Origin: Eledone cirrhosa
Lineage: Eukaryota
Direction: 5' to 3'
Assembly: GCA_964016885.1 (NCBI GenBank)
Contig: OZ024740.1
Coordinates: forward strand, 70,928,001 to 70,992,000
Length of the DNA: 64,000 bases
The notes under the pieces are model-generated. The model saw only the letters and a program-made list of their open reading frames with translations, was not told the DNA's origin and made no database searches. The translations under genes and the position numbers were made by a program. This document shows, piece by piece, positions 1-64,000 of this stretch. Every line of letters begins with the position of its first letter. Positions within the stretch are counted from its first letter, which is position 1.

Positions 1-667
1 CAAAGCAACATCTTATTTTGACCATTGTCTCTGCATTCGTACATTCACTAACAAATTCCACCATATCGCAACGAAATGCTTTTATCTGTGAACATTACAT
101 TTAACGACCTTTTGACGAACACACTCTGTTATTTTAAATATTTATAGTATTCTGGTTGTGTTATATATTGTACAAGTGGTCGTTGTATACCATGAAACGA
201 ATAAAAACATCAAAATTAACAGTTTGGCTTCCTTGTAGGTCTATTCTAATCCATTGTTGATCCTGCTCGTTTTTCTACCACATCAATTAGCACGTACAAT
301 ACCAAATCAATGACTAACTTCAACAAGCGTCAACACAACCGCCAAAATCAACATAGCAGCAAACAACCACATATCTCGTTAAAATGACATATATACTGTA
401 TAAACAAAAGTTTCGACCTGGGATATTATTAAAACTAGGGTTATGACTTTTTGACATTTTGTAAAATAATTATATTCCTGTATCATAATTCGATGAACTT
501 TTGTTAAAAAATAATGAAGGAAGGTTTAATTTTGCTTATTTTTTAAACACCCCAACACGAAATTTCTAAATCGTATATAAGTATAGTAGCTCTATGACTT
601 TCTGGAGCCTTCTATGACTTTCTGGAACCTTCTAGAACTTTTTGAAACCTTCTAGAACTTTCTAAAA

Positions 668-1429
668 ATGTATGATGTGCATGGTGAATGGGTGTGTAGT
701 GAGGACAGGCGGTTATATCATCTTCAGATCGAAAGCAAAGGACATGTTGGGTATACAACTCGAAAGACTGTGAGTTCCAAAACTATTCATCCATCCAAAA
801 GAAGAAAAGTGACCTTGGAGTATACTACAACAGTAACAACAACATCTTCAACTTCCGAATCAGAGATCCAATCAGAGAGTGAGTATGAAGAGTCCGAAAG
901 TTCTGGAGAACAATTTACAAGAAAACGAAAGAAGTATAGCAAAACCAAACTAGTAACATCTTCAAACTTATCAATAAGCAAAGCAACAAATGTTTGTCAG
1001 GAGTTATCTTCAGAGATTGACGTTGAGACACGTTCCCAATCTGGTATTTACAGGTCTAGTATCAAAGAAGCTGTTAAACTTAAAAAAGAAATGAAGAAAG
1101 CACTACACTTAGAAAATTGGTCAATGCATTTTAATGGTAAACGAATTGATGGCCAAGTGCTCGTTTTGAAGAATGAAAGAAGAAAAGTTAAGTAAGAAGC
1201 GTATAACTGTTGTCAAAAGCATAACAGCTGTTCTGGATGAATACAGTTTATGGAAGAGCATAAAAATAATTGTTGTGGACATTACAAAGGTGTATACTGG
1301 GAGCAGGAACAGGATTGTCGTTCAGTTACAAATACTATTTGTTGAACAGAAACTGGAAGAACCAAAATTAATTGGCTGTCAACATTATGTTGTTGACCGA
1401 ATGGATGACAAAATAGAGGGAAAGAACAC
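668..1429 (+). pseudogene. Degraded DDE transposase fragment, hATm-like
   Basis: Two overlapping frameshifted ORFs contain HFNGK (cf. H[F/W]DGK), VDITKVYTG (cf. DTT..NTG) and IGCQHYVVD (cf. C.HH..E/D); truncated by the TA tract at 1430. Confidence 0.5.

Positions 1430-1511
<82 letters not shown>
1430..1511. repeat. (TA)n microsatellite
   Basis: Direct reading. Confidence 0.98.
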
Positions 1512-1514
<3 letters not shown>

Positions 1515-2817
1515 CTTGACCGACCAGTCTGTCGGGCGTCCATTCAGCGGCGGCGCTGGTCACAGCACGCCGTCCATTCCTCTCTGGATCGTGCTTTCCT
1601 CATCCATGTATTCCCAATCGTATTCTTAAAATCGTAACTCCACCCTCGTGGAGGCCTTCCGAGTGGTCGTTTCCGCTCGCGCGGGTACCACTCGGCAACT
1701 GCGCGGGTCCACCGATTATCGGTGAACCGGGCGACGTGTCCAGCCCATCTGAACTTGCTGCGCATATATTCCGTGATGACGTCCCTCACGCCGGACTTCT
1801 GTCTGATGACTTCGCTCCTGATGTGCTCTCTCAACGAGATTCCTGCATGGCTCTTTGAGCCGTTACCAGCCTCTGCTCTTCTCTCTTCGTTGTAGCCCAA
1901 GTTTCAGTGCCATATAACATTGTAGGTAAAACTGTGCTATTGAAGAGGTTGGCGCGGGTGGTCTTGTCCAACCTCCCCTTGAGCACATCCCTTATGCCGT
2001 TGAACGCCTTCCATCCGGCCCTTACTCTCCGCGAGATCTCCCTCTCAATGTCTCGGCGCATGTTTACTTCTTGTCCCAGGTAGACGTATTCCTCCACCTC
2101 CTCTATTTCATCACCGCCAATCACCATTCGACTTGTTGGTACGTTGTCGGACCGAATGAACTTCGTTTTCATGCGGTTCATCTTGAGATCTACTGCAGAA
2201 CTTTTAATGTCGAGCTCCGTCAGCATGGTCTGAAGTTGATCCGTGGTTTCAGCGATGAGTACGATGTCATCAGCGAAACGGAGGTGGGTAATTATCTCGC
2301 CGTTGATGTTGACACCGCCTTGTCAGTCAATGCCTCTGATGATCTGCTCGAGACACGCGGTGAAAAGTTTTGGAGAGATCGTATCTCCTTGCTTCACTCC
2401 CTTCTCGACCGGCACTCGTACTGGTGATGACAGCAGAGCTATGTCGGTGGTGCATCCGGAACTCGCCTCCCTGAGCAGTTGAACGTATTGCACCTCGACT
2501 CCTTGCCTCTGCAGCGAGTTCAGCGCTGCGTTGATTTCGACGCTGTCGAAGGCTTTCTCGTAGTCTACGAACGCGACGCAAAGAGGCATCTTGTACTCTT
2601 TTGCTCGCTCAAGCAGTTGTGTCAGAGTAAATATGTGGTCCATCGTGCTGTAGTTTTTCCAGATGACGTAATAACCTGTTCAGGATTATCTTCGTGAACA
2701 GCTTGTACACGTGAGACAGCAGGCATATGGGTCGGTAGTTCTTCAGATTTTCTCTATCGCCCTTCTTGTATAGCAGGATGGTATTCGACTCTTTCCACTG
2801 TGAGAGTATTCTTCCCT
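1511..2817 (-). mobile_element. RTE-clade LINE, 3' part (RT and C-terminus), frameshifted
   Basis: FVDYEKAFDSV, GVKQGDTISPKLF, FADD (2270-2281 on the minus strand), YVYLG, KFRWAGHVARFTDNRWT...RPLGRP. Confidence 0.92.
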
Positions 2818-4029
<1,212 letters not shown>

Positions 4030-4030
<1 letters not shown>

Positions 4031-4038
4031 TATATATG

Positions 4039-4077
<39 letters not shown>

Positions 4078-4084
4078 GCATATA

Positions 4085-4144
<60 letters not shown>

Positions 4145-4160
4145 TATATATATGCATATA

Positions 4161-4210
<50 letters not shown>

Positions 4211-4214
4211 TATA

Positions 4215-4308
<94 letters not shown>
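4030..4308. repeat. Long (TA)n microsatellite
   Basis: Direct reading. Confidence 0.98.
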
Positions 4309-4313
<5 letters not shown>

Positions 4314-4459
4314 ATACTTTGGGAGGGTCATGTTGCCAATAAGAAACACACGCACCAGTTGCTTTCACTTCAATTTATTATAATAAATTTATAAATTTAG
4401 GAATTTATAAATTTCCGGTTGGTTGGTTGGTTCCACAACCAGATGGTTGTTTATATATT

Positions 4460-4502
4460 GTCAAAGTTCTTTCGTCACACATTCTGTGACCTCTTCAGTG
4501 AC
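4460..4502 (-). ncRNA. Type I hammerhead-like motif (family B)
   Basis: Reverse complement: gtca CTGAAGA g gtcac-agaatgt-gtgac GAAA gaa CTT tgac. Confidence 0.6.
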
Positions 4503-4830
4503 TGGGGATTCTTCTCTTTGTTTTTGTGCCTCTCCTTTGTTCTGTCCTACGCCATCTTGTTTCTAACACACCGAGCATTATAATAAATGTTCGGTGAATC
4601 CATACGTACATATATATATGTGTGCATGTATGTATATATATATACATACTTTATATTTAAGTAACAGCCGTACTAAGAGTGGGAAATGAAATTTCGTTTC
4701 ATTTTTTTCCGTTTATCGTTTTCGGTGCACCCGGCCGATTAACCCACTCGACATGCAAATTGGGCTACTCAGCCGTTAATATGCATAAGGTAAGTAAGTA
4801 TATACGTTCAACAATCTGGCAGGAAGGTAT

Positions 4831-4873
4831 ACGTTGCTGACGATAGCTAATAAGCTTGAAACTAGTACAGCGT
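4831..4873 (+). ncRNA. Type I hammerhead ribozyme (family A)
   Basis: acgttg CTGACGA t agct-aata-agct t GAAAC ta GTA cagcgt; 6-bp stem I, palindromic stem III ACTAGT. Confidence 0.85.
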
Positions 4874-5375
4874 TCCTTTGTCAGTGTTGAACAAACGAGC
4901 AACGATGGTTGCTGGACACTACGGCTTAATACGGGATGTTATGTATATATATATACATACATGCACACATATATATATATGTACGTATGGATTCACCGAA
5001 CATTTATTATAATGCTCGGTGTGTTTGTAAACAAACATCCCGTATTAACGGCTGAGTAGCCCAATTTGCATATCGAGTGGGTTAATCGGCCGGGTGCACC
5101 GAAAACGATAAACGGAAAAAAATGAAACGAAATTTCATTCCCCACTCTTAGTACGGCTGTTACTTAAATATAAGTATGTACACGTACATACATATATGTA
5201 TACAGACGTACAGTAGTATGTATATATATATACATACATGAACATATATATATATGTACGTATGGATTCACCGAACATTTATTATAATGCTCGGTGTGTT
5301 TGTAAACAAACATCCCGTATTAAGCTGTAGTGTCCAGCAACCATCGTTGCTCGTTTGTTCAACACTGACAAAGGA

Positions 5376-5418
5376 ACGCTGTACTAGTTTCAAGCTTATT
5401 AGCTATCGTCAGCAACGT
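5376..5418 (-). ncRNA. Type I hammerhead ribozyme (family A, inverted copy)
   Basis: Reverse complement of 4831-4873. Confidence 0.85.
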
Positions 5419-5547
5419 ATACCTTCCTGCCAGATTGTTGAACGTATATACTTACCTTATGCATATTAACGGTTGAGTAATTAGATGAAACAAGATGGCG
5501 CATGACAGAACAAAGGAGAGGCACAAAAACAAAGAGAATAATCCCCA

Positions 5548-5590
5548 GTCACTGAAGAGGTCACAGAATGTGTGACGAAAGAACTTTGAC
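5548..5590 (+). ncRNA. Type I hammerhead-like motif (family B)
   Basis: gtca CTGAAGA g gtcac...gtgac GAAA gaa CTT tgac. Confidence 0.6.
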
Positions 5591-5794
5591 AATATATAAA
5601 CAACCATCTGGTTGTGGAACCAACCAACCAGAAATTTATAAATTCCTAAATTTATAAATTTATTATAATAAATTGAAGTGAAAGCAACTGGTGCGTGTGT
5701 TTCTTATTGGCAACATGACCCTCCCAAAGTATAACAATATCGGTTTCGACACACGTTTTCAGATAAAGAATCTTGCTAAACAAATTCAGAAGCG

Positions 5795-5858
<64 letters not shown>

Positions 5859-6143
5859 ATGTTGTCTCTGATCGAGACTAAACCGTGCGAAACCATTTTG
5901 CTGATTAGGACAGTGGCTATCTTCAGTAGGCCGTCCTAATAGTGATAAGAAATATTTTATATAGACAGAGAATTCAAAGTAAAAACTGAACTCCGTGTGC
6001 GTTGTTAAGGTAGCTGTAGTAATTATAGTAGCTAGTGGATAGCAAACAGGTAAAGAGAAAAAGCTAAACATAGCTCACCAACAACACCGATGTAGGGAAC
6101 TCAACCGAATATATGAATTTATATATGTTTACTTCAATAATCA

Positions 6144-6196
<53 letters not shown>

Positions 6197-6198
<2 letters not shown>

Positions 6199-6380
6199 AA
6201 CGAGTAGGACCCTGACGGCTGAGCTCAAGCCGTTTCGACGGCTAATTCTGGACATTTTAGTCCAGAATTAGCCGTCGAAACGGCTTGAGCTCAGCCGTCG
6301 GGGTTCTACTCGTTCTACTACCCTAAGTATTGAGTACTTTGGTGCGTTATGGTCCATCTGGTTCCTTACCACATCGTTGT
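6197..6380. repeat. Fold-back repeat family H (near-perfect ~120-bp palindrome plus tail)
   Basis: gaacgagtag...ctggac attt tagtccag...ctactcgttc; homologues at 24975-25027 and 25732-25920. Confidence 0.8.
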
Positions 6381-6664
6381 ATATATAAATTTTAGTACAG
6401 CATTAACGAAGCTTTAGTTCACGGCCAAGCTAACGAATGCAAATTCGGTCTGTAGCTTTAGCACTCGGATGGGGAAAAGTACCCCAGAGTAATAACAATA
6501 CGTTTAGACAGCTTAGCAAATCAAATAGAGCGATCGGCAGTCCAGCCGCATCACTAGAGCAACGAAAATACAGGACTCAGGAAAAGATTTTAGACTGACC
6601 TGGACAAAACGGTGAGGCTGAACGCAAAATATATCATGCATATCGTATAGCACACGATATACAT

Positions 6665-6700
<36 letters not shown>

Positions 6701-6719
6701 TATATACATACATACTAAC

Positions 6720-6850
6720 ATACACACGTACATACATACACACATAGACACACACATACATACATACATACATACATACATACATACATACATACATACA
6801 TACATACATACATACATACATACATACATACATACATACATACATACATA
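6720..6850. repeat. (TACA)n microsatellite (further arrays at 7874-7930, 8531-8612, 20237-20307)
   Basis: Direct reading. Confidence 0.97.
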
Positions 6851-6972
6851 CCAACCCGCTTGGACCAAAGTATGACTGAACAAGGGATGACAATTTCTTT
6901 TCGTTTACAACCTTGCCACCAGGAAGGTGGCCGGTCAAAAAAATATACTCGAAATTAAGAGAAAGAGAAAAC
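6851..6972 (+). mobile_element. Short internally deleted 3' end of an R4/Dong-like LINE
   Basis: Matches 7653-7682 joined to the 3' UTR at 7787-7873. Confidence 0.8.
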
Positions 6973-6989
6973 ATACATACATACATACA

Positions 6990-7873
6990 AATGTTCAAAC
7001 AAGATAAAAAAATTGACCAATTTACAGAAAAAGTTGTGCATGGATACTTGAGGCGTAAAACACAGACCATAGAGGGGATAAACCACTCAAAAGGCCTGGC
7101 ATGGAGTTCCGACAAGTTTATGACATCACACCTTGAGGGATATATCTGTGCAATACAGGAACAAGAACTCCCTACCAAATATCTGCCAAAAGAGGAGGGC
7201 CAGCAGCTGACAATAAATGTAGGCTATGTAAAACAAAAATCGAGGATGTAAGCCACATTGTTGCCAGCTGCGAAAGAATGTCATCTCGCTACTACCTCCC
7301 CATGAGACACGATGGGATAGCTAGAACCATCTGGAACGCACTTCGGAAAACAAAATTAACAACAAACGAGGAAGAATATATTGAGACAGATGGCACTAAG
7401 GAATACTGGTGGAACCTGAAAATAAAAACTGCCACCAAATTAAAGCACAACCGGCCTGATATTGTTGTTTGGGAACACACATTGAAAACGTGTTCTGTTG
7501 TGGAGATCAGCTGCCCACCTGATGTAAACGTTGTCAGAAAAATACAGTAGAAGGAGGACATCTACGGACCATTGATGAAGAGTTTACAAATCCAGTATCC
7601 AAGATACACCTTTAGCTTCTTACCCATCATTATTGGAGCTACGGGTTATATACCAACCCGCTTGGACCAAAGTATGACTGAACTTGGATTTGCGGACAAA
7701 AAGCGCAGCTCCCTAATTCATAGTCTACAAATGGCTGCGATAGCTGGCACCTTCAAAATTTGCAAAACATTCTTGCGATTCAAAGTATGACAATTTCTTT
7801 TCTTTTGACAACCTTGCCACCAGGAAGGTGGCCGGTCAAAAATAATATACTCGAAATTAAGAGAAAGAGATAA
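6990..7873 (+). mobile_element. R4/Dong-clade (restriction-like endonuclease) LINE, 5'-truncated
   Basis: EGYICAIQEQELPTKY, CRLC...SHIVASC zinc knuckle, RHD, HNRPDIVV, VEISCP, PIIIGATG. Confidence 0.88.
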
Positions 7874-7930
7874 CATACATACATACATACATACATACAT
7901 ACATACATACATACATACATACATACATAC

Positions 7931-8530
7931 ATGGTGGCTGCCAACTCGTTTTCGAGTACGGCCACTACTTTATATCCATGTAGGAGAACCCCTACCAATG
8001 CGCTGAACGAGTGTGACTTTTTAGTCCAGCAGGCGACTTGAAACTCTGGTACAAATACTACAATTGTGACAATTATTGACACAGACCCATGGTACCATGT
8101 GATGACAAGGGCAGAGAGATCTCCAGATATAAAGCAATGCCTGTGCCGTGAAGCTTTTATAGTGAGCAAAGGCACTGCACAAAGCCAGTCCCACTCTCTT
8201 AACCAAGATGATATTTACCAAAAAGAAGAACAAGTCAACATCATTGGATACCATCAGAGTTGCAGGTATTATATCAGAGTTTTCCTTCTCCTAGAATTCT
8301 GCCTTGACAAAGGCTAAGGAGTCATCTCTCCCGGTGATTTTGGATGGCCATTGACTCTTAAGAGCTCTTTTGCTCTTTGACAGGTTTTGTTTTTAGTCCT
8401 GCGGGATGTCCAAAGTCACCCTCCTCACCAAGAAACCTTGGTGGGGTTGCCAGTTTAGTCGCCAACGACCCGACCATGAGACAGGTTGTACTGGGATACA
8501 TGTTACCAGTAGCACCAACTGGTGACCTGA
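7931..8530 (-). mobile_element. Non-autonomous internally deleted RTE derivative (~600 bp; 5' UTR joined to 3' end)
   Basis: The 5' part has the RTE/BovB-type ggagaaggaaaactctga UTR motif; the 3' part is a zinc-finger relic ([11 protein letters not shown]) with an (ATGT)n tail; further copies at 19968-20236 and 44818-45418. Confidence 0.8.
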
Positions 8531-8584
8531 CATACATACATACATACATACATACATACATACATACATACATACATACATACA

Positions 8585-8615
<31 letters not shown>

Positions 8616-8616
8616 T

Positions 8617-8770
8617 TATAGTCTACAAATGGCTGCGATAGCTGGCACCTTCAAAATTTGCAAAACATTCCTGCGATTCAAGGGATGACAATTTCTTTTC
8701 TTTTACAACCTTGCCACCAGGAAGGTGGCCGGTCAAAAAAATATACTCGAAATTAAGAGAAAGAGAAAAC
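8617..8770 (+). mobile_element. R4/Dong-like LINE 3' end
   Basis: LQMAAIAGTFKICKTFLRF plus the same 3' UTR as 7787-7873. Confidence 0.85.
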
Positions 8771-8779
8771 ATACATACA

Positions 8780-8970
8780 TGATGGCTGCAATCTCGTGTT
8801 CGAGCATTGCTATCGCCCGATAGAATGTGGCTCTTTAAACCAGCCAAAGATTTCCACCTTCTGGCACATACATGGCAACTGTAGGCTCTTCCGGGACTTT
8901 CCATTGCTTTGTTCTGGCTGTGTTCTCGTGTGTTTTTTAAGCCCTCCCATGCTAGCACATTCCTTGCCAT
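8780..8970 (-). mobile_element. RTE 3' fragment with C2H2 fingers
   Basis: GKECASMGGLKKHTR and [18 protein letters not shown], followed by a catcatgtatg tail. Confidence 0.7.
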
Positions 8971-9224
8971 ACATACGTACATACATACATAAGATACAAA
9001 GCATATACACATACACACATATAACTCAAAACATACACATACACACAAACAATAACATCCACACCTGCACATGCTTGCATACATATCTACCTAGTTGATG
9101 TTGCGTAAATTCCAAGGAGAGAGTCTTGTATCTATGTTAGAAAGCGACTCTCTCTCTATTGGTAAAAAAAATGTGAAATTATAAAACCAGAAGAACATTC
9201 ATACATACAGACATACATGCATAC

Positions 9225-12200
9225 ATGATGATGACTGCCCCCTCGTTATCGAGTATGGCCATTGCACGAGGAGAAAAAAAATTAATAAATAAATAAAAAA
9301 GAAAAGAAAAGAAAAAAAGAAATATATATATATACATACATACATATACATATATACACACATATATATATACATACACACATATACATTAATAACAATA
9401 ATAATAATAATAATAACAATAATAATAACGACATATATATATATACACACACACACGCACACATAAACATATCTATACACACACACACGATAGCAACTAA
9501 CAGCGCTGCGATCGAATGTGGCTTTTTAGCCCAGCCAATGATCTAAAATGTCTTGCACAGAGTCGGCAACCAAGACATTCACTGGGAATAGCCGGCTGTG
9601 TTTGGAGTTCATGTACTTTTGCATGTCGCTTGAGCTCTCCTGCTGATTTACATTCTCTACCACATGTTTGGCAAGCATGATGAGTAGCATCTCCAACAGC
9701 AACCTGGTAGTCAACCACTGGTCTTACTTTATGACTGCGAAGATGACTTTCGAGTCCAGCTTTGCTTGGGCAGGGTCTCGCACAGACGCTGCATGTCAGC
9801 ACCATAGGAGGACCCTTGCCGTCTGGAAGTGTAACAGCAATGCCCTTCCTCATATCCCGCTTTACTTTCTCGTATGCGATTCGAGATGCCTCAAAGGCAA
9901 CTTTTCCCTCATATACAGTCTTTCTCCATTTATTACGATCAGCAGCAATATTTTCCCATGTATCAGCAGAGATGTTAGCGTCTTTCAAAGAGGCTTTCAA
10001 GGAATCCTTATACCTCTTTTTTGGTTTATGTGGCGGTCCTTTTCCTTTAACCAACTCTCCATAAAAGAGTTGTTTTGGTATTCTAGAATCCTTCATCCTG
10101 GCAAGGTGACCACTCCAACGGAGTCGTTGCTTAAGCACAAGAGCTTCTATACTGTCACACATAGAGCTTTCCAAAATCTCGACATCACTGATGTGGTCCC
10201 TCCAGTAAACGCCATGGATCCGTCTGAGACACATCTGATGGAAACGCTCCAATTGCTTAAGGTGGTGTCGATATGTGACCCAGGTCTCGCAGGCATAAAG
10301 AAGACAAGAGAGCACACATGCCTTGTACACCTTTACCTTTGTCCTCCTGCATATGTCTCGCCGACCCCAGAGTCGCCTTTCTAGCTTTCCGAAAGCATCA
10401 CTTGCTTTCCTAATCATAAGTGAGATTTTACTGTCAAGGTTGCTGTATCGATTGACAGTGCTTCCCAGGTAGACAAACTGATCAACCACTCCAAGTCGTT
10501 TACCATACACATAGATATTTGGTTCAGTGTACTGCTTACCAGGGGCAGGTCGGTACATGACGACGGTTTTCTTGAGACTGAAAGTCAATCCTAGGGCAGT
10601 GCAAGCGTCAGAAAATGCATTCAAAATGTGCTGCATATCACTCTCTGTGTGCGCTACAAGATCGCAATCATCTGCATACAAGAGGTCTCTTATGATTGAT
10701 GTAAATACTTTTGTCTTTGCAGCAAAGCGCCTGATGTTAAATATGCTGCCTGAGGTTCGATATCGGATGTAAACACCATGCTCGCAATTCCTGAATGCAA
10801 TACAGAAAACCATTGCAAAGTATATGGCAAACAGGGTCGGTGCTGGAATATCCCCCTGTTTCATTCCATTTTTTACTGAGATAGGCTCCGACATGTTATC
10901 TCCGACATTAACCCAAGCCTTCATGTCGTCATGGAAAGACCTAACTAAAGCAAGGAACTTATCAGGGCAACCAAGTTTCTGGAGAACCTTCCATAATGCA
11001 TCTCTGTTAACAGTATCGAAAGCTTTTGTCAGATCGACAAAAACCTGATACAGATCCAAACCTTGTTCCATGCACTTCTCCTGGAGCTGTGTAGCTGAGA
11101 AGATCATATCAGTAGTGCCGCGTCCAGCACGAAAACCAGATTGACTTTCAGGAAGAACACAATCTGCAATGTGTGTCAGCAGACGGTCCAGAAGCACCCT
11201 ACATAAAACTTTCCCTACGACAGAAAGCAATGATATACCTATGTAGTTCCCACAATCTTTCTGTTACCCTTTCCCTTGTACAAGACCACCATTACTGCAT
11301 CTCTCCAGTCCTCAGGTACGGATTCATTAGCCCATATCCTGCCAAACAAAGAGTGAAGATGTTGCAGGAGTCTCTCACCACCATATTGTAGGAGCTCAGC
11401 ATGTATGCCATCCATACCTGGAGACCTTCCACTGTTCAGCTTCGAGATAGCCACTGCAACCTCCACAAGCGTCGGAGGTTCTGCGAGAGCTACTTTCACA
11501 GGACTTTCTGGAATGAGATTGAGGAAATCTTCACTGACGACAGACGGCTGATTCAAAAGATCATCAAAGTGCTCTCGCCACCTTCGTAGAATTCCTTGTG
11601 AGTCACGAAGAAGTTCTTTGCCATCCTTGCTGCGAAGCGGTGTCACCAGAGAAGAAGACGGTCCATAAACCTCACGCAAGAGACTGTACAACAGCTTACA
11701 AATTCTTCTATATGTACAAATTCTTCTATATGTACATCATTCTCATTAAACCAGTCCTGATGTTTTCTCTGCACCAATCCCAGAACACGCCTGCCTACAT
11801 CATAAACCGACTTTTTAAGGGTCGGCCAATCCTCACCAAGATCTGCAGCCTGCATCTCTTCTTCCAATGTCCTCTTCACATTTTTATCCTTAAGACGAGC
11901 AGCATTCAATCTTTTGGGCAGGGCAACACCAGGAGCCCGGATTTTACGTTTAGTGATTAGTTTCACTTTTGCGCGTACCAGGCGGTGGTCCGCCCAACAC
12001 TCAGCTCCACGAAGAGCACGAACACACTGCACATCCTGTCTGTCACGCATCCTGACTAGGACGTAGTCCAAAAGATGCCATTCCTTAGATGCAGGATGCA
12101 TCCATGTGGTCTTGAATTCGTTGGTAACACACAGATCCAGCTCCTCACACATCTGCAGCAGGAGCATACCATTGTTGTTACACTTTCCCACCCCATGCCT

Positions 12201-12860
12201 TCCGATTATATTCCATGTGTTAAAATCCCTACCCACTCTAGCATTAAAGTCACCAAGCACGATGACTGTGTCTGCCTGAGGGATATTTCTTAAAACACCT
12301 TTCAAGGCATGGTAAAAGGACACTTTTTCTTCATCGACAGAATTCATAGTTGGAGCATACACACTCACCAGGGTAGCATATCTTCCCTTGTCCAGTGGAA
12401 CTCTCATGGACATAAGACGCTCACTAATCCCTACTGGGAATTCCTCTAATTTATTCACAAGTACAGTCTTAACAGCAAATCCTACCCCAGCCTCTCTTCT
12501 GGTTCCTTCATCTCTTCCTTTCCAGAAGAATGTATATTCTCCACAAAATTCTGTAAGATGACCATCTCCAGCTAACCTCGTCTCAGATATAGCCACGATG
12601 TCAAGATCGTAACGTCGAAGTTCCTTTGCAACAAGAGCGGTCCTTCGTTCAGGACGCTCCAAGGAATCCCTGTCAAGCAGCGTCCGTACGTTCCAGCAGC
12701 CAAGACTAAATGCCTTGTTTGGCTCTATTACAATGGCACGATGACGAGCGGGCCCAGGCTGTGATAACCTGGGCCCCTGCCCTTATTGCCAATTATCTTT
12801 TTTGTTCCAGAACCTAAATTGCCAATTATCTCTTTTATATTGTTCTGGAACATCATTGAA
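9225..12860 (-). mobile_element. RTE-BovB-type LINE, near full length (5' UTR probably continues at 18850-19130)
   Basis: WNVRTLLD..RPERRTALVAKELRRY APE endonuclease; RT with VDLTKAFDTV, KQGD and YADD; three C-terminal C2H2 fingers; 3' UTR ending in gtcatcatcatgtatg. Confidence 0.93.
9497..12720 (-). pseudogene. RTE ORF (APE-RT-C2H2 x3), split into three frames
   Basis: ORF track 11643-12662, 11239-11691 and 9497-11230. Confidence 0.9.
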
Positions 12861-12886
12861 TTGAAGAAAAAAAAAAAAAAAAAAGT

Positions 12887-12893
12887 AATAATA

Positions 12894-12940
<47 letters not shown>
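12887..12940. repeat. (AAT)n flanking the 3' end of Tx1 element 1 (also 18819-18848 at its 5' end)
   Basis: Direct reading. Confidence 0.95.
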
Positions 12941-12941
<1 letters not shown>

Positions 12942-13183
12942 TTTTCTTTATTAACCACAAGGGTTCACATAAAGTAGACATTAAGGACAGTACAGGACAA
13001 TACAGGACGGTACAAATGGGCATTTCTGCGTGTAAAAAAACAGAGGTTGAAATAAAATAACAAAGAAAAATTCCCCAATAGGGGGGAGACTTCCAAGGGA
13101 CATTTGTGGAGAAAGCCCATTAAAAGACCACAGTGGCCCTGACCACCAGGGCAAGTACCCTCTCCCAGTTTTCCACCTTTAAT

Positions 13184-16100
13184 TTACAGACACATACTCA
13201 GAGAAGGCCCATTCATTCGGGCCATACTTGCTTCTCTCACCCATCTTTCAACAAAATGCTGGGAAGAGAGCACTTCCCTCTCTACCCTGATTTTCCTTTT
13301 CAAATGAAATTTGAAAAAGTTAATCAGGGCATCACCGAAGAGGTAAGTGCTCGTCTTCAGCCCTTTCAAACGTGTCCACCATACTATCTCTTTCGCCATG
13401 GCCACCAGACAGATAAAAACTGCCTGCCCTTCCAGGCTAAAGGAAGGGGGCGGGGCAATCCTCACGATGGACTCAGCTGATAGCTGGATCCGTCCTACAC
13501 GTGACAGCAGGTGTTCGACATAAACCCACAAGTCAGCAATGCTCGGACACTGGACGAGTGCGTGCAGGACGGTTTCGTCGCCCTGCGCGCATCTCGGACA
13601 TGCCCGGCTGACGGCACCTCCATGCCTGTAGAGTTTATCCCGAACTGGCAAAGCTCCTCGGTAGCACTGCCAGGCCAGGGATTTCTGGAAGTTGTCCATA
13701 GGCCCCGGCCCGAAAGTCCTTCCGAAGAGATTGGCTAGTTGATTTTCGTCGACGCCTAGAGTTTCTCCAAGTCCACTAATCCCCTATAGAACGCCAAGGT
13801 GGAGTTTCCACCGATCACATTGCCCGATTGGTCGAGGGCTGTGAGCGCCTGCAGACATTCCAGTCTCCAAGCGCTCCCTCTCGGTCTTCGCTTGACCCAG
13901 GACTGCAGCTCCGTCAAGGAGACGAGCTGGGGAAAAACGTGTCTTGCAAACGGCGACCACACCTGATCACCGTCGAGGAAGAGGTGGAGATGTCGTAGCC
14001 TGAGTGCGTGTCTGCGCATCATCAGCCACGGCATGCCCAGCCCTCCACGTAGCGGGTGTTGACAGCAGATGGACCGCCTGACCATCGGAGCGCGTCCCTT
14101 CCACAAGAAGCGAAAGAGCAAACGCTCCAGCGCAGTCAGGCGGGGCTTAGGACAAGGTACGACGGTCAGGCGGTAGTAGATGACGGATGCGATGTACGCA
14201 TTCGCCACCTCCGCTCGACCTTTCAGGGATAGCTTCCTCTCGGCCCATTTCTGGGTGAGAGAAGCCACCCTGCTCGTCACCTCGTCCCAGTTTTTGTCCG
14301 TCTGGAGGTCTGGACCGAACCAGACCCCTAGCAATTTAACCGGTCCGTCCGTCCAGCGCCCGACGACGCTGTTGGACGGCATGGACCTGCCTCTCCAGGT
14401 GCCGAGCTGCAGGCCCACTGACTTTTCCTGGTTGATCATTGCTCCTGTCACCGCTTCGTATTCTCTTAGTGTAGTGCCGATCGCCTCGATGTGTTTGGCG
14501 TTCGACACCACTACGGTGACATCGTCGGCATATGCTGACACGGATCTTCCGCATCCTAGTTCGCGCGGGACCCCCCTCAACGTCTCCAGTTTGTGCAGTA
14601 ATGGCTCGAGAGTCAATACGTACAATAGGGACGAGAGGGGACATCCTTGGCGGACCGAGCGCATGATGTTGAACGGTTCCGAAAGGTGACCGTTCACTCT
14701 CACTACAGAGCAGATGTCGCTGTGCATGGCAGCGATCCAGCCTCTGAAGACGGGCCCAAAGCCAGCCGCCCTCAGGACTGCCGCTAGGTAACGATGGTCG
14801 ACCCTATCGAAGGCTTTCGACTGATCTAAATTGATCAAAGACCCACCCGTGCCAGGTTCCTTAGCTACCCTCTCTACGATGTATCGCATGAGGTGGAGGT
14901 TGTCGTGGATGGATCTGTCGGGAATGGCGCATGTCTGTGCCTCTCCCACCAGACCACCAACGACAAGCGCCAACCTCTTTGCTAGCACCTTGGCCAAAAT
15001 CTTGAACTCTGTGTTTAGCAAAGTTATGGGCCTAAAATTATCTATGTTATCCCCTTGTTCGGATCCTTTCTCAGCAGCGCCACCGCTCCTCGGCTCACAG
15101 AGCTGGGAATTCTCCCGTTCTGTTGCCAGTTGCAGTAGACGTCCGCCAAGAGGCCTCCGAACAAGTTTGGCATTTGTACGTAAAGTTCATAGGGCAGACC
15201 ATCCAAACCAGGCGATTTACCCCTTGTGCAGCCAGTCATTGCCTCCCGTACTTCAGCGGTTGTTATCGGCTTTTCGCAACACTCCGCCTCAGTGGCCGAA
15301 AGCCGCGGCAGTCCGTCGAGGTAGACACTAAAGTCCATCCCTCGATCCGGCCCGCCACTGCCCCCGAACACTTGAGCGAAGTGTCGCTGAAAAGCTTCAC
15401 ACATTTTCCCGGGATCGAGTAGCATGCGCCCGTCGTGGTCCACCAAAGACCGGATTGTGGCTTTGTTGCCACGACGCGCCTCCGCCACTCGGGCCCATGG
15501 AACGGCTTTCGTCCCCTCGTGTCTGAGAGCACGCACCCTAGCTCTGACAACGCAGCCTTCGTGCTTTGTATTGAAGAATTGGTCAAGGGCCAATTTCGCC
15601 GCAAGCACGTCGGTCGCGATGCCTTTGCTAAGCGCCTCATCTAATTTTCTAACTAATTCTCCCTCTGCTCTATTTTTCTCTATTGCTAAAGTCTTACTAA
15701 ACCTAATGGACTCTATTCTAATTGCTCTTTTCAGAGCAAACCACCACTTGTTGTTGACGATGGCCCCCGTCAACGCCCGCTTAACTAGTTCGCTAATCCG
15801 GTCTCTGTAGGCCTTGCGCGCTGGTAAGGACGCGTTTAGCTTCCAGTAGCCGGGTCCTCGTCTATGAAGCCTATCTAAGTCAAGCACACAGATCACGAAT
15901 TTGTGGTCCGTGTAGCTGACTATCTTGAATTGTGGACAGCCTATGCTAGACCTATCTATTTCCCTACAAAATACTCTATCTAGATATGATCTGGATGACC
16001 CTATACGATTTGTCCAAGTCCACATTGGTACATTCGGGAAATCCATTCGGTACCTGTCAGACAGTTCAAAACGTCTGAGCAGGTTGGTGAGACTCTTGCA

Positions 16101-16583
16101 CCCTCCTTCCCTATCCACTAATCCCACACAATCCCAGCGTGCATCTAAGATCCCGTTCCAGTCGCCCACTAACACTAAAGAGTGGGACGTTCCAAGAAAG
16201 GTCTCCAGACGCCGGAAGAAGTCAGGCCGCCCTGCTCCTGTCGGGGCATAGACGGCCACTAACCTGAAAGCTTGCCCGTCTCTGCTGGTCACGTCCAGCA
16301 CCACCAACTTACCTTCTGGGTCCAGGAAGATGGCCCGTATGGCAAGATCCAAACCTCTCCGAAAAAGCACAGCAACTCCTCCCCCCGAACCCGGACGGCT
16401 GGGAGATGCGTACACATCGTAGCCGCCGAAGATCGGTGCGAAAGCCTGTGCTTCGGAGATTCTGGTCTCGCTGATGGCCACTACATCTATGTTTAGTGAC
16501 CTGAGGTCGTTGAGCAGGTGGCCCTGCTTCCATGACGACCCCAAGCCACGCGCATTTATGCTGCCTATTCTGAGTGAGGTCAT
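13184..16583 (-). pseudogene. Tx1 ORF2 (APE endonuclease, RT, C-terminal CPRC..ETVLHALVQC); frameshifts near 15050 and 13770
   Basis: SINARGL, ISET, GDWN, YLDR, TDH; LDQSKAFDRV, RQGCPLS, YADD. Confidence 0.93.
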
Positions 16584-16617
16584 GTTGAAAAGGAGTGGAA
16601 AAGATGGGAAAGACCAC

Positions 16618-18610
16618 TTACCTTACTTCTCGTAGGGGAAGGACGGTTTTTCCATCCTTTTCACTGCTTGTGGCCTCCTCAGGAAGGATGTCCTTATAAA
16701 TCCTCCTGGAGAGTGCTTGTCGGAAGTCTCCGGTGTCTTTGGGGAATTTTTGTTTTAGTGCCATGTACGTTTTCTGTGTGATGCGAGTGATTTGTATGTG
16801 TGGAGGTGGTGTGAATTTTGGGGTTGTTGTGTAGTCTTTTTCTGTGATGCTGGTGTTGTGTTGGATGTAGTGTAATAATTGCTTGTTGTTCAAATTTAAT
16901 GCTGTGTAGTGTGTATCGTTTTGGTTGTTTTGTTTTGTTTGAGTTTGTTGTGGGTTTGTTTCTGTTTCGCATTTTGGTGACTTTTGTGGTGTAGGTGATG
17001 GTGGTGCTGGGGTTAATGATGGTGATGGTGTTGGTGTTTGGGTTGATGGGGTTGGTGATACTGGTGTGGATGGTGGCATATCTGTCCTAACTTTTTTGTT
17101 TCTTAATTTATTTGTTTCCCTCTGTATTTTGTTTTTGGAGGGGGAAGGAAGAGAATTTTTTCTTTTTTGGTTTCTTTTTTTTTCCCCGGATATCGTTTCC
17201 CACTCCTCGTCGTCACAATCTATCTCCAGTTGTGATAGGCCGGGGAGTGGAAAATCCTCCACAGCCGTTAGTTTTGGTTGTGGTGTGGTGGATGGTGTAG
17301 GCGCTGGTGCTAGTTCTGAAGCGTTGGGTGGTGGTGGTGTTGGTTTTGCTGGTGGTGGTAGTGGTGTTGGTTTTGCTACTGTTGCTGGGGTTGTTGCTGT
17401 TATAGTTGCTTCTGTTGTTGCTGCTACAGTTGTTGCTGCCATCTCTGCTACTGGTCGTGTTGATGGTTGTGTCACTGGGGTGGGTAGGAGAGGTTGGCTC
17501 AACCTTTTAGCCTGAGGGCAGAAAGCCCTTAGGTGGGTTCCTTCACCACAAACGACACACCTAGGTCTTCTGCCCTCGACAATTACCGTGAGGTGGCTGC
17601 CGTCAGTGAGGTCTATTACCTCTGGGATCTCCTCAATGCTTTTTTTGGTCCGCTTGGATCAGGAGCTCCAGCCCAGATCCGGACCAGTTTTCCTGCTTTT
17701 CTTTTGCTATTGCTATTATTTTCGTGTTGGCTTCGATGCCGGCGAGGACAGCCGCTATTAGCCAGGGAATTTCGATGGCCGGTGGAACGTGGGTCACCCT
17801 GATCTTTACGAGTCTCTGGCCACAATAGCTTGGGACGAGTGTGAAGTCGTCACTTTTTAATGGGGCCATGGAGTGTTCTCTAGCCTCCTCTGGTGTTTCA
17901 AAGAACACATCCACGGTTCCATACTTTTGCCCACGTCTGATGTGGGTTTTTCTTGCCCACACATGTCCCAAAGCTTTTTGGATTTGGGACTCGGATGCCC
18001 GTTCCACTCGGCGCGATTTTACATTTATTGTTCTATACGACACGGTGCATAGGCGCCGATGCTCCATTTTATTAGGTGGGGGGGTGAGGCTGACCCTGTA
18101 CCCATCTTTCTTTACCATTTGTTTGGCATTTTCTAAATCTTCCTGAGTTACCGTGAACGCTTCGAATTGTTTTGCTACTCTGGCGAAACTGAGGGGGGTT
18201 TTTATAATGTCATTGTTGTTGTTGTTGCTATCGTTATTTGTGTTAATATTAATTTTAGTTTCAGTTGTGGTGGTGGTGACGTCAGTCGTCTTTGGTGCGG
18301 AAGAGTCCATTTTGCTTGATTTCATTTCGACATCACGAGTTAATTTATTTTTTTCTTCTTTTGTTTCTGTTGTCGCGGTGGTGGTGGGGGTGGTGGTTGT
18401 CGCGGTGGTGGTGGTGGAGGCTTTAACACCTGCAGTCATTGGTAATGGCGGGAAATGAATGTCTGCCTGAGACAAATTTAAAATATTGCTAGTGCTTATA
18501 TTTTTTTTTGTGTTGGCAAACGTAGTAACATTTACAATGGTGGTGTCGGTGTGAGGTGTTAATTTGTGAGGAAGGCTTTCAGCTGTTTGTTGCAGAGGTG
18601 AATTATCCAT
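16618..18610 (-). CDS. Tx1 ORF1 (gag-like, CCHC knuckle CVVCGEGTHLRAFC, Pro/Thr-rich tail); one frameshift in an A-run near 17640
   Basis: ORFs 17633-18610 and 16618-17502 are joined by a frameshift; homologous to 28040-30003. Confidence 0.8.
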
Positions 18611-18818
18611 TTTTTTTTCAAAGAAATTTTTTGATAATAATAAAAGTTAAAATTTTGGGCACAAGGCCCCAATCTTTTTGGGTGTCCTTTTCGGAAAACA
18701 ATGTATGTGCTTATAAACAGTTAACAATAAAATTTTCCATAAATGGCAATTTTTAACAAACGGAAAATAACAAACCTTTGCGGAGCTCACGATGATACGA
18801 TTTACTACGTAGGTCGCC

Positions 18819-18849
<31 letters not shown>

Positions 18850-18850
<1 letters not shown>

Positions 18851-19130
18851 ACTCGTGCAATGCCTGTGCGTGACGAATATTTTTTAAAGTGAGGAAAGAC
18901 TGTGCACTGAGCCAATCCCACTCTCTGAACGACAGTAGCTATAACCCGAAAAGAAGAAAAGATCGACATCATCGGTAACTACTGAGCTGCAGGTTTTATA
19001 TTTGAGTTAACCCAATTTCCTGAGATGCCTTCTCCCAGAAGAATGTCCTGACAAGGGCAAGGGGTTTTTCACTCCCAGTGGTTTAACTGCGCGATCGGGC
19101 ATCCAGCCCGATTATTTCTATGACCCCGCG
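18850..19130 (-). mobile_element. RTE-type 5' UTR, probably the displaced 5' end of the 9225-12860 element
   Basis: Minus-strand cccttgcccttgtcaggacattcttctgggagaagg is homologous to ccttagcctttgtcaaggcagaattctaggagaagg in the 600-bp RTE derivative. Confidence 0.6.
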
Positions 19131-19399
19131 CAAAAAAAAAAATTCAAAAAAAATCACTTATTGACACTTATACGTACGACATACACACGCGCGCATACAT
19201 ACGCGCGCACACACACGCATACATACGCGCGCACACAGCAACACTCATACATACAAACAAACACACACACGCTACTCACTTACACACACACACATATATA
19301 TATATATTACCGTCATTACTGATACAAGATTACAAGATTATGTCAACTGTTGACTTTCAAGAGTTTGTATAGTTGAAGCCGTTCGTATTACAGTCCAGT

Positions 19400-19560
19400 A
19401 TTATCATAATTGCTTTACAGCATAGAGTTATGGCTCTCCACACTCTGAGCTCAAATCCCGCCGAGGTCAACCTTGCCTTTCATCCCCACGGAGTCAACAA
19501 AAGAGAGTACCAGTGATGCGTTGGACCAGTCGCTGGATCCGTGGCAAAAGCAGAACAATT
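19400..19560 (+). mobile_element. tRNA-derived SINE (degenerate)
   Basis: ctgagctcaaatcccgccgaggtcaaccttgcctttcatcc core. Confidence 0.8.
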
Positions 19561-19863
19561 ATTATTAAAGTTGTTTTCTTAAGGCCCGGTCGCTGGTGAT
19601 GGTGATGGCGGCGGTGGTGGTGGTGGTGGTGGCAGTTGATGTTGTTGTGTTGTGTGCGTGTGTGTGTGTGTTTTGTTATTTTGAGTTTTTTTGTTTGTTT
19701 GTGGGGTTTTTTTTAATCGTTTGATGCCGCTGTTGTTGTAAATGTTCATTTCAATTCATTCTGAAGCTGTTGTTGCTGTAAACATTAGTGCCGGTGTTGT
19801 TGTTATAGATGTTGGGGTTGAAATCTGGTCGTTTGAGTGAGTGATGTATATACTCATATACAT

Positions 19864-19911
<48 letters not shown>

Positions 19912-19967
19912 TCAACACAGAGTAGAGAGTTTGACAACAGGTCGATGACTTTAGTCATACATACATA

Positions 19968-20236
19968 CATGGTGGCTGCCAACTCGTTTTCGAGTACGGC
20001 CACTACTTTATATCCATGTAGGAGAACCCTTACCGATGCGCTGAACGAGTGTGACTTTTTAGTCCAGCCAGCGACTTGAAAACTCTGGTACAAACACTAC
20101 ACTTGTGACAATTATTGACACAGTGCTGGGCCCATGGTACCATGTGACGACAAGTGCAGAGAGATCTGCAGATATAAAGCAATGCCTGTGCCGTGAAGCT
20201 TTTATAGTGAGCAAAGGCACTGCACAAAGCCAGTCA
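19968..20236 (-). mobile_element. 5'-truncated copy of the RTE derivative
   Basis: Matches 7931-8190; [22 protein letters not shown]. Confidence 0.8.
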
Positions 20237-20375
20237 CATACATACATACATACATACATACATACATACATACATACATACATACATACATACATACATA
20301 CATACATGCAAATTACTTACAGTTTGGGGAAATATTTATTCATATTTTTATTACATATATGTATATATATATACA

Positions 20376-20445
<70 letters not shown>

Positions 20446-20577
20446 GTGAGGTTTTTTTTTTACAAAATGAAAAATAACCGAGGTGTCCTACACGAGTGGA
20501 AGTATAAAGAAAAATAGATGAAATCGAAAATGCAACTGAAGTCTTATTTTTTTAAAAATATATATATTTATTTGGTT

Positions 20578-20615
20578 CCTTTACCGGTTTCGCAGTTCTT
20601 CTGCTTTTCAAAAGG
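20578..20615 (-). ncRNA. Minimal type I hammerhead with U3-A8 core variant
   Basis: Reverse complement: cctt TTGAAAA gcag-aagaa-ctgc GAAAC cg GTA aagg. Confidence 0.75.
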
Positions 20616-21130
20616 TGAGTTGAGATGGAGGGTCTGTGGTTTTTCTCACATCTGGTTGGTCTCTAAATGTTACTTGTTTTATATGGAAAAACTGGCTCGA
20701 AAACCAGGTTTTTCGAGAAGTAATTTGATTGGTTTGTCAATAATTATAATAAATTTCGCGCCAGTTCGCGTTACAATAGTTCTTCAAATAAGAGAGGGGG
20801 GGGGGGGGGTTGTCACAGGTTGTTTTTTCATATATGAGTGTTTGAATTTCTTTTTACTTGAAAAAATGAGGCTCACGAAGGCTTTTTTTTGGTTGGTTAT
20901 AAATGAAATTTGGCTGTCACGTGAACAAGTTTTCATTACATTTTTGCGCCCTTATTTGGAAAACTATTCTGTAGTCTATAGTGAATGTTATGACGATGGA
21001 GAGATAGTGGTCAAGGGAAAAGGGATTGGGAGAAATGTTCTGGTTCAGTGAATATGGCCAGCTGTCAGAGTTCAGGTGTCAGAGTTCAGATTTTCTATTG
21101 AGACTGAAGATATGTGTTTATTTGTGTGCT

Positions 21131-21163
<33 letters not shown>

Positions 21164-21421
21164 ATGTGTGTATTGGAAGATGATTCTATTAGTAGAGATG
21201 GGGGAGGGAGTTGTATGTGTGTGTATATGGGTGTTATGTGTGTGTGTGCGAGTATGTTAGATAGAGAGAATATATATTTTTTGTGTGTGTGTATATATAT
21301 ATGTGTGTAGGAAAGTGGTTCTATTAGTAGAAATGGGGAGGGTGTTGTAGGTGTGGGGTTTTTTATGTGTGTGTATGGGTGTTATGTGTGTGGGAGTATG
21401 GTTAGCATGTTAAGATGAAGA

Positions 21422-21460
<39 letters not shown>

Positions 21461-21653
21461 GTGTGTGTATGTGTGTGTGTAGGAAAATGATTCCTTTAGT
21501 AGGAATATTTTTGAATGAACATATTTTCCTGACTTTTTCGTGTTTGCCAGTGCAAACGTATGTTTAAGGTTTATTTAGTTCGGGTTTTTATTTTCTAAAG
21601 TAGGTGTTATGTGTGTGTGTGTATGTCATATTGTGGTGTTGTCATAATGTATA

Positions 21654-23402
21654 TTAAACCTTATTTAATGTTGGTCTATATTTTTGAATAAACATATTTT
21701 CCTTATTTATTCGCATTTGTTCTGTTGTATTGTTAGCGCAAAGGTAAAATGGGAAGACTTGGAATTTGGGTGTCTTATTACTTGCGCAAATGTCTAGATG
21801 TGCACTTAGTGGTATTTGTCTCGTGGTTGGATCTCGTAATTGTTGGCGATGAACTGTCATTCTGTTTCTGAGTGTGAGTTTAGTTTGTCCTATATAATCT
21901 TCATTGCATCCTTTACATTTAATGGCATAAATTAGATTTTTTGATGAGCAAGTGAAGTGATTTTTTACAGTAAAATTTTGTCCTGATTTAAATGTATACG
22001 TGTTGCCTTCAATGAGGTGAGTGCAGGTTCCACAATTAGAGCGACCACATTTTTTGATACTTGGTTGTGGGTTTGTGGTAGGTAATTTGGCATTGGTGAG
22101 TAATGTTTTCAGTGATTTTGGTTGTCTTTTGCTTTTGATTATTTTGTGTGTTTCAAGGGCTTTTTTCATTCTTGGGTTTTGTTTTAGTAGTGGGATGTTA
22201 TTGTGAATAGTGTTGTAAGCTTCCGCATTTCTTGGGTTGTGTGTTGAGATATATGATAGAATATTGGACGTACCTTGAATTTGTTTCTGTTTCCGTAATT
22301 CATCAATGCCTATTGCTTTAGCCCTTTCTATTCCATTATTTATTAGTAATAGTGGGTACTCTCTCTCAAGTAGAATTTCCTTTAATTCTTGAAGTCTTTT
22401 ATTTCGCGTTTCATAATTGGAGACAATTGTGCAAATTCTTCTTGCTAGGTTAAAAGGAATGTTCGTCTTCGTGTGCTTTGGATGGTTGGAGGTGAATAGC
22501 AGATATTGTTTGGAATCTGTTGGTTTGTAGTGTATGTCAGTTTCGATATTTGTGTCTTTTTTTGTGATTAAGATGTCCAGAAATGGGAGTTGATCTTGGC
22601 TGTATTCCATTGTGAATTGGATGTGGTTATTGATGCCGTTTATTAAGTTTTTGAAATCCTTCAGTTGGTCGAGTGTGTGGGACCAAAGAATGAGGCAATC
22701 ATCCAAGTAGCGTTTCCAATTCTCTGATAAATATTTGTGGAAGTTCAATCCGTATTTTGATTTGGACTGTTCATATATCTGGACTTCTAAGTATGCCATG
22801 ACTAAGTTGGCATAAGTTGGAGCGGCTTTTGTGCCCATCGCAGTCCCCGATATTTGCTTGTAAGTATTGCCATCGAAATCAAAAAAGTTGTTCTGTAGGA
22901 TGAATTTTAATCCCTCGGTGATGAAGCTTTTTTCTATTCTGTCAGGTATCTCATTGGGATATTTCTCTAGCCAGAATCCTATTGCTTCTAGTCCGTATTG
23001 GTGTGGGATCGTTGTGTAGAGATTCACTACATCGAAAGACACAATAATAGTGTCGTTGTTGACATGTTTGGGGAGGTGGTTTAAGAGGTCCAGATCGTCT
23101 CTTACAAGGCTTGGTATGTGTTTCAGTATTGGTTTCAGTAGTATGTCTATAAAGTTGCTCAATCTGTGTGTTTCACATTGTGGGCCCGCTACAATTGGTC
23201 TTAATTTAAGGTCTGTGGGGTATTGTGTGTTCACGCAGGCTGAGGTGGATTGTTTACAGGCATCGTTGATTATTTTACATTTGTGGATCTTCGGAAGTCC
23301 GTAAAGGTTGCTGGTTTTGTATTCAAAATTTGTTAAATAATCGCGTTCCTTTTTAGTTAGGTCTTCCTGGTATCGATAAATCAGTGTGTTTAATTTGGTC
23401 AT
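21654..23402 (-). CDS. Penelope RT-GIY-YIG polyprotein (open part)
   Basis: LYGLPKIHK, LRPIV, SFDVVNLYT, GTAMG, RYLDD, PFLD, HYKPT, CGRSNCGTC linker, NLIYAIKC..C...YIGQT, R..VH. Confidence 0.93.
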   Translation of the reverse strand: MTKLNTLIYRYQEDLTKKERDYLTNFEYKTSNLYGLPKIHKCKIINDACKQSTSACVNTQYPTDLKLRPIVAGPQCETHRLSNFIDILLKPILKHIPSLVRDDLDLLNHLPKHVNNDTIIVSFDVVNLYTTIPHQYGLEAIGFWLEKYPNEIPDRIEKSFITEGLKFILQNNFFDFDGNTYKQISGTAMGTKAAPTYANLVMAYLEVQIYEQSKSKYGLNFHKYLSENWKRYLDDCLILWSHTLDQLKDFKNLINGINNHIQFTMEYSQDQLPFLDILITKKDTNIETDIHYKPTDSKQYLLFTSNHPKHTKTNIPFNLARRICTIVSNYETRNKRLQELKEILLEREYPLLLINNGIERAKAIGIDELRKQKQIQGTSNILSYISTHNPRNAEAYNTIHNNIPLLKQNPRMKKALETHKIIKSKRQPKSLKTLLTNAKLPTTNPQPSIKKCGRSNCGTCTHLIEGNTYTFKSGQNFTVKNHFTCSSKNLIYAIKCKGCNEDYIGQTKLTLRNRMTVHRQQLRDPTTRQIPLSAHLDICASNKTPKFQVFPFYLCANNTTEQMRINKENMFIQKYRPTLNKV

Positions 23403-24932
23403 TATTTTTGATTGCTGGTAGTTTTTTTACTCTTTCATAGTAATTAGCATTTTGTAAGAGAGAGAACATAGAATTTTTATATTTTTCAGCCTCCATAATG
23501 ACAACAGTACTTCCCTTGTCCGCTTCCTTAATTACAATGTCCGGATTGTTTTTTAGTTCATGGATAATCTCCCATTCCCTTCGACTTGTGTTGGGTTTGG
23601 GTTTAGGTTGCGGTAGTTCATGGTATGGGAAGGTAGCTATGTGGTCACAAAATTTGTCCAGAACTCTGTTTCTACCTTTTGTTGGGTTGTAGCTGCTTTT
23701 ATTCCGTACAATTGATTCGTCGTTATTCTCCTTGTCAAAGAATTCCTCTGTGAGACGTAATTTTCTACAGAAGTGTGAGATATCGTCATTTATCTCGTTG
23801 GGGTTAGGATATTGTGGTGTTGGTGTGAATTTCAGACCTTTGGAGAGAATTTTTTACTTGTTGGGCTGAGAGGTTTGTATTTGAAATGTTAATTATTTTC
23901 GGTTTTTCAAAATCGGTTTGTGCCACCGGGTGTCGTGAGTCCTGTAGCCTTGGTCTAAAAAATGATTTTTCTGGAATGTTTTTTCATTGGTATTATTATA
24001 TCTAATGGTATTTCCCCTGTTGTTGTGTGGTCTTGTATAGAAGTTTCGGACGTATTGAGGTTCGGTTTGTTGATAGTCCGGGTTGTAGATTTGGTTCCTT
24101 TGTGTGGGTTGGGATCTATGGTTTTGGAACAGGCTCTGTGTGGGCAGGGGTCTACGGTTTTGGAATAGGTTTTGTGTGGGTTGTGATCTGCGGATCAGGT
24201 CCTGCCTTGTGTTCGGGGATCTTTGGTTTTTGTTAGTAGGGTTATAGTTTTGTCTATGGTTTCTGGGATTATCGTTATAGTTTTGCTGGGGGTATGTTGG
24301 ACGTTTTGTTACTTTTTTTGTTATTTGTTGTGCATGTGGTGTGTGAGTTTTAGTTTGTTTTAAAAATGGGTTACCTGTATGTTGTTCATTTTTGAAGTCC
24401 ATTTCGTAGTTGTTGAACCAGGTGGCGTTTTTTTCCCATTGCTGGAGGGATGTGAGTTCTTCATCCTCACAGTTTTCTTTCCAAAGTTTTAGGGTTTTTT
24501 TGTAGAGTAGGCCTTCAGAGTGCTTTGAGATTTCTGTGTCCATCTGTTGGTCGAGTGACTTGAATTTTTCTTCGTTGGAGTTGGCTCTTAATCGCAACAG
24601 TTCTATTTCTGTTTTAAATTTTTCCAATGCCATCTTTTCCCTAAGTCTTTGTTGGTTTTCTGGTTCATTCGGGATGGGTTTTATTTAGAGTTTTTTGGGG
24701 AGGATGATTGGGGTAGAGTTTAGCCACTTTTCATATATGTCTGCCTTGCCATTATTTTTTAGGAGATTCCAAAGGGCGAATTTGCGGGCTGTGAGCTTTT
24801 GAGTCCATATGTTGATTAGGGTGTTTTTCACTGAGTGGACATCTCGTAGATTGGGTTCTAACGGTTGTTCAAGCTTTTGGAGCATTGTTGTTTCAATGGT
24901 TTCGATTAGCTTAGTTAATACTGGAGTAATAT

Positions 24933-24970
<38 letters not shown>

Positions 24971-25044
24971 AAGTATGACCCCGACGGCAGAGCTCAAGCC
25001 GTTTCGACAGCTATTTCTGGACTAAATATATATATATATATATA

Positions 25045-25243
25045 AGGGACGTAAAATAAGAAAATTATAAAATTAACTTACTTACTAAAATCACTTCCAA
25101 CTAATTAGTTTCTGGAATGGAGTAGATACATCTTCCGAAGAAGGTGTACAGAAGCATCCCGTCATCAGGAAAGTCTATTCTCATATAAGTTTCCAGGCAA
25201 AGCGAGGACTCTGGAAGCTTATTAAAAAATAAATCAGTGAATA

Positions 25244-25245
<2 letters not shown>
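25045..25245 (-). mobile_element. Family D fragment (diverged relative of the 42871-43908 repeat)
   Basis: Shared end gacgtaaaataagaaaa...aattaacttacttact, hammerhead and upstream hairpin. Confidence 0.8.
25093..25174 (-). ncRNA. Type I hammerhead with extended stem II (family D)
   Basis: actttc CTGATGA c gggatg...[tacaccttc TTCG gaagatgta]...cattcc a GAAAC taatta GTT ggaagt. Confidence 0.85.
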
Positions 25246-25281
<36 letters not shown>

Positions 25282-25289
<8 letters not shown>

Positions 25290-25685
25290 AGATCAAAAGA
25301 TGGTTAAAGGAGTTCCATGTATTTTATTATGCGCATTTCAAAAACAAACATCATCATGCAATAATATTTGTGTTTTCATCAGATAAAACAGGAGAACATG
25401 ATATGAAGGCTAAAAAACACTTGTGGATAGTGCAGTGTTGATTTAAAACTGCACTATCCACAAGTGTTTTTTAGCCTTCATATCATGTTCTCCTGTTTTA
25501 TCTGATGAAAACACAAATATTATTGCATGATGATGTTTGTTTTTGAAATGCGCATAATAAAATACATGGAACTCCTTTAACCATCTTTTGATCTTATATT
25601 ATGTATACTCCAGTCCTACAAACTGTAGAGTGCTTCTTATCCGATATCTGCATTGCTTTATTGTACTACAATAAAACTCACCTCC

Positions 25686-25689
<4 letters not shown>
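25282..25689 (+). mobile_element. Penelope-like remnant family E with an inverted 5' arm (25282-25437 vs 25448-25602)
   Basis: About 155-bp inverted repeat between TA tracts, containing a hammerhead. Confidence 0.8.
25495..25563 (+). ncRNA. Type I hammerhead (family E); antisense copy at ~25321-25389
   Basis: ttttat CTGATGA aaacacaaat...gtttgttttt GAAA tgcgc ATA ataaaa; palindromic stem III ATGCGCAT. Confidence 0.8.
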
Positions 25690-25731
<42 letters not shown>

Positions 25732-25733
<2 letters not shown>

Positions 25734-25919
25734 AACCAGTAAGACTCCGACGGCTGAGCTCAAGCCGTTTCGACGGCTAATTCTGGACTAATTAGCCGTC
25801 GAAACGGCTTGAGCTCAGCCGTCGGGGTCTTACTGGTTCCTATTACCCACTCTACTACCCTAAGTATTGAGTACTTTGGTGCGTTATGGTCCACCTGGTT
25901 TCTTACCACATTTCCTTCG

Positions 25920-25920
<1 letters not shown>
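25732..25920. repeat. Fold-back family H copy
   Basis: Palindrome centred near 25790; same tail as 6315-6375. Confidence 0.8.
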
Positions 25921-25990
<70 letters not shown>

Positions 25991-25995
<5 letters not shown>

Positions 25996-26798
25996 AAAGT
26001 TTGTCCTTCATCAGTGATCTTCCAACCATCATAGGCATTTCATCGCTTTAAAGACCATATACCTCCGGTTGGTGCGAACAACGGCTAAAAAAAGTCGTTG
26101 GGACACGTAAATAAAGGGGACGCGAGGGTAAACAAACAAAATGGTTAAGCAACAGAAAGTGAGGAAGGAAAAGATAAGTCCCAGATTTTTATGAATTTAA
26201 GTTCGGTGAAATCGTGAACGAGAGAATAAAGACCATCAAACCTGGTTGAAATGTGAGCAAGGAAGGAATTTCGCACAGGTCGAACGGGAGGAAGAAGAGG
26301 TCTAGTCTGCGAATTCGGTAAACATAAGTTCTGGGAAATCGCAGACGAGAGAGAAAAAAAATTCATACCAGCTTGGTCAGCGTGCGGGAGAAAAAGAATT
26401 ACACACAGGTCAAACGGGAAGAAAGGGGAGGAGAGGTAGTGACAGAGAAAGAGTGAGTGAAGGGTGAGGAAGAGGCTAACAGAGAGAGAGAAACTGCTAG
26501 AAAGGGTAAAGATACATAGAACGAAAGAGACGGGTAGCAGCAGAGGAAAAATTATATGTGTATATATGAAAATAATGGAGCTGCGGCGTTGCAAATGGGT
26601 TACATATGAAAAAAGTTTGTCCTTCATCAGTGATCTTCCAACCATCATAGGCATTTCAACGCTTTAAAGACCATATACCTCCGGTTGGTGCGAACAACGG
26701 CTAAAAAAAGTCGTTGGGACACGTAAATAAAGGGGACGCGAGGGTAAACAAACAAAATGGTTAAGCAACAGAAAGTCAGGAAGGAAAAGACAAGTCCC
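25991..26798. repeat. Partial tandem repeat, period ~616 bp (25991-26182 matches 26607-26798)
   Basis: Near-identical ~190-bp direct repeats flanking a purine-rich spacer. Confidence 0.85.
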
Positions 26799-27237
26799 AT
26801 ACGATATATTAACAAATGGAGACTATATTTATAAAACCATATTTATTTCATTATACATATTTCAAGAACACCAAGTTAAATTATGGTATGCTTTCATCAG
26901 ATAAAATATAATATAGAGCAGTTTTATAAATAAATATTGACATACCCTTAAAGAATGCGACCATATCCGGGAGCTTCCAACATAAATGGACTCATTCTTT
27001 AAGGGTATGTCAATATTTATTTATAAAACTGCTCTATATTATATTTTATCTGATGAAAGCACACTATAATTTAACTTGGTGTCCTTGAAATATGTATAAT
27101 GAAATAAATATGGTTTTATAAATATAGTTTCCATTTGTTAATATATCGTATTTTTACTCCAATAAGTTGTTGAGTGCTTTATAACAGTTATAAAAATATT
27201 TGCTTGTTGTATCCCAACAATTTAAATAGAACTTCTA
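26799..27237 (+). mobile_element. Penelope-like remnant family F with an inverted arm (26799-26957 vs 26993-27151)
   Basis: Inverted repeat with a few mismatches, containing a hammerhead. Confidence 0.8.
27044..27104 (+). ncRNA. Type I hammerhead (family F); antisense copy at 26846-26906
   Basis: ttttat CTGATGA aagcacac...ggtgtcctt GAAA tatgt ATA atgaaa. Confidence 0.72.
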
Positions 27238-27482
27238 CATATATATATATATATTTATATATATATATATTTTCTTTTGTAAATTTATTTCACACACTTC
27301 CTGTCTGTTATCTGTCAGGACTTCAATTTTTCTCACAACAAAAGATAGAAAGAGCATACATGTATGTGTGTGTGTGTGTGTGTGCGTGTCTATGTGTGTG
27401 TGCGAACATACACACGTACATTCATACATTCATTTATTGCATTCGTGCACATAATACATACATGGATGCATATATGTAATAT

Positions 27483-27645
27483 AATTGTTTCTACTTTAGG
27501 CACAAGGCTGGTACTTTATTTTATCGACCCCGTAAGGATGAAAGGCAAAGTTAACCTCAGCGGGATTTGAACTCAGACTGTAAAGGGACGTAACTATGCT
27601 AGACAGTATGGCGTCCAACCCTCTACCGATACTGCCAATTCACCG
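27483..27645 (-). mobile_element. tRNA-derived SINE
   Basis: Reverse complement of the gagttcaaatcccgc.gaggttaactttgcctttcatccttacggggtcgataaaataaagtaccag core. Confidence 0.85.
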
Positions 27646-27848
27646 ATGCATATATGTAATATAATGTATGATTATGCCTATGTATAATGTATATATACTT
27701 TTCCTTGTATGCTTTTTTTATGCGGTTTCTTTGTATGGTGTATATAAGAATTATTACTGCACGGGGTGCACACGTGAAGGATCAAGCATATACTGTACAT
27801 GCTCAGTGTAATAGATACTCCATTGTAATTATTATTATTATTATTATT

Positions 27849-30800
27849 GGTCTGTTCGGACGCTTTTTGCTCGCTCCCAGTAAGTCGCTTTATTTACCTG
27901 TTATAATTATTTGTTGCTTAATTTTTCTTGTTGTGTAATTGATATAAGCCCTGAGAAGGGGAAAGTATAATATTTGGGCATTTTGGCCCAAATATTTTAT
28001 TAATATTTGAACATTTTACTTTTAAAAATAAAAAAAAACATGGCTGAGCCACGCCCCCCAACAATGTGGCTGCTGTCGTGTGACAACGGAGTAAAAGTTG
28101 AGAGGAGGGTTACAGAAATTGATACAACAAACACCACCACAAACAACGTGAACAAAGACAACAACACTGAGAACAATAATTTTGAAAAAATTACCAGACC
28201 AACTACAAGAATAACAGCGACAACACCAACAGCAACAATAGAAATTGCACCGAAAACAACAACAACGGTGGCACCAAAAACACAACCAACTACAACAGTG
28301 ATAACAGCAACAACACCAACAACACCGTTTGTAGCAGTAGCAACAGCAACAGCACCAACAACAAGACCAGTAGCAGCAGTAGCGGCAGCAATAATGGTGC
28401 CGCTGAAAAAGGGGCCACTTCTTTCGCAGGTGTGGCCCGAAATGTAGAGACAGTGCTAGTCACGCAGGAGGAGATGGCAGTCGCAAGAGCCATGGTGACT
28501 AGAAATGATAATAGAGTTTCCCTGAAACCTCCACCCGATTTCTTCAAAGACCAGCAACTGCGCACGGTGATTTACCGCACCGTAAGCAAAATGTCGCATC
28601 GGGTGGAGAGAGCCACGGAGGCGCAAATCCAAAAGGCCTTGGGGTGCGTCTGGGCGCGCAAAACCCACATCATCCGAGGCGAAAAGTACGCCACAGTAGA
28701 CGTACTTTTCGCCACCCCCCAAGAGGCGAAGTCTCACTCTTTGGAAACCCTAAAGAGTGAGGAGATAGTCTTGGTGCCCTCCTACTGCGGGCAGAAAATT
28801 GTGAGGGTCAACGTGACCCAGGTCCCGCCTGACGTGCCCATACCTTGGCTGGCCGCGTCTGTACTGGCTGGAATCGAGGAGAAGACCACCATACTGCAAA
28901 TACAGAGAATGGGAAGAGAGAACTGGTCAGGAATAGGCATGCAAATGCTAATACAGACTGACCAGGAGTGCATCGAGGCCATCCCAGATATCATAGACCT
29001 AGAAGATGGGCTCCATCTCCCTATAACCGTGGAAGGAAGGCACCCAAAGTGCTATCTCTGTGGGCAGAAGGGTCACCTCAGGGCCTTCTGCCCACAGAAG
29101 ACATCCAAGAAGAGGGTCCCCCCTCCTTCCGACGCCTGATCCGCTGCTACCAAGAGCAGGGCAGGCAACAGAGGCAGATGACCCTTCCATGGTGAGTAGG
29201 ATGGCAACGTCAGTGGCACACATACCAAGGCCACGGACAACTAAAGCAGCGGCAGCAGTGGCGGCAACACCAACAGTCGCAGTAGCTACGCCGGCGGTAA
29301 AATCGCCGGAGCAGGCTCCACTACCACCACCAACAGCAGTGGAGCTCATACCCCTCCCGGACGCCGCGGGGTCCGACATGCAGTGTGATGCGGGAGGGAA
29401 GTGGCAAACGGTCCGCCACAAAAAAAACAAAACAGAAAAAAAACCTTAGCTTCACCCTCCAAAAGCGAAAGCAGACAAAGGGGGGGGGGGGTAAAGGCTG
29501 CAAGGAGACTTGCAGCAACACCACCACCATCACCACCACAAGCATCACCACCAACAACAACCACACCACCACAAGCATCACCACCAACAACAACCACACC
29601 ACCACCAGCCTCACCAAAAAGACCAACATCGCAAACACAACAAAACACACACACCCAACAGCAACAACAAGAAAACAGCAACAAAATCACCCCTCCCCCA
29701 AAAAAGTATACAGCCATAAACATGGCAAATAAAGAACTCTTACAATATATAAAGCAGCACACAGACATCACAGAAAAAAACTACTACACCCCACCAACAC
29801 CAAGAACTCTCCCGAAAAACATAAACATAATTGAAATCAAAATAGAACATTACAAACTGTTAAAAGAAAAATTCCCCAACGCAGTTGGAGACGTCAGAGG
29901 GTCGGTTACTAAGAGGATATACACCGACATCATCTTGGAAGCACCCATGACCAGCGAAAGGGACGGTTCTACTGTCCTTTCACCACACGATCAAGGTAAG
30001 TGATCCTTTCTCACTTACCCCGTTTCTCATCCAACATGGCTGTACTCAGAATAGGCAGTATAAATGTACGTGGCCTGGGTTCATCTTGGAAGCAGGGTCA
30101 CCTGCTCAACGACCTCAGGTCACTAAACATAGATGTGGTGGCCATCAGCGAGACCAGAATCTCCGAAGCACGAGCCTTCGCACCGATCTTCGGCGGCTAC
30201 GATGTATACGCATCTCCTAGCCGCCCGGGATCGGGGCGGGGGGGGGGGGGGGGCGTGCTTTTTCGGAGAGGCTTGGATCTCGCCATACGTACTATCTTCC
30301 TGGACCCAGAACCCAGAAGGTAAGTCGGTGGTGCTGAACGTGACCGGCAGCGAAAGCAATGCGTTCAGGCTAGTAGCTGTCTACGCCCCAACAGGTGCAG
30401 GACGGCCAGATTTCTTCAGACGTCTAGAGACCTTTCTTGGAACGTCCCGCTCTTTAGTGTTAATGGGTGACTGGAACGGTATGTTAGATGCACGCTGGGA
30501 ATATGTGGGGCTAGTAGACAGGGAAGGAGGGTGTAAAAGCCTCAACAACCTGCTCAGACGTTTTGAACTGTCTGACAGGTATAGACTGGATTATCCGAAT
30601 GTGCCAATATGGACATGGGCAAACCGCATCGGGTCATCCAGATCGTATTTAGATAGGGTATTCTGTAGGGAAACAGTTAAGTCCAGTGTAGGTTGTCCAC
30701 AATTTAAATTAGTCGACTACACGGGCCACAAATTTGTGATCTGTGAAGTTGACTTAAATAGACTCCATAGGCAAAGGCCCGGCTACTGGAAGCTGAACGC

Positions 30801-33601
30801 GTCGTTCCCGTCGCGCAAAGCTTACAGTGACCGAATTAGCGAATTAGTTAAGCGTGCGTTGGAAAATAGAGTAGATGGCATCGCAACCAACGTGCTTGCG
30901 GCGAAATTGGCACTCGACCAATTCTTCAATGCAAAGCATGAAGGCTGCGTTGTTAAAAGCTAGAGCGCGTGCTCTAAGACACGAGGGGACGAAAGCCATT
31001 CAAAGGGCCCGGGTGGTGGAGGCGCGACGTGGCAACAAGTCCACAATTCGGTCTTTGCCTGATCAAAACGGGCGCATGTTGTTCGAACCCGAGCAGATGT
31101 GTGCGGCTTTTCAACAGCACTTTGCTCAATTGTTCGGGAGCGGCGGCGGGCCGGATCGGAGTATGGACTTCGGTGCATACCTCGACGGACTTCCGCGGCT
31201 CTCGACGAGCGCAGCGCAGTGCTGCGAAAAGCCGATAACAGCAGGTGAAATACGGGAAGTCATGTCTGACTGTACGAGGGGTAAATCGCCAAGTTTGGAT
31301 GGTCTGCCCTCTACGAGCTTTATGCGTATATGCCAGACTTGTTCAGCGACCTCTTGGCAGATGTCTACTGCAACTGGCAGCAGAACGGGAGCGTTCCCAG
31401 TTTTGTGAGGCGAGGATCGGTGGCGCTGCTGAGAAAAGACCCGAACAAGGGGGACCTTATAGACAACTTCAGGCCGATAACTCTGCTAAACGCAGAGTTT
31501 AAGATTTGGGCCAAGGTGTTAGTAAAGAGATTGTCGCTTGTCGTCAGTGATCTGGTAGGAGAGGCTCAGACATGCGCCATTCCGGACAAATCCAGCCACG
31601 ACAACCTCCATCTCATGCGATACATCATAGAGAGGGGGGTTAAGGAACCTGGTACGGGTGGGGCCCTGATCAACTTGGATCAATCTAAAGCATTTGATAG
31701 GGTCGACAATCTGTACCTGGCTGTTGTCCTCGGCGCGGCCGGCTTCGGGCCCGTTTTAGGGGCTGTATCGCTGCCATGCACAGCGACATCTGCTCCATTG
31801 TGAGGGTGAATGGTCACCTGTCGCAGCCTTTTAGCATCATGCGCTCGGTCCGCCAGGGTTTCCCCCGCTTGTCCCTCTTGTACGTACTGGCCCTAGAGCC
31901 GTTACTGCACAAATTGGAGAGGATGAGGGGGGTCCACACGAACTGGGATGCAGGAGATCCGTGTCAGCTTATGCCGACAACGTCACCGTGGTGGTGTCGA
32001 GCACCAAACACGTCCAGATGCTCGGCACCGCTCTCAAGGAATACGAAGCGGTGACAGGAGCAAAGATAAACCAGGAAAGGTCGGTGGGCTCGCAGCTCGG
32101 CACCTGGAGAAGCAAGTCCATGCCGCCCGACAGAGTCGTGAGGCGCTGGACGGAAGGACCGGTTAAATCGCACGGGGTCTGATTCGGTCCGGACCTCCAG
32201 ATGGAGAAAAACTGGAGCGAGGTGACGACCAGGGTGGCCTCTCTCACCCAGAAATGGGCCGAGAGGAGGCTGTCTCTGAAAGGTCGGGCGGAGGTGGAGA
32301 ATGCGTACATCGCGTCCGTCATCTGCTACCACCTGACGGTCGTACCTTGCCCCCGCCCAACTCTGACCAAAATGGAGCGCCTTCTCTTCCGCTTTTTGTG
32401 GAAGCGACGTACTCCCATGGTCAGACGATCCATTTGCTGTCCAACACCCGTTGCGTGGAGGACTAGGCATGCCGTGGCTGATGATGCGCAAACATGCGCT
32501 GAGGCTGCCACATCGCTGGTGCTTCCTTGACGGTGAACAGGTGTGGTCACCGTTTTCCAGAGGCACTTTTCCCTAGCTCGTCTCCTTGACGGAGCTGCAG
32601 TCCTGGATCAGGAAAAGACCGAGGGATAGCGCTTGGAAGCTGGAATGTCTCCAAGCGCTCACCGCCCTCTACCAGCTGGACACTAGTATCAGTGGAACAT
32701 CCACCTCGGCGTTCTATAGAGGGCTAATGGAGGGCAAGAGCGACGACGTTCTCGGGGAGACCCTGGGCGTCGAAGAATATCAGCTGTTCGCTCTCTTCAA
32801 GAGAACTTTCAAGCCGGGGCCTATGGACAACTTCCAGAAATCCCTGGCCTGGCAGTGCTACAGGGGAGCGTTGCCGGTTCGGGATAAGCTCTACAGGCAC
32901 GGAGGTGCTGTCAGTCGAGCCTGTCCGAGATGCGCGCAGGGCGACGAAACCGTCCAGCACGCACTCGTTCAGTGCCCGAGGATTGCTGACTTGTGGAGCT
33001 ATGTCGAACAGCTGCTGTCGTGTGTAGGACGGATCTGGTTATCGACTGAGTCCATTGTGCAGATAGCCCCGCCATCCTCCTTTAAAGAGGAGGAAGGACA
33101 GGCAGTTTTCATCTGCCAGGAGGCAATAGCGAAAGAGATTGTGTGGTGGACAAGGAAAGGGTTGAAGACGGACACTTTCCTCTCCGGCCAATCCCTGATT
33201 AACTTTTTCAAGTTTCACTTGAAGAGGAAAATCAGGGTGAAGAGGCAAGTGCTGTCTTCTAGTAAGTTTGTTGAAAGGTGGGTGAAAGTGGCGAGTCTGG
33301 TCCGAGTGAACGGGCCCGCTCTGAGTATGTGCCTGTAGACTGAGGAGTGGGAAAAGTGAGAGAGGGTGCTTGCCCTGGTGGTCATGGTGGCCGTGGTCTT
33401 TTGTGGGGTTTTCACCACGAGTGACCCTCTGACGTTTCCCCCTTCTTGGGGAATTTTTGTTGTTTGAATCTTTTTGATTTCTAGCCAGATTTTGTTATAA
33501 CCTCTTTACACGACCAAAACCCACTTTGTATCGTCTTGTATTGTTCTGTGCCGTCTCTAATGTTTACCTTCATGTTAACCCTTGTGTCCACTAAAGAAAC
33601 C
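27849..33601 (+). mobile_element. Full-length, heavily frameshifted Tx1/L1-clade LINE, element 2 (different subfamily)
   Basis: ORF1 ~28040-30003 (CYLCGQKGHLRAFC); ORF2 30036-33338 (APE, RT, CPRC...HALVQC); (ATT)n upstream and cattatt at the 3' end. Confidence 0.92.
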
Positions 33602-33639
33602 ATTATTTTTATATATTATGAATATTATTATTATTATAG

Positions 33640-34200
33640 GGCTGCAGATTGGCAGTATCGGTAGAGCGTCGGACACTGTTTTGCAGCATAGAGTTACGGC
33701 CCTTTACGGCCTGAGTTCAAATCATGCCGAGGTTAACTTTGCGTTTCATCCTTACGGAGTCGATAAAATAAAGCACCAGTCACGCATTGGGGTCAATTTA
33801 ATCGACTTTCCCCTCCCCCAAAATTACTGACCTTGTGCTTGTACTAGAAATCATTTGCTTTCTAGCATAGTCACGTCCCTTTACGATCTGAGTTCAAATC
33901 CCGCCGAGGTTGACTTTGCCTTTCATCCTTACGAGGTCGATAAAATAAAGTACCAGTAATGCACTGGGTAATTGCTGGCCTTGTGCCTAAAGTAGAGACA
34001 ATTATTAATATTATTATTATAGGGCTGTGGATTGGCAGAATCAGCAGAGCGTCGGACACCATGCTTAGCAGCATAGAGTTACGGTCCTTTACGGTCTGAG
34101 TTCAAATTCCCCCAAGGTTAACTTTGCCTTTCATCCTTACGGGGTCGATGAAATAAATTACCAGTAATACGCTGGGGTAATTGTGCCAAAAGTAGAAACC
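33640..34200 (+). mobile_element. Three tandem tRNA-derived SINE copies (33640-33850, 33862-34000, 34021-34200)
   Basis: A-box-like tggcagtatcgg, B-box gagttcaaatc, conserved central domain, ATT tails. Confidence 0.88.
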
Positions 34201-34369
34201 ATTATTATTATGGTTAATTTTTGAAATCTCAGACATAGATGTTAAACGATCTGGATATTTCAATTAAGGAGCACCACAAATGGATTACTAGAAAATCAGG
34301 ATCTTTATATTTTGATATTTTCTCCATTTCGTTGATAAATATATTGTCACGTCCTTCCTTCGCTTGAAT

Positions 34370-35731
34370 AGGGTTAGTGACCCTTTCCCACTTTTCTTCC
34401 TTTTCTTCAAGCATAACCTCACTCAGGTTAGGCAGTGAAAATGTAGGTGGTTTAGGGTCATCTCGGAAGCAATGTCACTTGCTAAACGACCTCAGGTCGC
34501 TGAACGCAGATGTGACGATCATCAGTGAGACCAGAATGTCCAAGGCACGAGCCTTCACACACATTTTCGTCGGCTACGCATCTCCAAGCAGTCTGGGATC
34601 AGGGGGCGGAATCGCTGAAACGGACCCAGAAGGTACGTTTGTTGTGCTGGATGTGACCAGCAGCGAAGGGCTTGCTTTCGGGCTAGTGGCTGTCTATGCT
34701 CCCGACAGGGCAGAGCGGCCTAATTTCTTGAGGCACCAGGAGGCCTTTCTAGAAACGTCCAGTTCTATCATTTTAGTGGGTGACTGGAACGGTATCTCAA
34801 ACGCACACTGTGACTGGGGCTACAGATACTGGAGGAGAGTGGAAAAGTCTCACAAACCTATTCAGACATTTCCAACTGTCTGACAAGTACTGATTGTGTT
34901 CTCGAATGTACCAATGTGGACATGGAAAACCGCATCGGATCATCCAGATCGTAACTCACGTATTCTGTGGGGAGTAGAAAAGGTTAGCATAGGGTGTACA
35001 CCATTGAAAGTAGTCGACTATACAGGTCACAAACTTGTGATATGTACAGTGGACTTAGATAGGTTTCATAGACAGGGACAGGGACCCGATCACTGGGAGC
35101 TGAACGTGTCCTTTTCGGCGCGCAAAGCCTACAGAGACCGGATTAGTGAATTAGTTAAGCGGACGTTGCCGGGAGAAATCGTCAACAACAAAAGGGGCGA
35201 TTGGGATAGAATTGATTAGGTTTGGTAAAGGAGTAGCGATAGAGATAACTAGAATAATGGGAAGGCTTGTTAAAAGGCTGGAAAAAGCGTTTAGGAAACA
35301 TGCTTGTGGCGAGGTTGGCTCTCGATAATTTCTACAATGCAAAGCCCAAAGGCTGCATTGTCAGAGCTTGTGCACATGCTCTTAGACACGAAGGGACGAA
35401 AGCAATTCAATGGGACCAAGTGGCGGAGGCATGATGTGGAAACAAAGCCACGGTCCAGTCCTTAGAGGACTACAACGAACGCATGTTACTCGATCCCAAG
35501 CAGATGTGTGCCATTTTTCAGCAACACTTCGCTTAACTGTTCGAGAGTAGTGGTGAACCGTATTGTTTTAAAAAGTCGAAAACAGATGTTGAAATACGGA
35601 GAGCAATAACTAAGTCGCCTGGTTTGGATGGTTTGTACTACGAAATTTATGCTTACGTGCCAGACTTATTCGATGACCTCTTGGCAGACGTCTACTCCAA
35701 CTGGCAGCAGAACGGAAGAATTCCCAGTTCT
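34370..35731 (+). mobile_element. Old Tx1 ORF2 fragment (APE to pre-RT)
   Basis: HLLNDLRSLN, ISETR, VAVYAP, GDWNG, SPGLDGL. Confidence 0.85.
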
Positions 35732-35754
35732 ATGGTTTAGACACCAAACCACCC

Positions 35755-35910
35755 CGCTTCGCGGCATAACATTATGGCTCTTCACGTTCTGAGTTCAAAT
35801 CCCGCCGAGGTTAGCTTTGCTTTTCATCCTTACGGGATCGATCAAATAAAGTACCAGTGACGCACTGGGGTCGATTTAATCGACTTTCCCCTTCCGAAAT
35901 CAGAAACCAT
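35755..35910 (+). mobile_element. tRNA-derived SINE
   Basis: Same core sequence. Confidence 0.85.
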
Positions 35911-36534
35911 TATTATTGTTGTTGTTGTTGTTGTAAGAATAACAATAATAGAAATTGTAATAAATATACATAATAAAAATCATATGTCAACAAGAATCAT
36001 TTCCACAATAGTGGAAGATTGCACTTTATGATATTTCCAGAGGGATCCCTACACTAAACCCCAGATTACTCTCTTGTCTCACGGACATTGAAAGTGCCTT
36101 TTCCCGGTTTCTTTCCTTATGCTTTCTTTCCTCGTTCCTGTCAACTATCTTTCATAAAATAGACTAAGTGTGTTAGTGAATAACATAAGAAGATAAAATC
36201 TTAACCCTTTTTTATACCAAACTACCTAAAACTATCCCTCGTTCTACAGTACAAAACTGTTTGAAAGTGTTTATATTTATCTAAAAACCTCCCACCGTAA
36301 TTTTATATAAGAATTTGTCAAGTTATGTTCCAAACACCAGCTTGATAATGATCGAGTTAGTTATATTACTAAATCTCTCAACATTCTTGGTTATTTTCAA
36401 AATTATTTGAAAATCACAAGCAGCGTTTTTCATTGGGAATAACGTAGTCTGTTTATAGTAATGTAAATAATTACCACCTGAAAATTCACTGAGAAATTAA
36501 TCACTGAAATATTTGTAACGTATTATTTATATAT

Positions 36535-36660
36535 TTACGGCCTGAGTTCAAATCCCGCCGAGGTTAACTTTGCCTTTCATCCTTACGGGGTCGATAAAAT
36601 AAAGTACCAGTAATGTACTGGGATAATTGCTGGCCTTGTGCCAAAAGTAGAAACAATTAT
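36535..36660 (+). mobile_element. tRNA-derived SINE, 5'-truncated
   Basis: Same core sequence. Confidence 0.85.
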
Positions 36661-38089
36661 TTATATATTTACATACTTACATATTTATTGGGCTGGTTGC
36701 AAAAAGTAATTCTTCTCGCCCAACTTTGCAGTGTATTCCAATCTTAGTACTTGATTCAGTATCAGACGGTGTTATATTCTGTATTATAATTTTTTCAGCT
36801 TTTTAAAATTAAAATAATTTCTTAAAATTAATTACAAGTTTCAGGTACATTCCCTGTAAACTACTTAGTAAAGTAACCTCCCCTAAAACTGGTTGGTTAA
36901 GTTGTCTCCCTTTAAAATTGTTTGAAATATTTTATTCATTACAGCCCATTTTGTTTCCGTTAGTACATATTGCAATTTCTTCTTCTTCTTCTTCTTCTTC
37001 TTCTTCTTCTTCTTCTTGAGTCATCTCCTCTTTCCAAGGTGAAGCATCTATTTTGATTTTTCTAATGGCTAGAATTCATGTGGATGACCATACCTGCATA
37101 CTCATAGATTTCTCCGCTAACTAGAGCTGTTGTGCCAACCCATTGTCGAATTAACAGTTGAACATCTTCAAAGCTACTGGTGTTCACAACTCTTTCATCA
37201 TCTAATTAAACTGATGATCATCACATAAGCTACTGCTTACTATGGGACAAGCAGGATATTTATCGAGGCTTACTCCTCTAAATCTGACCTGTTCTGCTAG
37301 ACTATCCTATGATAGCCATACTTGAGTCACGTCATGTATGGTGTGGCTTTTCACCACACAGCTAGGTCTTCGAACTGGAGAGGCTAGGTACTCAGCTTGA
37401 ATGAACATATGTTGCGCATCATCAGTTCGCTGAGTGTCATGTTGAATAGACACTGGGGCGCCACAAAAGACTACCCAGTGAATCTACTACAGCTCTGCAC
37501 ATTCTTACAATTTAGATTTCAATTTAGCCATATCTCTTGCTATTTTGAGCACAGGCTCGAAGAAGAAGCCCAAACATTTCAGCTATCTATCTATGGTTTG
37601 GTGCCAAATTTCTTTTGGTTTATTCCGTTTTCTCTTTTCTTTTGGCAACCAGGAAAAATCTGTATTCAGTAGCGAGAAAATACAGCTTAAGCGAACTAGA
37701 AGAGAAAAATGGCTATTCAATAAAAGTATTCCGCCTCCAAAACAGTATAATGGCAGAAACGATAAAGCACCTGACTAATTGTCTATTTCACAAATTAGTT
37801 ACATCATTGTTTGAAAAAATATCTTCATATCTATAAACAGTAAATTTATTTTCTTGGTAGATGAAATGTACCCATTGGAGGTAAATTTGCCACGAGTTGG
37901 GAATCCCAGAGTTAAGTCAAAAACCAATGGGAATATACTCAATACAGATATCAACGTTTCTCATATCTAGTGTTAAAGTTGAAAGGGGGGTTACTTTATT
38001 AACTAAATTAAAGGGAAACAACCTAAAATTTGAAGCAACATTTGCTAGTACAAATGTAGAGTGGTGAGGACAGCATCGGATGAAATAGT

Positions 38090-38370
38090 TCATCCTTATA
38101 GTGCCGATAAAATAAAGTACCAATAACGCCGGGAGCTCGATTTAATCGACTTTCACCATCCCAAATTGCTGGCCTTGTACTAAATGTAAAAACTTTTGTT
38201 TTAACATAGAATAAAATGCGTTGCAACTCTTTACATTCCGAGTTCAATGGAGTCCATTTTGATTTTCATCCTTCCAGAGCCACTAAAATAAAGTACTAGT
38301 CCTGTACTGAGGTCGATTCAATTGACTTTCCCCTTTCCACAAATTTCTGGTATTGTACCTAAATTTGAAA
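38090..38370 (+). mobile_element. Two degenerate SINE fragments
   Basis: ttcatcc...aaaataaagtac...gatttaatcgactttc occurs twice. Confidence 0.65.
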
Positions 38371-38569
38371 TCATTGATGTTATTCAAAAATTGAACGGTG
38401 ATGATTCCCGTATTATACAATCTCATCTGTTTATATGTTAGGCAGTGGATTTCAGTGACTGCTTGAGATGTGTTTTCCATTTCAAGGCATTGTAACCAAA
38501 TACCAAGGATCTTTATGCATTTTTGAGGTATCAATAGTTGATTCATTAAGTATATTTCATATGAGACTT

Positions 38570-38965
38570 GGACACTGACCAAGAGGCTCACTCAGATGGT
38601 GGATGGGTGCTACACAAGAATGCCGAGGATGGCTCTGAGCATTAATCAGTATACACTGAGGATGAAGAACTCAGAGCTGTACGGGAGCCTCCCAAAAGTC
38701 AGCTCAACTGTGACACAGAGGAGACTAAGGTTGGCTGGACAGGCTCGTCGACATCCAGAGTTGACACTGCACTCAGTGCTCCCGTGGGATCCCCTGCATG
38801 GACACACTGGAAGAGGAAGACTGAGGTTAACATATGTTGATGCCCTAAGGACAGACACTGGTCTCTTGGAGACGCAGGACATGGCAGCGATAATGAGGGA
38901 CAGAGACGGCTGGAGAGAACTTGTCCATGAATCTCGGGAATTTTACCCGCCCTAGATAGATAGAT
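38570..38965 (+). mobile_element. RTE-group LINE 3' fragment with a (TAGA)n tail
   Basis: DGCYTRM.RMAL...ELYGSLPKVS...RRLRLAG...GRGR..LTYVD. Confidence 0.85.
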
Positions 38966-38989
38966 TTATAATTGATAGGTTCAGGATTA

Positions 38990-39560
38990 TGGAAGTGAAT
39001 CAATTATAGAAGGGATTAAATTGTTGACCATTTTCTTTTGCCCATAAGGGCTGTGCATAATTTGGTTTTGTTTCGTTGGTGTTACTAGATGAAGTGTATA
39101 TGTTGATGTCATCTGCAAAACCAGATAATTCCACACTTTTATTTAGAGATGTAAACAAGTCTATTGTGTAATATAGAAAGAGAATGAGTGAGACTGGAGA
39201 AACATGTGAGAAGCTCTTTAGAAGGTAAATAATTTTGCTTTTCTCATTTCCAAGAATCAGACTTGTACTATAATTAGAGAAAAAGCTTTCAACACAGTTA
39301 CAAAGATAGATGGGTGTTTTAAATTAATGACATTTTTTAACTAGAGTGACATATACTACGTTATCATAAGCTCCCTTTATGTCTAGTGAGATTAAACTGG
39401 TTGATTTTTCCAAGAGTTTTGGATTTCTGATGATTGTGCTTATTTCATGTACACAATTCTCATTGATCTCCTTAGTAAGATAATCTATTACCTATAGTTT
39501 TTCTACCATTTTAGATAGAGTACTTATAGTCCATTGAGGCAGTTCTTTTTAACACAATGC
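38990..39560 (-). pseudogene. Degraded non-LTR RT fragment (I/Tad1/R1-group-like)
   Basis: Manual translation gives STLSKMVEKL, SLISLDIKGAYDNV, SPVSLILFLYY, GFADDINIY, WAKENGQQFNP. Confidence 0.7.
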
Positions 39561-39706
39561 TTTGATGCTATTAGGAGATAAATATAGCTTTGACGAGTAG
39601 AATAAACTATAGTTTGGTAGTTTTGCAATTCTGGTTCAAAAGTTATCAACATTTTTCAATTTTGAGAGAAAATAAAAGAAAGTTGGGTCATAAGTTGTGT
39701 ACTTTA

Positions 39707-40270
39707 TCATTTATTAAAGTTATCTTTATCACTACTGCCTGAAGTATCACTTTCACCATCATTGACTTCATCTTCGGACTCTTCATTGTCTTCAATGGGT
39801 CTAATATGCTTGTAAACCTTGTTCAGATGAGAATTAACCTTGTTAATGCATCCTTGGACTGTTTTGCTCTCCAGATTCTGAAATGATGCATATTCCTGCC
39901 AGCACTTGCTCGAAGGTGGTGTTTGTGATGTACTGTCTTCCCATTTCTCCCTTGACAATGGCCCATAGGAGCTCGATCGGCTGCAAATTGGAATGATACG
40001 GTGAAAAAAAGATAGCCTCATGACCTCTTTCTCTTGTCATGGAACAAACGACTGGAAAGATGTGTAGTTTGCAGTACTCTCTCGGCTTTTCCAATAGTAC
40101 ACAGTTCAGATCTCCTGCTTCGAATGGAATCTTATGTTCTCGTCATGCCGCTTGCATTTGAGCTTTCTTCCATGATCCTTTTGGTGTCATCTGCTCCGAA
40201 ATCTTTTCTCCAGTCTCAACAAATTTGGTCTAGATTTCGCTGCAGAGTTTATTACTTCAACCAAGGACAT
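39707..40270 (-). pseudogene. IS630/Tc1/mariner-type DDE transposase, C-terminal relic
   Basis: GHEAIFFSPYHSNLQPIELLWAIVKGEMGRQY followed by an acidic tail. Confidence 0.75.
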
Positions 40271-41699
40271 TCACAGTACCAAATTAACAATCAAAATAAA
40301 AACACTGTGTTTTTATTTTGATTGTTAATTTAATACCTAATATCTGACTCTGTATCTAAAGAATTAACTCAGCGAAACACAGAACTTCTCTATGGATTTC
40401 ACTGGATTACGCGCCATCGGATTACATTGCGTTCTATCTACGGTACGGACCCTACCACCAGAGGTAGACCACACTATATATATATATATGTCCAACCCTT
40501 GCAGGCAGGGAACGCCCGTGTTAAATGATGATGATGTTATGCATATATATATTTATATATACATATGCATAACATCATCATTTAATTCACCAACCACTTT
40601 ACAGCATCTAGCGGCTGTCATGTTTGGCAAGCTTTCTATGACTAGATGCCCTTCCTAACAGGGAGACAAATATCAAGTGTGGTGTGATTTGGCAGGGTGA
40701 TGAGTGGGGAAGGGGAAAGGGTGATTTTTGATAGCATAGGGGAGGGGATGTTGTGGTGAGAACACCTAAATGGAGATAGTTGTGGGGAGATGATGTAGTG
40801 AATAGCATGGGATGGCACTCACAAGTGCTGGAAAAGGGAGGTATAGTGATGGAGACAATAGCTAAGGAGTGATAGTGGAGGGAACAGGGGGTTGCATAGC
40901 GGGGGAGGAGAGTAGCTAATGAGGACTTTATTATGAAGCAATGGCTTAAAGTTGGAGATCAATATTTATAAAGTCATGTACAAACATGTTTCAGCTTTAA
41001 CACTAGTTATCATTATAAGCTGGACAGCAATAACATTAACTCTTAAATGATTTGGAGCCATATTCTGAGTCATTTTGAGCTTTAAAGAGAAAAATCTTTT
41101 GATTGATTGTTTGATGTCCTGTAATTGAAATATGGCAATGTTTTCATTTATTTCAATGAAAAGTTTTGGAATTCGGATAACATTTAGTTCATCAGTTTTG
41201 TGATAAGGCTAACCTGTCACAACAACTACAAGATGATCCTCAGCTATGCAGAGGCAAATCATCAACTGGACATTCTTTAAAGAGAATGTAAGCCACAGAT
41301 AATATACTTTATGACACAAAGAACAAAAATTGTGAAGTCTGCAGTAGCTTGACCAGTAAAGCTTGTATATACTTATTGCAATAGTTGTTAAAAGAAAAAA
41401 CACACTTTATCCCATAACCTTTGCTATTATAAACATCATAGTGAAGTTTACATGTAGTTGTTTCAAATAATGTTGGATATCATCTTGGAGTTTCACTGGA
41501 TCTTATGTCATAACTTTTATATTTATTTACGGATTTTCAAATAAATTTGCTAGATTATTTAAAACTGAATGTAAATTCACAATTTACTTATTTTATACCG
41601 AACAGTACCAAGGTGCGATATAATTTTAAATAAGGTGAAAATAGATAATTTTCATACATTCATAAAAAGAATTTCAGCCTGTTTTAGATGGGTTGGAAA

Positions 41700-42180
41700 G
41701 ACTCTTCAGTCATGTCAAAGACATAACCTCCCTAGTGTCTGGTGACCTACATGATAAACATACCCAGAATGCGCTGTAATGTGACTGGTGATGGGAAGGG
41801 CTTCCAGCTGTAGGAAACTTGCCAAACAGAGGGCTACGGGGACCCCTCAGTCATGACAAGGACATGATAGCCTTCCTAGTGTTGGTGATCTACATAATAA
41901 ATGCCCCCAATATATGTTGTAAAGTGGTTGGTGATAGGAACAGCATCCAGCCATAGCTTGCCAATCAAAGGGTTGGGAGGACCTTCTGTTGTGTCAAAGA
42001 CATAACAACATCTCTTTTGCACTCGGTAGAATTTGAGACTGTACATAAGTGAGGCAGCAGATCCCTGGCTTATCTGGGAGATCAGTAATCTCGCTTCATT
42101 ACTGACTGACTTGGTCTATGTCGACCCATCCAACCCTTGCTAGCAGGAAAAGCAGCTGTTAAAATGATGACGATGCTGAT
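41700..42180 (+). mobile_element. Degenerate RTE-related SINE-like repeats
   Basis: gtggttggtgataggaa..gcatccagcc occurs twice; 3' end ccaacccttgctagcaggaaaagcag..gttaaaatgatgacgatg, also seen at 40490-40540. Confidence 0.55.
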
Positions 42181-42239
42181 AATGAATATATTTGCAATAG
42201 ACATGCAATATAAATAACAAATACAGTATTTAAATTAAT

Positions 42240-42412
42240 TGTTTCTACTATTGGCACAAGGCCAGCAATTATCTCAGTGCATTACTGGTACTTTATTTTA
42301 TCGACCCCGTAAGGATGGAAGGCAAAGTTAACCTCGGCGGGATTTGAACTCAGAATGGCAAGGGCCGTAATTCCATGCGCCAAAGCATGGCGTCCGACCC
42401 TCTACCGATAAT
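42240..42412 (-). mobile_element. tRNA-derived SINE
   Basis: Reverse complement of the core sequence. Confidence 0.85.
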
Positions 42413-42833
42413 GTTATAAAAAAAACTTTTCAATTGTCTACAATTTGATGTATAATACATTTAAAAGCCACATAAACAACAGAATTTCAAAGTCACAAAC
42501 ATTTATAAATTTAAATAAGGGGAGAAAAAGCTGCAAAATTGATATTTAATTGAATTGTTTAAGAGTTTTTAGGAATATAAGTACATTTTGTTAAAAAATA
42601 ATATATGAACATTTATATCAACCAAAGTATATGATTTTATTGTTTATTTATGAAATAAAATTTCAAAAAAGTTATTTCATTATTGTTTTTACTTTGTCAA
42701 CTTCTGCTATTTATAAAATATTCATATAAGTATTTATTTACATCTACTAACATAAATAGTAAATAATGCACATGTGTATAGTATATAGCACTTAAAAATG
42801 GCATTTATTTATCTATTTATATATTTAATAATC

Positions 42834-42874
<41 letters not shown>

Positions 42875-42942
42875 ACTTAAAATAAGAAAATTTCTTTAAA
42901 AAAATTTTTTTTTTTAAATTAACTTACTTACTTAAATTTTCA

Positions 42943-43022
42943 CTCCAACTAATTAGTTTCTGCAATGGGATAAAGACAGTTACGTAATGAACTGTTGAGA
43001 ATTTCATTGTGTCATCAGGGAG
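42943..43022 (-). ncRNA. Type I hammerhead, extended stem II (family D)
   Basis: ctcc CTGATGA c acaatg...acagtt cattacgt aactgt...cattgc a GAAAC taatta GTT ggag. Confidence 0.82.
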
Positions 43023-43502
43023 GTCATTCTCAGCCGAGTCTCCAGGCGATGCGCGGACACTGGGGACTCATATAAAAATAATAATAATTCGGCAACTGGA
43101 ACAGCTATCGAGGACTGGATTCCAGCCACTGAAAATTCTCACTGCCACTGATCATATGGCCGATTCTAAAGAATCAATCACGTGACACAGAGGCTAGTTA
43201 GTAGGAATGGGATGGTAAGATGACAGACGCCTACTAACACCCCCAAAAAAAATTTTTTAGAAGTGGTTTTGGCAGGTTTGCTCGACAAATCAGTGATTTG
43301 GAGATAAATATAGATAATTTAATATATCTACTAACATAAGCGCACAGATGTACGCTAATGCCAGCAAATACACAGGTTATGTCATAGTACCTAGGTGGTT
43401 CAATGCAGGAGAATGCAGAACAATAATATATAAGACGTAAAATAAGAAAATTTCTTTTAAAAAAATTTTTTTTTTAAATTAACTTACTTACTTAAATTTT
43501 CA

Positions 43503-43582
43503 CTCCAACTAATTAGTTTCTGCAATGGGATAAAGACAGTTACGTAATGAACTGTTGAGAATTTCATTGCGTCATCAGGGAG
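43503..43582 (-). ncRNA. Type I hammerhead, extended stem II (family D)
   Basis: As above, with a perfect gcaatg/cattgc base of stem II. Confidence 0.85.
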
Positions 43583-44342
43583 GTCATTCTCAGCCGAGTC
43601 TCCAGGCGATGCGCGGACACTGGGGACTCATATAAAAATAATAATAATTCGGCAACTGGAACAGCTATCGAGGACTGGATTCCAGCCACTGAAAATTCTC
43701 ACTGCCACTGATCATATGGCCGATTCTAAAGAATCAATCACGTGACACAGAGGCTAGTTAGTAGGAATGGGATGGTAAGATGACAGACGCCTACTAACAC
43801 CCCCAAAAAAATTTTTTAGAAGTGGTTTTGGCAGGTTTGCTCGACAAATCAGTGATTTGGAGATAAATATAGATAATTTAATATATCTACTAACATAAGC
43901 GCACAGATATATATATATAATACATATATGGGGGGATGTTATTGACGAATGTGAGAAAAAGTACTATTATGGCTAAGTAGTGAAACTCCAAGGCTTACCA
44001 TTTAGCTATAAAAAATGAAATGAAAAACGCAGAGAGAGACGGGGGGAGAGTGAGTTTATGTTTGTTGAATGACATTTTCTCAATTTTGAAAAGCGTTCGA
44101 AAAATTAAAAAGCAAGCTTTTAAAGGAGATTACTCTTGTTTCCATCCTTTCTTAATTATTTCCCTTTAAACATCTTCGTTTAGATCAGTTTAGAAGTTCG
44201 TTTTTCAGAAACACTATTCGACTGTATGTCACTTTGAGTGAATATCATCTACTGTAGTAACGGGTTAACGGGCGCGCATGCGTCTGGGATTTATATCCTA
44301 TATGTACGAAGTGTGTATATATACATATATGCGTGTGTACGA

Positions 44343-44389
<47 letters not shown>

Positions 44390-44432
44390 CATACAATGTC
44401 TTTCCACCCTCGGAACTCTTTTCCCTCCCACT

Positions 44433-44470
44433 TTTCTCCTAATGAAGGGCTTATGGCCGAAACCTCGTCC
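44433..44470 (+). ncRNA. Degenerate Penelope-type hammerhead (G5 to A, probably inactive)
   Basis: ctcCTAATGAagggcttatggccGAAACctcGTC; no stem I partner. Confidence 0.45.
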
Positions 44471-44549
44471 CCCACCCCCACTCTCAAGCGTGAACCTAAT
44501 ACTAACACTGTTTGTACTGCACTCTTCGTTTTTGTTTTTTGTTTATAAT

Positions 44550-44562
44550 TTATATATATATG

Positions 44563-44630
<68 letters not shown>

Positions 44631-44721
44631 CATATATACATATATATATATATATACATATACATATACATATATATATACATATATATATATACATATA
44701 TATACATATACATATACATAC

Positions 44722-44809
<88 letters not shown>

Positions 44810-44817
44810 ATATATAT
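44550..44817. repeat. (TA)n/(TACATA)n microsatellite
   Basis: Direct reading. Confidence 0.97.
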
Positions 44818-45418
44818 ATGGTGGCTGCCAACTCGTTTTCGAGTACGGCCACTACTTTATATCCATGTAGGAGAACCCCTACCGATGCGCTGAATGAGTG
44901 TGGCTTTTTAGTCCAGCCAGCGACTTGAAAACTCTGGTACAAACACTACACTTGTGACAATTATTGACACATAGTGCTGGGCCATGTGACGACAAGTGCA
45001 GAGAGATCTCCAGATATAAAGCAATGCCTGTGCCATGAAGCTTTTATAGTGAGCAAAGGCACTGCACAAAGCCAGTCCCACTCTCTTAACCAAGATGATA
45101 GTTACCAAAAAGAAGAACAAGTCAACATCATTGGATACCATCAGGGTTGCAGGTGTTATATCAGAGTTTTCCTTCTCCTAGAATTCTGCCTTGACAAAGG
45201 CTAAGGGGTCATCTCTCCCTGTGATTTTGGATGGCGATTGACTCTTAAGAGCTCCTTTTCCCTTTGACAGATTTTGTTTTTAGTCCTGCAGGATGTCCAA
45301 AGTCACCCTCCTCACCAAGAAACCTTGGTGGGGTTGCCAGTTTAGTCGCCAACGACCCGACCATGAGACAGGTTGTACTGGGATACATGTTACCAGTAGC
45401 ACCAACTGGTGACCTGAC
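44818..45418 (-). mobile_element. Full copy of the 600-bp internally deleted RTE derivative
   Basis: Colinear with 7931-8530, same 5' and 3' ends. Confidence 0.85.
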
Positions 45419-45432
45419 ATATCTATATATAC

Positions 45433-45479
<47 letters not shown>

Positions 45480-45480
45480 C

Positions 45481-45511
<31 letters not shown>

Positions 45512-45529
45512 CATAATTATATATACATA

Positions 45530-45850
45530 ATTCGTTTTTGAATTTGTTTTGCGTGATTTCTTATCTGAAAACGTGTGTTGAAACAGATATTGTTATACTT
45601 TGGGAGGGTCATGTTGCCAATAAAAACACACGCACCTGCAAATGTTCACTTCAATTTATTATAAATTTCCGGTTGGCTTGTTGGTTCGATAACTGGAAGG
45701 TTGTTTATATATTGTCAAAGTTCTTTCGTCACACATTCTGTGACCTCCTCAGTGATTAGGTTTTTATTTTGTGTGTCTCTCCTTTCTTCTGTCCTACACC
45801 ATCTTTCTTTTGTGTGTTGTGTGTTCACAACACACAAAAGCAAGATGGTG
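45530..45850 (-). mobile_element. Family B Penelope-like remnant with a hammerhead-like motif at 45714-45756 (CTGAGGA core)
   Basis: Homologous to 4308-4562 and 5487-5795. Confidence 0.75.
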
Positions 45851-46092
45851 TAATCTTCAGTCAATCTCACCCCTCTACCACCTTCTCGTTGTCCTCCACC
45901 TCCGTATTCTTCTTCTTCTTCTTCTTGACCTGGCTACCCCCACATTTGGCTTTGTTGTAGAAGAATAGATGATGATGATGATGATGATGATGAGGAGGAG
46001 GAGATTACGATAGTCGAAGAAAACTCTGGAATTCAAGCGTCTTCACAGAAAACTTTCTAATCAATGAATTATTAAATTATTATTATTTACTA

Positions 46093-46500
46093 AAGGCGGT
46101 GGATTAGCAGTATCGGTAGAGCATCAGACACCATGCTTTGCAGCACAGAGTTACGGCCCTTCCCTAGATCTGAGTTCAAATCCCGCCGAGATTAACTTTG
46201 CGTTTCATCCTTACGGGGTCGATAAAATAAAGTACCAGTCACGCACTGGGGTCGATTTAATCGACTTTCCCCTCCCCCCAAATTACTGGCTTTGTGCCTA
46301 TACCAGAAATCATTATTTACGTGGATTGGCAGTATTGGTAGAGGGTCGGACGCCATGCTTTCCAGCATAGTTACATCCCTTTGCGGTCTGAGTTCAAATC
46401 CCGCCGAGGTAAACTTTGCCTTTCATCCTTACGGGGTCGATAAAATAAAGTACCAGTAATGCACTGATAATTGATGGCCTTATGCCAAAAGTAGAAACAA
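46093..46500 (+). mobile_element. Two tandem tRNA-derived SINEs (46093-46312, 46320-46500)
   Basis: Full head plus core. Confidence 0.88.
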
Positions 46501-46833
46501 TTATTTACTAGAGACCCAATCATTTTAGACGGGTACACTGCAGCTCAAATACACTGTCATGCCAAGTGTGTAGAATTTTCTCTCTTCCTGGGGCGGTGGA
46601 AGCATTTCTGAATTGGGGCGAGGGGAAAATTTGGATAATTTAGTTGTAGTGATCAGTTTAGCTCTTTGCATTCTAAAATGTTCAGAAAAATTCGATAAGC
46701 GATAAACATAACATGTACATAAATTGTAGCACATATCCAAATAAATGTGTTTTGGTAGTTTGGGGAGAAAATATAATTATTGGAGGGCGGCGTGAAACTG
46801 GTATTATACCCAATTTATTCAATTTATTCATCT

Positions 46834-46878
<45 letters not shown>

Positions 46879-47709
46879 TTATTTATTATGGCTATTGGTG
46901 AGCTAAAGTTTCACCTGCGCACTCACAGGATCACCAGTCTAATCTGGTAAGTACGCAGGTGAGACTCCAGAGTAACAAGGCTTAGTCATAATAAACGAAT
47001 ATTTAAACTCAACTTCGGTATTGAGTTTTCATTCTTACGTCTGTCAATAATTCACGTGCTCTCAGGCCTTGAATAATCGTCCCCACCCTCGCTTATTAAT
47101 TTGTGAGATCTCCCTCTCTCCCCTCCCCCATCCCGGTTTTTATCACACACACACACCACCCGTTTATTAAATTTTGCTAATCTATCTCCGGCGAAATTTT
47201 ATTGTAAGTGATTCATATTGATACAGCAGCTGGAGAATCTAATGATAATTTTATTTTACATTAAAAAAACATTATATATGACAAAACATTATATACGTAT
47301 GACAAAAGAAGAACATTACAAGAAATCTCATATTTACGAAAGTACTCTATACAATTACTGATTTCCCAATTATTGCCACCCCTCCTATTATTTGGAACTC
47401 GAGATTGCCACGAAAGTCTCCTACTCTCTATGTCTATCACACAAAACTCTCATTTTAATCCCCCTCCTTGTATCTACTAAAACCAAAACTCTACACCTCT
47501 CTATATCTACCACAAGACTGCTTCTCTTATTCCACTCCCTATATCTAAGACTAATACATTCTCTCACTCTCTATAAATATCTACACATACTTCTCCCAAC
47601 TTCCCTCTGTATATCAATCACCCCTAAACTCTCACCCTTTCTATATCTACTACACGACACTCTCCCATTATCCCTCTCTGTATATCTACAACTACAATCT
47701 CTCCACCTC

Positions 47710-48850
47710 TTCCTTTGGAAGGGGCGGCCTCCTATGGTGAGGAGATCCATCTGCTGCCAACACCCTCTGAAAGGAGGGCTGGGGATGCCGTAGCTACTGA
47801 TGCGTAAACACGCATTAAGGCTACGGCACCTCCATGTATTCCTCACCTGGCAACCGGTGTGGGCCCCGTTTGTGAGACGAGCCTTTCCGAGACTCGTCTC
47901 GCTCACCGAGCTGCAATCCTGGGTAAAGCGAAGACCGAGAAAACTGGGCGCCTGGCACACTAAGTGTGCCCAGGCGCTCACGGTTCTCTGGCAAGCGGAC
48001 CCGGCTATCAGTGGAGATTCCACCTCGACATTCTATAGAGGGCTGGTGGCTAGCGGGGGCGACGACGCCCTTGGCGAGTCCCTAGGCATGGAGGAAGACA
48101 AACTGGCCAGCCTGTTCGGTAGGACATTTGCCCAGGACCTATGGACAACTTCCAAAGGTCCCTGGCCTGGCAGTGCTACCGAGGGGCTCTGCCCGTTCGA
48201 GAAAGGCTCTACAGACACGGGTGCCCGGGCGGGGATCCCTCGCGAAAGAACTGTCCCAGATGCCTGCGCGACGAGGAAACCGTTGCGCATGCACTGGTAC
48301 AATGCCCTGGCATTGCCGATCTGTGGGGCTATGTCGAACGACTGCTGTCACGGGAGGCGCCAATCCGGTTGACCACCGAGTCCATTGTGACGATCAAGCC
48401 GCCTCCCCGCCTCGAAAACGAAGGAGAGGCGGTCTTTCTGTGTGTGTAGTAGCCATGGCGAAAGAAGCTGTGTGGTGGACGCGACTGAAAGGGCTGAGGT
48501 CAGGCGACTTTCTCTCCGGCAAACAGCTGGTCCTCTTCTTTCGATATCACTTCGGAAGAAGGATCAGGGTGGAGAGAAAGGCCCTCGGCCCCAGCCGGTT
48601 TTATGAAAGGTGGGTGAAAGTGGCCTTCTCTCTATATCAGTCTGTAGAGGTAAGTGAAGAGCGGAGTACCCCCTCTCTGTGCTCCCTGGCAGAAGGGTCG
48701 CACACTTTTTCGGGGGGGGGGGTGACCCCAAAGCGCTTCCTCCCTATTGAGGACTTGATTGTTATATTTTGATTGTTATTGTTATTTTTATATGTACTCG
48801 ATGTTTGTAAAACGTCCCCCACCCAATGCCCTGGTGGCAAATAAATAAAT
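47710..48850 (+). mobile_element. Tx1 3' fragment (third subfamily)
   Basis: FLWKGRPPMVRRSICCQHPLKGGLGMP...MDNFQRSLAWQCYRGALPVR...CPRC; AATAAA tail. Confidence 0.9.
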
Positions 48851-49372
48851 TATATCTACTACACGGCACTCTCCCATTATCCCTCTCTGTATATCTACAA
48901 CTACCAATCTCTCCACCTCACTATATCTACTACACGAAACGCTCTTCCAACACTCCTCCTTATATCAATTAACACCAAATTATCCCCCCTCTCTATATCA
49001 ATAAACATCAAACTCTCCTCCTCTCTATATCTACTACACGGAACTCTCTCCCAACCCACTCCCTATATCAGTTCCACCAAACTATCCCCCTCTCCATATC
49101 TACCATACAACACTTTCTCTCTCATTACCTCTCACGCTATCCCTCACTACCAAACTCTCCTCCTCTCTATATCTATCAATCCTCTCACTCTATTCATTAC
49201 CACCAAATTCTTCTCCTCTCTCCATCAACCATACAATACTCTCTCCCAATACCCCTGTCTATGTCAATTAACACCAAACTCTTCCCCTCTCTATATCTAC
49301 TACACTAAAGGTTCTCAACGGGGGGCATCTCGTAGCCCCAGCGGCACGTTATGCAGTTGTATGGAGGACAAG

Positions 49373-49797
49373 GTTGAAAGGGCTGAGGTCAGACACCTTT
49401 CTCTCCGGCCAACAACTGATTCTTTTTTTCAAATACCACTTTGGAAGAAGAATCAGGATGGAGAGAGAGGTGCTGTACCCCAGCAAGTTTTATGAAAGGT
49501 GGGTGAAAGTGGCGAGAATGGCCCGAGTGAATGGGCCTTCTCTCTATATCAGCCTGTAGGTTGAGGAAAGGAGGAGGAGAGGAAAGGAGTACAAACTCTT
49601 CGTACTCCTGGAGATGAGGGTTGCACATTTTTTCGGGGGTATGTGTTACCCATATGAACTGTCTCCCCCTTTTGGGGAAAATCGACTAATTTTTTAAATT
49701 GCATTTGTGATAACATTTTACACGTTTTTACTGTATGTAAACTTCCCCCTTTGTATTTGTCCCCTTCTTTTGTGCCCCTGTGGCTAATAAAGAAACA
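49373..49797 (+). mobile_element. Tx1 extreme 3' fragment
   Basis: KGLRSDTFLSG...ERWVKVARMARVNGPSL plus a 3' UTR ending aataaagaaac. Confidence 0.85.
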
Positions 49798-49842
49798 TAT
49801 CTATTTCTTACTCTCTCTCTGTCCCTCCCTCTTTCTCTCTTC

Positions 49843-49893
<51 letters not shown>

Positions 49894-50013
49894 GAGCGTT
49901 GTTATTTGGCGTTGTTGAAAAGAGCTGTGGCCTTTGACCTGGCAATAAAAAACTGTAGACAAAATTCTTTCTGTACCAAGGCACACATACACACAATTTT
50001 GTGTGTGTGTATG

Positions 50014-50048
<35 letters not shown>

Positions 50049-52558
50049 CTATCTATGTTTATATATAAGGGATAAAAATATTGCTTTCTCAGTCACCAAG
50101 CTTCTCAATTCATTCCTTACTACTTATTTTGCTACGAGGTATATTATTTTGCAATGTACTATTTTTCCCCTGAGTTTGTGATTTCAAAGAAAGGTAAGAA
50201 ATTCTTCATATTTTGCATCTTTTGTATTTTGACTTTGCAGTTTCAATTGTCTATCCATTCAAAATATTACAACAGCTAACAGTGAAATATAGAATTTAAA
50301 AAAAAAAGCTTTTTCGACTGAGATCAAATGTTTTTTTTTTATTTCAAAAATATATAATTTGAAATAGCTTGCTTTTGTTTTGGACTGAAACTTTTTTGTA
50401 TTTAATTCGTACGAGTATTTTTTAAAGAATCTAAGATAACTTGATTTGGCCCAGTAATCTGAATATATTGAAAATGGAAAAATAGGCCTTTCGTTTGGCT
50501 AAAATGGGTTGAGAACCTTTGTACTACACCGTACTCTCTTTCATTCCTCCTCTCTATATCAATTAGCCCCAAACTCTTCCCCTCTCTATATCTACTACAC
50601 GGAGCTCTCTTCCAATATTCCTCTCTCTATCAATTAACTCCAAACTATTCCCCTGTATATCTACTACACAGAAGTCTCTTCAAATTCCTCTCTCTATATC
50701 AATAAACCTCAATCTCTCTCCCCCTCTCTATATCTAATATACAACACACTCTCCCAACCTTCCTCTCTATCTCAATTAGCACCAAACTCCCCCCCCCCCC
50801 TCTATATCTTTATTTATCTCTCCCATCTGTCTCTACATAACATGTGCATAAATTTTAGCGCCTATACAAATAGATGTGTGTTTTGGTAGTTTGGGGAGAA
50901 AAATATAATTAGTGTGGGAGAGGGGCGGAGCATGTCCCCCTTCCTCCCCAGTTCCACCGCCCCTGCCTTCCCATCACCCCTATTTTCTCTTCCATATTTC
51001 CTTTCTATTAAATATGTAAATAGCATTAGACATGTGTTGTGGTTAATAGTTATTTCTAAATGGGTTCAGGTGTTGTGTATGTTGTTCATCAGCCTGTTTT
51101 GGGTTAGTGTTATGAATCCCAAGAGAAGGAGGTAAATGACCTCCCATTAATAGTTTAAACTGAATAATTATCTTATTAGCTGCCATCAGCTTTTAGTTCC
51201 AGTAGTCAAGTCTACAAGTGACTAGAAAAGTTTTATACACTACTTCTTTTATTCAGACTAATGAAATTTTAATACATGTATGCACTGTACGTTTTTGTAT
51301 TCGTTTGCTTCTATGAGTCAGCTAGAATTTAGTGACGTCATTCATTAAATTATGTTTAGAGATAAAGAAGAAGAGTTCGATGAATATAAATTAGAAGATT
51401 GTTTATTTAAATAATGGCACAACTAAACTGTGAGCTTATTAATCTAAAAGAAACAATTCTATTTTCTGCGAATCAATAGTCCCTGCCCGTGTCGGATTTT
51501 TCATTGTGCTTAGGTGTGCTTGAGCACAGGTTCCTGTTAGCTAAGAGTCCCATCTTCCTGTGTTGGCCTACCGGACCTACCTCCTTCAGAGCCCAAGTAT
51601 GGCGCCTCATAACTTAACTAACACAGGGCCTCATATGTCCTAAATCCAGCACTAGTCTCTGGCATTCATTTTATTGTAGATACACAGTGGAAGTTTGGTA
51701 TTTCATATCGTACTTTGTAATGAATATATTCAAGGTGTCATTACAGTATAATTTCTTAAGATTCTGTGGTACTGAAGATATGACAGTATTACTGCCCAGC
51801 TGAATATATTTCTACAATATTAAATCCTGCAGTCAAAATGGGGTTTATAACATCTCCAGAACCGTGCAAATGTTGGTAAAGATGAATGGAAAAATTTATG
51901 TCATAATTCGACAATTTAGCAGACATACTAATTTATTTTCTTCTTCTTTAGATTGGGAAGGAGGATTTGCCTCTTAAAGCTTGGGCTGAAAAAATGTCTC
52001 TGTGGATGGTGCGAGTTATGTGCCAAACAGAGCCCGACTACAGATCTTTTTTTTAAATCACTACAATGTTATATGTAGTTAAGATGGAATCGAATATCCT
52101 ATTGTATCAGCTCAATTGATTTAACTATAGCTATCCACCAATGAGTGATCATCTGTATCGATTTATATATAGATATGTTTCCATGTCCCTCTTTTTCCCC
52201 GTCGGCAGTTGATAAGCTTCAAAGTTATTCACATCCCCGAAACAATCATCAATTTTACACCTTTACTGCTATTTAGATCAGTGAACACTTGTCCTATTCT
52301 ATTTACAGTTTTGTGGAATAAAGTATTAATAGTTACGAACAGAATACAAACTTTCGATCCTTGGGTTAGTTGCTGGATATATTATCCCCTCAATCAACTG
52401 ATGATGCTATGCCTTAAACTGTGACCAGGGCCTCCAAGAGAAATTTTGCAAGGTGGTACAAGACCCTTTTGGGGCCCAAAGCAGGTAAAGATTTTTCTCA
52501 AAATGGATGTTGCATGGTTGCTATGGGGCCTTTTTAGCTCTTGGGCCCCAGAACAAAG

Positions 52559-52961
52559 TATAACGGGTTTTAGGGTCAATTCTTAATATACATAATAGAG
52601 ATCAGAAGGCATTTAGAACATTGACTAAATCCATTATCGATGTTGTAACTCTATTTATTAGTTGTACATGTTGAACGGATACATTAGGTACAGGTCGTAT
52701 CTACATGTGTAGGATGTAGTTTGGTCCGCTTCATTGCAAGATGGAGATGTTGTTAGCAGCGAGGAGTGTAGCCTGGTCTTGTCGATAAGAGAGGTGCGTG
52801 TAGACTAATGTCTCTCTTGGTCACCTCCGCTCACACTGGTGACGTAGTTCTGGACAGTCGAATTAGTGCACCGAAGGTTTCGATTGGCTCACACTTCAGC
52901 CAACTTACCTCCGTAACACCATTCCGCCGCAGAAGGAAAATACATTTTATTCACTGCTACA
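52559..52961 (-). repeat. 3' LTR (TGTAGC...TTATA on the minus strand); PPT at ~52962-52975
   Basis: Matches 57922-58324. Confidence 0.95.
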
Positions 52962-53183
52962 TCACCCCCTGCTTAGGCTTACAGCCGACAGAGAAATAAG
53001 GGTAGCAGTTGAATGAAAGAAAAAGTACTATATAATAGTAAACACAATAAAATATATCACTGATAAAGAAATGTTCATATTACAGGAAAGTCAGAAATAG
53101 TGTAATGTTCACCTTAGTTCATACATTTAATACAAATACAAGGGCGGAGCAAACTCCAAGAAGATTGCTGTAAATAACATAGT

Positions 53184-56100
53184 TCATATATAAAGAGTCT
53201 TGCAAAGCTTCTTGGGCCAATGTACTCGCCGACCGCTACGTGTGGTGGTGACATATGTAGGTGTAGGTGTGTGCGATGTTATATGTGTATTGTGGCTTGG
53301 CTGATGCCAGGTGTATGTGGGGGGAAAATGGGGCTCTTGTGTGAGAGTGTCTGTATAGGCCCGTTTTACCCTGTCAATGGACACAGTCTCTTTTTTACCC
53401 CCAATGTCTAGGGTGAATAGCTTATCTGTGCGCTCAAGCACGCGATAGGGACCGGTATAAGGTGGCATGAGAGGAGCTCTCACGGCGTCCTTTCGTAAAA
53501 AGACGTGGGTCCATGAAGCAATGTCTTTCGGGACCGAAGATTTGATTGTCTGTTGGCGAGGGTGCATAGGCGGAAGATTGCTGAAATATGATTGCAGTCT
53601 GCTCACATACAGAGCTGGGTCTGTTGCTGGTAGGTCCAATGGAGCTAACATCTGACCAGGCAGAGATATAGGCACTCCGTAAACCAACTCGGCAGGGGAG
53701 TAGCCTAGATCTTCCTTGATGGCTGCACGACAGCCCAGGAGGACAATTGGTACATATTCGCTCCACCGCTGCTGATCCGGATAAGCGCGCAGTGCGGCTT
53801 TCAATTGGCGGTGGAAGCGTTCAATCATTCCGTTAGAAGCTGGATGGTAGCTGGTCGTTCGAATGCGTTGCATTCCCAGGATCCTTGAAAGCTCTCGGAA
53901 AAGGTGTGACTCAAATTGTCCACCGCGGTCAGTGGTGATAGTGGCTGGAACTCCGTAACGCGATATCCAACCCGATACTAGAGCTCGCGCTACAGATTCC
54001 GCCGAAATGTCACTTAAAGGAATGGCCTCAGGCCAACGTGTGAAGCGATCTATGCAGGTCAGGAGGTATGTAAATCCTCGGCTGACCGGCCATGGTCCGA
54101 CAAGATCTATATGGACATGGCTGAACCTAGCGTCTGGAGTGCTGAAAGTTCCAAGGGGTGCGCGGATGTGTTTGTGCACCTTTGACTTTTGGCAGGATAG
54201 GCAGGAACGTGTCCAGGCAGTGATGTCACGCCTCATATTAGGCCAGAAGAATCTAGCCGAAATGAGCTTCACTGTGGTCGATATTCCAGGGTGTGCCAGA
54301 CCGTGCAAGGTGTCGAAAACTGCTCGACGATGAGTCACTGGCACTAGAGGGCGAGGTGCATCTGTCGAGGTGTCGCAGATAATCTGTGTGTCCGAAGTGG
54401 GCACAGGCAGATATGCAAATTTGCCAGTTGCAAATTCAGAAGACGAGAGGTCCAAAGTATCCAGAGGTGGTTGTTCTGTGGCCATTCGTTGGAGGTCGAT
54501 TTCCGCTGGCGATGACAGGGAATTAATTGGGAGGCGAGACAGTGCATCTGCCGCCGCATTCTGTTTACCAGAGATGTGTCGGATATCGCTGGTAAATTGC
54601 GAAACGAAGTCCAAGTGGCGAGTTTCGCGAGGTGAATATTTGTCCGGCTTAGAACGCAGTGCGAACGTAAGCGGACGGTGGTCAGTGTATATAACAAATT
54701 GGCGACCCTCCAGTGAATGCCGAAAGTGTTTCACTGCAAGGTACATAGCCAAGAGTTCACGGCCGAATGTGCTATACCGTGTTTCTGCAGGCTTCAGCTG
54801 TTTAGAAAAGTAGGCAAGAGGTTGTAACTGTTGTTGGTGATGTTGTTGCAGTACTGCACCTACAGCTGTGCCTGATGCATCAACAACCAGTGAAAACTGG
54901 GCACCAGACACAGGATGTGCAAGCAGTGATGTCTCCGCAAGCTTTCGCTTCACTTCGTCGAAGGCTTTTAGCTGATTCGTGTCCAATGAAATGGAATCGT
55001 TCTTCTTTTTCCTGTTACGTAACAGGTCGGACAGAGGAGACAGGAGATCCGCACAGTGTGGGATAAAGCGCCTGTAATAGTTCAGTAGCCCAAGGAAATG
55101 TCGTAGTTGACGAAGTGAAGTGGGTGGTTGGAGGTCTTGTACCGCTTTCACTTTATCAGGTAGTGGCGAAATTCCTTCTGGGCTGATGACATGGCCCAAG
55201 AAGACAAGTGAGGAAGCACCGAAAACACATTTTGCCGGATTAATTCTCACTTGGTATTTTTGAAATCTCTCGAACAGGAGACGGAGGTGATTGACATGTT
55301 CCTCAGGTGAGGCACTTGCCACAAGAATGTCGTCGATGTAGTTGTACACGAAGTCTAAATCGCGCACAACTTCATCCATAAATCGTTGGAACGTGCTGGC
55401 TGCGTTTCGCAAACCGAAAGGCATGGTCAAAAATTCAAACGCTCCAAATGGAGTTGTTACTGCAGTTTTAGGTATGTCTGCCGGGTTCACCGGGATTTGG
55501 TGGTATGCTTTGACCAAATCCAATTTGGAGAATATGTTGCATCCATGCAGCGAAGATGCAAAATCCTGTATGTGTGGTATCGGGTAGCGGTCGGGTACCG
55601 TCATTGCATTTAATCGGCGAAAGTCCCCAGTGGGACGCCAATCACCGGAACGCTTTGGTACCAAATGCAAGGGTGCAGCCCACGGGCTTGAGGATGGGCG
55701 AATGATCCCGAGCTGCAGCATGTGATTGAATTCAGCCTTTGCGGCCTTCAGTTTCTCAGCAGAGAGACGGCGAGGGCGCGAAAACACAGGAGCTCCGGAT
55801 GTTTCAATGTGGTGCTTGGTGGAGTGAGTAGGCTCACTCATCACAAAATTCAAATTTGTCAATTCCGGGAAGGAATGCAAAAGTGATTGGTAAGGATCTT
55901 CTGTAGCAGCGATAAAGAAGACCGGGCTGACCGACGAGACAGTCGATCTGGTACCCGGCACAGACAGTTCTGTGTTGGCATCCAACAACCGGCGTCTGCG
56001 CATATCCACTATCAAGTTATAGTGGTGCAGGAAATCTGAGCCTAGGATGGGGTAAGGCAGATCAGCAACAGTGAAGATCCACGTGAAATCTCTACGCAAT

Positions 56101-56345
56101 TCCAGGTTCAAAGAACGAGAAATCTGACCGTACGTGGGGATCGGTGACTGGTTTACTGCTTGCAGAGAGACGGTTGAGAGTTGGGGCTTCTCTTTGAGAA
56201 GTTTTAGCGGCCAAATGCTACAAGCCGCGCTGGTGTCGATCAGACAACGTGCTTGCGACTCAGTGTCTGTGATGAAAAACACACGGTTATTAGGGAGGGT
56301 CAGAGGAGACTGTGCCGTGCTCAGGTCTCCTGAAATCTGTTTCCC
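53184..56345 (-). CDS. pol: Pol (protease, RT, RNase H, integrase), probably expressed by -1 frameshift
   Basis: Uninterrupted ORF: [54 protein letters not shown]. Confidence 0.95.
56300..56345 (-). promoter_or_regulatory. -1 ribosomal frameshift signal (G GGA AAC plus downstream hairpin)
   Basis: Heptamer in the gag frame at 56345-56339; aggagac...gtctcct stem about 7 nt downstream. Confidence 0.75.
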
Positions 56346-57229
56346 TGGTCTGAAAATGTACAAGGCTGTTTACAGGAGCGTGCTGCTGCGCCAAAACGGC
56401 TGTGGTAGTAACACAAACCTGAACTGCTTGTGTGACGGCGTCGTGGCGAGGGTGAACGGCTCTGGAAACGGCGTCTGGGCGAATGAGCCCTGTGAGTGCT
56501 TAGTTTTCTCACTTCCTTGGTTAGCTGCTCTATTGCTTGCAGCATTGCTGCATTTGCAAGTGACTGGTCGGTATAACTGGCAGCCGCTGGAGTGAAGGAA
56601 GCGACCGCAGTCGGCGGCTGGGATGCATTGAAGGAGACAGGAGCGAACGGATTGACCGCAGCCGGTGGCTGGGGTGCCTGGAAGGAGGCAGGAGAGAACG
56701 GATTGACCGCAGCCGGTGGCTGAGGTGCCTGGAAGGGGGTAAATGAGGCTGGGTGTCCGATGACACTCATAACCCTGTCGGCCGAAGCCGCTAGCTGGTC
56801 GACAGGAGCAGCCTCCATCATGGGCGCTAAGATCGCCTGAACTCCGGGGGGTAGCCTTGAGACAAAAAGCTGTCTAAGGAGGGCACTGTCAGCTGGGGCA
56901 TCTTCCGCCAGCTCTCTCATCCGACGCAGTAGTTGTGTGGGCGTCCGATCACCCAAATGTTCGTCATTGACGAGCGTCTGAAATTTTTTTTCTGCGGACA
57001 ATGTGGTCCGCCGCAACACTTCGAGCTTCACGCTCTCATAGGAGGCCCCAGGGCGAGGATCGGTAATTAAGTCTTTGACGACCGACGTCAATGACGCTGG
57101 AAAAGCGCTTAACAGGAGATTTAACTGTCTGTGGTCACTGGTGATGTTATTCGCTGTGAAATGTGCTTCTATCTGGGCGAACCAGACAGTGACGTCACCG
57201 GTAAACGGTGGCAATGAAGTGCTACCCAT
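56321..57229 (-). CDS. gag: Gag with C-terminal CYYH...C...C (CHCC) motif
   Basis: LPPF...[44 protein letters not shown]. Confidence 0.93.
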
Positions 57230-57901
57230 TGTGTATACTGATGTAAAAGCAAAGGGCAAAGAAAGGACAACTCTGCACTTGTCACCGAGACAAAAGTTAA
57301 AATTCAGGCCAAGAAAAAATATAATCCGAGTGAAGGACAGAAAAAGAAAAATATATCAAAAACAATGTTGGAGGGAAAAACGTCAAGCTTTAAAAAAAAA
57401 TTATGATTTATCTTTGTCCTATTATTTTTTTTTTTTTTTTTTTTTGTGTACTTTTCAAAATGGCGTTGCCTCCGTCATTTTGGCGGGAAAACAGCTGAAG
57501 AAGACGGAAGTCGGCCATCTTGCTCTGTCCGGCTATCAGCACCAACAGTTTTTTTTTTAGTTTTTTTATAGCGTCGCCCAATCAGAAATTTAGAGGGAAA
57601 AATAAGATTTTTGTAGTAACGCATGTGTTCGGTGATGTTAGAAAGTGAAGGTGTGATGTGCAGATTTAGTAACAATAAGACAATATATCAAATACATATT
57701 AGGACTCACGCTAATCGCGTACATACCCCGAGAAAAGGCGAGTGGCTTTGTTTTTTTTTTTTGTTTTGTTTTTTTTTTTTTGGGGGGGGGGGGGGGATGC
57801 AAAATGTTGATGTGTTCGTTGCAACGGAAAGATGTGGTTTCTTCTGTGTTGATGTCCTTAAACGTTCGGGTCACCATTTATAATGTGATTTGTTGTATCG
57901 T

Positions 57902-57919
57902 ATCACGTCGGGGTCACCA
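57902..57919 (-). promoter_or_regulatory. Primer binding site, tRNA-Trp
   Basis: TGGTGACCCCGACGTGAT, 2 nt after the 5' LTR. Confidence 0.93.
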
Positions 57920-57921
57920 TT

Positions 57922-58324
57922 TATAACGGGTTTTAGGGTCAATTCTTAATATACATAATAGAGATCAGAAGGCATTTAGAACATTGACTAAATCCATTAT
58001 CGATGTTGTAACTCTATTTATTAGTTGTACATGTTGAACGGATACATTAGGTACAGGTCGTATCTACATGTGTAGGATGTAGTTTGGTCCGCTTCATTGC
58101 AAGATGGATATGTTGTTAGCAGCGAGGAGTGTAGCCTGGTCTTGTCGATAAGAGAGGTGCGTGTAGACTAATGTCTCTCTTGGTCACCTCCGCTCACACT
58201 GGTGACGTAGTTCTGGACAGTCGAATTAGTGCACCGAAGGTTTCGATTGGCTCACACTTCAGCCAACTTACCTCCGTAACACCATTCCGCCGCAGAAGGA
58301 AAATACATTTTATTCACTGCTACA
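57922..58324 (-). repeat. 5' LTR
   Basis: Matches 52559-52961. Confidence 0.95.
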
Positions 58325-58454
58325 AAAGTACCGGCTGGACCCCTCTCTCATAGGTCCTGACTGGCATAAATTTCCAGATAAACGGTTGAACTACGAAATT
58401 GTTTTATCTGTGGTATTGGTCAAGTTAAGGGTTGTGTCATGATGTTTGTAGCTC

Positions 58455-58650
58455 TCTAGGGCGATAGATTGACAGAATTGTCAGAGCGCCAGATAAATTA
58501 ATTTTCGGCATTTGGTTATGACCCTTTACGTTCTAAGTTCAAATCCTGCCGAGGTCAACTTTTCCTTCCGTCCTTCCGGAGTACAAGTACTGAGATCGAT
58601 TTTCCCCGTGTTCCACCCATCAAATTACTGACCTGGTGCCAATATTAGAA
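58455..58650 (+). mobile_element. Degenerate tRNA-derived SINE
   Basis: aagttcaaatcctgccgaggtcaactttt core. Confidence 0.7.
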
Positions 58651-58903
58651 AGAATTATATTTATAGCTCTTTAAAACTGAACACATTCCTGTTTGTATGT
58701 AAAATGATGACTGGGTCGAATTAGTAGAGGATCAAGTAAAAGATCAACGGTTGATATACTGTCACAGCGACCAAGCGTTGTTTCCGTAATCCGGACATTT
58801 AAATCTCTCTTAAAGAATTGGACTAACTAGTGAACTTTAACAGCAGTGAACTATAAAACTAACAACTGATTCGCTCGTTTGTATAGATTCGGTCGCTATG
58901 ACT

Positions 58904-59153
58904 TACTCTCGGGTCCCAATAACAGGGGTGGGGGAATAAGTGGGTGGGTTGGACATTTGCTCAAATTCTTATAAGCGGGTGGGGGAATCGGTAATTGTAT
59001 TGTGTATGTTCGTAAATATGGGATTTCTTGTAGTGTTCTTTTTTTGTCAAATAAAATTTCGCCGGAGATAGATTAGCAAAATTTAAAATGTGGTGGAGGG
59101 GGTCTAAAAATTAATTACCGGGGAGAGGGGCGATTATTCAAGACCAGAGAGTA
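58904..59153. mobile_element. MITE-like element (partial inverted relative at 47058-47205)
   Basis: Imperfect TIR tactctcgggtc..aataa / ttattcaagaccagagagta; shared internal aataaaatttcgccggagatagattagcaaaattt. Confidence 0.6.
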
Positions 59154-59550
59154 AATATCTTTTCCATGGATACAACATTTTGTTTACAACAGTCCACAAA
59201 TCACTGACCAGTCTGACTATCGTCTCAATAAGTACGAGTTCTATACTGTGATCAAATCGATTGACTACAGCTGACTCCTACAAAAATTGGCCTGGTTCTT
59301 AAAAGAGAAATCGATATTTGATTAATATTGTCTTTTCTATTTTTAAATTTAGGAAACTTAAAACCAGAATGATTTTTTTTCTTAAAATCTGAATGATGAA
59401 TATCAAAGAAGATTGTTTATCAATGATAAAAGTACCACATGTTCTCGCAGGGAGTAAGGAAATTGATAACCGTTGTAACTAAATCTACCTTACTTCCTTT
59501 TAAAATGCTATAATTAAAACATGCTGTTGAGCATGTTTTAAGTATAGTTT

Positions 59551-61622
59551 TGTAGCGGTTGTCTCCCTTGTTTTGATTGGGATCTAGACGGGAAGTAGAA
59601 CCCTTTCTGCAACTTCCGGTCAGAGCCCTATAAAACTAACAACTTTAAGCTTTCTAACTCTCTTTGCCTTTTCGGCACCAGGTCAAGAGCCTCTCATTTG
59701 GCTCTGCCATTAATTTGGCCAACAGGCGCCTGGCCTTAGCCAGGCGTCCTCTGCCAGCCGCGTTTGCCTGGCAATCAAAACGGTAACTACTAACTTTGTT
59801 TCATTCTAACATCTATCTTTGACATGTCAAGTATACTATCTACCATTGTTAATTAAATATTATACACCCAAAACATATATTCCTTGTTACATTCATACAA
59901 CCCAGTATCCTCGCTATATTGGTAACCCTGACGTGATACGAACACGCAGCCGTTCATCGCTATAAGTGGTCCCCCCCCCCCAAAAAAAAAGAAAAAAATA
60001 GCACATCTGGTTTTGTGAGTAACATTACGAATACACAGCAAATTTAGCGACAAACTATGAAAATACTCAAGGACACGCACACACGCACATGTGGAATTCG
60101 CACAGACAGACTTTTTCTCTCACGCATCAATTAACTGTCGCATTTCACCAATATATATATATGTTTCTCGTTTCTTACAACGAACTCTTTCAAAACACAA
60201 AAAAAAAAAAAAGAAATTTGATATTCTTTAAAAAACATTTCAACAGGAACATTTATTTTCGATGAACCATTGCCTTTTTGTTCATCGTTTTCTTCATCGT
60301 TCAAGTTTTTTGTTTTTTTCCAAAGTTCACACCAATAATTATGCTGAGTGAAGCATTTCTTTTTCATCATTGTCACTTTCAAAATTGCACTATCATTTTC
60401 TCGCGCGTTAGAAATATTATTTTTTTCAACCTTGTATTGGCACGTGTAGGCAGCACAAATTCTCGATTCACAGAGATGTCTCTACACACAGACATAGCCG
60501 CACGCCAGAGATAACATTTCTCGCCAAGGATTCTTCAGCCTTAAGCTATATTCTTCTATTTGCCGGTTTATAAATTTACAATGTAAATTTACCGTTGATA
60601 ACCGCGCATTTATTAAGAATGCTTATTTCTCTGGTCGCTGGCCTCTTGACCCTTCCAGGTCAACGCATTCTCAACATCGACCATCAACTTCGGCTGCTAT
60701 TTCTAGCACTTTGCGCAACTCATTTTTTCTAAAAAAAAAAAAATAAAATTTTTTTTTTTTTTTTACTGTGAATTTAAACACCGAATACGCTCACTCAGCG
60801 AGACAACAGCATCAGCAGCAATACCTCAACACAGCTTCACCAACAACCAGCAGAACGCCAGAGAATTTATTTTTGCAGCACTCTCCCTGTGAGAAAATCC
60901 ATTCGGAGGTTGGAAATTTCACGATATACCACAGAACAGAGACCACCTGCATTCATTCTCTGGAACACACTTTCTTTCCTGCTGTCATGTGATTGCACAC
61001 CTGTGAACTATATTTTGTACATTTGAACTTTGAGCTCTTCTATTACTTTTACTTTATTACATTGTATCTTTGGGTGATGGATAGATGGATGTCCAGTCGT
61101 TCTCTGGCCAAGAGCGGTTGACTACCTTGATATCTATCATTGATTTTTCCAAACATTCTTTTGTCGTAATTTTCATGCTTGTTACAACATTCTCGTCAAC
61201 TTGCTACATATTTTCATTTCGATTTTTATACACTAAAATTCTGGCGGGAGGTTATGTAGCGGTTGTCTCCCTTGTTTTGATTGGGATCTAGACGGGAAGT
61301 AGAACCCTTTCTGCAACTTCCGGTCAGAGCCCTATAAAACTAACAACTTTAAGCTTTCTAACTCTCTTTGCCTTTTCGGCACCAGGTCAAGAGCCTCTCA
61401 TTTGGCTCTGCCATTAATTTGGCCAACAGGCGCCTGGCCTTAGCCAGGCGTCCTCTGCCAGCCGCGTTTGCCTGGCAATCAAAACGGTAACTACTAACTT
61501 TGTTTCATTCTAACATCTATCTTTGACATGTCAAGTATACTATCTACCATTGTTAATTAAATATTATACACCCAAAACATGTATTCCTTGTTACATTCAT
61601 ACAACCCAGTATCCTCGCTATA
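59551..61622 (+). mobile_element. Young non-autonomous LTR element (368-bp LTRs at 59551-59918 and 61255-61622, non-coding interior)
   Basis: LTRs differ at one visible site; TGTAGCG...CGCTATA ends; TSD GTTT; Trp-type PBS at 59920; purine tract ggcgggaggtta before the 3' LTR; no retroelement ORF inside. Confidence 0.92.
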
Positions 61623-62819
61623 GTTTTCTTTAAGTAAAATAACATTTTCCAAGCTGATTAAGTAACTCTAACTATAATTTATTGTGATTTTTTTAGTCTT
61701 TATAGCGTTTATATTTAGATTATCTTGTGCACAGAGTACTTAACTCTGGCTCCTGCAAAGTATTTAGCGGAGATGGTTCCTTATTTGCATATATGCATGT
61801 ATACTTTGTATATAATACTTAATTACCACTAATCTTCGTGCTGCAGCTGTCGCATTAAACATCTTCTTACAAAAAATATATTTTACAATATTCAAAGTGA
61901 GTCAAAAGTAATTCAGTTCTTACTTTATGAAACACCACTTTCAAGTAAAGGCGGATAATGAATTTGGTGGTGGTGGTGGTGGTATGTCGTTGTTTAGCCC
62001 CAGGTCAACTTTGATTGATCATATATTTGATCAAAAACATTCCAGCCATAACCTTCCTGTCTTTTTATGAGTATCTGGGGCTACATGGCCTACTCTGTTT
62101 TTTTTTCTTATTTAAAACGCTAAAGTGTAATTTCAAGAAAATATCACTGCTAGTTTGCAATGCATTCAGCAAGAACGTAGAGGCTCCCGTGTCAACTCGT
62201 CTTGGTCCATGTATTCAAATAGTTCCTGCAAGCTAATAAACCCTCATTGATTCTACACTGCTGTCGCTGCTTATAATAGTGAATTAGAAAGATAAAGCTA
62301 GGATTCTGCCTGCATCTAGAAATTCTACTTGATTTACATTCTGACCAGTTTGAGATTGTACACGGGTGAGGGTGAATAATCTCAAGTAAATCACAATAGG
62401 CAGTCAGCGTATTGATATCTGCTCACAAAATATATCATACAGGTCTTCAATAAAACGGAAGAAATATTGTAAAATTATTTTACCATATAAAATTGTAGTC
62501 TCTAAGTAGTCGCTTGACCTAGTTTTATAACTGTTAAATTCCCTATAGTCTCACCCTTCCACGTTAAAAAAAGAAGAAAAGACACTTTGGATAATGTAGT
62601 CCTAGATATACAAAAATACTTAATGATTATGACTGAAATATTTTTTACCATAAACCTGCTTAGTCACAGATGAATTGAGGCTTTACAACAACAATAACTT
62701 CACTATCACTATTTAAATACTTCATTGTCATAGAATCTCTATGTCCTATGTTCTCAACATTTTTTGCTCCATACCTCCAAGACGTCCTGATTTTTCAAAT
62801 GCCTCCCCCACGTTATATT

Positions 62820-64000
62820 ACTGATATTTACATAAGTAGACAAACATATTCTAAAAAAAGACTCAGCACGCCAACGGATGTTACAAATGAATACTAAAAG
62901 ATTTATTTCGTTATTGTTTCTTTGTACTCGTAAAGATTTTGAGGAAAATCATCATTTTTTAACTCAGCCAGTTCATCCTGAAGGCATGGATCAACAATGT
63001 GTGAGAAACGGTTGCGAAAGCCATTCGGAGAAAGACATTTGACAGAGGTCATGAAATCTAGAGTTGAACTCCTTCTCCAAAGCAAGCAAATGAGCGCATA
63101 ACATGCTCGATACCTTTGATGGAACTGATCCGCAGGTAGATAGATGTGGGAAGTTTTCGTAGCGACCCACAGAAAGGTTCAAATAAAAGAGATTTACCTT
63201 ATCGATAAAGGCTAATATTTTGGTTTTCGCCACGATCATAGTCACCTTGTCCCCCTGCAATTCCTTGTTCAATAAATTGAGTTTTTGGAAAATGTCAGCC
63301 AAATAAGTGACCAATAATTTCCCGTCAGCTCTTTGAAGGATGTTTGTGTGGGAACTCTCGGGTAAAAACTTCATAACTTCATCGAATAATTCGAAAAAGC
63401 GGGCAAAACAATTTCCCTTTGACAACCATCTGATGTCAGTATGTAGGATAAGATTGACATGTTTGTCGATGTCCTTGCAGTATTTCTGAAAAAGACGATC
63501 AGTCTTGGGATTAAATTTACGTACGACACAACAGTATGCACTACTTCCTGTAATTTTGGTGAAAGACATCTGGAAGCCAGGTTTTCCCGATGACGGACGT
63601 AGTGTACTGTCAAAATCGATGAGTTATCATCTTTAAGTCGCTTAAGGAATCCATTGTGTCTGCCCATCATTGCAGGTGAGCCGTCTGCTGCACATGATGT
63701 AACGGATGTAATAGGAATCTTGTTTTCTGATAAGTACGACATCACAAGGTCGTATATATCGGAAGCTGTCGTTGTAGTTTCAAAGGCACGACAAAAAAGC
63801 ATTTCCTCTCGAAAAGCATCATCGTCTTGGAATCTGACATATGCCAGAAGTACAGTCCAGCTTCCACAAAAGGTTGAATCATCGAATATATTTGTGAAGC
63901 TGCTGTTCCACATCAATGGACATCTCATCAATTCGTCGCCGTACTATGTCATTGCTGAGCGGCATAAACTGGACCACTGAGTCGTCTATGTGATTCATAA
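62820..64000 (-). pseudogene. hAT (Buster/Charlie-type) transposase relic, runs off the window end
   Basis: LLAYVRF..EEMLFC, ADGSPAMMG, VHY..HRENLA, HTDIRWLSKG, YLADIF.KLN.LN..LQG. Confidence 0.9.

What the first reader, a model, noticed from the sequence alone, without database searches (positions are those of the whole stretch)
57868..59970. Both LTR elements repeat their own LTR-end+PBS-start junction 43-46 bp downstream
Seen: in the Gypsy, ttataaatggtgaccc (minus strand) occurs at 57926-57911 and again exactly at 57883-57868. In the non-coding element, tcgctata-t-tggt at 59911 recurs as tcgctata-ag-tggt at 59957. Each echo matches its own element's LTR end, at similar spacing, in otherwise unrelated sequence. 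Inference: a conserved feature I do not recognise, such as a second priming or strand-transfer acceptor, a decoy att/PBS (for example against 3' tRNA fragments), or a by-product of plus-strand transfer after tRNA read-through.
Basis: partly seen in the sequence, partly recalled or inferred. Interest (0 to 1): 0.75.

Follow-up and report, generated by a model that had tools for sequence, protein, structure and literature searches.

The report
Stuttered primer junctions in LTR retrotransposons
Two jumping-gene families in this animal genome carry a second copy of the short signal where their DNA copying starts, likely left when the copying enzyme overran its tRNA primer and jumped back, and in eight insertions elsewhere in the genome that spare copy is the element's actual end.

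Summary
The echoes are real, at the stated coordinates, and family-wide. Both elements are tRNA-Trp-primed; the coding one meets the CsRn1-clade tests. In the non-coding family the DNA between primer site and echo is a copy of the primer tRNA itself (17 nt, wrong base opposite A58). Two single copies elsewhere (L322, L424) show the same insert freshly made. Best reading: an over-long plus-strand copy jumped back onto the LTR end, so a new primer site was stacked in front of the old one. In the Gypsy the spacer does not match tRNA, so its origin is by analogy. The echo is not clade-wide (7 of 95 primer-site groups), does not track the LTR end copy by copy, and is lost and gained repeatedly. It is not inert either: 8 of 8 LTRs that end at the echo have perfect 4-bp target duplications, and a third family carries an old junction fixed inside its LTR. 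The scan noted tRNA read-through, unequal LTR tips and a stacked junction before on other DNA of this genome. Nine paper searches found no report of fixed junction duplications. Verdict: new variant of known aberrant strand transfer, interest 0.55.

The parts
57922..58324 (-). Gypsy 5' LTR, 403 bp, TGT...ATA
   Evidence: 99.75% to 52559-52961
57902..57919 (-). Gypsy primer-binding site 1: perfect 18-nt complement of host tRNA-Trp 3' end, 2 nt after the LTR
57887..57901 (-). Gypsy spacer; only its first bases resemble the tRNA complement, not significant
   Evidence: p 0.86; not a decayed copy of the next unit, p 0.31 and 0.56
57862..57886 (-). Gypsy echo: copy of the LTR end, 2-nt spacer, decayed primer site (9 nt exact, about 15 nt in all)
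   Evidence: (D20)
56321..57229 (-). gag ORF (first Met to stop): DUF7041, CHCC zinc knuckle
53184..56369 (-). pol frame: RT, RNase H, integrase
52559..52961 (-). Gypsy 3' LTR; polypurine tract directly before it; 4-bp target duplication at 52555-52558 and 58325-58328
59551..59918 (+). non-coding element 5' LTR, 368 bp, TGT...ATA; 4-bp target duplication at 59547-59550 and 61623-61626
59920..59937 (+). primer-binding site 1, tRNA-Trp complement with two family-wide mismatches
59938..59955 (+). continued copy of tRNA-Trp (T arm and variable loop): wrong base opposite A58, then 16 matches with one inserted base
   Evidence: shuffle p 5e-5
59957..59970 (+). non-coding echo: 8-nt LTR-end copy, 2-nt spacer, start of a decayed primer site (9-11 nt in other copies)
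61255..61622 (+). non-coding element 3' LTR, preceded by a polypurine tract

Best explanation
The echo is likely the element's older LTR-end/primer junction, pushed downstream when a plus-strand DNA that had likely overrun the primer tRNA jumped back onto the LTR end; the spare junction is shown to form the insertion end in eight copies of the non-coding family. Steps: (1) plus-strand strong-stop DNA copies the tRNA past its normal stop at A58 (inferred; the tRNA-derived insert is shown). (2) The minus strand ends inside U5 and carries the genomic primer site, as in Ty1/Ty3 (inferred from inherited primer-site mismatches and unequal U5 tips, both shown). (3) The unpaired 3' end re-anneals on the last 8-12 nt of U5 and copies LTR end, old primer site and leader (inferred; fresh single-copy products L322 and L424 are shown). 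(4) The new full-length site takes over and the old one decays (decay variants shown; order inferred). (5) The two direct repeats then misalign now and then, giving collapsed copies, extra units and LTRs 46 nt longer that end at the echo (all shown). (6) The echo likely persists because a collapse between the repeats removes the good primer site and keeps the weak one (inferred). For the Gypsy, steps 1-3 rest on analogy only.
For: Non-coding spacer = tRNA-Trp complement, mismatch opposite A58. L322: a copy nested among single-junction relatives with a different insert of perfect 18-nt site + 8 more perfect tRNA bases + 7 nt + LTR-end copy in front of the same 11-nt site. L424, a third family: site + 22 perfect tRNA bases joined through a 3-nt overlap to its own LTR end. 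Primer site perfect in 2 of 32 copies, same two mismatches in 22 of 32; 50 of 209 LTR-LTR differences lie in the last 30 nt, p 2e-11 (8 of 40 copies dropped for lack of both LTRs or a target duplication). Gypsy single-junction copies are not one clade (AU p 1e-4) and have their own target duplications. Nine collapsed non-coding copies against 348 long-form hits, 6 copies with extra 5' units, 8 of 8 echo-ended LTRs with target duplications. Same architecture, with several different unit lengths, in metagenome contigs L101, L154, L170, L183, L189, L145, L185, L204. HIV-1 proviruses with 7-54 nt tRNA inserts after delayed second-strand transfer (PMC12657518, passages).
Against: The Gypsy spacer shows no significant tRNA match. 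Units in L145/L185/L204 have no tRNA copy at all. In 46 non-coding copies the tRNA copy (0.009 non-majority) and the first 6 nt after the echo (0.011) vary less than the leader (0.056), which fits selection as well as youth. L424 has no perfect target duplication. Trees are shallow, weakly supported and open to recombination, and have no outgroup, so the order of events is inferred. No cDNA intermediates were seen. The U5-tip excess may partly reflect that these sites are the most polymorphic.
Confidence: 0.7

Rival explanations
1. The stacked junction is kept by selection: the long tRNA copy strengthens primer binding, and the echo serves as a routine landing pad or backup priming site, or as a decoy for 3' tRNA fragments.
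For: The tRNA copy and echo start are the least variable unanchored multi-base blocks in 46 copies. The extension lowers the predicted primer duplex from -27.7 to -59.0 kcal/mol in a family whose primer site has two mismatches. The echo works as an end. Single-junction copies with the echo-type end on both LTRs spread with an 11-nt site. L321 has the spacer and perfect site expected from priming at the echo.
Against: 88 of 95 primer-site groups lack it. It is lost repeatedly in young inserted copies. The echo site decays (predicted duplex -12 to -25 kcal/mol). Echo and LTR end differ in many copies. No Gypsy LTR ends at the echo (0 of 40 hits, judged by position).
Confidence: 0.2
2. Plain slippage or unequal recombination duplicated the junction, with no tRNA overrun; most relevant to the Gypsy and to L145/L185/L204.
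For: No tRNA signal in the Gypsy spacer. Short units without tRNA copy in L145/L185/L204. Exact 46-nt unit expansions occur.
Against: The Gypsy sequence after the echo is not a decayed copy of the first unit (p 0.31, 0.56). Slippage cannot supply the tRNA-derived bases in the non-coding family, L322 or L424.
Confidence: 0.1

Closest known systems
CsRn1 clade of Ty3/Gypsy LTR retrotransposons (PwRn1, AgCR; PMC2582038, section 6 read in full plus passages)
   Same: tRNA-Trp primer site, 4-bp target duplication, TGT...ATA ends, CHCC Gag motif
   Different: The text read describes one primer site of about 12 nt and no repeated junction; its Additional file 1 (an image of LTR ends and primer sites) could not be seen
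Aberrant (delayed) second-strand transfer in HIV-1 (PMC12657518, passages; m1A58 stop in PMC8599865, passages)
   Same: Primer site followed by a tRNA-derived insert and a template jump
   Different: In HIV-1 the jump goes downstream and all 44 such proviruses were defective. Here the jump goes back to the LTR end, deletes nothing, and is inherited by hundreds of copies
Ty1/Ty3 plus-strand transfer through R-U5 with a dead-end, tRNA-containing strong-stop DNA (PMC5371799, section 2.2 read in full; the original papers were not held)
   Same: Primer-site mismatches are inherited, not corrected from the tRNA
   Different: Here the 'dead-end' product appears to be rescued now and then and fixed
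Cultured HIV-1 mutants with two primer-binding sites (recalled, not found)
   Same: Two primer sites in tandem behind U5
   Different: As recalled, laboratory mutants with different tRNAs, not natural fixed families

Membership tests
CsRn1 clade (coding element) | Primer site complementary to tRNA-Trp | tested here: met
   18 of 18 to host tRNA-Trp genes L097-L100
CsRn1 clade (coding element) | Gag CX2HX9CX3C motif | tested here: met
CsRn1 clade (coding element) | 4-bp target duplication and TGT...ATA/AAA LTR ends | tested here: met
CsRn1 clade (coding element) | Pol order RT-RNase H-integrase, no env | tested here: met
   no further ORF of 150 aa or more between pol and the 3' LTR
CsRn1 clade (coding element) | RT phylogeny with named CsRn1 members | not tested
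   no reference sequences fetched
Non-autonomous CsRn1-type LTR element | Paired LTRs, primer site, polypurine tract, 4-bp duplication, no long ORF | tested here: met
Non-autonomous CsRn1-type LTR element | Identified autonomous partner | tested here: inconclusive
   no LTR similarity to the window's Gypsy; partner not searched further
Delayed second-strand transfer product | tRNA-derived bases beyond the 18-nt site, then a template jump (non-coding family) | tested here: met
Delayed second-strand transfer product | tRNA-derived bases beyond the 18-nt site (Gypsy) | tested here: not met
   p 0.86
Delayed second-strand transfer product | Over-long plus-strand cDNA observed | not testable with these tools
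   needs cDNA-end sequencing
Conserved cis-element of the clade | Present in most families and co-varying with the LTR end | tested here: not met
   7 of 95 groups; no copy-by-copy tracking

The most novel reading that the evidence does not exclude
tRNA-Trp-primed Gypsy elements have a recurring cycle that rebuilds their own 3' LTR boundary. An overrun adds a fresh primer site in front of the old junction; use of the downstream junction then turns old primer site and tRNA copy into U5. LTR ends thus walk downstream and U5 is partly built from host tRNA, with new units added at one end of the stack. The same cycle would renew a decayed primer site, or switch primers, in elements that cannot inherit the site from the tRNA.
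Probability: 0.4. Interest if true: 0.7.

Novelty: new variant of a known kind. Interest (0 to 1): 0.55.

Why it matters
It turns an error known from dead HIV-1 proviruses into an inherited, recurring change of live retrotransposon families. It gives genomic support for Ty1/Ty3-style plus-strand transfer in an animal Gypsy clade. It shows one way LTR ends and U5 can grow and how a primer site can be renewed. It also warns annotators that an LTR boundary placed before the first primer site can be wrong in such families.

Tried and rejected
(1) U5-leader stem as the reason for the echo: minimum-energy folds were weak (-13.1 and -15.3 kcal/mol over 110 nt, no shuffle control) and differed between the elements; not pursued. 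(2) Gypsy echo as a decayed full tandem duplication: p 0.31 and 0.56. (3) Gypsy spacer as tRNA copy: p 0.86. (4) Single-junction Gypsy copies as one ancestral clade: rejected, AU p 1e-4. For the non-coding family also rejected as one clade (p 4e-8), though 8 of 9 lie in one subclade mixed with double-junction copies. (5) Echo-ended Gypsy LTRs: none among 40 hits. (6) Failed scripts: searches (labels wrong, three truncated rows; 7 of 37 rows; crash) are not used; one search lacked L322 and was redone. (7) Paper searches gave no report of fixed junction duplications; PMC12471100 (passages) was of no use. (8) Scan look-ups by words and by sequence returned nothing.

Full report
1. Observation. 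The window lies in a 3.0-Gb genome held as G000. The Gypsy runs 58324-52559 on the minus strand, with 403-bp LTRs one base apart and a 4-bp target duplication. The non-coding element runs 59551-61622, with 368-bp LTRs and a 4-bp duplication. The Gypsy 16-mer stands at 57926-57911 and 57883-57868; no shuffle of 5000 reaches it. The non-coding echo is an 8-nt LTR-end copy plus TGGT; the joint pattern appears in 2 of 200000 shuffles, the 8-mer alone in 80 of 5000. Both primer sites are complementary to the host tRNA-Trp. Gag has DUF7041 and the CHCC motif; Pol has RT, RNase H and integrase. This meets the CsRn1 features listed in PMC2582038 (section 6).

2. How widespread. The echo is in 29 of 29 anchored best hits of each family (1 of 30 lacked the anchor in each; best hits are biased towards the query). 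Searches anchored outside the junction give 25 of 30 Gypsy loci double and 5 single, of 46 hits. For the non-coding family they give 348 long-form hits (1 of 30 fetched was false) against 10 short-form hits, 9 real. Of 410 exact primer sites in the genome, 112 have an echo within 8-38 nt; the 100 listed all belong to these two families (the odd one, L322, is a non-coding relative). Across 140 primer-site loci (30 own, 110 metagenome) grouped into 95 sets by upstream sequence, the echo score is two-peaked: 7 sets score 16 or more, the rest 9 or less. The 95 include some chance and tRNA-gene matches, and the five metagenome sets are partly related to each other. So it is a recurring minority trait, not a clade hallmark.

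3. What lies between the junctions. In the non-coding element the 18-nt site continues as tRNA-Trp complement for 17 more bases, with a wrong base opposite A58 (p 5e-5). That m1A58 is the plus-strand stop comes from PMC8599865 (passages); that it causes misincorporation is recalled. In the Gypsy the spacer matches neither the tRNA (p 0.86) nor the sequence behind the echo. Two single copies show the insert freshly made. L322 sits among single-junction relatives and has a perfect site, 8 further perfect tRNA bases, 7 unexplained bases and an LTR-end copy in front of the same 11-nt site its relatives use; it has no 3' LTR in the stretch fetched (output before the crash). L424, of a third family, has 22 tRNA bases beyond the site, to about position 37, joined through a 3-nt overlap to its own LTR end, without a perfect target duplication. 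Metagenome contigs L101, L154, L170, L183 and L189 show the same order with other unit lengths, some in arrays; L154 is followed by a related Gag.

4. Where the jump can land. In 32 of 40 fetched non-coding copies with both LTRs, the primer site is perfect in 2 and has the same two mismatches in 22, and 50 of 209 LTR-LTR differences fall in the last 30 nt (p 2e-11). This fits the Ty1/Ty3 scheme, in which the site is not inherited from the tRNA, the plus strand transfers through R-U5, and the tRNA-containing strong-stop DNA is a dead end (PMC5371799 section 2.2). A minus strand that reaches into U5 is the template the jump needs. This step is inferred, and the tip excess may partly reflect high polymorphism there.

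5. What the echo does afterwards. Loss: single-junction Gypsy copies at four insertion sites have their own 4-bp duplications and 0-2 LTR differences (one is a cluster whose outer flanks match), and are not one clade (AU p 1e-4). Gain: six non-coding copies have extra 5' units, and L321 has the echo's spacer followed by a perfect site, as expected from priming at the echo. Use as an end: two searches for echoes followed by an unusual base gave 22 matches: 8 LTR ends, 8 extra-unit junctions, 6 spacer variants. All 8 of 8 echo-ended LTRs, two of them solo, have perfect 4-bp duplications. These show the echo's LTR-end copy acting as the integration end; whether the decayed site or a full extra unit was primed cannot be told. 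Exchange: six single-junction copies whose 3' LTR end was read carry the echo-type end on both LTRs, and L225, L240 and L380 have it at both LTR end and echo. Fixation: a third family carries a 12-nt tRNA copy and 8 nt of primer site inside the last 45 nt of its LTR, in solo LTRs too.

6. Does it track the LTR end? Between families yes, within families only loosely. None of the 8 copies with the second echo allele had that allele at its LTR end. In the Gypsy the echo varies at two CpG-type sites while the LTR end mostly stays. Against a pure fossil: the tRNA copy and the 6 nt behind the echo vary least among unanchored multi-base blocks in 46 copies, and the extension roughly doubles the predicted primer duplex. 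The extension may be under selection even if the echo is not.

7. Mechanism and odds. Overrun and jump back, then entrenchment because a collapse costs the good site: 0.7. Selected second site: 0.2. Plain slippage: 0.1. Shown: sequences, counts, target duplications, non-monophyly. Inferred: the intermediates, the order of events, the ratchet.

8. Known and new. The nearest precedent is delayed second-strand transfer in HIV-1, with 7-54 nt tRNA inserts, a downstream jump and defective proviruses (PMC12657518, passages). Searches found no report of a fixed, inherited junction duplication or of walking LTR ends. The library lacks most subscription papers, and the image supplement of PMC2582038 could not be seen. 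Earlier unchecked notes of this scan on other DNA of the same genome describe the read-through (e1-10321918), the unequal LTR tips (e1-10326432) and a stack of junctions for different tRNAs (e1-9554435, not tested here). My reading was formed before these look-ups. Verdict: new variant of a known kind, interest 0.55.

Noticed in passing
L381-L420 (non-coding family): The 5' and 3' LTRs of single copies differ mostly in the last 20-30 nt of U5, often as swaps between common family alleles; U5 -20..-9 is the most variable block. This bears on LTR-based dating. Noted before by the scan (e1-10326432).
   Followed up: partly
L078, L422-L446: A third family (at least 40 hits) has a 12-nt tRNA-Trp copy (0 of 20000 shuffles), an older end-like motif and 8 nt of primer site fixed in the last 45 nt of its LTR, also in solo LTRs with target duplications (L441, L446).
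   Followed up: yes
L061, L063-L066, L079: Coding relatives carry about 14-19 nt of tRNA-Trp complement beyond the primer site but no echo.
   Followed up: no
L135, L145, L147, L159, L185, L204: In these metagenome contigs one to four primer-site units are followed by an 8-nt end copy and then differing flanks, as if the primer sites lie inside the LTR; target duplications could not be checked.
   Followed up: partly
L312: A second, longer duplication (about 90 bp) of U5 end, primer site and leader through a short shared word; its U5 matches the 3' LTR, not the 5' LTR.
   Followed up: no
L291; G000:C2:87933130-87933210: Two tRNA-Trp primer sites back to back, with an inverted LTR end in front of the Gypsy leader.
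   Followed up: no
L333-L335, L337-L338: Head-to-tail Gypsy units sharing LTRs.
   Followed up: no
G000:C4:353394904-353486314 and C4:277407662-277440858: Two clusters of hits to a tRNA-Trp arm motif; the 4 copies fetched are tRNA-Trp genes.
   Followed up: partly
window:56589-56741: Three 51-bp in-frame repeats inside gag (D17).
   Followed up: no
window:59508-59547: A 40-bp imperfect palindrome directly left of the non-coding element's insertion site.
   Followed up: no

What the first reader, a model, noticed from the sequence alone, without database searches (positions are those of the whole stretch)
59920..59951. ~32-nt tRNA-Trp complementarity extending past m1A58
Seen: TGGTAACCCTGACGTGAT-A-CGAACACGCAGCC. 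Recalled metazoan tRNA-Trp(CCA) ends GGCTGCGTGTTCG-A-ATCACGTCGGGGTCA-CCA. After the 18-nt PBS (two changes, both still pairable with the tRNA as A-C mismatch and U-G wobble respectively) there is a mismatch exactly opposite A58 and then 13 matching bases through the T arm. The autonomous element also reads ...GTGAT-A-CGA. Known: m1A58 normally stops plus-strand copying at 18 nt and causes misincorporation when read through. Inference: either a fossil of RT read-through of m1A58 or a selected extended primer interaction helping the parasite compete for primer.
Basis: partly seen in the sequence, partly recalled or inferred. Interest (0 to 1): 0.75.

Follow-up and report, generated by a model that had tools for sequence, protein, structure and literature searches.

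The report
Retrotransposon inherits over-copied primer tRNA
Hundreds of copies of a gene-less jumping element match 32 rather than the usual 18 bases of the host tRNA that primes their copying, with one wrong letter opposite tRNA base 58 (predicted to be methylated); this is likely a frozen copying overrun that today's copies pass on through their own RNA, and whether it now helps priming is untested.

Summary
Observation confirmed. 59920-59951 follows the 5' LTR of a 2.07-kb non-coding CsRn1-type LTR element. It is complementary to the last 32 nt of the host's mature tRNA-Trp(CCA), with mismatches at nt 5, 10 and 19 (opposite A58). The extension is family-wide: 358 flank-selected matches; in 90 copies checked, 3 variant cells of 1170; nt 19 is A 87, G 3, never T.
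Likely origin: an ancestral plus-strand strong-stop DNA ran past A58 into the tRNA and jumped back to the LTR tip, leaving a decayed second PBS 47 nt downstream. About 24 independent CCA-bearing over-copies in this genome mostly end near G37 and carry excess transversions at nt 19 (p=0.003; all mismatches p=0.08).
New here: tRNA-perfect PBS copies are scattered, keep A19, and have identical LTR tips (6/6 versus 13/37, p=0.004). So the tRNA copy is sometimes inherited, apparently only up to nt 18.
Selection for extended pairing is unproven, and the extension is not parasite-specific. This scan noted the same over-copy before on other DNA of this genome (e1-10321918).

The parts
59547..59550 (+). 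4-bp target-site duplication, left copy (right copy 61623-61626)
   Evidence: sequence
59551..59918 (+). 5' LTR of the non-coding element (368 bp, TGT...ATA; 1 difference from the 3' LTR, at 59877)
59920..59937 (+). PBS1, 18 nt, complementary to tRNA-Trp 76-59; mismatch at nt 5, wobble at nt 10 (the family's commonest form, 70 of 90)
59938..59938 (+). nt 19: A opposite tRNA A58 (predicted m1A58); a faithful copy would be T
   Evidence: never T or C in family context
59939..59951 (+). 13-nt extension complementary to tRNA 57-45 (T arm and variable loop)
59957..59966 (+). second copy of the LTR tip plus a 2-nt spacer (inferred landing site of the over-copied strand)
   Evidence: sequence; intact in the basal subfamily
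59967..59977 (+). PBS2, a decayed second tRNA-Trp primer site (11 nt intact in basal copies); inferred to be the original PBS
61243..61254 (+). polypurine tract and spacer
   Evidence: sequence
61255..61622 (+). 3' LTR
52559..58324 (-). neighbouring coding Ty3/Gypsy element (CHCC gag with DUF7041; RT, RNase H, integrase; 403-bp LTRs; 4-bp TSD), a comparison case
57898..57919 (-). its PBS: perfect 18 nt, A at nt 19, 3 more matches (ends at tRNA 55); a second partial PBS starts at 57876

Best explanation
The 32-nt tRNA-Trp match is likely a frozen product of reverse transcriptase reading past tRNA base 58 (predicted m1A58) in an ancestor of this non-coding LTR family, and it is now likely inherited through the element's own RNA. 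Shown: the 32-nt match with CCA end, the A opposite A58, the second LTR tip and PBS 47 nt downstream, and near fixation across the family. Inferred origin: plus-strand strong-stop DNA copied the primer to at least G45, put A opposite modified A58, and re-annealed at the U5 tip upstream of the old PBS. The tRNA copy then became the new primer site and the old one decayed. Inferred present cycle, two routes. Most insertions keep the RNA's PBS, as in Ty1/Ty3, so a two-mismatch PBS can dominate. A minority use the tRNA-bearing strong-stop DNA, which restores nt 1-18 to the tRNA sequence and makes the two LTR tips identical, but leaves nt 19 as A, so copying normally still stops at or before A58. 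Predicted: the extension pairs with the freed T arm once the primer is annealed (31 bp); whether selection keeps it is open.
For: (1) Match and numbering. (2) Family-wide: 358 matches to a flank-only pattern; 90 of the 100 listed were checked by script: nt 19 A 87, G 3; extension 3 variant cells of 1170. Genome-wide non-A at nt 19 in this context: 7 G, 0 T, 0 C. (3) The overrun recurs: 27 loci, 24 events after dropping 3 shared-flank relatives, of CCA-bearing copies reaching at least 35 nt behind LTR-like ends. 15 of 24 end at nt 36-42, bracketing G37; transversions at nt 19 are 4 of 23 versus 7 of 333 at other free positions, p=0.003. L144 and L179 also mismatch opposite G37, and L163 opposite G26. 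(4) The jump-back is seen in young copies: L333 has a 9-nt tRNA-perfect start, then returns to the U5 tip and the parental PBS. Ten tandem PBS-unit loci in the young family. The same two-PBS layout occurs in the window's coding element and in metagenome records L211/L222. (5) Re-templating only to nt 18: in L282 and L294 the LTR-proximal unit is tRNA-perfect and the distal one A5/T10, both A19, and L294's units share a private spacer change. A5 with C10 occurs in 0 of 90. PBS state is unclustered on a tree of 82 copies (18 changes, shuffled mean 18.2). Identical LTR tips in 6 of 6 perfect-PBS copies versus 13 of 37 A5/T10 copies, p=0.004. (6) Literature: m1A58 stops HIV-1 RT (PMC8599865, passages); m1A gives arrest plus misincorporation (PMC4787781, passages); Ty1/Ty3 dead-end strong-stop DNA (PMC5371799, section 2.2).
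Against: Counting all mismatches, nt 19 is not significantly enriched in the long over-copies (5 of 23 versus 33 of 333, p=0.08). Nt 20 has more (9, nearly all C to T, explicable by CpG decay or an A57 tRNA array seen). Most events have the faithful T at nt 19, and A is the rarer error (1 event). For this family the A19 is a single ancestral event, so an ordinary T-to-A mutation cannot be excluded. m1A58 was not measured in this species. The tree is poorly resolved (8 of 79 branches starred), and recombination between co-packaged RNAs would also scatter PBS states. The LTR-tip test was post hoc, on 50 of 60 fetched copies. In basal tandem L274 the proximal unit is the mutated one. The extension is somewhat more conserved than the rest, which pure drift does not predict.
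Confidence: 0.72

Rival explanations
1. Whatever its origin, the extension is now kept by selection. It lets intact tRNA-Trp anneal over 31 bp, offsetting a PBS that has drifted to two mismatches, possibly to escape 18-nt tRNA fragments that cannot reach the extension. This is compatible with the fossil origin.
For: Predicted duplex energy: -27.7 (18 nt, window), -55.9 (32 nt), -36.3 (perfect 18 nt) kcal/mol; co-folding pairs the whole extension. Extension invariant in 30 copies and less variable than the PBS in 90; pi 0.054 versus 0.14-0.21 in the basal subfamily. The family with the long extension has a mismatched PBS in 81 of 90 (C10 lost); the coding family with a 22-nt match has a perfect PBS in 27 of 30. 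Mouse ETn shows the same two-mismatch common PBS with scattered revertants (PMC7472051, section 4.3).
Against: 58 of 1090 other 13-nt windows are equally invariant, and 37 of 1225 in the basal set; both samples were anchored on adjacent flanks, which lowers local diversity. In the gag-coding family the extension (pi 0.086) equals the adjacent UTR (0.092) and has a fixed mismatch. The T10 and A11 changes fit CpG decay. The family comparison is only two families.
Confidence: 0.3
2. The extension is re-copied from the tRNA in each cycle by routine read-through, with A inserted opposite m1A58.
For: High conservation; G19 recurs on several PBS backgrounds (7 copies; 1.9% versus 0.74% background A-to-G, p=0.02).
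Against: No T19 or C19 in the family, although T is the commonest letter in independent over-copies. PBS mismatches persist in most copies. 14 of 328 other A columns vary as much.
Confidence: 0.07
3. The stretch was captured from a tRNA gene or a T58 variant at DNA level, or matches by chance.
For: One degenerate tRNA-Trp copy has T58 (L062); an A67 isodecoder gene matches T10 (L085/L176).
Against: The CCA end is not in the gene copies found; the T58 copy differs at nt 28 and in its anticodon arm; no gene matches A5+T10; chance 5e-9.
Confidence: 0.04

Closest known systems
CsRn1 clade of Ty3/Gypsy elements (PwRn1, AgCR; PMC2582038, passages read)
   Same: tRNA-Trp PBS, 4-bp TSD, TGT...ATA termini; CHCC Gag in the neighbouring coding element
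   Different: The paper gives a PBS of about 12 nt and, in the passages read, no extension or second PBS; this family is non-coding. The paper's PBS alignment is a supplementary image that I did not see, and it may show extensions.
Retroviral plus-strand strong-stop at m1A58 (PMC8599865, passages read)
   Same: Copying of the primer normally ends before A58; read-through gives extra tRNA sequence
   Different: There read-through is described as blocking completion and integration; here an over-copy is fixed in an amplified family
Ty1/Ty3 primer handling (PMC5371799, section 2.2 read, section 2.1 in passages; Friant 1996 seen only as a reference title)
   Same: Extended or bipartite pairing with the T arm; PBS usually inherited from RNA; dead-end tRNA-bearing strong-stop DNA
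   Different: Ty pairing is split and experimentally shown; here it is contiguous and untested, and a minority of insertions appear to inherit the tRNA copy, which Ty1/Ty3 are reported not to do
Mouse ETn/MusD PBS drift and reversion (PMC7472051, section 4.3 read)
   Same: Non-coding element whose commonest PBS has two mismatches, with scattered perfect revertants
   Different: Retroviridae; no extension past 18 nt described in that section
Culex cqgypsy_1 tRNA insertion at the PBS (PMC3286476, passages read)
   Same: CCA-bearing tRNA copy at the LTR-PBS junction with a duplicated LTR end (26 nt)
   Different: Single element, two whole tRNAs head to head, interpreted there in relation to Twin SINEs

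Membership tests
CsRn1 clade | tRNA-Trp primer binding site | tested here: met
CsRn1 clade | 4-bp TSD and TGT...ATA/AAA LTR termini | tested here: met
   matching 4-bp TSDs in most complete relatives
CsRn1 clade | CX2HX9CX3C Gag | tested here: not met
   the element holding the finding has no coding region (longest stop-free frame 116 codons, no tblastx match to the neighbour), so it is filed as CsRn1-type and non-autonomous; the motif is present in the neighbouring coding element (translation) and in L009
CsRn1 clade | Pol phylogeny within the clade | not tested
   no reference Pol sequences fetched
Non-autonomous LTR retrotransposon | LTR pair, PBS, PPT, TSD, no ORF, many dispersed copies | tested here: met
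Non-autonomous LTR retrotransposon | identified autonomous helper sharing LTR signals | tested here: inconclusive
   the neighbour shares only the PBS and one 23-bp leader match; no wider search for a helper
Ty1-type extended primer interaction | sequence 3' of the PBS complementary to the T arm | tested here: met
Ty1-type extended primer interaction | pairing required for priming or transposition | not testable with these tools
   needs mutagenesis; conservation tests inconclusive
m1A58 read-through product | CCA end, contiguous copy past nt 18, mismatch opposite base 58 | tested here: met
m1A58 read-through product | m1A present at 58 in this tRNA | not testable with these tools
   inferred from general tRNA biology; not measured here

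The most novel reading that the evidence does not exclude
A copying accident was co-opted. The over-copied T-arm complement lets only the intact tRNA bind tightly, freeing the 18-nt PBS to accumulate mismatches that blunt 3' tRNA fragments. The family also shows that a Ty3/Gypsy element uses two plus-strand transfer routes, one retrovirus-like, which can be read directly from genome assemblies along with the positions of tRNA modifications.
Probability: 0.2. Interest if true: 0.75.

Novelty: new variant of a known kind. Interest (0 to 1): 0.5.

Why it matters
Read-through of m1A58 is described as a dead end for retroviruses. Here such a product appears to have founded a family of at least 358 copies. 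The copies also give a natural experiment on an old question, whether Ty3/Gypsy elements inherit the primer's sequence. Perfect-PBS copies with equal LTR tips and an unchanged nt 19 suggest a minority retrovirus-like route that stops at A58. This also bears on dating insertions by LTR identity. Each component mechanism is known, and a function for the extension is unproven, so the interest is moderate.

Tried and rejected
Rfam tRNA search of the genome scored only 63 candidates and gave 16 hits that I did not use; tRNA-Trp genes came from pattern searches instead. Isodecoder as source of A5+T10: no such gene. Parasite-specific extension: rejected. Perfect PBS as an old ancestral clade within the young family: not supported (LTR-body divergence 0.37% in 5 copies versus 0.73% in 33). 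The first tree used a sample enriched for perfect PBS and was replaced. Gag codon-position diversity in the second family was unusable because of truncated copies. The aligner over-extended four endpoints; I kept its lower count. The CHCC regex missed through a frame error; the motif was read from the printed translation. The 3-nt match past A19 in the coding element ends one base before position 54, a second stop known for HIV-1 RT (PMC8599865), but 3 nt is too short to weigh. Metagenome scan: 18 records, 4 non-T at nt 19; host tRNAs unknown, used only as a lead. No RNA holder listed. Paper searches that found no report of such an extension: 0 papers; 0; this one used a recalled, unverified guess of the host group. 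Papers listed there but not named above were seen only as listings. PMC12471100 passages added nothing. PMC145666 was not held. No supplements were read.

Full report
Setting. The window lies in a 3.0-Gb animal genome. The finding starts 1 nt after the 5' LTR (59551-59918) of a 2.07-kb element with a 3' LTR at 61255-61622 (1 difference in 368), a polypurine tract, a 4-bp TSD and no coding region. A coding Ty3/Gypsy element lies beside it on the minus strand (52559-58324) with RT, RNase H, integrase and a CHCC Gag. These are the marks of the CsRn1 clade (PMC2582038, passages). The two elements share no LTR similarity.

Observation. Host tRNA-Trp(CCA) genes were recovered. The window matches the mature 3' end at 29 of 32 positions: A5 (mismatch), T10 (wobble) and A19 (opposite A58) differ, and nt 20-32 match tRNA 57-45 exactly (chance 5e-9). 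The CCA end is not in the gene copies found, so the match is to the mature RNA.

Family census. A pattern fixed only on the flanks gave 358 matches. Of the 100 listed, 90 were checked by script; four rows of one tandem array and the last six rows were not fetched. Result: A5T10 70, G5T10 11, G5C10 9, A5C10 0; nt 19 A 87, G 3; three single changes in the extension. Genome-wide, non-A letters at nt 19 in this context are 7 G, no T, no C. A basal subfamily (23 matches) has the same extension, A19 in 22, and an intact 11-nt second PBS.

Origin. Downstream of the extension is a second LTR tip and a decayed second PBS. This layout is what a strong-stop DNA would leave if it over-copied the primer and re-annealed at the U5 tip (inference). 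Young copies show the jump: L333 has 9 tRNA-perfect bases, then returns to the tip and the parental PBS, and ten loci carry tandem PBS units. The window's coding family has the same layout with a 22-nt match in 30 of 30 top hits, as do metagenome records L211/L222. Over-copying is recurrent: 27 loci (24 events) carry CCA-bearing copies of at least 35 nt behind LTR-like ends. 15 of 24 end at nt 36-42, around G37. At nt 19, transversions are enriched (4 of 23 versus 7 of 333, p=0.003), all mismatches are not (p=0.08), nt 20 has more changes, and two further events have indels at nt 17-20. Some longer copies also mismatch opposite G37 (L144, L179) or G26 (L163). Arrest and misincorporation at m1A are established (PMC4787781, passages; PMC8599865, passages). 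That these positions are modified in this species is inferred.

Present-day cycle. Ty1 and Ty3 are reported to inherit the PBS from RNA, the tRNA-bearing strong-stop DNA being a dead end (PMC5371799 section 2.2). That explains how a two-mismatch PBS can dominate. Three results point to a minority route that does inherit the tRNA copy. First, PBS state is unclustered on a tree of 82 copies (18 changes versus 18.2 shuffled; weakly resolved; 8 of 90 rows dropped). Second, in tandem loci L282 and L294 the LTR-proximal unit is tRNA-perfect and the distal one is not, and L294's units share a private change; five other tandems have A5/T10 in all units, L281 is perfect in both, and basal L274 goes the other way at one base. 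Third, among 50 of 60 copies with both LTR tips readable, tips are identical in 6 of 6 perfect-PBS copies, 5 of 7 G5T10 and 13 of 37 A5T10 (p=0.004 for perfect versus A5T10; post hoc). The six perfect copies have six different tips, so they are not one master. All keep A19. So when the tRNA is copied into progeny it likely stops at or before A58, and the extension travels with the RNA. Recombination between co-packaged RNAs could mimic the first two results but does not obviously predict the third.

Function. The extension would double the predicted duplex energy (-55.9 versus -27.7 kcal/mol) and pairs fully in co-folding with A58 held unpaired. Evidence for selection is weak: invariant in 30 copies, but so are 58 of 1090 other windows; low diversity in the basal set, with anchoring bias; and no excess conservation in a gag-coding family with a T19 extension. 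That family also shows the feature is not confined to parasites. The parallel with mouse ETn (PMC7472051 section 4.3) suggests the untested idea that the extension offsets PBS mismatches that evade tRNA fragments.

Novelty. The paper searches found no report of an inherited over-copy of this kind. The library lacks most subscription journals, and the PBS alignment in the supplement of PMC2582038 was not seen. Earlier unreviewed notes of this scan describe the same over-copy on other DNA of this genome; they are leads, not support. Verdict: real, a new variant of known mechanisms, interest 0.5.

Noticed in passing
window 56345-56339 (minus): GGGAAAC heptamer in the gag/pol overlap of the coding element, a likely -1 frameshift site (recalled motif type)
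   Followed up: no
window 59891-59918 and relatives L295-L354: The last 25 nt of the LTR are hypervariable between copies (pi 0.17) and often differ between the two LTRs of one insertion
   Followed up: yes
L228-L257 (gag-coding family): PBS nt 18 is hypervariable, and L230, L241 and L257 carry a G inserted between nt 18 and 19, possibly RT stutter at A58
   Followed up: partly
L147, L163: Near full-length CCA-bearing tRNA-Trp copies joined to related LTR ends
   Followed up: partly
L010, L144, L152, L158: PBS or tRNA copy followed by inverted PBS or inverted LTR sequence (fold-back products)
   Followed up: no
G000:C4:353401162-353466156: Long tandem array of tRNA-Trp-like T-arm matches with A57
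   Followed up: no
window 59933-59961: Predicted RNA hairpin pairing PBS nt 14-18 and extension nt 21-24 with the spacer; in G5 copies the decayed PBS2 also pairs with PBS1
   Followed up: partly
window 9497-16622 and 21654-23426 (minus): Non-LTR retroelement frames: endonuclease plus RT (one with C2H2 fingers), and RT plus GIY-YIG (Penelope-like, recalled label)
   Followed up: no
window 19408-19494, 33674-38375, 46133-46466, 58496-58582: Dispersed SINE-like repeat family
   Followed up: no
L003/L127, L322: Tandem elements sharing an LTR; in L003/L127 both PBS units carry G19, the first perfect, the second A5/T10
   Followed up: partly
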